Shown here: positions 1-25,585 of the stretch, in pieces | Numbering within the stretch: the stretch's first letter is position 1 | How the letters are laid out: each line of letters opens with the position of its first letter | NCBI GenBank assembly: GCA_031267375.1 | Contig: JAIRZE010000023.1 | Location: forward strand, 1 to 25,585 | DNA: 25,585 bases | Direction of reading: 5' to 3' | Source of the DNA: Rickettsiales bacterium | Lineage (GTDB): Bacteria > Pseudomonadota > Alphaproteobacteria > Rs-D84 | Translations under genes and position numbers: made by a program | The notes under the pieces: generated by a model | Told to the model about the DNA's origin: nothing | The model's input: only the letters and a program-made list of their open reading frames with translations | Database searches by the model: none

Positions 1-88
1 GAACACTGCGTGTTCGTTTTGGTTTCGTTTATTTTCAAAAAGATATAATCTTTACACTTATGTGTTCGTTTTAATGAAAATTGCATTA

Positions 89-1258
89 TCAATCCCTCCC
101 AATTCTGGCGGCATATTCGCGAAACTGCGATTGCTGAACATTCAGCTCTTGCCATTTTTTATTTTTATTCTTAAACTCGCCGCGCTTCATAAATCTTTGG
201 ACGCACTTGTCAACAGCCGCCTTGCCGGGCGCGCCGGATTCGTTCAGAAAATCTTTGCCGAATGTGTAAGAGGTTTTGACAGCGCTCGCAAATCCGACCA
301 ACGGCGCGTTGTATTTCTTGTTGCCGGTTCGTTTGTAATAATTAAGCGGGTTCACCATATTGGCGCAGTCGTATTCTATGACCTTTGGAATATCCGCAGA
401 ATACTGGGACTCGCAAGATAACATCATATTTGTCGCGCATTTAATTATGACGGTAATCTCTTTCGCCGACGGCGCGGCGTCCAGCATTGGATTGCCGCGC
501 AGATATTCTTTGTATTCGCCGAATCCTTTATCGTATTGAAACACTTTTGACTTGTCGTATATTATTCCGGAAAACGCGGCGGCGATATCGCCTGTTTTGC
601 GAAATACGCCGCGGATATAAAGAAGTTCCGCAATCGGGCCGACGATTTCTTCCGTTATATCCAACTCTGTAATCTGCTCTACTAAAAACCCCAGACGCAG
701 AAACGAGTGCCTGTCCAGCCAGTGCTTTAATTCGTGCGCCAGCGACAAAATGGATTCATAATTCTTGATGCGAATCTCGCGCAGCATTTCATCGCGGGAA
801 AGATGTTGCCCCAGGGCCTGATTATAAAAATTGTCGCGCGCCGCGGCGTCTTTGGATAAAGAAAAATGATAAACGGTAATGGAATCATTTTTGATGTTGT
901 AGATGCTGGAATTTTCAGCCAGATCTTTTATTTCGTTAACCTGGATTTCAACAAGATTTATATTTCCGAAAGAAATCAGCGGGATAATCTTGCGAACATC
1001 CTTGGCTTCGCCGGCATCCAGAAAATTCATAAATTCCAGATGACGGCGGACCGGAATGCTGTCGGCCGGTAATTCTGTTGATGGGCGTGAATTATTCAAA
1101 AATATGCTGTCGGCTTGATTTTCCGGGTTTTGGGCCGCAATTTTACCGCCAAATATTGTTCCGATTAAAGATGCCCCGCCCAGCAGCCATAACTTTGCTT
1201 TATTGGAATTATTTTTCAGATTTTTTTCAATCTTAAAAATCCCGGAATCTTGCGCCAT
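89..1258 (-). CDS. Membrane-anchored or secreted HExxH (gluzincin-like) protein; paralog of 14930..15898
   Basis: 389-aa ORF. It has an N-terminal hydrophobic helix (LWLLGGASLIGTIFGG). An HELKH motif is followed about 20-25 aa later by the acidic segment EEIVGPIAELL, which aligns by eye with HESKH...DEIAARASELL of the 322-aa ORF. No named family recognised. Confidence 0.6.
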   Translation of the reverse strand: MAQDSGIFKIEKNLKNNSNKAKLWLLGGASLIGTIFGGKIAAQNPENQADSIFLNNSRPSTELPADSIPVRRHLEFMNFLDAGEAKDVRKIIPLISFGNINLVEIQVNEIKDLAENSSIYNIKNDSITVYHFSLSKDAAARDNFYNQALGQHLSRDEMLREIRIKNYESILSLAHELKHWLDRHSFLRLGFLVEQITELDITEEIVGPIAELLYIRGVFRKTGDIAAAFSGIIYDKSKVFQYDKGFGEYKEYLRGNPMLDAAPSAKEITVIIKCATNMMLSCESQYSADIPKVIEYDCANMVNPLNYYKRTGNKKYNAPLVGFASAVKTSYTFGKDFLNESGAPGKAAVDKCVQRFMKRGEFKNKNKKWQELNVQQSQFREYAARIGRD

Positions 1259-1283
1259 TGCAAAAACTTTCTTATGTTTCTGG

Positions 1284-1319
1284 CTGGTACACTTTATACG
1301 GTGGTATAAAGTGTACCAC
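1284..1319. repeat. 36-bp palindromic element, copy A (arms GGTACACTTTATAC / GTATAAAGTGTACC, loop GGTG)
   Basis: Perfect 14-bp arms read directly from the sequence. It lies 26 nt upstream of the start codon at 1258 (minus strand). It is the reverse complement of copy B over 35/36 nt, including the asymmetric loop. Confidence 0.9.
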
Positions 1320-1338
1320 TCTGAACGGCATTTTTTTG

Positions 1339-1367
1339 TTGATTAAAAACAGGAAATCGCATAAAAT
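1339..1367 (+). promoter_or_regulatory. Sigma70-like promoter TTGATT-17nt-TAAAAT between the two palindromes
   Basis: TTGATT at 1339-1344, a 17-nt spacer at 1345-1361 and TAAAAT at 1362-1367. It points toward copy B and away from the adjacent CDS. Confidence 0.5.
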
Positions 1368-1389
1368 ATGGGAAGTGAAAAATAAGAAA

Positions 1390-1425
1390 CTGGTACACTT
1401 TATACCACCGTATAAAGTGTACCAG
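1390..1425. repeat. 36-bp palindromic element, copy B (same arms, loop CACC), followed by T7
   Basis: Same 14-bp arms as copy A with the loop inverted. It is followed immediately by TTTTTTT (1426-1432), so on the + strand it looks like hairpin plus U-run. Confidence 0.9.
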
Positions 1426-1442
1426 TTTTTTTGTAAAAGCAT

Positions 1443-1465
1443 TAAAAAACGCGGCTTTCGGCCGC
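1443..1465 (-). terminator. Intrinsic terminator (second of two) downstream of tRNA-Gly
   Basis: On the minus strand: GCGGC-CGAAA-GCCGC followed by G+UUUUUU (reverse complement of A-run 1444-1449). Confidence 0.55.
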
Positions 1466-1534
1466 ATCGCTTTCACATAAAAATGTTTGTAAAATGTCAG
1501 CCCAGCCTTCGCACTTTGTGCTTCGGCGGGCACT

Positions 1535-1568
1535 CAAAAATTTTAAGCGGACGCATTATGCGTCCGCT
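1535..1568 (-). terminator. Intrinsic terminator directly after tRNA-Gly
   Basis: 10-bp stem AGCGGACGCA/TGCGTCCGCT (1546-1555 / 1559-1568) with a 3-nt loop, followed on the minus strand by UAAAAUUUUU. Confidence 0.7.
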
Positions 1569-1580
1569 AACAATTTTTGG

Positions 1581-1654
1581 TGGTGCGGGCGGCGGGAATC
1601 GAACCCGCGTCTCGAGCTTGGAAGGCTTGCATTCTACCATTGGACTACGCCCGC
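1581..1654 (-). tRNA. tRNA-Gly (anticodon UCC)
   Basis: Hand-folded cloverleaf. Acceptor stem GCGGGCG/CGCCCGC, T-arm GCGGG-UUCGAUU-CCCGC, anticodon loop CUUCCAA, encoded CCA, discriminator A. There are two C/A mismatches (12:23 and 28:42). Confidence 0.8.
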
Positions 1655-1739
1655 AATCTGACACCCGCGAAGGCGGGCGTCCCTTGTAGCAAAGCACTTG
1701 ACTTTTTACAAGAGATTCCCGCCTGCGCGGGAATTAAAG

Positions 1740-1825
1740 TGGTGGGAGCGGTTGGAGTCGAACCAACTCAAGCAAAGCTAACAGATTTACAGTCTGCCCC
1801 GGCTCTCCGACTCCGGCGCGCGCCC
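1740..1825 (-). tRNA. tRNA-Tyr (anticodon GUA), long variable arm
   Basis: Anticodon arm GCAGA-CUGUAAA-UCUGU, T-arm GUUGG-UUCGACU-CCAAC, a 13-14-nt variable arm and encoded CCA. The acceptor stem has a C4/U69 mismatch, and position 8 reads C. Confidence 0.8.
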
Positions 1826-1879
1826 AAAACTTAAAATGCCCGCCAATTATATATAAATTTATTATAAAATCAAGTTTAT

Positions 1880-1926
1880 ATTGAAAAAGGTAATAAGGTG
1901 ATAAAGTATTGCACCTTATCACCTTA
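1880..1926 (-). terminator. Hairpin with tandem-8-mer arms, terminator-like, after the stop of the 95-aa gene
   Basis: AAGGTGATAA (1895-1904) pairs with TTATCACCTT (1916-1925). The arms are (AAGGTNAT)x2 and (CCTTATCA)x2. The minus-strand RNA continues AUUACCUUUUUC. Confidence 0.55.
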
Positions 1927-2214
1927 TCACGAGTTATCACACAGGGATTGGCCAGGCTGCGGAGTATGAGTGCGCCAATAATCCATAACCGCATCCCATT
2001 CGCTGCGCGTTATGCATCCGTCTTTGTTTTTATCCAGACATCTCACATCATCGGCATATCCGCGTTTTACATCCGCTTTCAAGCATCCGTCTTTTTCAAA
2101 AAGATATGATTCAGGCATATGCTCTGCCCCGCCCTGCTTTTCCAAATTTGGCGCATTTGTCCCGCAGCTGGCCGCCAAGCCGCAAATCGCGGCCAATATC
2201 ATTAATTTTTTCAT
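1927..2214 (-). CDS. Small secreted protein or lipoprotein with a canonical EF-hand Ca-binding loop
   Basis: 95 aa. Signal peptide MKKLMILAAICGLAASC. The 12-residue loop DKNKDGCITRSE fits D-x-N-x-D-G-x-I-x-x-x-E. The RBS is AAGGGGGG. Confidence 0.7.
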   Translation of the reverse strand: MKKLMILAAICGLAASCGTNAPNLEKQGGAEHMPESYLFEKDGCLKADVKRGYADDVRCLDKNKDGCITRSEWDAVMDYWRTHTPQPGQSLCDNS

Positions 2215-2226
2215 ACGAATCCCCCC

Positions 2227-2511
2227 TTATTCTATTGTGATTTTTATATTTGTATCTTTGACTGCGTTTATAACGCCGGATGCTGCGCGCGCCGCCGTTT
2301 CTATATGCTTGTCTATCTGCTGGGACAGCTCTTTCGTGCCGGCGACATCAACGGATATGACCTGCTGCCCTGCTTCGTTTTTAACAGTCAGCTCGCACGG
2401 AACGGGCTGAATAGTCTTTGCAAGAAAGCCAGCCGCGAACCCAAGCCCCAGCAGCGCTATCCCGCCAAGCGTAAAAAGCACAATATGTTTGTTTGATTTT
2501 ATTTCCGGCAT
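2227..2511 (-). CDS. Small single-pass membrane protein, function unknown
   Basis: 94 aa with one TM helix (IVLFTLGGIALLGLGFAAGFL) and a strong RBS (AAGGAG) upstream of the ATG at 2511. Confidence 0.7.
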   Translation of the reverse strand: MPEIKSNKHIVLFTLGGIALLGLGFAAGFLAKTIQPVPCELTVKNEAGQQVISVDVAGTKELSQQIDKHIETAARAASGVINAVKDTNIKITIE

Positions 2512-2528
2512 TTTTTTCTCCTTTTAAT

Positions 2529-3674
2529 TTAAGTATGCACTGTTTCATTTTTTGAATATTCCACATATTCAACTATTTCCCGCAGAGCAGCCTCTGGCCT
2601 GATTTCGCTGATTATCAATCCTTTTGCATAACCCGCGACCCTTTCCGCGGGCGCGCCCAGATCAAAGCAGGCGACCGGCAGGTTCATTTTCATAGCCTCG
2701 GCCGTGGTATATGAAAAAGTTTCCGGCCAGATGCTGGGGATGAAAACAATATCAATATCGTTTTCTTCCATTATTTTCGGCAAGTCTTCGCGCCGGTATT
2801 TTCCGACATTCTTTGTATTCGGCACCTGCATATCCGTCCCGATTAATATCAGATTTACACCACTCGGCAGCATCGCCGCCATATTGTCTATTATAGCTGA
2901 TCCTTTGTACGCATAACTTACATCGCCCAGCACCGCTATGTTTATTCCGCTGTGCGCGCCGATTTGCGCCCTGCGCAAGTGTGGCACGAAATGCGGAACG
3001 ACTTTTATTTTATCAGCCGTGAATGGATAAATTTTTGTTATAAGTTTACCGGTGCTTTGCGAAAACACTGTTATTTCATCGCAGCCGTCCCGAAAGAATT
3101 CGCCCCAAGCGCCCCGCCAGTCGCGCACATTTATCTGGGAATTCATATACGGGCAATTCTGCGCGCACGCGTCGCAAGATTCCGGCAAGCCGCAGTACTG
3201 CAAGCCCTCTGTCATCAGCATATCGCGCGGGCAAGCGCATAAAAAGCTGTGCGCGAAAAATATGACTTTGCAATCGCGGCTTCTTTTTCCCGCCGCCCAG
3301 CGTAAAATAAACCGAGTATCAGGCCAGCAGAGTACCACGCTGATCATTATTTTATTCGGACGGATATTATCAAGCAACGCAAAGAAAGAATCCGCATCAT
3401 CCCGTTCTATTCTTTTGATTACAGCGCCGCGCCAGTAAATCTCGCAAACATATTTCAAACTTATGAAATTATATTTTATACAGAACAGCAAACCGGATTT
3501 ATTATATCGCGAAATATTGTTATTGAAAAAAGCAACAGTGCCGCCGGAAAAGCCTTCGTTATCTATAAAAAAACCCTTGTCGCAGCGCAAGTCTGCCAGC
3601 GCGGATAAAAAATCCGCATCCGACAGATATTCATTCGGCATACGCACGCCGCAAAAAATATTGCGAAAAAACAT
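2529..3674 (-). CDS. Glycosyltransferase-like protein (GT-B, GT4-like C-terminal half)
   Basis: 381 aa. The C-terminal block (...DIVFIPSIWPETFSYTTAEAMKMNLPVACFDLGAPAERV) resembles the E-x7-E region of retaining GT4 enzymes. There is a Cys cluster, CGLPESCDACAQNC. Its start lies 1 nt after the lolD stop. Confidence 0.5.
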   Translation of the reverse strand: MFFRNIFCGVRMPNEYLSDADFLSALADLRCDKGFFIDNEGFSGGTVAFFNNNISRYNKSGLLFCIKYNFISLKYVCEIYWRGAVIKRIERDDADSFFALLDNIRPNKIMISVVLCWPDTRFILRWAAGKRSRDCKVIFFAHSFLCACPRDMLMTEGLQYCGLPESCDACAQNCPYMNSQINVRDWRGAWGEFFRDGCDEITVFSQSTGKLITKIYPFTADKIKVVPHFVPHLRRAQIGAHSGINIAVLGDVSYAYKGSAIIDNMAAMLPSGVNLILIGTDMQVPNTKNVGKYRREDLPKIMEENDIDIVFIPSIWPETFSYTTAEAMKMNLPVACFDLGAPAERVAGYAKGLIISEIRPEAALREIVEYVEYSKNETVHT

Positions 3675-3675
3675 A

Positions 3676-4389
3676 TTATCCCACTATGCCGTTTGTTATG
3701 GTTATGGTCCTGTCGGCGCGGGACGCCAGATTCATATCGTGCGTCACAAACAGCATCGCCATTTTGTTCTGACGGACCAAGTTCAGCAGCAGATCAAAAA
3801 CCGCGGCGGCATTCGCTGGATCAAGCGACCCCGTAGGCTCATCCGCCAGCAATACATCCGGGTCATTCGCCAAAGCGCGCGCAACCGCGGTGCGCTGCTG
3901 TTCTCCGCCGGACATCTCGCCCGGGCGGTGGGACGCCCTGTGCAGAACATTTGCGGATTTTAATAATTTCTTTGCGCGAATCTCGGCCGATTCTTCATCT
4001 GCGCCATCCGCCAGCATAGGCATAGCGACATTTTCCAGCGCGGAAAAATCGTCCAATAAATTATGCCGCTGGTATACAAAGCCGATTTTCTTGCGGCGAA
4101 CCAGAGTGCGCTGATCCTCGCTCATCTTATGCACGGGTGTGCCGGCAATCAGAATGCTGCCGCTGGTCGGCCGATCCAGCAATCCTACGCATTGCAGCAA
4201 GGTTGACTTTCCGCAACCGGACGGCCCGACCAGCGCGATGATTTCGCCGCGATGCAGATCAAATCCGCCGCCGCGCAAGATGTGCAGAGGCTGGCCGCCT
4301 TCCAGGAAAGACTTTTTAATATCGCGCACGGACATTACGACATCGCCGCCGCGCGCCGGCTTGGACAAAGAGTTTAATATTTTATTCAT
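3676..4389 (-). CDS. lolD: Lipoprotein-release ABC transporter ATPase LolD
   Basis: Walker A GPSGCGKST, signature SGGEQQR, Walker B LLADEPT, and the LolD-type motif FVYQRHNLLDDFSALENVAMP. It overlaps the upstream permease gene by 8 nt. Confidence 0.85.
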   Translation of the reverse strand: MNKILNSLSKPARGGDVVMSVRDIKKSFLEGGQPLHILRGGGFDLHRGEIIALVGPSGCGKSTLLQCVGLLDRPTSGSILIAGTPVHKMSEDQRTLVRRKKIGFVYQRHNLLDDFSALENVAMPMLADGADEESAEIRAKKLLKSANVLHRASHRPGEMSGGEQQRTAVARALANDPDVLLADEPTGSLDPANAAAVFDLLLNLVRQNKMAMLFVTHDMNLASRADRTITITNGIVG

Positions 4390-5635
4390 TCCGAAGTACC
4401 TCCACCGGGTCGGTCTTTGACGCTTTCCACGCCGGATACAATGTTGCCAAAAACGCCAGCAAAACCGCCGTCAGCGCTATGCCCGCAACCTGCGCGAATT
4501 GAATCTTGGATGGCAATTCTGACAAATAATAAATATCCGCGGGAAACAAATCGCGCCCCGTCGCCCATTGGAAAAACTTTCGTATGGGCTCTATATACTT
4601 CGCGACTATCAGCCCGAACACGGTGCCGAATACAGCGCCGATAACGCCGATGCTGCTGCCGCACAGAATAAATATCCGCATCATAGATTTCCGTGATACG
4701 CCGAAAGTCCGCAACACCGCGATGTCCTTGTTTTTATCTTTCACCAGCATTACCAAGGATGACACTATATTGAACGCGGCGACGATTACTATTAATAATA
4801 AAATCAAAAACATAACATTTGATTCAACCTGCAAGGCACCCACGAATCCGCGGTTCAGATCGCGCCAATCGCGAACTATGAATCCCGCCGGCAATAATTC
4901 CGACACACTGTTTCGTACGCTTGTCGTGGATTCCGGATTTTTCAGAAATATGTCTATATGCGTGACGCCGCCGTCTGTATTCAAGTATTTCTGCGCGGTT
5001 GTCAGAGTGGTAAAAATATACCCCGAATCATATTCATACATACCCATAAAAAAGGAAGACTTTACCGGATAAGACATAATGCGCGGCATAGTCCCGAACG
5101 CGGTCGGCGTTGCTCCGTTCGCCGATACCAGCGATATGCTGTCGCCAAGAGTTATTCTTAACGCGCGCCCCAAAGAATTTCCGACTATTAATTCACCGTC
5201 TTTGATATCACCCAGTGATTTTCCAAAAATCTTTGTTCCGCCGGCAGTTTTGGCAGCCAGATCAGACATACGAATTCCGCGAACCATAGCGCCGGTGTTG
5301 TTTCCGTTTGCGGTGGCCATAACCTGGCCCTCTGCGATAGGAACTATGCCGGTGGCGTTTGCGGCAACAAGTTTGTTCTGCTTTAATTTATCAATCAGGA
5401 AGTCATAGTCGCGGATGCTGCCGTCCTGATGATAAATAACAATATGGCCGTTCATACCGACGATACGCCCCAGCAGAGTATCGTGAAATCCGCCCATAAC
5501 GGACATAACGACAATCAGGGTCATAACCCCCAGGGCGATGCCGAGCAGCGACACCCAAGATATGACGGATCCGAATCCGCGCCCTTTTGCGCGCAGATAA
5601 CGAAAAGCGATTTTTTTTTCCAAGCGTGTGAACAT
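4382..5635 (-). CDS. lolC: LolC/LolE-family lipoprotein-release permease
   Basis: 417 aa. N-terminus (FRYLRAKG...SWVSLLGIALGVMTLIVVMSVMGGF), a large periplasmic loop and a C-terminal FtsX-type TM bundle. It is coupled to lolD. Confidence 0.8.
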   Translation of the reverse strand: MFTRLEKKIAFRYLRAKGRGFGSVISWVSLLGIALGVMTLIVVMSVMGGFHDTLLGRIVGMNGHIVIYHQDGSIRDYDFLIDKLKQNKLVAANATGIVPIAEGQVMATANGNNTGAMVRGIRMSDLAAKTAGGTKIFGKSLGDIKDGELIVGNSLGRALRITLGDSISLVSANGATPTAFGTMPRIMSYPVKSSFFMGMYEYDSGYIFTTLTTAQKYLNTDGGVTHIDIFLKNPESTTSVRNSVSELLPAGFIVRDWRDLNRGFVGALQVESNVMFLILLLIVIVAAFNIVSSLVMLVKDKNKDIAVLRTFGVSRKSMMRIFILCGSSIGVIGAVFGTVFGLIVAKYIEPIRKFFQWATGRDLFPADIYYLSELPSKIQFAQVAGIALTAVLLAFLATLYPAWKASKTDPVEVLRNE

Positions 5636-5638
5636 TTA

Positions 5639-5835
5639 TGAACCTATTAACAATTAAGCCATCAGATTTTTGCGGATTTTAGAAGATGATTTTTTTGATT
5701 TTGCGATTGCCGTATTCTCATACGGCAGAGCAAAATTGAAAAAATCAGCCCAAAAGACGCGAAAAGATGATGTAATCGTTCCCTTTTGTTGTTATGAACC
5801 TTACAAATACAAAGCGTAAATTGTTAATAGGTTCA
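5639..5835. repeat. 197-bp intergenic element bounded by perfect 17-bp terminal inverted repeats (MITE-like)
   Basis: TGAACCTATTAACAATT at 5639-5655 and its exact reverse complement at 5819-5835. The interior has a long imperfect hairpin centred on GCCGTA-TTCTCA-TACGGC. There is no ORF. Confidence 0.7.
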
Positions 5836-5843
5836 ATATTCCT

Positions 5844-6362
5844 TTACCAAACTTCGCTGTGAATCTTTGCCGGGTCAAAGCCGTCGCGGGATTCAAACGG
5901 AACATCCGAAAATCCAAGAACGACCAAAGCCGCCGGCACTATGTTTTCAGGCAGACTGCACAAGCCGCGGTAATCGGCGATATTTTCAAGCGCGTGCGTC
6001 CAGCAGCTGGCGATTCCCAAATCCGTCGCGCGCAACAGCATATTCTGAATGCACGCGGCCGCGTCCAATTTGCCAAGGTCTTCGTTTTCGCCGTATTCCG
6101 CCGGAATCTTATTCCGGTCATAGCAAACCAAAACTGACACGGGCGATTCAGTGCAGAATCCCGCCCATTCGTAAAACTCTTTTATTTTTGACTTTGCTGC
6201 GGCTGATTTTATTACAATCAGTTCCAGCGGATGAATGCCTTCGCCGCTGGGGGCGGACAGGCCGCTGGATAAAATGAATTGCAGATTGCGATCGGATACG
6301 GGATCATTGCGAAAGCTGCGGATGCTGCGGCGCTTGTAAATATTTCCTGATGTCGGATACAT
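5844..6362 (-). CDS. Nitroreductase-family protein
   Basis: 172 aa. The N-terminal RRSIRSFRNDPVS motif is typical of the FMN nitroreductase fold. RBS AAGGAG. Confidence 0.75.
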   Translation of the reverse strand: MYPTSGNIYKRRSIRSFRNDPVSDRNLQFILSSGLSAPSGEGIHPLELIVIKSAAAKSKIKEFYEWAGFCTESPVSVLVCYDRNKIPAEYGENEDLGKLDAAACIQNMLLRATDLGIASCWTHALENIADYRGLCSLPENIVPAALVVLGFSDVPFESRDGFDPAKIHSEVW

Positions 6363-6366
6363 AATA

Positions 6367-7167
6367 TTACTCCTTTATAACCGTGCAATTATAATTTATA
6401 TATGTTTTCAAATATACGCCTTTTTCAAACGATACGGAATATTCTTTGTCTGATTTCTTATTGAAATTTATCTTATCGCCTGACCACCGGTCCGACATTG
6501 CGCCCCTTTTCAAATCAAAAGTTTTTCCGCCAATATTTAATTCTAATTTGTCCTGACGAAACTTGGCAACAGTGTCCGCAGTGTCGCATTTCATAAGAAT
6601 TGTTATATCGGAATTATATTCCGCCATTTTTTTGTTCAAATTTGCAATCCTCTCATTTGCAAGCATTTCCAAAACTTCGTTATTGTTTTCTTTTGCTATT
6701 GCCAGGATCTCATTCAATTTTTTATCATCCAAAATTCCCGCGGCGGCGTCCAGATCAAAGCCGCAGTTAATCCTTTCTTTTGATTTGCTCCAAGCCATCA
6801 TATTTTTCCAATCGGTATGCGCCGGCCCATAACCCTGTTTGACCAGCAGCCCTAAAATATCTTTTACAGGCTTTGAATCCGAGCACAGCTTGTCGCTGAG
6901 TTCTTGTTTTATCTTTTCCGCGTCAACCTGCCCCAGCTTTGCGCCATAATCAAACAAGTCATATACGATTTGATATGAAAGGCTTGTCGGATTTTTTCTT
7001 AAAGCGACTTTCAGCGCCTCATCCAGATTTGTCGCGCCGTCCTTTATGCTTTTCCTGACCTGATTATCACTGCCTTGATTTACAGCCTTTATCAGGTCGT
7101 CATTCGGCGTCCCGGCAAAAGCCGCCAATGGAAAGAGAATAAATAAAAATCGTATGCTTTTTTTCAT
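6367..7167 (-). CDS. Secreted hypothetical protein
   Basis: 266 aa. Signal peptide MKKSIRFLFILFPLAAFAG. AT-rich coding sequence. Its stop lies 4 nt before the nitroreductase start. Confidence 0.65.
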   Translation of the reverse strand: MKKSIRFLFILFPLAAFAGTPNDDLIKAVNQGSDNQVRKSIKDGATNLDEALKVALRKNPTSLSYQIVYDLFDYGAKLGQVDAEKIKQELSDKLCSDSKPVKDILGLLVKQGYGPAHTDWKNMMAWSKSKERINCGFDLDAAAGILDDKKLNEILAIAKENNNEVLEMLANERIANLNKKMAEYNSDITILMKCDTADTVAKFRQDKLELNIGGKTFDLKRGAMSDRWSGDKINFNKKSDKEYSVSFEKGVYLKTYINYNCTVIKE

Positions 7168-7219
7168 CTTTTATACACAATTTTTACCATAATTAATAAC
7201 CTGAATTATTTATATTATT

Positions 7220-7320
7220 TATTTTTAGGCTATTATAATTATTTGAATTTACTGGATTATTTTAACAAAATCGCCTATTTATTAACCTTTTTGCTCTCTT
7301 ATTCCTATTTTTAGGCTATT
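7220..7320. repeat. 15-bp direct repeat pair TATTTTTAGGCTATT
   Basis: Identical copies at 7220-7234 and 7306-7320. The second overlaps the stop codon of the AlbA_2 C-terminal ORF. The surrounding region is a very AT-rich intergenic stretch. Confidence 0.6.
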
Positions 7321-8064
7321 CCTGAATCAGCTCCCAAAATGCAGCGCGCCCCCTTCCTGTTCCTTTTATAATTTTACCAGAAATATCATCAAGTATATTT
7401 CCGATTTTCTTTATTTTTTGATTATCAGAAAGTATATCAGGCATTTTGCTTATCAATAAACCGTTTATATCGCTTCTTGTCGCTTTTTTATATTGTTTAA
7501 GATATCCCACCGTTCTATTTCTTCTCTGGATATTTTTGGATGCCGTGTTGAGAATCCGAATTTAGCTTTTTCTATCGCGGCAATATCTATATCCCCAACT
7601 GTTGCTCCATTGGCTGCCAATCCTGACCAATCCGTTTTTTTTTCGGATAGAATTTCATTTTGCTCCCTATCCGACATAATAAGCAGTTGCTGTCCCAACC
7701 GTTTTAACGGCATTCCCTTGTACCGCAAAATTTCGCCAGTTTCCCTGGATGGAATTTTAATGACGACAACACGCCGGTTTTCAGGAAATATCGTTTTAAT
7801 ATTTACAATTATTTTCTTATTGCTTTTGTCATATATGGATTCTTTCAATCTGACGATATCCTGAAAATCTTCGGTTCCAAATTCCTTTGTTTTTTCATTA
7901 TACCCTATTATTAAATATCCACCTTTCATATTGGCTATGCCGACGCAATAGCCAATGACGCATTTTTTGTCGCCTTCAAGCGGACATACTGCCTCAGATG
8001 CCTTGAATTCAACTATTTCGTTTTCACGATTTTCTATCAAGATTTTTAATTCTTCCGTTGTCAT
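7316..8064 (-). pseudogene. AlbA_2 (Schlafen-like) DNA-binding-domain protein with a C-terminal wHTH-like tail, split by a -1 frameshift
   Basis: ORF 7465..8064 begins MTTEELKILIENRENEIVEFKAS, typical of AlbA_2 / RecG-like putative regulators. ORF 7316..7510 overlaps it in the -1 frame and ends ...GKIIKGTGRGRAAFWELIQE, which is wHTH-like. The two frames meet at A_AAA_AAG (7483-7489). Confidence 0.6.
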
Positions 8065-8067
8065 AAA

Positions 8068-9384
8068 TTATTCTTCCAGATAATCCCTCAGCGCTTGGCC
8101 GGATAACGGCGCGGTTTCCCGGGCCGGCGCAACTATTGAAATTACCCGCGGACTCATAAACACAACCAATTCCGCAAACGGGCTGATCAGCGTTTCAGGC
8201 GCCGTCACAAACGAATGAGTCGGTATTCCGATAAATACATAATTATCCCCCAATGTCGTCGGCAATCTGAAACTGGACAATTCGCCGCCGCTGGTGCGCA
8301 GGACTATTTTTGAATCAACCTTTTTCATTCCCGCAAAGTCGCCGTATTTCGCCGTCGCCCCTATTATCAGATCCGTTTCCAAGCGCTCTTCCTTGGAACA
8401 CTGGCCTATGTCAAAGCGCGATTGCCAATCGTTCGGCAGAACAAAGCTGCCCTGAGAAATCAAGACCACATTTCCCTGCTGGCTTAAAAATTCCTGCAAG
8501 GTTTTGGTATTTATTTCAGGCCCCACAACCAATGCCCGGCCGACAACGCCCGGCACAGACATTTTCACATTGTTTTCACCCAAAGCCGGCAGAAGATTCA
8601 TCCATATTATCGGATTGTCCGTGCGCGGATACACGCGGTATACATCTATATCCCAGGCAACCATATATTTTTTGGAGCCTATGTCCGATACCAGCTTTGC
8701 AACTTCGCGCTCTGTCTGGTAATTTCCCTCAAACACAACCGTCTTGTCAGCCCAGTCCACGATCAGATTCCGCATATCCGACCCGTGCATAGCATCCAGC
8801 AAAGCCATTATTATGGATTGATCTTTCGGCATTTTCATCAGCCACTTTGTGCGATGAAACAAATGAATTTCCCGCGCGGCGTCATCGTATGAATAATAAG
8901 CCTTGCCCATTTTGGTAATCAGATCCAGCGCATCCTGCAAAGATCCGGACTTTATGGAACCAGTTATTTTTCCAGGCAAAGATTCATCTTCTACCACGGC
9001 TATATCCGTGCCGTCCAAAAGCTTGGCCAGCGCATCTGCAACGGTCAGCTTTGTGAATTCAAATTCTTCCACATTGAATCCGGGAAGGGGATCGCCGGCT
9101 TCCAGGCGAACTATCTCCACAGGCTCTTCCGGAACGACGGAAAGAACGGATTGATTGTTCCAGTCAACCTTGCATCGCTTTGGCAAGTCTATGGAAAAGC
9201 GGCGCGCGGCATCGGTGGTCAAAGCGGCTTTTTTTGGAAATATTGGAACAGAGTTTTCATCTATGACCAAATTGTCAACGACATTGACCAGATCATACTG
9301 AGGCCCCTGCTGTTGCTGCTGGGCCAGCGGCTGACAGGCACAAATCAGCAATGATAAATTGGCAATAAGTAAAAGTTTTTTCAT
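8068..9384 (-). CDS. Outer-membrane lipoprotein with secretin-like features (type IVb pilus PilN/BfpB/TcpC-like); orphan
   Basis: Start reassigned to the ATG at 9384 (RBS AAGGA). Lipobox LLICAC. An N0/STN-like segment (LTVADALAKLLDGTDIAVVEDESLPGKITGSIKSGSLQDALDLI) is present. The C-terminal half shows a secretin-like pattern (VAWDIDVYRV...GNVVLISQGSFVLPNDWQSRFDIGQ...LVVFMSPRVI). The family call is from pattern memory only. Confidence 0.4.
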   Translation of the reverse strand: MKKLLLIANLSLLICACQPLAQQQQQGPQYDLVNVVDNLVIDENSVPIFPKKAALTTDAARRFSIDLPKRCKVDWNNQSVLSVVPEEPVEIVRLEAGDPLPGFNVEEFEFTKLTVADALAKLLDGTDIAVVEDESLPGKITGSIKSGSLQDALDLITKMGKAYYSYDDAAREIHLFHRTKWLMKMPKDQSIIMALLDAMHGSDMRNLIVDWADKTVVFEGNYQTEREVAKLVSDIGSKKYMVAWDIDVYRVYPRTDNPIIWMNLLPALGENNVKMSVPGVVGRALVVGPEINTKTLQEFLSQQGNVVLISQGSFVLPNDWQSRFDIGQCSKEERLETDLIIGATAKYGDFAGMKKVDSKIVLRTSGGELSSFRLPTTLGDNYVFIGIPTHSFVTAPETLISPFAELVVFMSPRVISIVAPARETAPLSGQALRDYLEE

Positions 9385-9450
9385 AGCTTTTTCCTTGACT
9401 TTTATACATAAAATACCTATAATATCAACAAATGGGATGGGTACCATCCG

Positions 9451-9477
9451 GCGGCTGAGCAATCAGCCGCTTTTTTT
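9451..9477 (+). terminator. Hairpin plus T7, a perfect intrinsic terminator in the + orientation
   Basis: GCGGCTGA-GCAA-TCAGCCGC followed by TTTTTTT. It sits right at the DUF3800 stop. On the minus strand the hairpin has no U-run, so its orientation is odd relative to the flanking genes. Confidence 0.5.
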
Positions 9478-10180
9478 ATTCCCGGGGCAGAACAATCAGC
9501 CCGTTATCGCCCAGTTTTGTTTCAATTATATTCCACGCGCGGTTAGGCTGCCCCGGTTTCAGCAAATGAATGCCTATCGGCCTTGCGATCAAATCTGCAA
9601 ATTGCAGGCCATACCCGCCGGCAGATTTGACTTGTATTGAAATTCCAAACTCTTTTTCAGCGATTTGTTTGAAATAGTCATACAGCTTTTTATCAACATC
9701 CCTATATTCGTATAATGAATAAGCCCGCGATTCAAATGTTATAGTAGTATAGTTAAAATCATTCAGTTCTTGCAAGTATGATTTTATCGCAGACAAACCA
9801 AATTTCACAGCAGATTCATACAAATCATCTGGCAGATTCTTTGGGACGGCCTTGTCAAAAGCAACCGCTATGACTTTATATTGTATTTCCGACATCAATT
9901 GGTTCATATCGGACATAAAAGATTCCCTGGCCGAGGCATTTCTTAAAAACTCAAATTGCTTGACCTGTTTTCTGATGTCAACTTCGTGGAATATTGTATT
10001 CACATCTGGAAAATATTTCAGTTTAAGAGCTGCAAACTTTGGCAGCAATTTATTGCAGTATTCGGATTTTTCTATAATCATAAAAGCCAGAACAAACATT
10101 GGATATCCGTTTGGATTCAATGTGCGCAGATTTTGATCGCCGGACTCGTCAACAAAAACAAGATAATTTGAATTTTTCAT
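9476..10180 (-). CDS. DUF3800-family protein
   Basis: 234 aa. N-terminal YLVFVDESGD motif and the downstream GLQFADLIARPIG motif are characteristic of DUF3800. AT-rich. Confidence 0.7.
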   Translation of the reverse strand: MKNSNYLVFVDESGDQNLRTLNPNGYPMFVLAFMIIEKSEYCNKLLPKFAALKLKYFPDVNTIFHEVDIRKQVKQFEFLRNASARESFMSDMNQLMSEIQYKVIAVAFDKAVPKNLPDDLYESAVKFGLSAIKSYLQELNDFNYTTITFESRAYSLYEYRDVDKKLYDYFKQIAEKEFGISIQVKSAGGYGLQFADLIARPIGIHLLKPGQPNRAWNIIETKLGDNGLIVLPRE

Positions 10181-10243
10181 ATTAAAATTCTAGCACCCTG
10201 CTGAAAAATTTGCAAACGATTATAAATGCTGTTAAATAATAAG

Positions 10244-10265
10244 AAATCCGCCAGACGGCGGATTT
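10244..10265 (-). terminator. Hairpin after the 97-aa gene
   Basis: AAATCCGCC-AGAC-GGCGGATTT overlaps the stop codon. The minus-strand tail is UCUUAUUAUUU. Confidence 0.4.
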
Positions 10266-10558
10266 TATATATTCATAACCTTTTCAAATTCTTCCAGGGT
10301 CATTTCAAAAATCGGCTTTTGGGACGGGGTCGCAAGGTCCTTTACCTTTTCAAACTCTGCGCGTAAGCGCTCTGTCAGATTTTTTTCGCCCAGCTTTTCG
10401 CCATAAGACACCAGAAACTGCAAGACATCGGCGGCAAAAAAGCGCCCGACATAGTTTTCCGCCGCAATTCCGCCCTTGTTCACGCAAATAGCCGACATCA
10501 CGGTCAGCAGCTGGTTGTAAAAACCGGCCAGTTGCAAAAATTTCTCGTTGCTTGCCAT
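10265..10558 (-). CDS. Hypothetical protein (97 aa)
   Basis: Start reassigned to the ATG at 10558 (MASNEKF...). It is preceded by GGGAGC-G8-ATAT, a G-rich RBS. No recognisable motif. Confidence 0.55.
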   Translation of the reverse strand: MASNEKFLQLAGFYNQLLTVMSAICVNKGGIAAENYVGRFFAADVLQFLVSYGEKLGEKNLTERLRAEFEKVKDLATPSQKPIFEMTLEEFEKVMNI

Positions 10559-10599
10559 ATATCCCCCCCCGCTCCCTGTTGATATGATTATAAAAGTTA

Positions 10600-10628
10600 T
10601 TGCCACAGTATTGCAATTAAATTATAAT
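10600..10628 (+). promoter_or_regulatory. Promoter TTGCCA-17nt-TATAAT
   Basis: -35 at 10600-10605 and -10 at 10623-10628. The ATG at 10638 lies only 9 nt after the -10 box, which predicts a leaderless or near-leaderless mRNA. Confidence 0.6.
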
Positions 10629-10637
10629 AATGATGCT

Positions 10638-11027
10638 ATGAAATTAAAATTGCTAATTGCTAATTGCTCGTTGCTAATTCTTGTGGCTTGTTCGTCCCCG
10701 AACGGCGGCAGCATTGACAACGCCACGGTCCTGAACTGGGAGAACGAGGCGGTAACGACCGAGCAATTCGTAAAAGATCACAAAGTCTGCCTGGGGGTGG
10801 ATCGCCCCGCCCATATGCCGCGGTCGCGCCTAGCAAAGCTGATCGCCCCGAATCAAAGCGGGCAAATGCCGGACTGGGACGGATTATGGGTTACTTTTCA
10901 GTCAAACGAGTATTCTGATGTCGGTCAAAGGTCTTTGATGTCCGTTCCGCCGAATTCCACATCCAAATCAGTTGGCGCATACAGAAAATGTATGTTCAGA
11001 AAGGGCTATCTGCTGCGGGCAATGTAA
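10638..11027 (+). CDS. Lipoprotein, function unknown
   Basis: Start reassigned to MKLKLLIANCSLLILVAC (lipobox LVAC). 129 aa. The signal-peptide coding region contains tandem heptamers (AATTGCT)x3 plus one degenerate copy. Confidence 0.65.
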   Translation: MKLKLLIANCSLLILVACSSPNGGSIDNATVLNWENEAVTTEQFVKDHKVCLGVDRPAHMPRSRLAKLIAPNQSGQMPDWDGLWVTFQSNEYSDVGQRSLMSVPPNSTSKSVGAYRKCMFRKGYLLRAM

Positions 11028-11032
11028 AAAAA

Positions 11033-11884
11033 ATGAAGCCGCAAAAACTTCTCTTTATAACCAGCAATGCCACCCGCGGGCTGTACCTTTTCGGACGGCA
11101 GCTGCAAAAATTGGGCTTTGAAATAACAATCGCCGCGCCGGCTGGATCCCAGCACTTCTGGCTTTGGGGCGATTTCATCCCATTGCGCAAAGTTTTTAAG
11201 TTTCTATTTTCCACACGGAAATTCAAAGTTGCAACCGGCACTAAAATTTTTGCATTGGACAATGCGGCGGCGCGGTTTGCAACGCGCGCGAAATTAAAGT
11301 TTTCCGAAGCAGAGTTAAACTTTGGACTGGACCCTGTCGTATGGAATCCGAATGCTGCGACAATCGCCGCCCAGCAGAGAATTCTGAAAGAATTCGGAAT
11401 CGCGCCGCATCAAAAGCTTATCTCGGTTATCAGTCCGCTTGGGGCCAGCTTGGACGAATTAATTTCCGCAGTTATTTCTTTGCCACGCAATGATTTTGTA
11501 ATCGCGCTGACGGGATCCGCCGCGCCGCGCCGGGCAAAAAAGATTCTGAAAAAGATTGCGGATTCCGGCGCCGCGGACCGTATAATCTGCACCGGGGATA
11601 TTCGTGATATGCCGTCGTTCTTGCGGGCATCGTTTGCAATATTTTCTTTGGGCGAGCATCAGGAACAATTATTAAAATCCGCCGTATCAATGGGCCGGCC
11701 GACAGTCTGGGCTGAAAACGATTATGATATAAAGCCGAATATAATATTGAAAGATGATTTGATAAAGACTCTGAATACGGCATTGGATTTGCCGGGGGAT
11801 AAATTGGAAGCTTTTCAAAAAGCGAATCTGTCCGCCGCCAAGGGCTTTTCAATTGAAAAGACGGTGAAAGAATTTCTGGCTTAG
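11033..11884 (+). CDS. Glycosyltransferase-like (GT-B fold) protein, uncertain
   Basis: Start reassigned to MKPQKLLFITSN. Rossmann-like N-terminus (LLFITSNATRGLYLFGRQLQKLGFEITIAAP), and a C-terminal half with ...LTGSAAPRR...ICTGDIRDMPSFL. Weak similarity by eye only. Confidence 0.35.
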   Translation: MKPQKLLFITSNATRGLYLFGRQLQKLGFEITIAAPAGSQHFWLWGDFIPLRKVFKFLFSTRKFKVATGTKIFALDNAAARFATRAKLKFSEAELNFGLDPVVWNPNAATIAAQQRILKEFGIAPHQKLISVISPLGASLDELISAVISLPRNDFVIALTGSAAPRRAKKILKKIADSGAADRIICTGDIRDMPSFLRASFAIFSLGEHQEQLLKSAVSMGRPTVWAENDYDIKPNIILKDDLIKTLNTALDLPGDKLEAFQKANLSAAKGFSIEKTVKEFLA

Positions 11885-11891
11885 CGAATAA

Positions 11892-11925
11892 CACTATTCA
11901 CTATTCACTATTTTTATGCTATAAT
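11892..11925 (+). promoter_or_regulatory. (CACTATT)x3 tandem heptamers plus extended -10 TGcTATAAT upstream of ftsQ
   Basis: Heptamers at 11892-11912. TG at 11917-11918 and TATAAT at 11920-11925. The ATG at 11933 lies 7 nt after the -10 box. The -35-like TTCACT is formed by the repeat. Confidence 0.55.
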
Positions 11926-11932
11926 CCGTGTT

Positions 11933-12622
11933 ATGAAGAAATCCTTTTGGTTTTGGCTGTGCTTTGGGCTGGGCGTCGTTTTTGCGACCTATTTTTCAGC
12001 GCGTATTGCTATGACGCTTATGGGGCGCGGAAATCCCGCAATTATAAAAAACATTTCCATTCGCGCGGCAAATGGAAGCGCGGATATGGACGCCATAACC
12101 GCCGCCGCGGCCATTTCACCCGGAACAAAGACTTATTCGGTAAGTCTGGACGAACTGCGCGCGCGGATAAACAGCGTTCCGGATATAGAGTCTGCCAGCG
12201 TCCGGCGCCTGGGCAACGGAAATTTAGCTATTCAGGTAAAAGTCCGCAATGCTGTGGCGGTTTGGACCGACGGACAGGCTTTTTATCCCCTGACCCGCGA
12301 CGGACTGATTATAAAACGGCCGACGGATACGCGACCGGAACGACTGGTGCTTTTCAAAGGCCCGCTGCCGGACGATATATCGGCAATTGTGCGGGCATTG
12401 CGCGGCGCACCCGGCGTGGCGGCGGCCGGCGATTATTTGGAATGGCAAGAGATGCGGCGCTGGAATCTGCATACAAAGTCCGGGGCAATTATTTATCTGC
12501 CCGAAGAAAAACCTGAAAATGCGATCTCGGCCTTGGCGGTGCTGGCGCAAAAACACCAATTGCTTTCCCGCGAAATAGCAATAATAGATATGCGCGACAA
12601 CGCAAGGGTGCTGGTAAAATAG
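11933..12622 (+). CDS. ftsQ: Cell division protein FtsQ
   Basis: 229 aa. N-terminal TM helix, then a POTRA-like block (ISIRAANGSADMDAITAAAAISPGTKTYSVSLDELRARINSVPDIESASVRRLGNGNLAIQV). An FtsA-like gene lies downstream. Confidence 0.8.
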   Translation: MKKSFWFWLCFGLGVVFATYFSARIAMTLMGRGNPAIIKNISIRAANGSADMDAITAAAAISPGTKTYSVSLDELRARINSVPDIESASVRRLGNGNLAIQVKVRNAVAVWTDGQAFYPLTRDGLIIKRPTDTRPERLVLFKGPLPDDISAIVRALRGAPGVAAAGDYLEWQEMRRWNLHTKSGAIIYLPEEKPENAISALAVLAQKHQLLSREIAIIDMRDNARVLVK

Positions 12623-12688
12623 AGTAGAGAGTAAAGAGTAGAGAGTTAAGCTTAATATCTCTACTCTCTAATCTCTACTCTCTACTCT
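12621..12688. repeat. Imperfect long palindrome built of AGAGTAN heptamers, centred on AAGCTT
   Basis: Left arm AGAGTAGAGAGTAAAGAGTAGAGAGTT, right arm AATATCTCTACTCTCTAATCTCTACTCTCTACTCT. It fills the whole ftsQ-ftsA spacer and ends 4 nt before the ATG at 12693. Confidence 0.8.
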
Positions 12689-12692
12689 GAAA

Positions 12693-14456
12693 ATGAATCT
12701 GCTTGACTCATCTTTTCTGTGCTTGGATTTGGGCAGCTCTGCGGTGCGCGGGCTGGCGTGCCGCGTGCAGAACGGGCTGATAACAAAATCCGCGGCATTT
12801 TCCGCGCAAAGCTATGATACTGTTTTCGCAATAAAGTCTGTTATTGATGAACTGGAAAAGCAAATCGGAAGAAGTCTGGATCGGGCATTTATAACCGGAA
12901 ATTTCGGAAACTATGACTTTAATATCATAACGCGGACAAGCAATTGGCCCAAAGAGCACAAGATAACCCAGGGCGATATTCTGGAACAAACAACGCGGGA
13001 ACCCGCGACGGACGGCTTTGCGCCCCTGCATATAATTCCGCTGCGGTTTGATACAGCCGGCGCCAGAAATCTTGCGAATCCGGCGGGGCAAATTTCCACG
13101 GAACTGACATCCGTATTCGGCGCGATAAGCTGTGATTCCGCGCAAATGCAGAACGCGGCGGCGATTCTGCGTGCCGCGCATTTGCAGAGCGAGGGGTTTT
13201 ACGACGGCGCCTATTTGCTGAGCCAGATGACGGAAACGCCGGCGGCATTTCTGGATCTGGGCGCGGAATTTTCAAGCCTCTCCGTATGGACGAAACGCGG
13301 GCCCGTGTTTTTCAAAAAGATAAATATCGGTCAGGATGCGATAACAAATGCCATAGCGGACGAATTTGACATAAGCCGCGCGGAAGCGCTGCGGATAAAG
13401 CACAGCGCGGTCCGCACCACTATTTCGGAAATGGACAGGTTTACACCCGCGGACGCGAATTATGATTTTTCCAGGGCCGATTTGAATTCCGTCGCGCTGG
13501 AAATATTGAATGAAATAGGGAATATGGCAAAGGAAGAATTGGCGCCGTTTTTAGAAAAATACGAAATAGACAAATTGTACCTGTCCGGCGGCGGATCAGA
13601 GCTGGCGGGGTCCGCAGACTTTTTCAAAACAAAGTTGAATGCTAATATTGAAATCCTGGGCGCTGGCGCCGCGGTCTTTGCATTGAAAGAATTCGTCTGG
13701 AATGCGGAATCTTATCGCGTGAAATCCTATCTGGCGCGGCGCGCGCGTTGGAAATCCCGCATATCCGCGCTTGCGAATATATTCGCGCGCAAAAAGAAAA
13801 AACGGCGCCCGCATTTGGTGCCGATAATGCCCAGTGTCGCGTCCTTTGATATGAACGATCCCGCGACATATATTATGTTTGCGAATGCCGGGATAGGGGC
13901 GCTGCATATTGACATTATGGACGGATTTTTCGTTGACAAGATTACTGGCGGAATAGAAGAATTGAGGGCGATCCGCGCGCGGACGCGTATGCGCCTGAAT
14001 GTGCATCTGATGACGGAAAGCCCGGTGTCTTGGGCAACTGCGGCGGCAGAGGCCGGGGCGGATACTATCATAGTTTCAACCGGAACAGCCGGAGCACGGG
14101 CGGCGCTGCGGAAAATAAAGGAATTGGGAAAGCGGGCGGGAATCGCCCTGAACCCGGAATCGCCGGCGGCGATATTAAAGCCCGTATTGCGCGAAATTGA
14201 CGAAGTCCTGGTTATGTCGGTCCGTCCGGGGGCATCGGGCCAAAAGTTTATGGAAGAAGTACTGCCGAAAATATCGGCGCTTGCAAACACGCGGAAAAAA
14301 TACGGCCTGAAATATAGGATAAGTGTTGACGGCGGAATAAACGCTGAAACAGCACGGATGTGCTGGGCGGCGGGCGCGGATATGCTGGCCAGCGAAACAT
14401 ACCTGGCGCACGCGCCTGACTTTGCATTGGCGGTGGAATCGCTTCTGCCGAAATAA
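12693..14456 (+). CDS. Fusion ORF: divergent FtsA-like actin-fold protein (about aa 1-370) plus ribulose-phosphate 3-epimerase (about aa 375-587)
   Basis: N-terminal part: LCLDLGSSAVRG, FLDLGAEFSSLSVW and LYLSGGGSELAG (actin/FtsA phosphate and adenosine motifs), then a basic amphipathic tail WKSRISALANIFARKKKKRRP. C-terminal part: PSVASFD, HIDIMDGFFV, NVHLM, NPESP, VMSVRPGASGQKF, VDGGIN and AGADML (Rpe signature blocks). There is no stop between the two parts. An in-frame ATG lies at 13827. Confidence 0.75.
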   Translation: MNLLDSSFLCLDLGSSAVRGLACRVQNGLITKSAAFSAQSYDTVFAIKSVIDELEKQIGRSLDRAFITGNFGNYDFNIITRTSNWPKEHKITQGDILEQTTREPATDGFAPLHIIPLRFDTAGARNLANPAGQISTELTSVFGAISCDSAQMQNAAAILRAAHLQSEGFYDGAYLLSQMTETPAAFLDLGAEFSSLSVWTKRGPVFFKKINIGQDAITNAIADEFDISRAEALRIKHSAVRTTISEMDRFTPADANYDFSRADLNSVALEILNEIGNMAKEELAPFLEKYEIDKLYLSGGGSELAGSADFFKTKLNANIEILGAGAAVFALKEFVWNAESYRVKSYLARRARWKSRISALANIFARKKKKRRPHLVPIMPSVASFDMNDPATYIMFANAGIGALHIDIMDGFFVDKITGGIEELRAIRARTRMRLNVHLMTESPVSWATAAAEAGADTIIVSTGTAGARAALRKIKELGKRAGIALNPESPAAILKPVLREIDEVLVMSVRPGASGQKFMEEVLPKISALANTRKKYGLKYRISVDGGINAETARMCWAAGADMLASETYLAHAPDFALAVESLLPK

Positions 14457-14514
14457 TATTCTATCTCCGCTCTTCTATCTTCGCTCTGCGCTCTCTGTTA
14501 AGAATCCCTGCCTA

Positions 14515-14544
14515 TTGCCGCGAACGAGCCCTCCGCGCTAGAAT
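14515..14544 (+). promoter_or_regulatory. Promoter TTGCCG-18nt-TAGAAT
   Basis: -35 at 14515-14520 and -10 at 14539-14544. The ATG at 14555 lies 10 nt after the -10 box. Confidence 0.5.
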
Positions 14545-14554
14545 ATTTTTGTAA

Positions 14555-14929
14555 ATGAAATGGAGAATCGCCGTGAACAAAACAGCTGTTATGAAATTGT
14601 CGGACCTGTTGCGCCTGACGCCTTATCAATCTTACATACTGGAACAAAACGGGGAAAAGTACAATCTGGACCGGCTGATAAAAAAAGGCGTGGTGCTTTA
14701 CGCTCCGTACCGCTGCACCGCCAGCCGCGGGATTGGCGATTGCATTGCGAAAGTATTTCGCGGGCCGCGCGCGGACCTGATCGGCAGCGACAGGATTCTG
14801 GTGCGCGACCAGCGCGGGATAAAGCTTTTTGCGACGGGATTTTTCAGCGCGCGAGACGGGCGAGGAAAATACTACGCGGATTCAAACGGCGCGCGGATAG
14901 AGAAAAGAATCTTTGACAGGATTGTGTAA
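14555..14929 (+). CDS. Hypothetical protein (124 aa)
   Basis: ORF with a promoter immediately upstream. No recognisable motif. Its stop abuts the stop of the convergent gene with 0 nt between them. Confidence 0.5.
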   Translation: MKWRIAVNKTAVMKLSDLLRLTPYQSYILEQNGEKYNLDRLIKKGVVLYAPYRCTASRGIGDCIAKVFRGPRADLIGSDRILVRDQRGIKLFATGFFSARDGRGKYYADSNGARIEKRIFDRIV

Positions 14930-15898
14930 TCACATCAGCCGCAATATTTTCAAACTTATCATCATCTCGGAAATATATTTCGCCAGATACATATCGCGCA
15001 AAGAATCAAACTGGCTGCATCCGGATTCCAGCTCGCTCATTTTCTTCATAAATATTTCGTTCCGGCGAGTTGGCTCAAAATATGATCGCAGATTTTCAAA
15101 ATATTCCGCGCCCATAATATCCAGGGCATTAATATTATCAAACTGAAACACCTGTTCCATAACCCGGTTCCACCCGATCGGCGCGGCCGCATTTCTGCCG
15201 CGCAAGGCAGCTTGCATTTCAGCCGCAGTGTCCGTTAATTTTTGCTTTGTGTTGTTTGGCAATGTTTGCGAGTAAATATTAATCTGGCTTTCGCCGTCCG
15301 AAAGATCGCGCGCGGATTCGTCAAGGATCAGCTGCAATTCCGCCCGCGATATTTCCGCGCCGATTTCATTATTATCCAGCCAGTCGGCGTAAGCGCCGTA
15401 AAACCGGCTGGAATAAATCAGCGCGACAGAATGTTCGGATTCTGAAATTCTCTTTTTTTCCGATCCGATAATTTCCCCGGCAAATGCTTGCTGCAAAGAT
15501 CCTGTTTCCAAATATATTTTCCGCCGCCACAGCAATTCGGACGCGCGCGCCGCTATTTCATCATAAAACACAAAGTCTGAAATCTGCGCAGATGTCAATC
15601 CTTGCAAAGAAATTTGATAATCCGCAAAATGTTTTGACTCGTGGATTTTTATTCCGGGAATCCGCTGATTCAGCTTGTCTATCGCGCCGGATAATCCGGG
15701 CCTGGCATCCGGCGCGGGCGTGAAGAATTTTATAAAAATTGATTTTTTTGAATGATTGTACCCGCCTTGGTTTTGCGCCAATTCGCTTTCATTGGATATA
15801 GGAATTGTGTCAATGCGGACATCCTGGCCGGCGGCGCGCGGCGCGCCGAACCCCAGCGCCGCCAAGCCAAGCGCGAACAGGCGCTTTTTATGAAACAT
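14930..15898 (-). CDS. Secreted HExxH (gluzincin-like) protein; paralog of 89..1258
   Basis: 322 aa. Signal peptide MFHKKRLFALGLAALGFGAPRAAG. HESKH motif with DEIAARASELL about 20 aa downstream. Its start overlaps the upstream Cys-rich gene by 11 nt. Confidence 0.6.
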   Translation of the reverse strand: MFHKKRLFALGLAALGFGAPRAAGQDVRIDTIPISNESELAQNQGGYNHSKKSIFIKFFTPAPDARPGLSGAIDKLNQRIPGIKIHESKHFADYQISLQGLTSAQISDFVFYDEIAARASELLWRRKIYLETGSLQQAFAGEIIGSEKKRISESEHSVALIYSSRFYGAYADWLDNNEIGAEISRAELQLILDESARDLSDGESQINIYSQTLPNNTKQKLTDTAAEMQAALRGRNAAAPIGWNRVMEQVFQFDNINALDIMGAEYFENLRSYFEPTRRNEIFMKKMSELESGCSQFDSLRDMYLAKYISEMMISLKILRLM

Positions 15899-16307
15899 AG
15901 CTGAAAGACCCGCTAGTATCGGATCCCGTAGAGGGGCAATTGCATTCGCAGGTGCAGGCGGAATTTGTGGAACACAAAGCGCTTACCGGCGTCCCTGGCG
16001 CGCATCCTGTGTTGGTGCAGGTCGGATTAGCCTCGCAAGCGCAGGTTGATGTGCCTTGATTTACCGCGTGATAACCGGTATCGCAGGTGCAGGTGTATTG
16101 CGGATAGTCTGACGCAGTGCCAGATGAACACGGACACATCATTCCGTTTGAGTCTTTTGTGCCGCAGGCGACATAGGCTTCAGTTCTTCTTTTACCGCCG
16201 GTAATAGTTATTGTTGAGCAGCAATCTATGCAACTTATGGCTGCTGCATATGCGTCGCAGGCTGCAAATATTCCAAACATAAATAATACAAAGGATTTGA
16301 TTTTCAT
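15888..16307 (-). CDS. Secreted Cys/Thr/Ser-rich protein
   Basis: Start reassigned to MKIKSFVLFMFGIFAACDAYA (RBS AGGGGGA). The mature part of about 117 aa has 17 Cys by my count, many in CxC motifs (CPC, CTC, CAC, CTCECNC). Confidence 0.65.
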   Translation of the reverse strand: MKIKSFVLFMFGIFAACDAYAAAISCIDCCSTITITGGKRRTEAYVACGTKDSNGMMCPCSSGTASDYPQYTCTCDTGYHAVNQGTSTCACEANPTCTNTGCAPGTPVSALCSTNSACTCECNCPSTGSDTSGSFSYVS

Positions 16308-16343
16308 TTTTCTTTTTCCCCCTGTCCTGCAAAATTCCCTGAA

Positions 16344-16401
16344 CGAACACGATGTGTTCGTCATCCCGACCTTCGTCGGGATGACGCCGCGGGCCGCGGC
16401 G
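16344..16401. repeat. Cluster of three abutting hairpins, including a REP-like 12-bp-stem element
   Basis: CGAACAC-GAT-GTGTTCG (16344-16360). CGTCATCCCGAC-CTTC-GTCGGGATGACG (16359-16386). CGCCGCG-GGC-CGCGGCG (16385-16401). The middle hairpin is homologous, in reverse orientation, to 21947-21974. Confidence 0.85.
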
Positions 16402-16423
16402 TTTATGTAAAAAGTTAATTTTC

Positions 16424-16452
16424 GTAAAAGAAAACCGCCAAGGAATTGGCGG
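16424..16452 (-). terminator. Intrinsic terminator
   Basis: CCGCCAA-UUCC-UUGGCGG followed by UUUUCUUUU on the minus strand. Confidence 0.65.
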
Positions 16453-16564
16453 TCAGGGAGTTAGAAAAATCATAAATATCAAATGACCCCGTCAGCTTTC
16501 GTCTGACCTTTACAGGCGAAACTGTTTTATAACTGACGGCCCCCCGACCCGGTCGGAGGTGCAT

Positions 16565-16585
16565 AAAAAAAGACGCATCCGCGCC
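16565..16585 (-). terminator. Intrinsic terminator
   Basis: GGCGC-GGAU-GCGUC followed by U7 on the minus strand (A-run 16565-16571 on +). Confidence 0.65.
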
Positions 16586-16714
16586 ATCTGTTATGCGGAT
16601 TCAATACAGCTTTTCTGTACTGGATATTTTCAGGATTTTCTAAGTCCTTGAACACACATCCCTGTGGATTCATTCAAAACTTTATCTGTTTTTTATGGAA
16701 ATGTAAAGGAGAAA

Positions 16715-16839
16715 AGTGGTCAGGGGTCAGGGGTTAGTGGTCAGCAGTATGATTGTAAAAGAACAATTTTCTTAAAAAATAAAATTGCTCTTCATTTGCG
16801 ACATACTGCTGACCACTAACCACTGCCCCCTGACCACTA
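16715..16839. repeat. 37-bp inverted repeat (35/37 match) built of GGTCAGG-like heptamers, flanking a 50-bp AT-rich spacer
   Basis: The left arm (16715-16751, AGTGGTCAGGGGTCAGGGGTTAGTGGTCAGCAGTATG) matches the reverse complement of 16802-16838. It begins 2 nt after the AsmA-like stop codon. Confidence 0.85.
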
Positions 16840-16840
16840 A

Positions 16841-19327
16841 TTAAAACTTGTCGTGGCTGGAAACAAAATCGCGCAGGTAATCCGGATCAAAGCTTATCAT
16901 TATTTCAGACAACGAATATCCGCGCCGGCCGTTCGCATCCACAGATAATGCTATCGGTTGCGGCGCCGGCGAAGTTCCGCGCAAAATCAGATTCATCTGC
17001 GCCGTCATACGACCGTTAGCAAACTGCAAATTGCCGCCCGCATCGCAATGCGGCAATGACATTTGAAACGGAACCGTTGTCGCGAATCTTCCGTTTTCAT
17101 ATTTTCCGATAACGCGCAATTTTTTCAAGCGCGTCCGCCCGCCGTCCAATGCGGCCGCCAAAGCGTATTCCGCGTTCAGCTTTGTAATGTCTTCCGCGCC
17201 CGCGTAAAATTTATCCAGCCCCAGGCCCGCGACTTCACCGCCGTCAAAAGACAAGTCCAAATCGCCGGAAAGATTGTGCCATATATCATCCGCTATCTTT
17301 CCGCTGGTGGCCAAAGAAATATCAGCTGTCAAATATCCGCCGGATATATTCAATCCATTTGCAGAATTTACCAGCAAGTCGTGCAGGACGAACTTGTTCA
17401 ATTGCACGACGGCGGAATATTCATTTTTATTCTTTTTTATATCGGCCAATAAACTGCCGTTTTTTGAATCGGTTATTGAAAAACTTTGCGAGCCATCACG
17501 CAATGAATACGCAAAATTATCAAACTCCATTCCACTGAATATAACACTGTCCGCAAGCAATGAAATGCGAATGCCGGAAAGCTCCAAAGGTGCCAGAATC
17601 GGCGCGTTTGAAAGGAATTGCTGCTCTTCGTAATCATCCAGATAATCCTGGCTGATAAAAGAATCCAGATTCAGCAGATCTGTTTTCAGCGATATGCTCG
17701 CGCCATTGGCAGAGCCTTCAAAAATATGCCCTGCGATTTCTATTTTCAAGTCCGCGATATTGCCGTTTTTATATTTTCCGGAAATTTCCACCGGCATACC
17801 GGATTTCAAAAACCTGGTGTCTATGTTTATTTCAAAGGCTTTCAGCAGGCGCAGCGCATCTTGGTGAGCGAACGAGAATTTCAGCCCGTCAAAATTCAGA
17901 CTCCAATCCGCGGTCTGGAAATAAATGCTTTTTATTTCGTTGTCCGCAAAAACCTCGCGCAGGGCGCCGCGATTCACAAGCATTTCTTTTGACACCAGCG
18001 GAAAATTCAAAATGCCAAGGCCCTCTTCCAAAGATATATTTTCGGAATTATAGTTTATGACATACCGGCCGCCTTTGATAATCATAGTTCCATTTGCAAA
18101 CGGCGTCGTAAAGGCAACTTTTCCGTCGCGCTTTCCAAAATAATCGCTGAACTGGCCGGGCGCAGGCAAAGCGTTGCCGTTAAAAATCATATCGTATGAT
18201 TTTTTATTTACGGACAGCGCGCCGGTTGCTGAAAATGATTGATAATCTTTTAATATAAATTCTTCGCATACGAATTCTTCCGGCGTTCCGGAAAACAAGC
18301 ATTCGTATTCCGGCGTAGAAAGCATAATGCGCGACGCGCCGTCCGCGCCGATCTTTCCGCCGATGGCTTTCATATCATCTGCGGCAATTTTGTTAATTAT
18401 GACTTCATCACCCTGCCCCGCCGCATTTATTTGAATACGCGAAAAGTCGCGGCCTGCGAATTTCAAGCGGCCGCTTAAATCCAAATCGTATTGCGAGTTA
18501 TTGAAGACAGACGCATCCGCCAATAAAAAGGACAAATCAAAATTTATATTCCGCGCGGATAATATTATGCGACGCGAACCGTCTTCATACAAATTAATTT
18601 CGCCGGAAAATTCGCCGCCGGCCGCATTACCTGCAATATCATAAAAACGAAATCCGTATTTTCCGTCCCATTCAAAACTCATATTAACTTTTACCGCGCC
18701 GCGAATTTTTGGGGTTTCCACCGCGAACCAGTCATTAAAGCCGTCGGTGTTTATCGCAAAAGTCCCGCGCGCGCTGCCGTCCGAAAACAAGTGTCCGGAT
18801 ATTTCCAAATTCTCGTTCGCATTGCGGATTTGAAATTCGTCGCCCTGGCTTTGAAAGTCATATCTGTGCTCGCTGGTGCGGACGGTGCCGCGCAGAATTC
18901 CGCCGGCCAATATGCCGTCCGTTATTTCATAATCCTTGCCCAGAAAGCTGATGATGGAATTTCGTATCGTTATTTCCAAATTATTTGCAGGCGGCGACAA
19001 TTCCGAAACCTGCAAGCGCGCGCCACTGACCGTTATTTTATCCGGCAATCTTAACGCGCCCAGATCAAAAACAGAAGACAACGGCACCGCGAAAACGACA
19101 GAGTCCACCGTTCCGTTCGGCAGCTTTACATCGTGGATGGCGATTGTCGCGCGACCCAGCAAACTGAAATGCACGGGGCCGTCAATCTGAATTCCCAATA
19201 CATTTTCTATCTGGGGGCGCAGGCGGTCAAGATTTATAAAAGGCGGAATAATGACGACGCAAAGCGCTAACGCGCCGGCGAGTCCCGTAAAAGACCAAAA
19301 AATCCTGCGTTTATAGCGCGGCTTCAT
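16841..19327 (-). CDS. AsmA-family outer-membrane biogenesis protein
   Basis: Start reassigned to MKPRYKRRIFWSFTGLAGALALCVVIIPPFINLDRLRPQIENVL, an AsmA-type N-terminal anchor. It is long and predicted beta-rich, with a C-terminal LSGDLDLSFDGGEVAGLGLDKFY block. Confidence 0.6.
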   Translation of the reverse strand: MKPRYKRRIFWSFTGLAGALALCVVIIPPFINLDRLRPQIENVLGIQIDGPVHFSLLGRATIAIHDVKLPNGTVDSVVFAVPLSSVFDLGALRLPDKITVSGARLQVSELSPPANNLEITIRNSIISFLGKDYEITDGILAGGILRGTVRTSEHRYDFQSQGDEFQIRNANENLEISGHLFSDGSARGTFAINTDGFNDWFAVETPKIRGAVKVNMSFEWDGKYGFRFYDIAGNAAGGEFSGEINLYEDGSRRIILSARNINFDLSFLLADASVFNNSQYDLDLSGRLKFAGRDFSRIQINAAGQGDEVIINKIAADDMKAIGGKIGADGASRIMLSTPEYECLFSGTPEEFVCEEFILKDYQSFSATGALSVNKKSYDMIFNGNALPAPGQFSDYFGKRDGKVAFTTPFANGTMIIKGGRYVINYNSENISLEEGLGILNFPLVSKEMLVNRGALREVFADNEIKSIYFQTADWSLNFDGLKFSFAHQDALRLLKAFEINIDTRFLKSGMPVEISGKYKNGNIADLKIEIAGHIFEGSANGASISLKTDLLNLDSFISQDYLDDYEEQQFLSNAPILAPLELSGIRISLLADSVIFSGMEFDNFAYSLRDGSQSFSITDSKNGSLLADIKKNKNEYSAVVQLNKFVLHDLLVNSANGLNISGGYLTADISLATSGKIADDIWHNLSGDLDLSFDGGEVAGLGLDKFYAGAEDITKLNAEYALAAALDGGRTRLKKLRVIGKYENGRFATTVPFQMSLPHCDAGGNLQFANGRMTAQMNLILRGTSPAPQPIALSVDANGRRGYSLSEIMISFDPDYLRDFVSSHDKF

Positions 19328-19341
19328 AATTTCATTCTCTC

Positions 19342-19369
19342 TTGTAATTTGATTATAATAGATTATATT
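19342..19369 (+). promoter_or_regulatory. Promoter TTGTAA-16nt-TATATT upstream of uvrB
   Basis: -35 at 19342-19347 and -10 at 19364-19369. The GTG start at 19377 lies 7 nt after the -10 box. Confidence 0.45.
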
Positions 19370-19376
19370 TGTTCTT

Positions 19377-21449
19377 GTGAATAAAAATCTTTTTAGTCTT
19401 GAAAGCAATTACAAGCCGACCGGCGACCAGCCGGCCGCCATCCGCGAATTGGAATCGGGTCTGAATGACGGGCGGCGCAGCCAAGTCCTGCTGGGGGTAA
19501 CAGGCAGTGGCAAGACCTTTACAATGGCGAATATTATCCGCGATATGGGGCGCCCCGCGCTGATTATGGCGCATAACAAAGTCCTGGCGGCCCAGCTTTA
19601 TACGGAAATGAAGTCCTTTTTCCCGAACAATCATATTGAATACTTTGTTTCCTATTATGATTATTATCAACCCGAAGCTTATATGCCGACGACGGATACC
19701 TATATAGACAAAGACGCCAGCATAAACGACCAGCTGGACAGAATGCGGCACAGCGCCACGCGCGCTATGCTGGAAGAGCGGGATGTTGTCGTCGTATCGT
19801 CGGTATCGTCAATTTACGGCCTGGGAAGTCCGGAACAATACGCCGGGATGAAGGCTGTGTTTAATCACGGCGATAAAATTGGCGCCGCGGATGTGGCGCG
19901 CGCTTTGGTGGATATTCAATACGCACGGAATGATGTTGCGTTTGAGCGCGGCGACTTCCGCGTGCGCGGCGATACTTTGGATATTTTCCCGTCGCACAGC
20001 CAGGACCGCGGCTGGAAGCTTTCATTTTTCGGGGATGAAATAGAAGATATATGGGAATTTGATACGCTTACCGGCGGGAAAACGCGCCAGTTGGACAGAA
20101 TCGCGGTTTATCCGAATACTCATTACGCAACGCCTATGCCGACGATTATGCAGGCATTGGGGCAAATCCGCAAAGACTTGGATAACCGGCTGGAATTCTT
20201 TCATAATAATATGAAATATGTGGAAGAGCAGCGGCTTCGCGAGCGCACTAATTTTGATATAGAGATGATGGAGCAAACCGGCAGCTGCCGCGGCATAGAG
20301 AACTATTCGCGGTATCTGTCGGGCCGTGCCCCGGGCCAGCCGCCGCCTACATTGTTTGAATACTTGCCGAAAGACGCGATTTTGTTTGTGGACGAATCGC
20401 ACGTAACGGTGCCGCAGATCGGGGCTATGTACAAGGGCGACCGGTCGCGCAAAACTACACTGATAGATTACGGATTTCGTCTGCCCAGCGCATTGGACAA
20501 CCGGCCGCTGACTTTTGAAGAATGGGACTCGCTTCGCCCGCAGAGCATTTTCGTATCGGCCACCCCTGCGGATTGGGAACTGACCCAGGCCGGCGGCTTG
20601 GTGGCAGAGCAGATAATCCGGCCGACGGGACTGCTGGATCCGATTTGCGATGTAAAGCCGACCGCGCATCAGGTTGACGATTTATTGGAAGAGATAAAAA
20701 AAATTACAAACAAAGGACAAAGGACAAAAGGACAGGTGCCAGATAAATGTCCATCTGTCCATTTGTCCATTTGTCCTTCTTCTGCCGTTCTTGTTACCAC
20801 CCTTACGAAAAAAATGTCAGAGCAATTGACGGACTATCTGTGCGAAAACGGGGTTCGCGCGAAATATCTACACAGCGATATTGAAACTTTGGAGCGCATA
20901 GAACTGCTGCGCGAACTGCGCCTGGGCGAATATGATGTCCTGGTAGGAATCAATTTATTGCGCGAAGGGCTGGATATTCCGGAATGCGAATTGGTCGCAA
21001 TTATGGACGCGGACAAAGAGGGATTCCTGCGCAGCGCGCGTTCTTTGATCCAGACCATTGGCCGCGCTGCGCGAAACAAAAACGGCCGGGTTATTTTATA
21101 CGCCGACAAGATAACGGATTCTATGAAGGTCGCATTGGATGAAACCGCGCGCCGGCGCCAGATACAGAGCGAATACAACGCGGCGAACGGAATAACCCCG
21201 CGCACCGTGATAAAGTCTGTTTTTGCAGAGGTCGGGGACAAGGACGACGCGTCAAAAATAAAAGACCGCGGTCTAAAATTCGTGTATAATAAAAACGGCG
21301 GCGTTATGGACAGGAAAGACTTGGAAAAAGAAATAACAAAGCTGACAAAGCAGATGCATAAATTCGCCGAGAATTTGGAATTTGAAATGGCGGGAAAGCT
21401 GCGGGATGAAATCCGAAAAATGCAGGACGACTTGCTGTTGTTGGAGTAG
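19377..21449 (+). CDS. uvrB: Excinuclease ABC subunit B (UvrB), with an in-frame insertion of about 21 aa
   Basis: [63 protein letters not shown] and QTIGRAARN, plus the C-terminal UVR motif [15 protein letters not shown] start. Confidence 0.95.
20706..20780. repeat. Palindromic tandem-heptamer element inside the uvrB coding sequence
   Basis: Left arm AAGGACAAAGGACAAAAGGACAG (20713-20735). Right arm CTGTCCATTTGTCCATTTGTCCTT (20755-20778). It encodes [27 protein letters not shown] in frame. Confidence 0.85.
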
Positions 21450-21454
21450 CGGCT

Positions 21455-21862
21455 ATGAAAATAAAATTAAATAATTTAACTGAAACACTAAAATTCGCGG
21501 CGAATTTTGCAAAAACTCTGCAAAGCCCGCAAACGGTGGCATTGCACGGGGATTTGGGTATGGGCAAGTCAGTGGTGGCGCGCGCGATAATACAAACCCT
21601 GCGCGGGGCGGATACAGTGGTCCCCAGCCCGACATTTACTTTGGTTCAGAATTACGACGGGCTTTCGCATTTTGATTTGTACCGGATTTCGGACGCGTCG
21701 GAATTGGAAGAAATCGGATTATCGCACGCAATTGCGAATGATATTACATTGATAGAGTGGCCGGAAATAGCGGCGGACCGCCTGCCCCGGGACACAATTC
21801 ATATTTACATAACGGGCAGCGGGGATACGCGGGAAATAGAAATAATTAAAAGTGCAAAATAA
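21455..21862 (+). CDS. tsaE: tRNA t6A37 biosynthesis protein TsaE
   Basis: 135 aa. LHGDLGMGKSVVARAI (P-loop), VPSPTFTLVQNY, HFDLYRI and IEWPE. Confidence 0.85.
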   Translation: MKIKLNNLTETLKFAANFAKTLQSPQTVALHGDLGMGKSVVARAIIQTLRGADTVVPSPTFTLVQNYDGLSHFDLYRISDASELEEIGLSHAIANDITLIEWPEIAADRLPRDTIHIYITGSGDTREIEIIKSAK

Positions 21863-21864
21863 AA

Positions 21865-21890
21865 CCGGCTTTGCCGGATTTTTAATTTCT
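21865..21890 (+). terminator. Intrinsic terminator after tsaE
   Basis: CCGGC-TTT-GCCGG followed by ATTTTTAATTT. Confidence 0.55.
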
Positions 21891-21931
21891 CAAAAATGTA
21901 AGTAATGTATATTTTTAGATGCTTTTACTAA

Positions 21932-21992
21932 ACGCCCCGTCAGGGGCGTCATCCCGGCGAAGGCCGGGATGACGATTTACTTCGTAAATCGT
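21932..21992. repeat. Cluster of three abutting hairpins, including a REP-like 12-bp-stem element
   Basis: ACGCCCC-GTCA-GGGGCGT (21932-21949). CGTCATCCCGGC-GAAG-GCCGGGATGACG (21947-21974). ACGATTTAC-TTC-GTAAATCGT (21972-21992). It lies between the convergent tsaE and aspS genes. Confidence 0.85.
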
Positions 21993-21999
21993 TTTGGTT

Positions 22000-23760
22000 T
22001 TATTTTTTTCTGACTTGAATATGCACTTCGCGCAGTTGCTGCTCGCTGACTTCGCGCGGGGCGCCCAACATCAAATCGCGGCCGCGCTGATCCGTCGGGA
22101 AAGCAACGACTTCGCGCAGGTTGGGTTCGCTAAGCATAATCTGCACCAGACGGTCTATTCCGAACGCGCAGCCGCCGTGCGGCGGGGCGCCGTATTGAAA
22201 CGCTGCGTACATTCCGCCGAATTTAGCCTTTACCTCTTCTTCGCCATAGCCCGCAATGGCAAACGCCGCTATCATAGTTTCCGGGTTATAGTTGCGAAGC
22301 CCGCCGCTGCAAATTTCCGCGCCGTTCAAGACCATATCAAACTGATTCGCCTTTATCGCCAGCGGATCGCCGGACAATTCTCCCTTTGGCAATGAAAACG
22401 GATTGTGCCCGAAATCAATCTTGCCTGTTTCCTCGTTCAATTCATAAAACGGAAAATCTTCCACCCAGCACAGACGAAATTCTTGCTTGTCTATCAGGCC
22501 CAGATCTTCGCCCAAACGATTGCGCAATTTTCCAGCGGCTTTTGCAGCGGTTTCCGCCTTGTCGCAAACAAAGAACAGGCTGTCGCCGTCCTGTCCGCCA
22601 ACAAGTTCTTTCAGCGCCGCGATTTGCGTTTCATTTAATTTCTTTGCAACGGGCCCCTTCGCGCCGGCCGATTCAAAGGTCAAATAAGCCAATCCGCCCA
22701 GGCCCAGCTCTTTCGTCGCATATTCGCCCAGCTTATCAAACCAGCTGCGCGGCTTGTCAATTGTCGCGGGGGCCGGAATCGCACGAACGACCGCGCCATT
22801 TTTAACCGCGTCCGCAAATACGCCGAAATCTGAATCGCGGAAAATGTGCGAGACATCGGAAATTATAATCGGATTTCGCAGGTCCGGCTTGTCGCTGCCG
22901 TATTTCAGCATAGCTTCATCAAAAGGAATATGCGGAATTTCAGATGCTATTTTTGCGTCCGGCACAAATTCGCGAATCATCGCGGGCATCAAGGAATCGC
23001 CGACGGCCTGAATATCGCGCAGGTCCACAAAAGACATTTCCAAATCCAACTGATAAAATTCCAGCAAGCGGTCAGCGCGCAAATCTTCGTCGCGGAAACA
23101 GGGCGCTATTTGAAAATAGCGGTCAAAGCCTGAAATCTGCAAAAGCTGCTTGAATTGCTGCGGCGCCTGGGGCAAAGCGTAAAACTGGCCGTGATGATGA
23201 CGCGACGGGACTATGTAATCGCGCGCGCCTTCGGGCGATGATACAGTCAGAATCGGGGTCTGGAACTCGCTGAACCCCAGGTCCCACATATGATCGCGCA
23301 GGAATTTCATAACGCGATTGCGGAATAAAATATTTTTGTGCAAGGTTTCGCGGCGCAGGTCTATATAGCGGTATTTCAGGCGCAGCTCTTCGGAAACATT
23401 GCCATCATCGCCGAAAACCTGAAACGGCAGAACATCGCTGCTGGTCAGAATTTCCCAGGATTCGCACTTTATTTCTATTCTTCCGGTCGGAATTTTGTCG
23501 TTGACGGCCGACGCATCGCGAGCAACGACGGAACCGCGAACGCTGATGACAGATTCGGGGTGAATTTTTTCAAGGCCGGCATCGCCGCCGTCCAGAACGA
23601 TCTGGGTCAGTCCGTAATTATCGCGCAGGTCAATGAATAAAAGCTGGCCGTGATCGCGCTTGCGATGAACCCAGCCGGATAGGATTACGGATTCGCCGAC
23701 ATTGGCGGCGGAAAGTTCGCCGCAGGTATGAGTGCGATATTTGGATTTTAACGAGAGCAT
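22000..23760 (-). CDS. aspS: Aspartate--tRNA ligase, bacterial type
   Basis: Start reassigned to MLSLKSKYRTHTCGELS (RBS AAGGTG). 586 aa. LLFIDLRDNYG, QSPQQFKQLL, FRDEDLRADR and the GAD insertion are present, with the C-terminal GGCAFGIDRLV. The upstream 40 codons of the ORF-track entry overlap the T-box leader. Confidence 0.9.
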   Translation of the reverse strand: MLSLKSKYRTHTCGELSAANVGESVILSGWVHRKRDHGQLLFIDLRDNYGLTQIVLDGGDAGLEKIHPESVISVRGSVVARDASAVNDKIPTGRIEIKCESWEILTSSDVLPFQVFGDDGNVSEELRLKYRYIDLRRETLHKNILFRNRVMKFLRDHMWDLGFSEFQTPILTVSSPEGARDYIVPSRHHHGQFYALPQAPQQFKQLLQISGFDRYFQIAPCFRDEDLRADRLLEFYQLDLEMSFVDLRDIQAVGDSLMPAMIREFVPDAKIASEIPHIPFDEAMLKYGSDKPDLRNPIIISDVSHIFRDSDFGVFADAVKNGAVVRAIPAPATIDKPRSWFDKLGEYATKELGLGGLAYLTFESAGAKGPVAKKLNETQIAALKELVGGQDGDSLFFVCDKAETAAKAAGKLRNRLGEDLGLIDKQEFRLCWVEDFPFYELNEETGKIDFGHNPFSLPKGELSGDPLAIKANQFDMVLNGAEICSGGLRNYNPETMIAAFAIAGYGEEEVKAKFGGMYAAFQYGAPPHGGCAFGIDRLVQIMLSEPNLREVVAFPTDQRGRDLMLGAPREVSEQQLREVHIQVRKK

Positions 23761-23886
23761 TTTGACACCTTTTTTTGTAATTTTTGATTTACGCAGGGGC
23801 GCAGAATTCCGCGCGGTGCCACCCTGATTTATAACTTTTGCCATCGGGCTTGCCTGCTCTTCGTTTGTCGGACGCATCATTGCAGG
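23761..23886 (-). promoter_or_regulatory. Compact T-box leader, specifier GAC (Asp)
   Basis: Minus strand: AGGGUGGCACCGCG matches the T-box consensus 14/14. The antiterminator-type fold is CAGGG-[UGGCACC]-GCGCGG-AAUU-CUGCGC-CCCUG (23794-23826). The Stem I-like hairpin is CCUGC-AAUGAUG-CGU-[CCGACAA]-ACG-AAGA-GCAGG (23853-23886), with K-turn-type GA pairs and GAC at 23867-23869. Confidence 0.75.
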
Positions 23887-23950
23887 TTCACAGCTTTTCG
23901 GCTTAACAGAACAGATTTTTGCACAGGTTTAGTAAAAAATCAATAAAAAC

Positions 23951-23978
23951 TTGAAAAAACAAAATATATAGTTATAAT
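23951..23978 (+). promoter_or_regulatory. Promoter TTGAAA-16nt-TATAAT for the + strand T-box leader
   Basis: -35 at 23951-23956 and -10 at 23973-23978. The predicted TSS is near 23985, 3 nt before the first leader hairpin. Confidence 0.6.
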
Positions 23979-23984
23979 AAAAAT

Positions 23985-24253
23985 CAACAGCGATAATCTA
24001 CTAACAATAGGGAGCTGGAAGAAGAACAGCCGCGTCTTGTTGGCAAAGCTTATTAGAACTTCCCGGGAACGCCCGTCATAGCGGAAGTCTCTTTAATGTT
24101 CAGGCGAGCAGCGAGAGATAAAAAGGCTTGCGCAGCGATGCGCGGGCAAAGCAAGGTGGCACCGCGCCACGCAAAGTGCATTTTTTATGCGCGATATGCG
24201 TTGCGTCCTTGTGTTCTTACTGCAATTAAGCATACAACACAAAGGAGCGCATT
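23985..24253 (+). promoter_or_regulatory. T-box leader, probable specifier AAC (Asn), SD-sequestering type
   Basis: AAGGUGGCACCGCG matches the consensus 13/14. The fold is CAAGG(24152-56)-[UGGCACC]-GCGC..GCGU-CCUUG(24207-11). The first hairpin is CAGC-GAUAA-UCUA-[CUAACAA]-UAGG-GA-GCUG (23988-24017), with AAC at 24003-24005. UCCUUGUGUU (24206-15) is complementary to AACACAAAGGA (24236-46), which contains the SD. Confidence 0.7.
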
Positions 24254-25585
24254 ATGAAACAAGTAAGAACGCATATCGCCGAACTTTCACAATTGAAGAC
24301 TGGCGATGAAATAACAATCGCTGGACACGCACAAATCGTGCGCGCCCAGTCATCTGTCGCGTTTATAATTTTACGCGACATAACCGGCAGCATTCAATGC
24401 GTAATCGGCAAAGAGCATCCGCAGTTTGCGGAGGCGGCCGAACTTACGACTGAATCCGTGCTGAAAATAAGCGGTAAAATTGCCGAAGCAAAAATAACGC
24501 CCAGCACGCCGTTCGGAATGGAAATTCAAATAGAATCGTTCTGCGTGCTGTCCCGGGCCGAACCTTTGCCGATACCGGTTGTTGAAAAAGGCGGCGCGGA
24601 AGTGTCGGATGAAAAACGGCAAGACTGGCGGTACCTTGTCCTGCGGCGAGAGCGCGACGCAACGATTATGAAGGCGCTTTCCGCATTGAACCACGGCTAT
24701 CACGAATTCTTGATCTCGGAAGGCTTTTTGGAAATTCATACTCCAAAGCTTATGGGCTCTGCAAGCGAGGCGCATCTGAAATTATTTCATCTGGATTATT
24801 TCGGCGGCACGGCTTATTTGGCGCAATCGCCCCAATTATTCAAACAGATGGCGATTGCATCCGGTTTGGAAAGAGTGTTTGAAGTTGGCCCGGTTTTCCG
24901 CGCGAACCCTGCATTCACCACGCGGCATCATACTGAATACACCAGCTATGACATAGAAATGGGATACATTGAAAGCTTTGACGAAGTTATGGAAGTATTG
25001 GAAAAAACAGTTGCTTATATTTTGACCAGCATAAAAAAATCTGTTGGAAAAGATATAAAAAAGCATTTCGGGATTTCTGATTTCCAATTGAAAAAGCCTA
25101 TTCCCAGAATCACGATGCACCAGGCGAAAAAGATTTTGCGCGAGCGCGGGATAGTTTCCGCCAAAGCAGACCTTTCCACCGAAGAAGAAAAAGCTATCGG
25201 AGAATATGTAAAAGAAGAACTGGACAGCGATTTTGTGTTCATTACGGAATTTCCGTGGGAATCGCGGCCATTCTATCACAAGAAAGGTGTGTCGTCGGAT
25301 ACCGGCGAACCGATTTCCGTCAGCGCGGACTTGATTTACAAGGGGCTTGAACTCACGACATTGGCACAGCGCGAGGAAGACTATAAGACATTGTGCGCCC
25401 AAGTTGCGGAAAAAGACCTTAAACAAGAAGGACTGCAATGGTATCTGGATTGTTTCAGATTTGGAATGCCGCCGCACGGAGGATTCGGAATGGGTGGCGG
25501 CCGTCTGGTAAAGCAATTGCTGGATCTGCCGACGGTGCGCGATTCGGACTTTTTGTACCGCGGACCGAACAGAATGATACCATAA
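24254..25585 (+). CDS. aspS: Aspartate--tRNA ligase, archaeal/eukaryotic type (candidate non-discriminating AspRS2)
   Basis: 443 aa, complete. N-terminal OB fold, YLAQSPQLFKQM, GPVFRA, and a C-terminal GMPPHGGFGMGGGRLV...RGPNRMIP. The short class IIb architecture lacks the bacterial GAD insertion. Confidence 0.85.
   Translation: MKQVRTHIAELSQLKTGDEITIAGHAQIVRAQSSVAFIILRDITGSIQCVIGKEHPQFAEAAELTTESVLKISGKIAEAKITPSTPFGMEIQIESFCVLSRAEPLPIPVVEKGGAEVSDEKRQDWRYLVLRRERDATIMKALSALNHGYHEFLISEGFLEIHTPKLMGSASEAHLKLFHLDYFGGTAYLAQSPQLFKQMAIASGLERVFEVGPVFRANPAFTTRHHTEYTSYDIEMGYIESFDEVMEVLEKTVAYILTSIKKSVGKDIKKHFGISDFQLKKPIPRITMHQAKKILRERGIVSAKADLSTEEEKAIGEYVKEELDSDFVFITEFPWESRPFYHKKGVSSDTGEPISVSADLIYKGLELTTLAQREEDYKTLCAQVAEKDLKQEGLQWYLDCFRFGMPPHGGFGMGGGRLVKQLLDLPTVRDSDFLYRGPNRMIP

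What the first reader, a model, noticed from the sequence alone, without database searches (positions are those of the whole stretch)
12693..14456. Single ORF fusing a divergent FtsA-like protein to ribulose-phosphate 3-epimerase, in a dcw remnant without ftsZ
Seen in the sequence: directly after ftsQ, a 587-aa ORF carries actin-fold FtsA-like motifs. These are followed by a basic amphipathic segment (WKSRISALANIFARKKKKRRP) that looks like the FtsA membrane-targeting helix. With no stop codon in between, a complete Rpe domain follows (HIDIMDGFFV, NVHLM, VMSVRPGASGQKF, VDGGIN).

The FtsA-like part is short (about 370 aa) and divergent. The next gene downstream is an unrelated 124-aa ORF and then convergent genes, so ftsZ does not follow as it does in the usual ftsQ-ftsA-ftsZ order.

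Inference: one possibility is a genuine divisome-metabolic fusion that would tether Rpe to the membrane. The other is that rpe is translated separately from the in-frame ATG at 13827 after loss of the ftsA stop codon. I do not recognise either arrangement as described.
Basis: partly seen in the sequence, partly recalled or inferred. Interest (0 to 1): 0.65.

Follow-up and report, generated by a model that had tools for sequence, protein, structure and literature searches.

The report
Conserved FtsA–Rpe fusion protein
A whole lineage of small-genome gut Alphaproteobacteria makes its cell-division protein FtsA and the sugar-phosphate enzyme Rpe as a single protein joined just after FtsA's membrane-binding helix, an arrangement that is real, under selection, and apparently undescribed.

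Summary
Window 12693-14456 (+) is one 587-aa ORF directly after ftsQ.

- **Residues 1-338:** a divergent but genuine FtsA. Foldseek's top 19 PDB hits are all FtsA, and an HMM built from 96 unfused FtsAs scores E = 7e-55.
- **Residues 353-367:** an amphipathic basic helix that aligns with the C-terminal membrane-targeting helix of unfused FtsAs.
- **Residues 368-376:** a disordered Lys/Arg-rich tether.
- **Residues 377-587:** an Rpe barrel with all metal and catalytic residues intact.

It is not an artefact. At least 80 GTDB species carry the same continuous ORF, directly after ftsQ in 81 of 82 loci. These are Candidatus Enterousia (order Rs-D84) and allied uncultured "Rickettsiales/Alphaproteobacteria" MAGs. 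More divergent fusions, down to 24% identity in the FtsA half, sit in the same position. Median dN/dS is 0.11 for FtsA, 0.34 for the linker and 0.07 for Rpe.

The proposed internal start is not conserved: ATG in 34 of 72 loci, TTA in 15. No ftsZ lies within ±10 kb in any locus, and its location elsewhere could not be determined.

Databases name the protein only "ribulose-phosphate 3-epimerase", and no paper mentions the fusion. Why the two functions are coupled remains inference. I rate it a new variant of known kinds, of moderate interest.

The parts
11933..12622 (+). ftsQ, the upstream gene, probably co-transcribed with the fusion
   Evidence: Pfam POTRA_1 and FtsQ_DivIB_C both pass their cut-offs. 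An FtsQ homologue lies immediately upstream on the same strand in 81 of 82 related loci. It overlaps the fusion start by 4 nt in L085 and L086.
12693..14456 (+). the whole FtsA-MTS-Rpe fusion ORF (587 aa plus the TAA stop)
   Evidence: More than 120 full-length homologues of about 590 aa have the same Pfam pair. 80 GTDB species representatives match residues 1-585/587.
12693..13706 (+). FtsA core (residues 1-338): actin fold with the 1C/SHS2 insertion and nucleotide-binding motifs
   Evidence: Foldseek's top 19 hits are FtsA structures such as 1e4g, 4a2a and 7q6i (TM 0.65-0.74 normalised to the target), while PilM first appears at rank 44. The unfused-FtsA HMM gives E 6.7e-55 and aligns the 1C signature LHIIPLRFDTAGARNLANPAGQ. 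D12, G14, D188, G190, G299 and G300 are invariant in 70 of 70 sequences. Median dN/dS is 0.108.
13710..13793 (+). long helix (residues 340-367); its second half (353-367, nt 13749-13793, RWKSRISALANIFAR) is the retained FtsA membrane-targeting amphipathic helix, now internal
   Evidence: AlphaFold2 predicts helix 340-367. The segment aligns with the extreme C-terminal targeting helix of unfused FtsAs such as ..FFRQMTSWFKENL and ..LVRKFISWFKDNF. The unfused-FtsA HMM runs through its last positions (406 of 410) on the fusion P0144, residues 384-395. The median hydrophobic moment is 0.64, and the hydrophobic face is formed by W353, I360, I363 and F364.
13794..13820 (+). disordered polybasic tether (residues 368-376, KKKRRPHLV)
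   Evidence: pLDDT is below 50 for residues 366-373. Net charge of residues 350-376 is +6 to +12 across 70 sequences. The stretch from residue 336 to 380 is 44 aa in 56 sequences and 45 aa in 14. Median dN/dS of the linker is 0.34.
   Evidence: The homologous codon is ATG in 34, TTG in 19, TTA in 15 and CTG in 4 of 72 loci. The residue is Leu in 38 and Met in 32 of 70 non-redundant sequences.
13821..14453 (+). ribulose-phosphate 3-epimerase (beta/alpha)8 barrel (residues 377-587)
   Evidence: PF00834 E 1e-46. Sequence match to 2fli, E 1.7e-40. Foldseek TM 0.81-0.90 normalised to the target, rmsd about 2 A, against Rpe structures. H405, D407, M409, D410, H438, M440, M508 and D546 are invariant in 70 of 70. 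Median dN/dS is 0.074.

Best explanation
This is a genuine, vertically inherited in-frame gene fusion that makes one polypeptide of about 64 kDa.

Anatomy, in order:
- a divergent but complete FtsA (subdomains 1A, 1C, 2A, 2B, with nucleotide-binding motifs intact);
- FtsA's own amphipathic membrane-targeting helix, kept in its ancestral place but now internal;
- a disordered Lys/Arg-rich tether of about 9 residues;
- an Rpe barrel with an intact catalytic site.

Origin (inferred): in the common ancestor of the Rs-D84/Enterousia lineage and allied reduced-genome Alphaproteobacteria, an rpe gene came to lie directly 3' of ftsA. Loss of the ftsA stop then joined the two genes a few codons after the targeting helix. 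ftsZ is no longer adjacent.

How it most likely works (inferred):
- The FtsA part acts in the divisome, as the partner of FtsQ and presumably of an FtsZ encoded elsewhere.
- The internal amphipathic helix plus the polybasic stretch hold the protein on the inner face of the membrane.
- The Rpe barrel, only about 10 residues from that helix, therefore works as a membrane-proximal epimerase made in a fixed 1:1 ratio with FtsA.
- Stand-alone Rpes are dimers or hexamers (general knowledge of the family). The barrel may therefore also bridge FtsA molecules.

The architecture, its conservation and the selection on it are shown. Membrane binding, enzymatic activity, oligomeric state and any physiological coupling are inferred.
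For: - **Continuous ORF with both domains:**
- **Same architecture elsewhere:** more than 120 protein clusters and 80 GTDB species at 47-56% identity. All related loci with a detectable match keep a continuous frame of at least 590 codons.
- **Wider family:** fusions down to 24% identity in the FtsA half still end in an Rpe domain.
- **Synteny:** ftsQ is immediately upstream in 81 of 82 loci, in a conserved neighbourhood.
- **Selection:** median dN/dS is 0.108 for FtsA and 0.074 for Rpe over 76 close pairs.
- **FtsA identity:** Foldseek; unfused-FtsA HMM at E 7e-55; P0144 passes Pfam FtsA (62.8 bits) and SHS2_FTSA (44.4 bits).
- **Targeting-helix homology:**
- **Linker properties:** amphipathic, charged and of nearly fixed length.
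- **Rpe catalytic residues invariant:**
- **No unfused member of the family was found.** The 430-aa and 487-aa hits are truncated or frameshifted fusions.
- **Nearest unfused FtsAs sit in ordinary ftsA-ftsZ or ddl-ftsQ-ftsA clusters:**
- **Pentose phosphate pathway context:** PMC12306168 reports the non-oxidative branch, apart from transaldolase, in most Rs-D84 genomes. That fits an Rpe that is in use.
Against: - There is no protein-level evidence. Nothing here shows that the 64-kDa species accumulates uncleaved, binds membrane or has either activity.
- The window protein misses the curated FtsA thresholds: PF14450 scores 28.3 against 31.8, and TIGR01174 scores 52 against 176. It also misses the Rpe equivalog threshold: TIGR01163 scores 166 against 212.6.
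- The near-universal Rpe motif DGxFVPN reads DGF(Y/F)VD(R/K) in the whole family, and that loop is modelled with low confidence.
- The window's own copy has Glu568-Thr569 where 68 of 70 relatives, and 2fli, have Gly-Ser.
- pTM is only 0.59, so no fixed interface between the two halves is predicted.
- I could not verify that ftsZ exists in these genomes, or that the fusion is their only ftsA and only rpe.
Confidence: 0.72

Rival explanations
1. One ORF gives two proteins by processing. The full-length product is cut in the disordered Lys/Arg-rich tether. This would regenerate a canonical FtsA ending in its membrane-targeting helix and release a free cytoplasmic Rpe. The fusion would then serve only co-expression and stoichiometry.
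For: The tether directly after the targeting helix is the one low-confidence, disordered stretch in the model (pLDDT below 50 for residues 366-373). It is the least conserved part of the protein (conservation 0.45, dN/dS 0.34). Its basic character is nevertheless kept in all 70 sequences. In characterised FtsAs the targeting helix is C-terminal (PMC4252000, PMC8897712).
Against: No protease site or protease is identifiable. The stretch from residue 336 to 380 is nearly fixed in length (44 or 45 aa in all 70 sequences), which suggests a geometric constraint rather than a mere cleavable spacer. A polybasic stretch next to an amphipathic helix is equally well explained as extra affinity for anionic lipids.
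Confidence: 0.1
2. Rpe is translated separately from an internal start at the junction (the ATG at 13827). The upstream frame would be only incidentally open after loss of the ftsA stop.
For: An in-frame ATG sits exactly where stand-alone Rpes begin (..IMPS.. against canonical ..IAPSIL..). The lack of a Shine-Dalgarno motif is not informative, because the true start also lacks one in 71 of 72 loci.
Against: The homologous codon is ATG in only 34 of 72 loci, and it is TTA (not a start codon) in 15 and CTG in 4. The open frame across the junction is maintained in every related locus over divergence down to 24% identity. That would not be expected if read-through were incidental.
Confidence: 0.05
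3. The Rpe half is no longer an enzyme. It would be a structural or oligomerising module, or a sugar-phosphate sensor, that modulates FtsA assembly, for example by replacing a missing divisome partner.
For: The family-wide change from FVPN to (F/Y)VD(R/K) lies in an otherwise near-universal motif. TIGR01163 is below its equivalog cut-off. The window copy carries Gly568Glu at the position aligned with the Gly-Ser of 2fli.
Against: All four metal and catalytic residues and the Met cage are invariant in 70 of 70 sequences. dN/dS for this half is the lowest of the three regions, at 0.074. The NCBIfam Rpe subfamily cut-off is passed. Rs-D84 genomes are reported to keep the other non-oxidative pentose phosphate steps, which need an Rpe (PMC12306168).
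Confidence: 0.08
4. The ORF is an assembly or sequencing artefact, or a decaying pseudogene created by a recent indel.
For: None beyond the a priori possibility. The window comes from a single 25.7-kb contig.
Against: Independent assemblies from many studies and hosts, including chromosome-level records OZ007020.1 and OZ246409.1, show the same frame. Both halves are under strong purifying selection.
Confidence: 0.01
5. The N-terminal half is not the divisome FtsA but another actin-like ATPase, such as a PilM-like protein, with an unrelated role.
For: Against PDB sequences the best hit is PilM 2ych (E 1.8e-4), marginally ahead of FtsA 7q6f (E 2.6e-4). Pfam PilM_2 scores 24.3 bits.
Against: PilM_2 is below its cut-off of 27. 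Foldseek ranks 19 FtsA chains first, with PilM at rank 44 and TM 0.53. The unfused-FtsA HMM gives E 7e-55. The gene always follows ftsQ, and ftsI-ftsQ in L083. No pilN, pilO or pilP neighbours are present. A targeting helix of FtsA type is present.
Confidence: 0.04

Closest known systems
Canonical FtsA (for example T. maritima 1E4G/4A2A, Vibrio 7Q6F, alphaproteobacterial FtsAs of about 418 aa such as P0154 and P0157)
   Same: It has the same fold, including the 1C/SHS2 insertion, the nucleotide-binding motifs and the S12-S13 segment. It has the same gene position after ftsQ. It also has a homologous amphipathic membrane-targeting helix after the core.
   Different: Identity to solved FtsAs is only about 15-17%, and it falls below curated HMM cut-offs. 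The FtsA part is about 50 residues shorter. The targeting helix is internal rather than C-terminal, and a 211-residue enzyme follows it. ftsZ is not the next gene.
Stand-alone ribulose-phosphate 3-epimerase (for example S. pyogenes 2FLI, Synechocystis 1TQJ, human 3OVP)
   Same: It has the same (beta/alpha)8 barrel (TM up to 0.90), at 30-37% identity. The His/Asp metal ligands, the catalytic Asp pair and the Met cage are conserved.
   Different: It has no free N-terminus, because beta-strand 1 starts about 10 residues after a membrane-binding helix. The motif FVPN is replaced by (F/Y)VD(R/K), and PGFGGQ by PGA(A/S)GQ. It scores below the TIGR01163 equivalog cut-off.
PilM-PilN fusion proteins (for example P0249, 554 aa)
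   Same: This is another FtsA-like actin-fold ATPase carrying a C-terminal fusion partner.
   Different: There the fused partner is the protein's own physical interaction partner in the same machine. Here the partner is a central-metabolism enzyme with no known link to the divisome.
Metabolic enzymes that regulate division in trans (GdhZ and KidO in Caulobacter, UgtP in B. subtilis, OpgH in E. coli); recalled from my own knowledge, not tested here
   Same: These are conceptual precedents for a physical link between a carbon-metabolism enzyme and the FtsZ/FtsA apparatus. Two of them are in Alphaproteobacteria.
   Different: Those are separate proteins that bind FtsZ reversibly as nutrient sensors. 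Here the enzyme is covalently and permanently joined to FtsA, and no regulatory role has been shown.
Fusions of dcw-cluster genes in reduced genomes (for example MurC-Ddl in Chlamydia); recalled from my own knowledge
   Same: A fusion of adjacent genes became fixed across a reduced-genome lineage in the cell-division and cell-wall gene neighbourhood.
   Different: MurC and Ddl act in the same pathway. FtsA and Rpe do not.

Membership tests
FtsA | Actin/ASKHA fold with the FtsA-specific 1C (SHS2) subdomain | tested here: met
   The AlphaFold2 model has pLDDT 88.5. Foldseek's top 19 hits are FtsA chains (TM 0.65-0.74 normalised to the target, ~380 aligned columns). The 1C signature aligns to the unfused-FtsA HMM. 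SHS2_FTSA passes Pfam's cut-off in family members P0144, P0143 and P0146.
FtsA | Score above curated family thresholds (Pfam PF14450 gathering threshold 31.8; NCBIfam TIGR01174 cut-off 175.85) | tested here: not met
   The window protein scores 28.3 bits and 52.3 bits. Other fusion-family members pass PF14450: P0144 62.8, P0123 47.5, P0143 44.7. A custom HMM of 96 unfused FtsAs gives 179 bits, E 6.7e-55.
FtsA | Nucleotide-binding motifs (phosphate 1 DxG, phosphate 2 DxG, adenosine GGG) | tested here: met
   D12, G14, D188, G190, G299 and G300 are invariant in 70 of 70 sequences, and G301 in 64 of 70. Phosphate 2 reads D(F/L)GAEFT rather than DIGGGTT.
FtsA | Amphipathic membrane-targeting helix after the core | tested here: met
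   Residues 353-367 align with the C-terminal targeting helix of unfused FtsAs. The HMM tail maps onto the fusion P0144. The median hydrophobic moment is 0.64 and the net charge is +6 to +12. Actual membrane binding was not testable.
FtsA | The targeting helix lies at the extreme C-terminus (PMC4252000, PMC8897712) | tested here: not met
   220 further residues (tether plus Rpe) follow it in every member of the family.
FtsA | Gene lies immediately downstream of ftsQ in the dcw region | tested here: met
   This holds in 81 of 82 related loci and in the window. L083 has ftsI-ftsQ-fusion.
FtsA | ftsZ follows, and the protein binds the FtsZ C-terminal peptide through subdomain 2B | tested here: not met
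   For adjacency, tblastn with two FtsZ queries found nothing in 1.62 Mb of fusion-bearing sequence, and there was no tubulin signature. Binding to FtsZ, and even the presence of ftsZ elsewhere in these genomes, could not be tested with these tools.
Ribulose-phosphate 3-epimerase (Rpe) | Score above curated thresholds | tested here: met
   PF00834 scores 159 bits (gathering threshold 21.1). NCBIfam subfamily PRK05581.1-4 scores 176.2 (cut-off 165). The equivalog TIGR01163 scores 166.4, below its cut-off of 212.6.
Ribulose-phosphate 3-epimerase (Rpe) | (beta/alpha)8 barrel with His-Asp-His-Asp metal site and catalytic Asp pair | tested here: met
   TM is 0.90 to 2fli. H405, D407, H438 and D546 align to the 2fli motifs HID, HLM and VDGG and are invariant in 70 of 70. 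The assignment of these residues as ligands rests on my knowledge of published Rpe structures.
Ribulose-phosphate 3-epimerase (Rpe) | Conserved DGxFVPN motif after beta-strand 2 | tested here: not met
   The family has DGF(Y/F)VD(R/K), whereas 2fli and 1tqj have DGQFVPN and DGRFVPN. The loop at 412-418 has pLDDT below 50.
Ribulose-phosphate 3-epimerase (Rpe) | Gly-Ser at the end of beta-strand 8 (phosphate-binding, from my knowledge of the family) | tested here: not met
   The window has E568-T569. 68 of 70 relatives, and 2fli, have G-S. The feature is therefore met by the family but not by this particular copy.
Ribulose-phosphate 3-epimerase (Rpe) | Ru5P to Xu5P epimerase activity | not testable with these tools
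   This needs an enzyme assay or complementation.
PilM (type IV pilus actin-like ATPase) | Pfam PilM_2 above its cut-off, pilN/O/P/Q neighbours, no targeting helix | tested here: not met
   PilM_2 scores 24.3 bits against a cut-off of 27. PilM is Foldseek rank 44 with TM 0.53. No pil genes appear in any neighbourhood.

The most novel reading that the evidence does not exclude
The Rpe barrel is an integral working part of the division machinery in this lineage rather than a passenger.

It sits one short tether away from FtsA's membrane helix. Its dimer or hexamer interfaces could pair or cluster FtsA filaments, a job done by partner proteins in model bacteria. Its occupancy by pentose phosphates could gate FtsA assembly. 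That would amount to a hard-wired metabolic checkpoint on cytokinesis in bacteria with genomes of about 0.7-1 Mb.

A more extreme version, also not excluded, is that these genomes lack ftsZ altogether and the fusion organises division without it.
Probability: 0.15. Interest if true: 0.85.

Novelty: new variant of a known kind. Interest (0 to 1): 0.55.

Why it matters
FtsA's membrane-targeting helix is described as a C-terminal element. It also acts as a switch for polymerisation (PMC4252000, PMC8897712). Here a whole bacterial lineage has kept that helix internal, with a folded 23-kDa enzyme hanging from it, across very deep sequence divergence. That makes it a natural experiment on three questions:
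- whether the helix needs a free C-terminus;
- how much bulk FtsA filaments tolerate at the membrane face;
- whether central carbon metabolism can be physically wired to cytokinesis.

There is also a practical consequence. Public annotation names these proteins only "ribulose-phosphate 3-epimerase" or "hypothetical protein". Automated surveys will therefore score Rs-D84/Enterousia genomes as lacking FtsA, which would distort reconstructions of divisome loss in reduced genomes.

The fusion is also a clean synapomorphy that could help delimit this poorly resolved group of uncultured Alphaproteobacteria.

Tried and rejected
1. **Locating ftsZ.**
   - A motif scan for GGGTG[ST]G and tblastn with two real FtsZs found nothing in the window or in 87 fusion-bearing loci (1.62 Mb).
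   - I then used the FtsZ next to the nearest unfused FtsA (L088, a Holosporales MAG) as a probe against the 5.8-billion-protein set. None of the 120 listed hits was attributed to Enterousia or Rs-D84.
   - The two candidates I followed (P0330, P0354) were ordinary Alphaproteobacteria with a full murG-murC-murB-ddl-ftsQ-ftsA-ftsZ cluster. This was a dead end, and whole-genome access is needed.
2. **Second copies.** I looked for a second ftsA or rpe near the fusion and found none within ±10 kb.
3. **Pre-fusion state.** I searched for a genome with separate ftsA and rpe genes side by side and found none. Every strong hit to the FtsA half is a fusion or a fragment of one. The nearest unfused FtsAs are followed by ftsZ or a transposase.
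4. **Shine-Dalgarno test for an internal start.** This was uninformative, because the true start also lacks such a motif in 71 of 72 loci.
5. **Apparent S12-S13 deletion.** It seemed to be missing in the MAFFT alignment. The HMM alignment shows the segment is retained, only about 5 residues shorter than the unfused consensus, and highly conserved. I dropped the idea of a lost polymerisation interface.
6. **Literature.** Five searches with different wording found no paper on the fusion. The 2023 Enterousia paper (doi 10.1134/S0026261723603780) is not held, and the mSphere 2025 paper has no supplements held.
7. **PADLOC scan of the window-specific inserted genes.** There were no hits.
8. **Model coordinates.** They are not exposed, so I could not examine how the 340-367 helix packs.
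Full report
**1. The observation**

The window has a single 587-codon ORF at 12693..14456 (+), with an ATG start, a TAA stop and no internal stop. It begins 70 nt after ftsQ (11933..12622). Pfam and NCBIfam place a ribulose-phosphate 3-epimerase domain at residues 378-567 (PF00834, E 1e-46; PRK05581.1-4, 176 bits against a cut-off of 165). They give a weaker FtsA signal over residues 43-332 (PF14450, 28.3 bits against a gathering threshold of 31.8; TIGR01174, E 4.5e-14 but 52 bits against 176). ftsQ is confirmed by POTRA_1 and FtsQ_DivIB_C.

**2. Not an artefact**

A search of 5.8 billion proteins returned more than 120 clusters of about 590 aa. They are 49-56% identical over the full length and carry the same Pfam pair. 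A scan of one genome per GTDB species found 356 related stretches. The 80 best all match residues 1-585/587. They come from MAGs named Candidatus Enterousia, "Rickettsiales bacterium" or "Alphaproteobacteria bacterium". The isolate names point to animal faeces and gut contents (ruminants, horse, human gut collections), with some from non-gut sources, and one related contig comes from a JGI metagenome. Two are chromosome-level records (OZ007020.1, 958 kb; OZ246409.1, 716 kb).

In 72 loci a strict pattern recovered the whole ORF. In 10 more, a stop-free frame of at least 591 codons contains the junction, and only my N-terminal pattern failed. PMC12306168 places Enterousia in GTDB order Rs-D84. 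This is a group of uncultured gut Alphaproteobacteria with genomes mostly below 1 Mb.

**3. The N-terminal half is FtsA**

- The AlphaFold2 model, built on a 23-sequence alignment, has mean pLDDT 88.5.
- Foldseek against the PDB puts 19 FtsA chains first (T. maritima, Vibrio, Xenorhabdus, E. coli, S. aureus; TM 0.65-0.74 normalised to the target over about 380 columns). PilM first appears at rank 44 with TM 0.53.
- An HMM I built from 96 unfused FtsAs found by exhaustive search scores the window at E 6.7e-55, with HMM positions 8-351 aligned to residues 7-321. All 80 fusion targets score E 1.8e-23 or better.
- That alignment includes the 1C-domain signature (LHIIPLRFDTAGARNLANPAGQ against lhaipleYslDgekgikdPigmvG) and the S12-S13 segment.
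- The nucleotide-binding positions D12, G14, D188, G190, G299 and G300 are invariant in 70 non-redundant family members.
- The gene follows ftsQ on the same strand in 81 of 82 loci.

**4. The family is wider than Enterousia**

Exhaustive HMMER with residues 1-350 against 1.84 billion representatives gave 36 hits at E 1e-10 or better. Every full-length hit stronger than about 1e-13 is 542-623 aa long, and the rest are fragments. Canonical-length FtsAs of 400-440 aa begin only at E of about 1e-12.

All the long hits I tested end in an Rpe domain, down to 24% identity in the FtsA half: P0127, P0133, P0134, P0139, P0141, P0143, P0144, P0146, P0147, P0152 and P0156. The 430-aa and 487-aa hits are a truncated and a frameshifted fusion. 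P0144 (623 aa) has a much more canonical FtsA half, with PF14450 at 62.8 bits and SHS2_FTSA at 44.4 bits. It lies in an ftsI-ftsQ-fusion-rpmB arrangement. P0143, P0141 and P0133 share the window's neighbourhood: ABC-lolCE, three small ORFs, sometimes a glycosyltransferase, then ftsQ and the fusion. In two of them ftsQ overlaps the fusion start by 4 nt.

The nearest unfused FtsAs sit in ordinary ftsA-ftsZ or ftsW-murG-murC-murB-ddl-ftsQ-ftsA clusters. I infer a single ancient fusion that was inherited vertically.

**5. The junction**

Between the FtsA core and the Rpe barrel the family has: `Y(I/L)AR..(R/K)W`, about 10 variable residues, `(I/L)F.(R/K)(K/R).K.(K/R)..F(I/V)P(I/V)(M/L)PS`.

- The stretch from residue 336 to 380 is 44 aa in 56 sequences and 45 aa in 14.
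- The net charge of residues 350-376 is +6 to +12.
- The best 15-residue hydrophobic moment has a median of 0.64.
- AlphaFold2 predicts one long helix at 340-367, followed by a disordered basic stretch (pLDDT below 50 for 366-373).

In a joint alignment the amphipathic segment lines up with the extreme C-terminus of unfused FtsAs (..FFRQMTSWFKENL..LFSKMNTWVRDNL..LVRKFISWFKDNF). The fusion P0144 reads ..RWVQIKNWFEKHL there. The unfused-FtsA HMM aligns through position 406 of 410 onto P0144 residues 384-395, about 15 residues before its Rpe barrel begins. According to PMC4252000 and PMC8897712, FtsA consists of a core, a flexible linker and an essential C-terminal amphipathic targeting helix. 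That helix also regulates polymerisation. In this family the helix is kept in place, and the enzyme is attached just after it.

**6. The Rpe half**

It matches S. pyogenes Rpe (2fli) at E 1.7e-40 and superposes at TM 0.90. H405, D407, M409, D410, H438, M440, M508 and D546 are invariant in 70 of 70 sequences.

Two departures stand out. The whole family has (F/Y)VD(R/K) where 2fli and 1tqj have FVPN. The window alone has E568-T569 where 68 of 70 relatives and 2fli have G-S. The equivalog model TIGR01163 is below its cut-off. The fold and the catalytic apparatus are therefore those of Rpe, but exact substrate specificity, and full activity of the window's allele, are not established.

**7. Selection and the internal-start idea**

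Nei-Gojobori dN/dS over 76 close pairs has a median of 0.108 for the FtsA half, 0.339 for the linker and 0.074 for the Rpe half. Neither half is decaying.

The codon homologous to ATG 13827 is ATG in 34, TTG in 19, TTA in 15 and CTG in 4 of 72 loci. A conserved internal start is therefore unlikely. Shine-Dalgarno motifs are absent both there and at the true start, so they do not help decide.

**8. ftsZ**

There is no tubulin signature and no tblastn hit to two FtsZ queries anywhere in the window or in 87 fusion-bearing loci, 1.62 Mb in total. The statement that ftsZ does not follow is therefore true for the whole family.

I could not determine whether ftsZ exists elsewhere in these genomes. 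A probe with a Holosporales FtsZ returned only other lineages. The same limit applies to a possible second ftsA or rpe beyond ±10 kb. PMC12306168 reports that most Rs-D84 genomes have the non-oxidative pentose phosphate steps except transaldolase. That is consistent with this protein being their working Rpe, but the link is my inference.

**9. Mechanism**

*Shown:* one conserved reading frame, an FtsA fold, a homologous amphipathic helix, an Rpe fold with an intact catalytic site, purifying selection on both halves, and conserved synteny with ftsQ.

*Inferred:*
- The protein works as FtsA at the membrane and the divisome.
- The internal helix plus the polybasic stretch bind the inner leaflet.
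- The Rpe barrel therefore operates close to the membrane, in a 1:1 ratio with FtsA.
- Because stand-alone Rpes are dimers or hexamers (general knowledge of the family), the barrel may also bridge FtsA molecules.

The pTM of 0.59, despite high pLDDT, suggests there is no fixed interface between the two halves. Alternatives are cleavage in the basic tether, internal initiation, and a non-catalytic Rpe module. I rank these lower in the rival-explanations section.

**10. Comparison and novelty**

Both parts belong to well-known families. What is new is the architecture and the internal position of the targeting helix. Five literature searches found nothing on it. Public records call the protein "ribulose-phosphate 3-epimerase" or "hypothetical protein".

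I classify it as a new variant of a known kind and score interest at 0.55. It is robust, clade-wide and surprising for FtsA biology. However, the organisms are uncultured, and no functional consequence has yet been demonstrated.

Noticed in passing
window 12621-12688; also 16715-16838 and 1890-1930 (weaker: 20695-20796, inside uvrB): These are intergenic hairpins whose arms are tandem heptamers, with a different heptamer at each site. The one at 12621-12688, (AGAGTAG)n facing (TCTCTAC)n, has 26-nt arms. It folds at -36.4 kcal/mol (z = -6.4), fills the ftsQ-fusion spacer and ends 4 nt before the fusion ATG. In other loci ftsQ abuts or overlaps the fusion, so this hairpin is a lineage-specific insertion, and it could affect translation of the fusion. 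The 16715-16838 hairpin has 37-nt arms that are 95% complementary. A tandem 14-mer (14459-14487) follows the fusion stop.
   Followed up: partly
window 14555-21862: Relative to the common gene order in the clade (fusion, tsaE(-), uvrB(-), asmA-like(+), ORF124(-), aspS), the window carries an inversion of the tsaE-uvrB-asmA-ORF124 block, with one breakpoint at the 3' end of the fusion. Two window-specific ORFs are inserted: a 322-aa ORF at 14930-15898, and a Cys-rich 158-aa ORF at 15888-16364 that starts with a hydrophobic stretch. The 124-aa ORF is conserved in 42 of 82 loci.
   Followed up: partly
window 14394-14399 (codons 568-569): The window's Rpe reads Glu-Thr where 68 of 70 relatives and the 2fli structure read Gly-Ser, at the end of beta-strand 8. 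From my knowledge of the family this is a phosphate-binding position. It may be a real allele with altered activity, or a sequencing error.
   Followed up: partly
window 5844-10180: Window-specific genes are inserted between the conserved lolCE-ABC pair and ftsQ. They are a nitroreductase (5844-6362), a 266-aa ORF (6367-7167), a Schlafen/AlbA_2 protein (7465-8064) and a DUF3800 protein (9476-10180). They have no counterpart in the 82 related loci, apart from one hit for the nitroreductase, and none matches PADLOC defence models.
   Followed up: partly
L011 (OZ246409.1) and L078 (CAZUED010000001.1): Two public MAG records that carry this alphaproteobacterial fusion and its neighbourhood are titled 'uncultured Muribaculaceae bacterium' (Bacteroidota). 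That looks like a taxonomic mislabel in the records.
   Followed up: no
fusion family, public records (P0007-P0069, P0141, P0143, P0271): All named members are annotated 'ribulose-phosphate 3-epimerase' or 'hypothetical protein', and the FtsA half is never named. In P0134, P0139, P0146 and P0156, Pfam's FtsA model (PF14450) no longer detects it at all. Automated surveys would score these genomes as FtsA-less.
   Followed up: yes
window 10988-11884; L085 8345-9274; L086 8265-9185: A GT1-type glycosyltransferase-like ORF of about 300 aa sits directly upstream of ftsQ, in the slot where ddl lies in ordinary dcw clusters. It occurs in the window and in two very divergent fusion lineages, but tblastn at E 1e-5 did not detect it in the Enterousia loci. 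Its role is unknown.
   Followed up: no
72 related loci, 20 nt upstream of the fusion start: Only 1 of 72 loci has a Shine-Dalgarno-like 4-mer in the -18 to -5 region before the fusion's start codon. Translation initiation of this gene in the clade seems not to rely on a Shine-Dalgarno motif.
   Followed up: no

Follow-up and report, generated by a model that had tools for sequence, protein, structure and literature searches.

Structure of the uvrB insert

The window analysed here, a stretch of 25,585 nucleotides from a Candidatus Enterousia-like alphaproteobacterium, contains a uvrB gene with an insertion in its coding region (Table 1). Its product matches UvrB over its full length and aligns with solved UvrB structures over residues 5-683 (E 1e-238). 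It is 76-78% identical to its orthologues, whose clusters bear UvrB Pfam domains. On translation the 690-residue frame is unbroken despite the insert, which is in phase, free of stops and adds 24 residues to UvrB; five of the six frames of the inserted segment are open. The 5' junction was set after ATTAC by means of the flank encoding EIKKIT, which is common to the window and to L121, one of the relatives with an insert. The connector that receives the insert is 34 residues long in the window and 10 in insert-free relatives, e.g. L089 (KKTKGRV). A reading made from the sequence alone had proposed an in-frame, hairpin-forming tandem-repeat insertion of about 63-75 nt at this place. The intact frame, the fold and a gap in the alignment with solved structures all agree with this proposal; the measured length is about 72 nt, and the translation given was correct.

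Table 1. The uvrB insert and other hairpin or repeat elements of the window
Feature	Position	Strand	Description
uvrB coding sequence, host gene of the insert	19377..21449	+	690 aa, GTG start
Inserted segment	20712..20783	+	72 nt, 24 codons; ends accurate to about 1 codon
Left hairpin arm	20713..20738	+	Tandem AAAGGAC / AAAAGGAC units; paired in the minimum-energy fold
Hairpin loop region	20739..20751	+	Mostly unpaired in RNA and DNA folds
Right hairpin arm	20752..20778	+	Inside TGTCCATY octamer array 20748-20780; pairs with the left arm
Sister element, small tandem-arm hairpin	1887..1930		AAGGTAAT / CACCTTAT; DNA fold z -5.6
Sister element, fills the gap from ftsQ stop to ftsA start	12621..12688		(AGAGTAG)n / (TCTCTAC)n hairpin; DNA fold z -5.6
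Solo right arm of element family A	14459..14495		CGCTCTG units; follows the ftsA-rpe stop codon directly
Sister element, directly downstream of an AsmA-like gene	16715..16838		37-nt arms of GGGGTCA / GTGGTCA heptamers

The whole element is an inverted repeat, and 66 nt of it (20713-20778) form a single hairpin. As RNA this folds with -36.6 kcal/mol (z -6.9; none of 200 shuffles folds as well) and as DNA with -20.9 kcal/mol (z -6.5). The one or two weak pairs that minimum-energy folds place in the loop are gone in the DNA centroid. Both arms are built from short tandem units. Tandem Repeats Finder reads the left array (20710-20734) with period 7, 3.4 copies and the unit ACAAAGG, although period 8 can also be read there (AAAGGACA). 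The right array (20748-20780) has period 8, 4.1 copies and the unit TGTCCATC; with this period the right arm is an octamer array and not, as first described, an array of heptamers, whereas the heptamers described for the left arm can be read. An arm complementarity of 22/24 had also been suggested. This figure is approached if single-base bulges are allowed; ungapped, the arms are 85% complementary over 20 nt and 93% over 15 nt.

The insert lies in the connector that follows the QVDDLL..EIKK helix and precedes the first strand (VLVTTLTKK) of helicase domain 3, as had been proposed. Solved UvrB structures align with a gap of 21 residues exactly at the insert (21-24 residues if orthologues are counted as well). 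In an AlphaFold model, which was built from 18 sequences with a mean pLDDT of 54 and used for its local secondary structure alone, a helix (residues 432-449) and a strand (470-475) flank a stretch with pLDDT below 50 (448-467). The insert is thus predicted to be an unstructured loop before helicase domain 3, one that UvrB presumably tolerates. AspRS was considered as the site of a second in-frame insert (626 residues, compared with 584-591 in relatives), but its extra 40 residues are an over-called N-terminus.

Length of the connector in other bacteria

We measured the connector between QVDDLL and L[VI]TTLTKK. It is 13 residues long in all of the 102 UvrBs from outside the clade, which excludes the possibility that this linker is generally variable. 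Among 216 close relatives (Candidatus Enterousia-like Alphaproteobacteria), 196 have a connector of 10-11 residues, as do the nearest insert-free relatives. The other 20 have 14-68 residues, i.e. 4-58 extra ones, at the identical codon position. The sequences of these inserts are mutually unrelated, and most are again tandem-heptamer hairpins. Of 13 inserts read as DNA, nine fold significantly better than their shuffles, among them those of L121 (z -14.6), L081 (-8.2), L086 (-6.0), L082 (-4.2), L083 (-4.1), L172 (-8.3), L171 (-7.1) and L170 (-3.2). The inserts of L085, L087 and L128 fold no better than theirs. An equally long but non-repetitive linker in relatives had been named as evidence against an insertion. 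Long connectors do occur, but they are themselves hairpin repeats of different sequence, so that they extend the idea of an insertion and do not refute it.

The length of the connector changes over short distances. Five UvrBs that are 89-93% identical to each other (P0122, P0124, P0125, P0126 and P0127) have connectors of 41, 10, 68, 15 and 62 residues, respectively, and on a neighbour-joining tree at least eight changes of state are required. L083 carries an insert and L088 does not, with UvrBs that are 91% identical; this contrast reads as a recent gain or loss. A single ancient insertion followed by drift fails as the sole explanation, since hosts at least 89% identical differ between 10 and 68 residues and hold unrelated inserts, and since one family of elements occupies the uvrB site even where the UvrBs of two hosts share only 74% identity. 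Judged by these comparisons of sequence, the uvrB connector is an insertion hotspot, filled repeatedly by unrelated hairpins.

The same comparisons bear on two other ways of looking at the insert. A palindromic chimera or a misjoin in a metagenome contig might be suspected, for the window is a single contig and its UvrB protein cluster is found on one contig only. However, the insert is stop-free and preserves the frame, analogous inserts lie at the same codon in independent assemblies (ENA, NCBI, JGI, Logan), and the sister hairpins of the window sit at sensible gene boundaries; we consider such an artefact highly improbable. We would say the same of an adaptive protein loop, e.g. a new interaction surface on UvrB to which the palindrome of the DNA is incidental. 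The insert is in frame and is kept in an essential repair gene, as such a loop would be, but no peptide sequence is common to the lineages at this site, the symmetry is at the level of nucleotides and the region is predicted to be disordered.

Hairpins in the window and dispersed families in relatives

The uvrB hairpin resembles other elements of the window in its architecture, as had been noted earlier: three further tandem-arm hairpins are present (Table 1). These sister hairpins are intergenic and the uvrB copy is inside a reading frame. The largest, next to the AsmA-like gene, has arms that are 95% complementary and a DNA fold of -47.5 kcal/mol (z -13.2). At the ftsQ-ftsA junction, L083 has a hairpin of unrelated sequence and L088 has just 3 nt. 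The solo arm behind ftsA-rpe shares an exact match of 16 nt (CTTCGCTCTGCGCTCT) with the core of family A, the family to which elements of L172 and L083 belong. A REP-like inverted doublet was also seen in the window, at 1284-1425.

Inserts go together with many hairpins. Loci with an insert contain 18 tandem-arm hairpins in 114 kb and insert-free loci of the clade 2 in 494 kb, so that the density per base is about 40 times higher in the former. In the relatives, several of the hairpins are copies of each other. Family A is present four times within 9.4 kb of L172, and its uvrB insert is one of these copies. The uvrB insert of L083 is again family A, and it is in this pair of hosts that the UvrBs are only 74% identical. 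In L081 one element is present in both uvrB and ruvA in the same frame (peptides CEVLNVKCE..HSTLHTSHST and CEVWNVKCE..TLHTSHSTL), and L087 has two copies with both arms and the loop in common. Of 35 pairs of hairpins within a locus, 4 share an identical stretch of at least 14 nt; of 241 pairs between loci, none does. In intergenic copies each of the six frames contains stops, whereas in genic ones the frame that is used is open. The elements of the relatives form families of several copies, some lying between genes and others in frame within them. A protein database was also compared with five insert peptides joined into a chimera, so as to find other genes with these elements; it gave three word-sharing candidates, none of which scored, through a word index that is ill-suited to such queries.

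No second copy of the uvrB unit AAAGGAC / TGTCCATT beyond chance was found within the 25-kb window, nor any in 1.6 Mb of relatives' loci, and viral contigs gave no match to this unit or to the core of family A. Membership in a dispersed family is thus seen, in the DNA covered, for uvrB inserts of relatives. The repeat had been called locus-specific; this holds for the 25-kb window but not as a wider statement.

Could the insert have arisen where it is? A native heptamer of the connector (the T-K-G codons, ACNAARG) might have expanded by slippage, and an intrastrand template switch might then have produced the reverse-complement array, with nothing moved between loci. The unit ACAAAGG is one base off the native ACCAAGG of L089 (ACC AAG G, T-K-G), and in the window and the relatives' loci searched it is found at the uvrB locus only. 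In L087 a one-armed (GTCGTCG)x3 array matches native V-V-G codons and resembles a local triplication of the native GTCGTCG. The window itself has one-armed heptamer arrays at 10648-10679 and 11892-11912. In the uvrB insert, with 7-8-nt units in the left arm and 8-nt units in the right arm, the units within an arm resemble each other more closely than the two arms complement each other. Moreover, heptamer slippage and inverted repeats made by template switching are described in passages of the literature (PMC4679880, PMC5453318, PMC8604942). A local origin is worth keeping in mind because of the resemblance to native codons and the triplication in L087. However, a 7-mer with one mismatch to flanking codons is weak evidence, uvrB inserts of relatives are copies of families present at other loci, and one of these families is present at the identical site in the two hosts with 74% identical UvrBs. 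Hence we regard a local origin as rather unlikely.

A selected structure acting in cis is yet another suggestion. It might make translation pause where two domains meet, serve as a site for an RNase or form a cruciform in the DNA, with the structure kept while its sequence drifts. A stable hairpin at one position, in many lineages and with unrelated sequences, resembles structural conservation, and the position is indeed a domain boundary. Nevertheless, the hairpin is missing in 196 of 216 relatives, some of them 91-93% identical to carriers; the presence of an insert follows the genome-wide load of hairpins; the inserts of L085, L087 and L128 are no better than shuffles; and the same elements are found in intergenic DNA and in other genes. 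A scan for terminators and promoters (19300-22000) showed that the uvrB hairpin is not terminator-like and has no terminator-like tail, and an Rfam scan of the whole window returned tRNA only, so that the hairpin belongs to no known RNA family. We find this role improbable.

Proposed explanation

On balance, and with moderate confidence, we suggest that a short palindromic repeat element has lodged in frame in uvrB: a hairpin of a mobile class that would have entered a recurrent permissive slot and been reshaped by slippage. Our own reading is that it is similar to a Rickettsia palindromic element (RPE) and would be translated as a disordered loop. The class would consist of hairpins with both arms made of arrays of 7-8-nt units, filling gene junctions in this bacterium and in some relatives; in the relatives, families defined by their sequence would be copied between intergenic and genic loci. 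Such elements would land repeatedly in one codon-precise slot of uvrB, within a connector otherwise invariant in length. The copies that survive would be those with a length that is a multiple of three and with no stop in the reading frame. The insert would then be translated into a surface loop of about 24 disordered residues, tolerated by UvrB. After insertion, the arms would be altered by replication slippage of their short units and probably by correction of one arm on the other within the hairpin. Slippage together with such correction would explain why arms are homogeneous within themselves while sequences differ between lineages. The explanation requires no gain for the host. The data show the insertion, its hairpin, the hotspot, the tie to the hairpin load of the genome and the dispersed families of relatives; we infer that this uvrB copy was itself mobile, that an enzyme moved it, that slippage followed and that the protein tolerates the loop. 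On the other side, no transposase was found, and no Y1 transposase domain occurs among the window ORFs scanned or the called genes in the relatives' flanks; no conserved terminal tag was found on the element, and by eye no target-site duplication is evident as a flanking direct repeat beside the window insert or the copies of family A.

A bolder suggestion, tentative and on the doubtful side, is that these elements form a class not described before, of mobile hairpins that have tandem-heptamer arms and are compatible with coding, and which integrate, and perhaps excise precisely, at slots defined by structure or sequence. If so, uvrB would hold one codon-precise slot at which different families arrived independently, the UvrBs of their hosts being 74-93% identical. 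This would imply a dedicated machinery of integration, e.g. a single-strand HUH/Y1-type enzyme or something unknown. Such a class would also amount to a natural large-scale experiment on protein linkers that tolerate insertions.

Comparison with known repeats

We know other examples of repeats with some of these features. RPEs, known in Rickettsia, are elements of about 150 bp that lie in frame in conserved housekeeping genes at tolerated positions; there are several families per genome, with intergenic copies and a conserved family peptide (PMC10969869). Like them, the uvrB element is palindromic, forms a hairpin and sits in frame in a conserved gene without disrupting it, and the relatives show in-frame and intergenic copies and multi-copy families (family A in L172 and L083; the uvrB and ruvA copies in L081). 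The analogy with RPEs, drawn from the sequence at the outset, is strengthened by these families. Unlike RPEs (about 100-150 bp), the uvrB element has 66-72 nt, about half their length; its arms are tandem 7-8-nt units, its host is Enterousia-like and a single copy of its unit is known. It is probably not a member of a Rickettsia family, being set apart by its length, the design of its arms and the lineage of its host.

Convergent pairs of heptamer arrays capable of forming stem-loops were described by Rehm et al. (2015) in Xanthomonas (GGGAATC, with 70-75 inverted pairs per genome, mostly between genes) and in Nostoc (GGGGAYT) (PMC4692102). The uvrB element is likewise made of two close, complementary arrays on opposite strands (at least two units of about 7 nt). 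In contrast to those pairs, the elements discussed here have many different units without G-tracts or the quadruplex-type GGGNATC unit (AAAGGAC / TGTCCATY has no run of three or more G), and some of them lie in frame within conserved genes, at a site that is used recurrently.

Among the long simple repeats of prokaryotes, heptamers are the most frequent kind, and slippage of the polymerase has been put forward as their cause (Mrazek 2007, as cited in PMC4679880). TAACTGA repeats (Beggiatoaceae, cyanobacteria, Bacteroidetes) and cyanobacterial heptanucleotide repeats lie at gene boundaries. The forward units of the TAACTGA type have stops in all frames, the rare genic copies are at protein peripheries, and the repeats are almost all direct, with one inverted case in a Maribeggiatoa genome (PMC4679880). 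Tandem 7-nt units at gene boundaries are a common feature, but uvrB-type elements are hairpins inside conserved domains of housekeeping proteins. As a side observation, intergenic units of L081 (AACTGAT / AACTGAA) look like TAACTGA.

A REP is an imperfect palindrome of 20-40 nt, one end of which bears the tag GTAG or CGTC (PMC3733652). REPs and REPINs, which RAYT transposases move, are similar in that these short hairpins lie between genes in many copies, some of them paired as inverted doublets. They differ in that both GTAG and CGTC are absent from 20706-20785 on both strands, the uvrB arms are tandem repeats and no RAYT gene was seen in the relatives' flanks. Separately, the relatives bear GTAG-headed palindromes, even within tsaE, mnmE and dciA. 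Finally, mitochondrial genes of Nematomorpha contain coding palindromes with both arms translated (PMC6649704), and template switching can make or perfect inverted repeats (PMC5453318, PMC8604942). The nematomorph palindromes share with the uvrB element the inverted repeats in coding sequence and the translation of both arms. Both kinds of repeat are, in contrast, organellar or eukaryotic, much longer, and lack tandem units and dispersed families.

Implications

To our knowledge, discussion of palindromic "selfish" DNA lying in frame in housekeeping genes has centred on Rickettsia. The same phenomenon is now seen in another lineage, of uncultured Alphaproteobacteria associated with hosts, and with a different design, that of tandem-heptamer arms. 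The excess of heptamer repeats long noted in bacteria is thereby tied to hairpin elements. The finding also carries a warning for annotators: odd low-complexity loops in conserved proteins of such metagenome-assembled genomes may be DNA-level repeats, and neither protein innovations nor assembly errors. The regularity lies in the UvrB connector, which has 13 residues across bacteria and in this lineage has repeatedly taken up unrelated hairpins of 4-58 codons. The uvrB slot would mark a position where UvrB accepts large insertions, and it offers a workable system in which to study the choice of sites by such elements.

Insertion into a connector of fixed length

The stretch at 20706-20780 within uvrB had been described, from sequence alone, as an in-frame palindromic insertion of tandem heptamers, and the sequence matches on re-inspection. 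Tandem Repeats Finder reports two mutually complementary arrays. The left one has period 7, as had been claimed (a reading with period 8 is also possible), but the right arm has period 8, and this is the sole correction needed. Together they form a single hairpin; in the RNA fold, not one of 200 dinucleotide shuffles reaches its stability. The 27-residue translation also holds: the frame is open over the full insert, which is stop-free in five of the six frames.

Alignments with orthologs and with solved UvrB structures place the gap exactly at the connector between QVDDLL and L[VI]TTLTKK, confirming the insertion; the structures align with the window protein over its full length (E 1e-238), the only gap being one of 21 residues at the insert. 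Counted between these motifs, the connector spans 34 residues in the window. It is always 13 in the 102 UvrBs of other bacteria in which both motifs were found and, among the 216 cluster representatives from the closest relatives, 10-11 in 196. These relatives are uncultured, are labelled Candidatus Enterousia, Alphaproteobacteria or Rickettsiales, and share 76-78% identity with the window UvrB. Relative to this clade baseline the insert amounts to 24 extra codons. The insert-free Enterousia-like connector, 10-11 residues against 13 in the 102 other bacteria, probably reflects a clade-wide deletion of 2-3 residues at the very site that later turned hotspot.

The proposed position, preceding the first strand of helicase domain 3, fits the structural alignments and an AlphaFold model, poor overall (mean pLDDT 54), whose local secondary structure is consistent with those alignments: a helix predicted with confidence at residues 432-449, then a loop of low confidence (448-467) and a strand (470-475). 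The insert is predicted to lengthen the turn preceding that strand. Overall, the sequence-only reading is supported and the finding is real.

Features of the window and of relatives' loci (L handles, fetched DNA around uvrB)
Feature	Position	Units or size	Fold
uvrB	window 19377-21449 (+)	690 aa	
Left array	window 20710-20734	ACAAAGG, 3.4 copies	
Right array	window 20748-20780	TGTCCATC, 4.1 copies	
uvrB hairpin	window 20713-20778		RNA -36.6 kcal/mol, z -6.9; DNA -20.9 kcal/mol, z -6.5
Extra codons	window ~20712-20783	24 codons	
Connector	window 20688-20789		
L121 insert		(GGAGATT)x3 / (CAATCTC)x3, 30-bp stem, one G-T wobble	-59.1 kcal/mol, z -14.6
L081 insert		(GTGAAGT) / (CACTTCA)	z -8.2
L086 insert		(TCGTCAC)	z -6.0
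L082 insert		(GGATGAT)	z -4.2
L083 insert		(GCGCAGA)	z -4.1
L172 insert		(GCGCAGA)	-67.7 kcal/mol, z -8.3
L171 insert	L171:11309-11512	204-nt nest of C6/G6 palindromes	-109.6 kcal/mol, z -7.1
Tandem-arm hairpin, ftsQ-ftsA	window 12621-12688	(AGAGTAG)n / (TCTCTAC)n	
Tandem-arm hairpin	window 16715-16838	37-nt arms, GGGGTCA-type	DNA z -13.2
Tandem-arm hairpin	window 1887-1930		
ftsQ-ftsA hairpin	L083:7938-7993	(AGTCGCT)x4 / (AGCGACT)x4	
ftsQ-ftsA gap	L088:11113-11115	3 nt	
Intergenic hairpins	L081:1301-1362; L081:2053-2117		
FtsA-rpe ORF	window 12693-14456; L083:6161-7933; L088:9340-11112; L170:14893-16671	587-592 aa	
Family A solo right arm	window 14459-14495	CGCTCTG	
ruvA element	L081:4318-4384		
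tsaE palindromes	L081:13365-13459; L087:8365-8442	23-30 residues	
mnmE palindrome	L081:2241-2338		
dciA palindrome	L087:11917-11979		
35-nt hairpin pair	window 1284-1318; 1391-1425	CTGGTACACTTTATAC-GGTG-GTATAAAGTGTACCAG	
tRNA-Gly	window 1581-1654 (-)		
tRNA-Tyr	window 1740-1825 (-)		
Putative lipoprotein	window 10638-11027		
Its tandem array	window 10648-10679	(AATTGCT)x4.6	
AspRS ORF	window 22003-23880 (-)		

Turnover at the slot

The remaining 20 of the 216 representatives have connectors of 14-68 residues, with mutually unrelated insert peptides. Insert DNA was fetched for 13 of these 20, and most are hairpins with tandem-heptamer arms. Three (L085, L087, L128) fold no better than shuffles, and L084 is a marginal case; their appearance suggests decay or an incipient state. 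The largest, L171 (68-residue connector), holds palindromes within palindromes on CTCCCCCC..GGGGGGAG motifs, and a related C7/G6 hairpin occupies the slot in L084, which suggests that new hairpins enter pre-existing ones. The junction is constant to within one codon, after E-I-K-K-x-x and before (P)G-R-V, and the window and L121 have a common 5' flank, ATT AC. An assembly artefact is improbable, as comparable in-frame inserts recur in assemblies that are independent and come from four sources.

Could one ancient insertion simply have drifted? A neighbour-joining tree of 214 proteins, built with the connector masked, requires at least eight state changes to account for its 18 carriers. Five UvrB representatives of close relatives (P0122, P0124, P0125, P0126, P0127), 89-93% identical to one another, have connectors of 41, 10, 68, 15 and 62 residues, and their inserts are unrelated; L083, with an insert, is 91% identical to and syntenic with L088, which has none. 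Because of these contrasts, a single drifting insertion is ruled out. Either different elements entered the slot repeatedly, or elements are swapped out and lost there rapidly; turnover is fast and recurrent.

A genome-wide hairpin load

The insert had been likened to intergenic hairpins of the window, and indeed at least three other tandem-arm hairpins are found there, together with one-armed heptamer arrays. We scanned for inverted repeats with arms of 14 nt or more, each periodic at 7-8 nt, and found 18 tandem-arm hairpins in 114 kb of insert-bearing loci versus 2 in 494 kb of insert-free clade loci, a difference of about 40-fold. The uvrB insert belongs to this genome-wide load.

The ftsQ-ftsA junction looks like a second slot of the same behaviour. 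The gap from ftsQ stop to ftsA start is 3 nt in L088, 65 nt with a palindrome in L083, and occupied by a hairpin of about 70 nt in the window, whose units are unrelated to those of L083. The window's right arm stops 4 nt short of the ftsA ATG and therefore leaves no space for a normal ribosome-binding site. FtsA and ribulose-phosphate 3-epimerase form one ORF in the window and three relatives, apparently a gene fusion shared across the clade.

Stop codons occur in all six frames of the intergenic hairpins at 12621-12688 and 16715-16838 in the window, at ftsQ-ftsA in L083 and at both L081 sites; intergenic units are rich in TAG, TAA and TGA. Copies within genes are free of stops in the frame that is read. 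This is the pattern to be expected if selection had filtered random insertions. That the uvrB hairpin is instead a selected regulatory structure is unlikely: it is missing in most close relatives, its presence follows the genome-wide load, the same elements also lie between genes and in other genes, and it has neither a terminator tail nor an Rfam match.

Two further window genes deserve mention. A putative lipoprotein carries a tandem array within its signal peptide (MKLKLLIANCSLLILVAC|SS); its reading frame would shift if a single unit were added or lost, an arrangement classic for phase-variable genes. A candidate insert in AspRS was rejected, as the ORF is over-called by 40 N-terminal codons (orthologues begin MLSLKSKY).

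Dispersed families in relatives

Locus L172 has four copies of one family, A, in 9.4 kb, three intergenic and the fourth being the uvrB insert; its arms are (GAGCGCA)n / (CGCTCTG)n, and GCAGGTAA ... AACCACCTTCGCTCTGCGCTCT is conserved. Family A also includes, by alignment, the uvrB insert of L083, the UvrBs of L172 and L083 being only 74% identical. In the window a solo right arm lies immediately 3' of the ftsA-rpe stop codon, with a 16-nt exact match to the family core of the L172 and L083 copies, whose UvrBs share only about 79-80% identity with the window protein; the window's genome has therefore been exposed to family A. In L081 one element occupies uvrB and the RuvA domain II-III linker in the same frame (CEVLNVKCE..HSTLHTSHST and CEVWNVKCE..TLHTSHSTL), and L087 has two hairpin copies alike in both arms and loop. 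When all hairpins were compared pairwise, 4 of 35 within-locus pairs shared identical stretches of at least 14 nt, against 0 of 241 between-locus pairs. Judged by these repeats, the relatives' elements form dispersed families, with copies in other genes as well.

Palindromes of a second kind, with the GTAG heads typical of REP elements (PMC3733652), lie in frame at the same tsaE site in L081 and L087, and similar ones lie inside called mnmE and dciA genes. The window tsaE (135 aa) has no palindrome insert. A REPIN-like doublet is present in the window: two copies of a perfect 35-nt hairpin, inverted and 72 nt apart, in a 1.27-kb gap that also contains two tRNA genes.

Origin and known systems

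The nearest functional match is to Rickettsia palindromic elements, which are about 150 bp long and fall into ten families; of 44 copies in R. conorii, almost half sit in frame within genes (PMC10969869). The analogy, made already in the sequence-only reading, gains support from the dispersed intergenic and in-frame genic families of relatives; however, the window element falls outside these families on length and host. Architecturally the nearest match is the convergent heptamer-repeat pairs of Xanthomonas, 70-75 per genome, which differ in using one G-rich unit and avoiding coding sequence (PMC4692102). TAACTGA heptamers mark gene boundaries in Beggiatoaceae, cyanobacteria and Bacteroidetes (PMC4679880), and several L081 intergenic units (AACTGAT / AACTGAA) resemble the repeat of the first two. 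Among long simple repeats of prokaryotes, heptamers are given as the most frequent (Mrazek 2007, as cited in PMC4679880), coding palindromes are known in Nematomorpha mitochondria (PMC6649704), and inverted repeats can arise through template switching (PMC5453318, PMC8604942). In the literature, partially covered so that absence is unproven, we found no description of in-frame tandem-heptamer hairpins in housekeeping genes or of a recurrent UvrB insertion slot.

A serious rival is a purely local origin. The ACAAAGG unit is one base off native T-K-G codons of L089, the L087 insert resembles a local triplication of native GTCGTCG, and each arm is more uniform internally than complementary to its opposite. 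Copying between loci is supported by what is seen in relatives; for the window's own unit, neither the window nor 1.6 Mb of fetched loci nor viral contigs yielded another copy. No transposase was found among window ORFs or called genes of the fetched flanks, nor, by eye, a target duplication at the window insert or family A copies. The best reading, by analogy, is still a Rickettsia-like palindromic repeat element in a recurrent, permissive slot. Such an element would survive in uvrB because its copy is in frame and stop-free; it may be translated as a predicted disordered loop, and could have its short units reshaped through slippage. The finding thus goes beyond a one-off: an otherwise fixed-length UvrB connector is, in one bacterial clade, a hotspot for unrelated hairpin repeats.

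Follow-up and report, generated by a model that had tools for sequence, protein, structure and literature searches.

Two divergent, reduced T-box leaders, probably reading tRNA-Asn and tRNA-Asp, between paired aspartyl-tRNA synthetase genes of an uncultured alphaproteobacterium

Introduction

Why should two divergent genes for aspartyl-tRNA synthetase (AspRS) in an uncultured alphaproteobacterium be separated by a 493-bp spacer that carries a T-box core on each of its strands? T-boxes are generally seen as a Gram-positive device. In surveys, the sole proteobacterial T-boxes on record were those of Geobacter and Pelobacter, at leuA (PMC2494555), and for TBDB the translational class was searched only in Actinobacteria (PMC7778990). 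Here we analyse the whole stretch of 25,585 nucleotides around the spacer (the window) together with related loci. We consider it probable that the spacer comprises two divergent, reduced T-box riboswitches, which control translation and read tRNA-Asn on the plus strand and tRNA-Asp on the minus strand. T-boxes are new for this alphaproteobacterial group and were previously undescribed there. The features discussed below are collected in Table 1.

Table 1. Genes, promoters and RNA elements of the divergent aspS locus (positions in the window)
Feature	Position	Strand	Basis
aspS1, bacterial-type AspRS, 586 aa, GAD domain	22000..23760	-	NF001750, 750 bits
aspS2, archaeal-type AspRS, 443 aa, without GAD domain	24254..25585	+	NF003483, 423 bits (cutoff 353)
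Candidate promoter, TTGATT (23943-23938), 17 nt, AAAAAT (23920-23915)	23915..23943	-	Sequence reading; under scan threshold; weak
Ultrashort Stem I, base helix CCUGC/GCAGG, short upper helix	23853..23886	-	Covariation, 15 leaders
Stem I apical loop CCGACAA, 7 nt	23871-23865	-	Aligned orthologues
Specifier GAC (Asp), followed by A	23867..23869	-	Loop positions identical to AAC of plus leader
Single-stranded linker, 26 nt, ending in conserved purine string AAAAGUUAUAAAU	23827..23852	-	Alignment
T-box helix, A1 CAGGG/CCCUG, A2 GCGC/GCGC, loop GGAAUUCU	23794..23826	-	RF00230 and covariation
T-box helix A1 strands	23826-23822 / 23798-23794	-	4/6 A1 pairs compensatory (alignment)
T-box bulge UGGCACC	23821-23815	-	RF00230 alignment
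T-box helix A2 strands	23814-23811 / 23802-23799	-	1/4 pairs compensatory
Shine-Dalgarno GGUGUC, complementary to GGCACC of T-box bulge	23764..23769	-	MFE folds, predicted pairing
Promoter of aspS2 leader, TTGAAA-16 nt-TATAAT	23951..23978	+	Consensus scan, 11/12 matches
Ultrashort Stem I	23989..24016	+	Covariation, plus-leader alignment
Stem I base helix	23989-23991 / 24014-24016	+	2/3 pairs compensatory (plus-leader alignment)
Stem I upper helix	23997-24000 / 24008-24011	+	4/4 pairs compensatory (plus-leader alignment)
Stem I apical loop CUAACAA, 7 nt	24001-24007	+	Invariant save in L004 and L013
Specifier AAC (Asn), followed by A24006	24003..24005	+	Positions 3-5 of 7-nt anticodon-loop-like loop
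Stem II, conserved purine strings GAAGAAGAAC and UUAUUAGAAC	24017..24063	+	Lower and upper helices covary
Stem IIA/B pseudoknot, CGGG-AACG-CCCG, with loop paired to a downstream GCG	24064..24084	+	IIA invariant, IIB covaries
Additional conserved hairpin after IIA/B and before Stem III, UCUCU...AGAGA and inner helix	24088..24118	+	Covariation
Stem III	24126..24147	+	7/8 pairs compensatory; aligned to RF00230 Stem III
T-box helix (antisequestrator), A1 CAAGG/CCUUG, 35-nt insertion in A2	24152..24211	+	RF00230 alignment
T-box helix A1 strands	24152-24156 / 24207-24211	+	Invariant within plus group
T-box bulge UGGCACC	24157-24163	+	RF00230 alignment
T-box helix A2 strands	24164-24167 / 24203-24206	+	Pair 191-240 covaries
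Predicted sequestrator, UCCUUGUGUU (24206-24215) with AACAC-AAAGGA (24236-24246)	24206..24247	+	MFE fold
Shine-Dalgarno AAAGGAG of aspS2	24241-24247	+	Covered by predicted sequestrator

Results and discussion

The two synthetases

The assignment of one bacterial-type and one archaeal-type enzyme in the earlier note on this DNA was borne out by the NCBIfam matches in Table 1. AspRS1 contains the Pfam domains PF01336, PF02938 and PF00152; AspRS2 contains PF01336 and PF00152 only, that is, the archaeal-type architecture of an OB-fold anticodon domain and a class II core with no GAD insertion, and scores 334.5 bits against TIGR00458, just under the cutoff of 368.4. An identical protein exists at NCBI under the name aspartate--tRNA(Asn) ligase. 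The best solved relatives of AspRS2 are 3nel/1b8a and 1n9w, to all of which it aligns over the full length. At the position equivalent to K85 of the Thermococcus kodakarensis AspRS it carries Pro, as does 1n9w, and at the W26 position of 1b8a it carries Gln, where 1n9w has His. In T. kodakarensis numbering, His at W26 and Pro at K85 are tied to relaxed specificity, a significance reportedly set out by Feng et al. in 2003. Based on the NCBIfam name, the Pro at K85 and the U1-A72 pair of the tRNA-Asn in this clade, non-discriminating activity of AspRS2 is plausible.

The locus resembles Thermus thermophilus and Deinococcus radiodurans in having a bacterial-type AspRS beside an acquired archaeal-type one; non-discriminating enzymes have His at the W26 position, unlike the window enzyme with its Gln, which shares the Pro at K85. 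We know of no T-box control of the T. thermophilus or D. radiodurans pair. Their AspRS2 serves the formation of Asp-tRNA(Asn) for GatCAB (PMC4206432). None of gatCAB, asnS and asnB was found within the 25,585-nt window, and aspS2 is apparently monocistronic, the next gene in the relative L007 being on the opposite strand.

Both leaders belong to the T-box family

The plus strand carries AAGGUGGCACCGCG, with GGTGGCACCGCG beginning at 24155, and the minus strand carries AGGGUGGCACCGCG, beginning at 23823 and reading down, so that a T-box consensus is present on each strand of the spacer, where the earlier note had placed it. Both cores have the order of helix A1, 7-nt bulge, helix A2 and A1 return, each part of which could be located; A2 covaries in both leader types and A1 in the minus type. 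At the gathering threshold of RF00230 (93 bits) the T-box was not reported, and only tRNAs were detected with Rfam in the window and 12 related loci. A permissive search of the spacer alone gave alignments on both strands, at scores far below that threshold: the plus leader matched the whole model with a collapsed distal Stem I (30.3 bits, E=7.6e-5), and the minus leader matched in the T-box helix only, at positions 183-216 (22.9 bits, E=0.006).

Relatives provided the more telling evidence. The plus core upstream of aspS2 is kept in 43 of 45 alphaproteobacterial loci. The minus type is kept in 19 further distinct orthologous leaders, the first 12 of which to be found were of the mini type described below; among metagenomic orthologues of aspS1 the core is present in 13/13 with at least 64% identity and absent from all with 59% identity or less. 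In more than 60 relatives the T-box core is invariant. In the plus-leader alignment (alignment A2), 96.7% of cells are paired and 23 of 49 pairs are compensatory, every canonical element being backed, the pseudoknot included; the alignment of 15 minus-type leaders gave 91% paired cells and 12 of 20 compensatory pairs, and in either case 0/500 shuffles were as good. A covariance model (R1) built from 15 minus-type leaders recovered four held-out ones at 65-75 bits, whereas 67 aspS loci at greater distance gave no match. Outside the Alphaproteobacteria, the genome scan came closest with L046 and L047 of the Bacillota (38% identity); neither has a T-box, and a donor lineage is therefore not pointed to by these loci. 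Judged by conservation and covariation in relatives, both leaders are real T-boxes despite their sub-threshold RF00230 scores.

What they lack is the long Stem I with its distal platform of interdigitated T-loops, missing in both: in the plus leader 78 positions of the RF00230 model collapse to 7 nt, and Stem I amounts to 28 nt in total on the plus strand and 34 nt on the minus strand. The geometry, previously described as textbook, is canonical in the T-box helix, but the leaders as wholes are not of the textbook kind, and the minus leader in addition has no Stem II, IIA/B or III. The structurally parallel Stem I hairpins with their GA-type internal loops and their apical loops, CUAACAA on the plus and CCGACAA on the minus leader, were found as described, and covariation in related genomes, named in the earlier note as a means of checking them, is seen in both as compensatory changes.

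The plus leader

The leader of aspS2 comprises about 270 nt and follows a good sigma-70 promoter, the TATAAT of which recurs in relatives at an equal distance upstream of Stem I. Between the two Stem I helices lies a GA-type, K-turn-like internal loop; in the window copy it reads GAU-AA opposite GA, a variant of the GAU-GA of relatives. Stem II is present, with an apex that departs in the window copy from the consensus, and in the pseudoknot two of the three IIB pairs (alignment columns 85-87 with 98-100) are compensatory. In the hairpin that lies between IIA/B and Stem III, 6 sequences have A-U in place of U-A at the outer pair, and covariation is seen in the inner helix; the distant homologues L158 and L162 have a hairpin at the equivalent position. 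The T-box helix carries an insertion in A2, and such insertions are typical of translational T-boxes (PMC7583486).

The minus leader

The sensor upstream of aspS1 is only about 95 nt long and is made up of no more than a Stem I that a purine-rich linker joins to the T-box helix, the smallest natural T-box layout known to us. Its candidate promoter lies back-to-back with the plus promoter, and at the equivalent place relatives have clear TTGCAA-17-TATAAA promoters; of the divergent promoter region previously proposed to be shared by the two sensors, the plus half is thus well supported and the minus half remains a candidate. All five pairs of the Stem I base helix and two inner pairs are compensatory in the 15 leaders. 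A 3-nt bulge (AAU) with tandem GA/GA forms, by sequence, a K-turn signature, and in mini-type leaders the 3 nt of the bulge precede an invariant GA that faces another invariant GA, with covarying helices on both flanks. RNAalifold applied to the mini leaders returned the same fold with no helix in the linker, and no predicted or covarying helix was found in the linker (alignment columns 43-65), the leader having no Stem II, IIA/B or Stem III. The purine string AAAAGUUAUAAAU is similar to the sequences that flank Stem III in the consensus of RF00230, and a distant homologue, L160, is an intermediate that keeps Stem II only.

Could the minus mini leader be a decayed remnant that senses no tRNA, aspS1 being expressed constitutively or controlled otherwise? 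The absence of Stem II, IIA/B, Stem III and the elbow platform would suit such a reading, as would a full-length leader on the orthologous aspS1 of L084, from which it follows that reduction did occur. In addition, a truncated Stem I without Stem II is reported in a review to bind tRNA very weakly, at a barely detectable level (PMC7583486), and a leader without Stem II and the elbow platform may consequently need an unseen extra factor. Decay is nevertheless hard to reconcile with a layout that 19 distinct lineages share, the most divergent at 64% protein identity, and in which both helices show compensatory changes while loop and bulge are invariant, with a specifier base that toggles only between two meaningful codons, and with a complementarity of Shine-Dalgarno sequence and bulge that is maintained across mini leaders, either directly or through a relay hairpin. 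We therefore give the remnant reading little credence and treat the minus leader as a probable sensor in what follows.

Specifiers and their tRNAs

The earlier note had taken GAC and AAC, at identical positions of the two loops, as the specifiers for tRNA-Asp and tRNA-Asn. Fold covariation and the toggling of the first triplet base uphold this. AAC occurs in all 45 alphaproteobacterial aspS2 leaders; more distant aspS2 homologues with a similar loop carry AAC (L158, L162) or GAC (L160, L163). Among 20 orthologous aspS1 leaders only the first base of the triplet varies, being G or A, and the rest of the loop is fixed; on the AspRS1 tree the two variants are interleaved, which requires at least 3-4 independent switches between GAC and AAC. 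In 4/4 genomes with both genes visible, GAC is found on aspS1 and AAC on aspS2. The other loop frames (CUA, UAA, ACA and CAA) were rejected, since only the first base of G/A-AC varies and both of its variants name substrate tRNAs of AspRS. A simple rule by which aspS1 would carry AAC only in genomes without aspS2 is made less likely by L167, in which aspS2 is truncated and aspS1 carries GAC.

The tRNA genes of relatives are compatible with this assignment. The clade tRNA-Asn has a CUGUUAA loop with a GUU anticodon, and tRNA-Asp a CUGUCAC loop with GUC; the former has U1-A72 (L002, L033 and L034) and the latter G1-C72. Both have G73, and hence both match the UGGC of the T-box bulge, in line with the previously noted fit of its C to the discriminator base. 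Comparison of these sequences thus supports AAC and GAC as specifiers for tRNA-Asn and tRNA-Asp. GAC could also pair with the GUU anticodon via G.U, and discrimination between Asp and Asn by the mini leader is uncertain.

In another reading, each Stem I hairpin would mimic the anticodon arm of a tRNA and be bound by the synthetase itself, in an autoregulation like that of E. coli thrS, with the tRNA unread. This reading can claim the 7-nt loop, the pyrimidine at position 2 and the purines after the triplet, all as in an anticodon loop, and is very improbable given that the loop holds a codon (GAC/AAC) rather than an anticodon (GUC/GUU), that its central base is A whereas AspRS requires U35 for tRNA-Asp identity, and that an invariant UGGC bulge matched to G73-CCA would be left unexplained.

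Output of the two leaders

Classical transcription-attenuating T-boxes, in which an antiterminator competes with an intrinsic terminator and read-through is controlled as in Bacillus, are a rival reading that the canonical T-box helix geometry would suit, and the earlier note had spoken of antiterminators. A scan does flag positions 24189-24206 as a terminator-like hairpin with CCTTGTGTTC behind it, the tract CCUUGUGUUCUUA is conserved, and the distant homologue L163 has a convincing hairpin with UUUUAUUU after its T-box. However, the flagged hairpin lies inside the A2 insertion and hence belongs to the T-box helix instead of competing with it, for which reason it was rejected as a terminator; the U-tract that follows it is poor, and after the minus T-box there is no hairpin-plus-U-run at all. 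Furthermore, in both leaders the off state would release a strand with complementarity to the Shine-Dalgarno sequence. Attenuation is accordingly improbable. As no intrinsic terminator (hairpin and U-run) was found after either T-box, sequestration of the Shine-Dalgarno sequence is the likely output.

The MFE folds occlude both Shine-Dalgarno sequences. Accessibility was scored on the G-rich core, a fixed 9-nt span being blurred by poly-A. In the plus leader the predicted sequestrator has 98% of cells paired in 27 leaders; both its strands are invariant and hence show no covariation. The core of the Shine-Dalgarno sequence is predicted to pair with the 3' strand of the T-box helix at a probability of about 0.8, which is relieved once the T-box helix is enforced, and the same constraint raises modelled accessibility in 12 of 13 plus-type leaders.

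On the minus strand the pairing is with the 5' strand of the T-box helix, at a probability of 1.0 in the free ensemble of the window leader and of 0.8-1.0 in six of the eight leaders with direct pairing; in the other two (L090 and L165) the Shine-Dalgarno sequence is predicted to pair elsewhere. The duplex of bulge and Shine-Dalgarno sequence is worth -11.3 kcal/mol in the window and -10.5 to -14.1 kcal/mol in 8/8 direct-type leaders, against -3.9 kcal/mol for aspS2 leaders; -9 kcal/mol or lower was reached by 0.4% of shuffles, and -10 kcal/mol or lower by 4 of 18 unrelated upstream regions of the window paired with the T-box 12-mer. Among mini-type leaders, no more than 14 of 21 gain modelled accessibility when the T-box helix is imposed, and the modelling is uneven across relay-type leaders. 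The Shine-Dalgarno type tracks the platform, GGUGYY going with mini or CAGGG-type helices and GGAGG with the long type. Both sequestering structures are thermodynamically plausible, and on these models control by both leaders is most likely translational; translational T-boxes have been characterised by specifiers in an apical loop, by a Stem I of reduced length and by insertions in A2 (PMC7583486).

Proposed mechanism

We infer that the plus leader would read tRNA-Asn through AAC in the loop of its ultrashort Stem I, with Stem II, IIA/B and Stem III in support, and that the free 3' end of the uncharged tRNA would pair with UGGC of the bulge and so stabilise helix A1. In the off state the 3' strand of the T-box (UCCUUGUGUU) would pair with AACAC-AAAGGA and hide the Shine-Dalgarno sequence of aspS2. 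The minus leader would read tRNA-Asp through GAC in a loop of like kind; in its off state GGCACC of the bulge would pair directly with GGUGUC of aspS1, so that the ribosome-binding site would have to compete with the uncharged tRNA, through its 3' end, for the identical six bases. Each AspRS would be translated more when its own tRNA is undercharged, and the supply of Asp-tRNA(Asp) would thereby be split from that of Asp-tRNA(Asn) for the transamidation route.

More tentatively, and with chances that we put somewhat short of even, the aspS1 leader may be a natural two-contact T-box of about 95 nt. In such a device the specifier would be offered by the kissing loop, anticodon-like in form, of a K-turn hairpin, and the bulge would double as an anti-Shine-Dalgarno sequence, with the tRNA 3' end and the ribosome-binding site competing for GGCACC (directly here, through a GGUGCC/GGCACC relay hairpin in relatives); Stem II, Stem III, the pseudoknot and the elbow platform would play no part. 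Its origin would lie inside the Alphaproteobacteria, in an aspS2 T-box that was acquired horizontally and then reduced.

Comparison with known systems

The actinobacterial ileS translational T-box (M. smegmatis, M. tuberculosis; 6UFG/6UFM), reportedly described by Sherwood, Grundy and Henkin in 2015, has in common with both leaders the apical-loop specifier, the short Stem I and the lack of an elbow platform, and with the plus leader also Stem II, IIA/B, Stem III and the A2 insertion; its output is the one predicted for the plus leader. It differs in its Ile specifier, in its gene and in its actinobacterial hosts, as against Asn/Asp, aspS and Alphaproteobacteria here, and the plus leader has in addition the conserved hairpin between IIA/B and Stem III. 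In the actinobacterial model the partner of the Shine-Dalgarno sequence is the 3' strand, whereas in the minus leader, devoid of Stem II, IIA/B and Stem III, that sequence apparently pairs with the 5' (bulge) strand of the T-box helix. In the ileS type, Stem II and IIA/B back decoding, and the output is Shine-Dalgarno sequestration, not termination (PMC7583486).

The glyQS T-box of Bacillus and Geobacillus, the smallest well-studied natural T-box, is like the mini leader without Stem II and IIA/B. It is of a two-domain design, in which a decoding Stem I is joined to the discriminator via a linker, Stem II and IIA/B being dispensable (PMC7583486). Unlike the mini leader, it terminates transcription and keeps Stem III and a long Stem I with an elbow-stacking platform; without platform or Stem III, only the anticodon and 3'-end contacts would be left to the mini leader.

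For Clostridium acetobutylicum, Saad et al. (JBC 2012; PNAS 2013, 'two-codon T-box') are said to have described a long, transcription-terminating Firmicute T-box before an operon that includes gatCAB. The precedent named in the earlier note does exist: judging from the titles of Saad 2012/2013 as cited in PMC4206432, a T-box reading tRNA-Asn precedes an additional AspRS for the tRNA-dependent route to Asn, and, of the three aspS genes of C. acetobutylicum, one is under T-box control (Wels 2008). An Asn T-box on an additional AspRS is thus shared with the aspS2-gatCAB operon, and the present locus differs in its ultrashort Stem I, in the lack of a terminator, in the apparently monocistronic aspS2 and in a second, Asp-reading T-box placed back-to-back on the housekeeping aspS.

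Significance

T-boxes overlooked by Rfam-based annotation are present in a whole clade of gut, rumen and termite Alphaproteobacteria, which implies that the range of the family is underestimated. The mini leader tests the current structural claim that tRNA is held by a short Stem I only with the help of Stem II, and its very small size makes it a natural scaffold from which translation switches that respond to tRNA could be engineered; if the two-contact reading of the aspS1 leader is true, it would be a minimal natural solution to the sensing of tRNA charging. The pair of Asp and Asn switches, together with the repeated flips between GAC and AAC, would provide a direct evolutionary read-out of the way in which, in bacteria with synthesis of Asn on tRNA, a single enzymatic activity is divided between two pools of tRNA.

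Setting of the divergent aspS genes and their leaders

The T-box cores, the geometry of helices A1 and A2 around the UGGCACC bulge and both apical loops lie exactly where the earlier note had placed them, in the spacer between aspS1, for a bacterial-type AspRS, and aspS2, for an archaeal-type AspRS (see table). The accompanying expectation of a match to the Rfam T-box model (RF00230) on both strands held only in part: neither leader was reported at the gathering score, and both appeared as sub-threshold matches when the spacer by itself was searched permissively. In that search, the plus (aspS2) leader reached 30.3 bits and covered the whole model, with 78 distal Stem I model positions reduced to 7 nt, and the minus (aspS1) leader reached 22.9 bits over the T-box helix only. 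Neither is a T-box member by Rfam's own criterion, and the case for T-boxes therefore rests on comparative evidence.

Features of the aspS spacer and other RNA and protein genes of the window
Feature	Positions	Strand	Remarks
tRNA-Gly(UCC)	1581-1654	-	ordinary
tRNA-Tyr(GUA)	1740-1825	-	ordinary
aspS1, bacterial-type AspRS, 586 aa	22000-23760	-	NF001750, 750 bits
Spacer between divergent aspS genes	23761-24253		493 bp
Shine-Dalgarno (SD) sequence GGUGUC, aspS1 leader	23769-23764	-	predicted partner: GGCACC of T-box bulge
Apical loop CCGACAA	23871-23865	-	
Apical loop CUAACAA	24001-24007	+	
Predicted sequestrator, aspS2 leader	24206-24215 with 24236-24246	+	T-box helix 3' strand and extension with AACAC-AAAGGA; covers SD
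aspS2, archaeal-type, 443 aa	24254-25585	+	NF003483, aspartate--tRNA(Asn) ligase (NCBIfam name), 423 bits, cutoff 353

A start of aspS1 at AUG 23880 (626-aa ORF, 22000-23880, minus strand) was rejected, as homologue alignment and the SD favour 23760; this AUG sits within Stem I of the leader, and an automatic call from there would mask the riboswitch. SD sequences were unrecognisable for most predicted genes of the window; those of the two aspS genes, AAAGGAG and AAAGGUG, are strong and rich in purines. Elsewhere, a 587-aa ORF (12693-14456, plus strand) joins an FtsA/PilM-like part (residues 43-332) to a ribulose-phosphate 3-epimerase part (378-584), and is an uncommon fusion or, alternatively, two in-frame genes not separated by a stop codon.

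When genomes were scanned with the 443-aa protein, 45 loci were retrieved (61-85% identity), all belonging to uncultured members of the Alphaproteobacteria, entered as 'Rickettsiales bacterium', as 'Candidatus Enterousia' or as MAGs from rumen, gut and termites; the deposited protein identical to it belongs to a 'Rickettsiales bacterium' MAG, and LolCDE, UvrB and TsaE, encoded in the window, fit a Gram-negative chromosome. In 43 of these loci a T-box core lies approximately 100 nt 5' of aspS2, and the leaders align over their entire length. Among the metagenomic loci retrieved with the 586-aa protein, all 13 orthologues at ≥64% identity had a T-box 5' of aspS1 and homologues at ≤59% identity had none; the genome scan added two more copies of aspS1 leaders, and look-ups another four distinct leaders. 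Many relatives (L079-L083, L086, L087, L168, L172, L007 and L042) share a tRNA-Thr(GGU) gene just 5' of the aspS1 leader, a synteny absent from the window. Surveys have placed proteobacterial T-boxes only on leuA, in Geobacter and Pelobacter (PMC2494555), and the translational class of TBDB was searched in Actinobacteria only (PMC7778990). A full-text search for T-box riboswitches and Alphaproteobacteria returned nothing relevant, and in the literature searched we found no description of T-boxes in this class.

Two leader architectures

A structure comprising Stem I, Stem II, the IIA/B pseudoknot, an extra hairpin, Stem III and A1/A2 was imposed on 27 distinct plus leaders, of which 96.7% of cells were paired (approximately 40% in slid controls), with compensatory changes in 23 of 49 pairs, a figure equalled by none of 500 shuffles. 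The covariation thus supports the fold, including the Stem I hairpin proposed earlier. Stem I, of only 28 nt, rises from a base helix of 3 bp through a GA-type internal loop and a second helix of 4 bp to a 7-nt loop (C-U-A-A-C-A-A) shaped like an anticodon loop, in which AAC occupies the 'anticodon' positions and is followed by a purine; A2 carries a 35-nt insertion. By these comparisons, the plus leader appears to be a complete T-box with a reduced Stem I. According to a review (PMC7583486), translational T-boxes have as their hallmarks a specifier in the apical loop, a Stem I that is short and lacks the elbow platform, and insertions in A2, all of which the plus leader combines. It has the architecture of the actinobacterial ileS translational T-box and would work in the same way, and it differs from that T-box in specificity, gene and phylum.

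The extra hairpin (24088-24118, plus strand), between the IIA/B pseudoknot and Stem III, is not a canonical T-box part; it is conserved in long-form leaders, L158 and L162 included; CUCUUU and GCGAGAG are invariant in it, and its closing pair covaries. In L089, otherwise back-to-back like the window, approximately 170 nt (~700-890, minus strand) are inserted into the loop of the aspS2 leader's sequestrator; the insertion, flanked by the inverted repeat GCCGACAUAAGAAAUU / AAUUUCUUAUGUCGGC, could represent a small mobile element or else form a long hairpin.

The minus leader consists of two domains only, Stem I and the T-box helix, on which the imposed structure and an independent RNAalifold prediction agree; the alignment of 15 aspS1 leaders over approximately 100 nt has no Stem II, IIA/B or Stem III. 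In its Stem I, a base helix of 5-8 bp is followed by a 3-nt bulge with invariant tandem GA/GA, the signature of a K-turn, and then by a helix of 3-4 bp and a loop reading C/U, U/C, GAC or AAC, A, A; approximately 26 unpaired nt, ending in the conserved purine string AAAGUNAUAAA, lead to the T-box helix. Here, too, covariation supports both elements (91% paired, 12 of 20 pairs compensatory, matched by 0/500 shuffles). A covariance model built on the 15 leaders recovered all four held-out leaders at full length (65-75 bits), and had no match in 67 aspS loci from other bacteria when hits with E values as high as 1 were admitted. Three aspS1 leaders (L007, L085 and L088) have an extra GC-rich hairpin (UUCCCC...GGGGAA) between the relay hairpin and the SD.

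Predicted output

No hairpin with a U-run was found 3' of either T-box; a terminator-like hairpin at 24189-24206 belongs to helix A2. The plus sequestrator is the MFE structure and is 98% paired in the 27 leaders, both strands being invariant, so that covariation is silent on it. Partition-function modelling gave P about 0.8 for pairing between the SD core and this 3' strand of the T-box helix with its extension; with that helix enforced and the bulge kept free, SD accessibility increased in 12 of 13 leaders.

In the free ensemble of the minus leader, the SD pairs with the bulge at P=1.0. All eight leaders of this direct type have a GGUGYY SD, with duplex energies of -10.5 to -14.1 kcal/mol against the T-box 12-mer, compared with averages of -3.9 for aspS2 leaders, -6.2 for other window genes (≤-10 in 4/18) and -3.1 for shuffles (0.4% at ≤-9). 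Twelve relatives instead possess a relay, GGUGCC complementing the bulge and then a GGCACC-like segment complementing the SD, whose hairpin partners co-vary (e.g. CGGGCCC/GGGACCG and UUGGUGCCC/GGGACCAA). SD accessibility rose in 14 of 21 mini leaders overall, the models being mixed for the relay leaders. On this evidence, translational control of both genes is fairly likely, and for competition between bulge and SD specifically the chances are about even; the two leaders probably use different output platforms. We found no description of SD pairing with the tRNA-binding bulge in the searched literature.

Specifiers, tRNAs and the two enzymes

Among aspS1 leaders only base 1 of the loop triplet varies, with GAC in 13 lineages (window included) and AAC in seven; lineages with GAC and with AAC intermingle on a neighbour-joining tree of aspS1 proteins, which implies at least three to four independent switches between G and A. 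All 45 alphaproteobacterial aspS2 leaders have AAC, and more distant aspS2 homologues with the same kind of loop have AAC (L158, L162) or GAC (L160, L163). In all four genomes showing both genes (the window, L007, L042 and L089) aspS1 has GAC and aspS2 AAC. The clade's tRNAs, compared from chance occurrences in related loci, are tRNA-Asn with loop CUGUUAA, G73 and U1-A72, and tRNA-Asp with loop CUGUCAC, G73 and G1-C72; as both have G73, UGGC suits either. The triplets would thus behave as specifiers, and their earlier reading as AAC (plus) and GAC (minus) agrees with the toggling of base 1 alone among orthologues and with these tRNAs, although GAC could also pair with GUU via G.U wobble. The 1-72 pair of the clade's tRNA-Asn is of the kind used by GatCAB (PMC4206432). 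C. acetobutylicum provides a precedent for the idea that an additional AspRS is governed by a T-box that reads Asn (PMC2494555, PMC4206432).

The 443-aa protein has no GAD domain, and its alignments with the AspRS of T. kodakarensis (1b8a/3nel) and the non-discriminating (ND) AspRS2 of T. thermophilus (1n9w) extend over its full length. At the positions of K85 and W26 of 1b8a it has Pro and Gln, where 1n9w has Pro and His. K85P and W26H each loosen AspRS discrimination, and ND activity of the 443-aa enzyme is plausible; the window itself contains no gatCAB, asnS or asnB. The AAC leaders on aspS1 in seven lineages suggest that the bacterial-type AspRS, too, charges tRNA-Asn in parts of the clade. 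A simple rule linking AAC to loss of aspS2 calls for caution, since L167 has a truncated aspS2 and yet a GAC leader on aspS1. This third back-to-back locus (1-1200, GCA_031259745.1) keeps its long-form Asn leader intact; aspS2 breaks off after approximately 74 residues, and one half of a sequence like tRNA-Thr(GGU) and a gene with a T5orf172 domain come next. The human-gut contig L158 has two class II (Asp/Asn/Lys-type) synthetase paralogues 1.2 kb apart (467-1801 and 3001-4311), with a T-box leader on the second only.

Origin of the leaders

In the searched literature we found no description of a leader from which the elbow platform, Stem II, the pseudoknot and Stem III are all missing, and this reduced layout conflicts with the barely detectable tRNA binding reported for a truncated Stem I without Stem II (PMC7583486). 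Two intermediates, a full-length leader on the orthologous bacterial-type aspS of L084 and the L160 leader, which keeps only Stem I and Stem II, make it likely that the minus leader arose by reduction from the long form. A US-Stem-I T-box also accompanies archaeal-type aspS in more distant lineages, in L163 with a true terminator, which suggests that aspS2 and its leader travelled together; we infer that they may have entered the clade jointly, and that the leader was then copied onto aspS1 and pared down.
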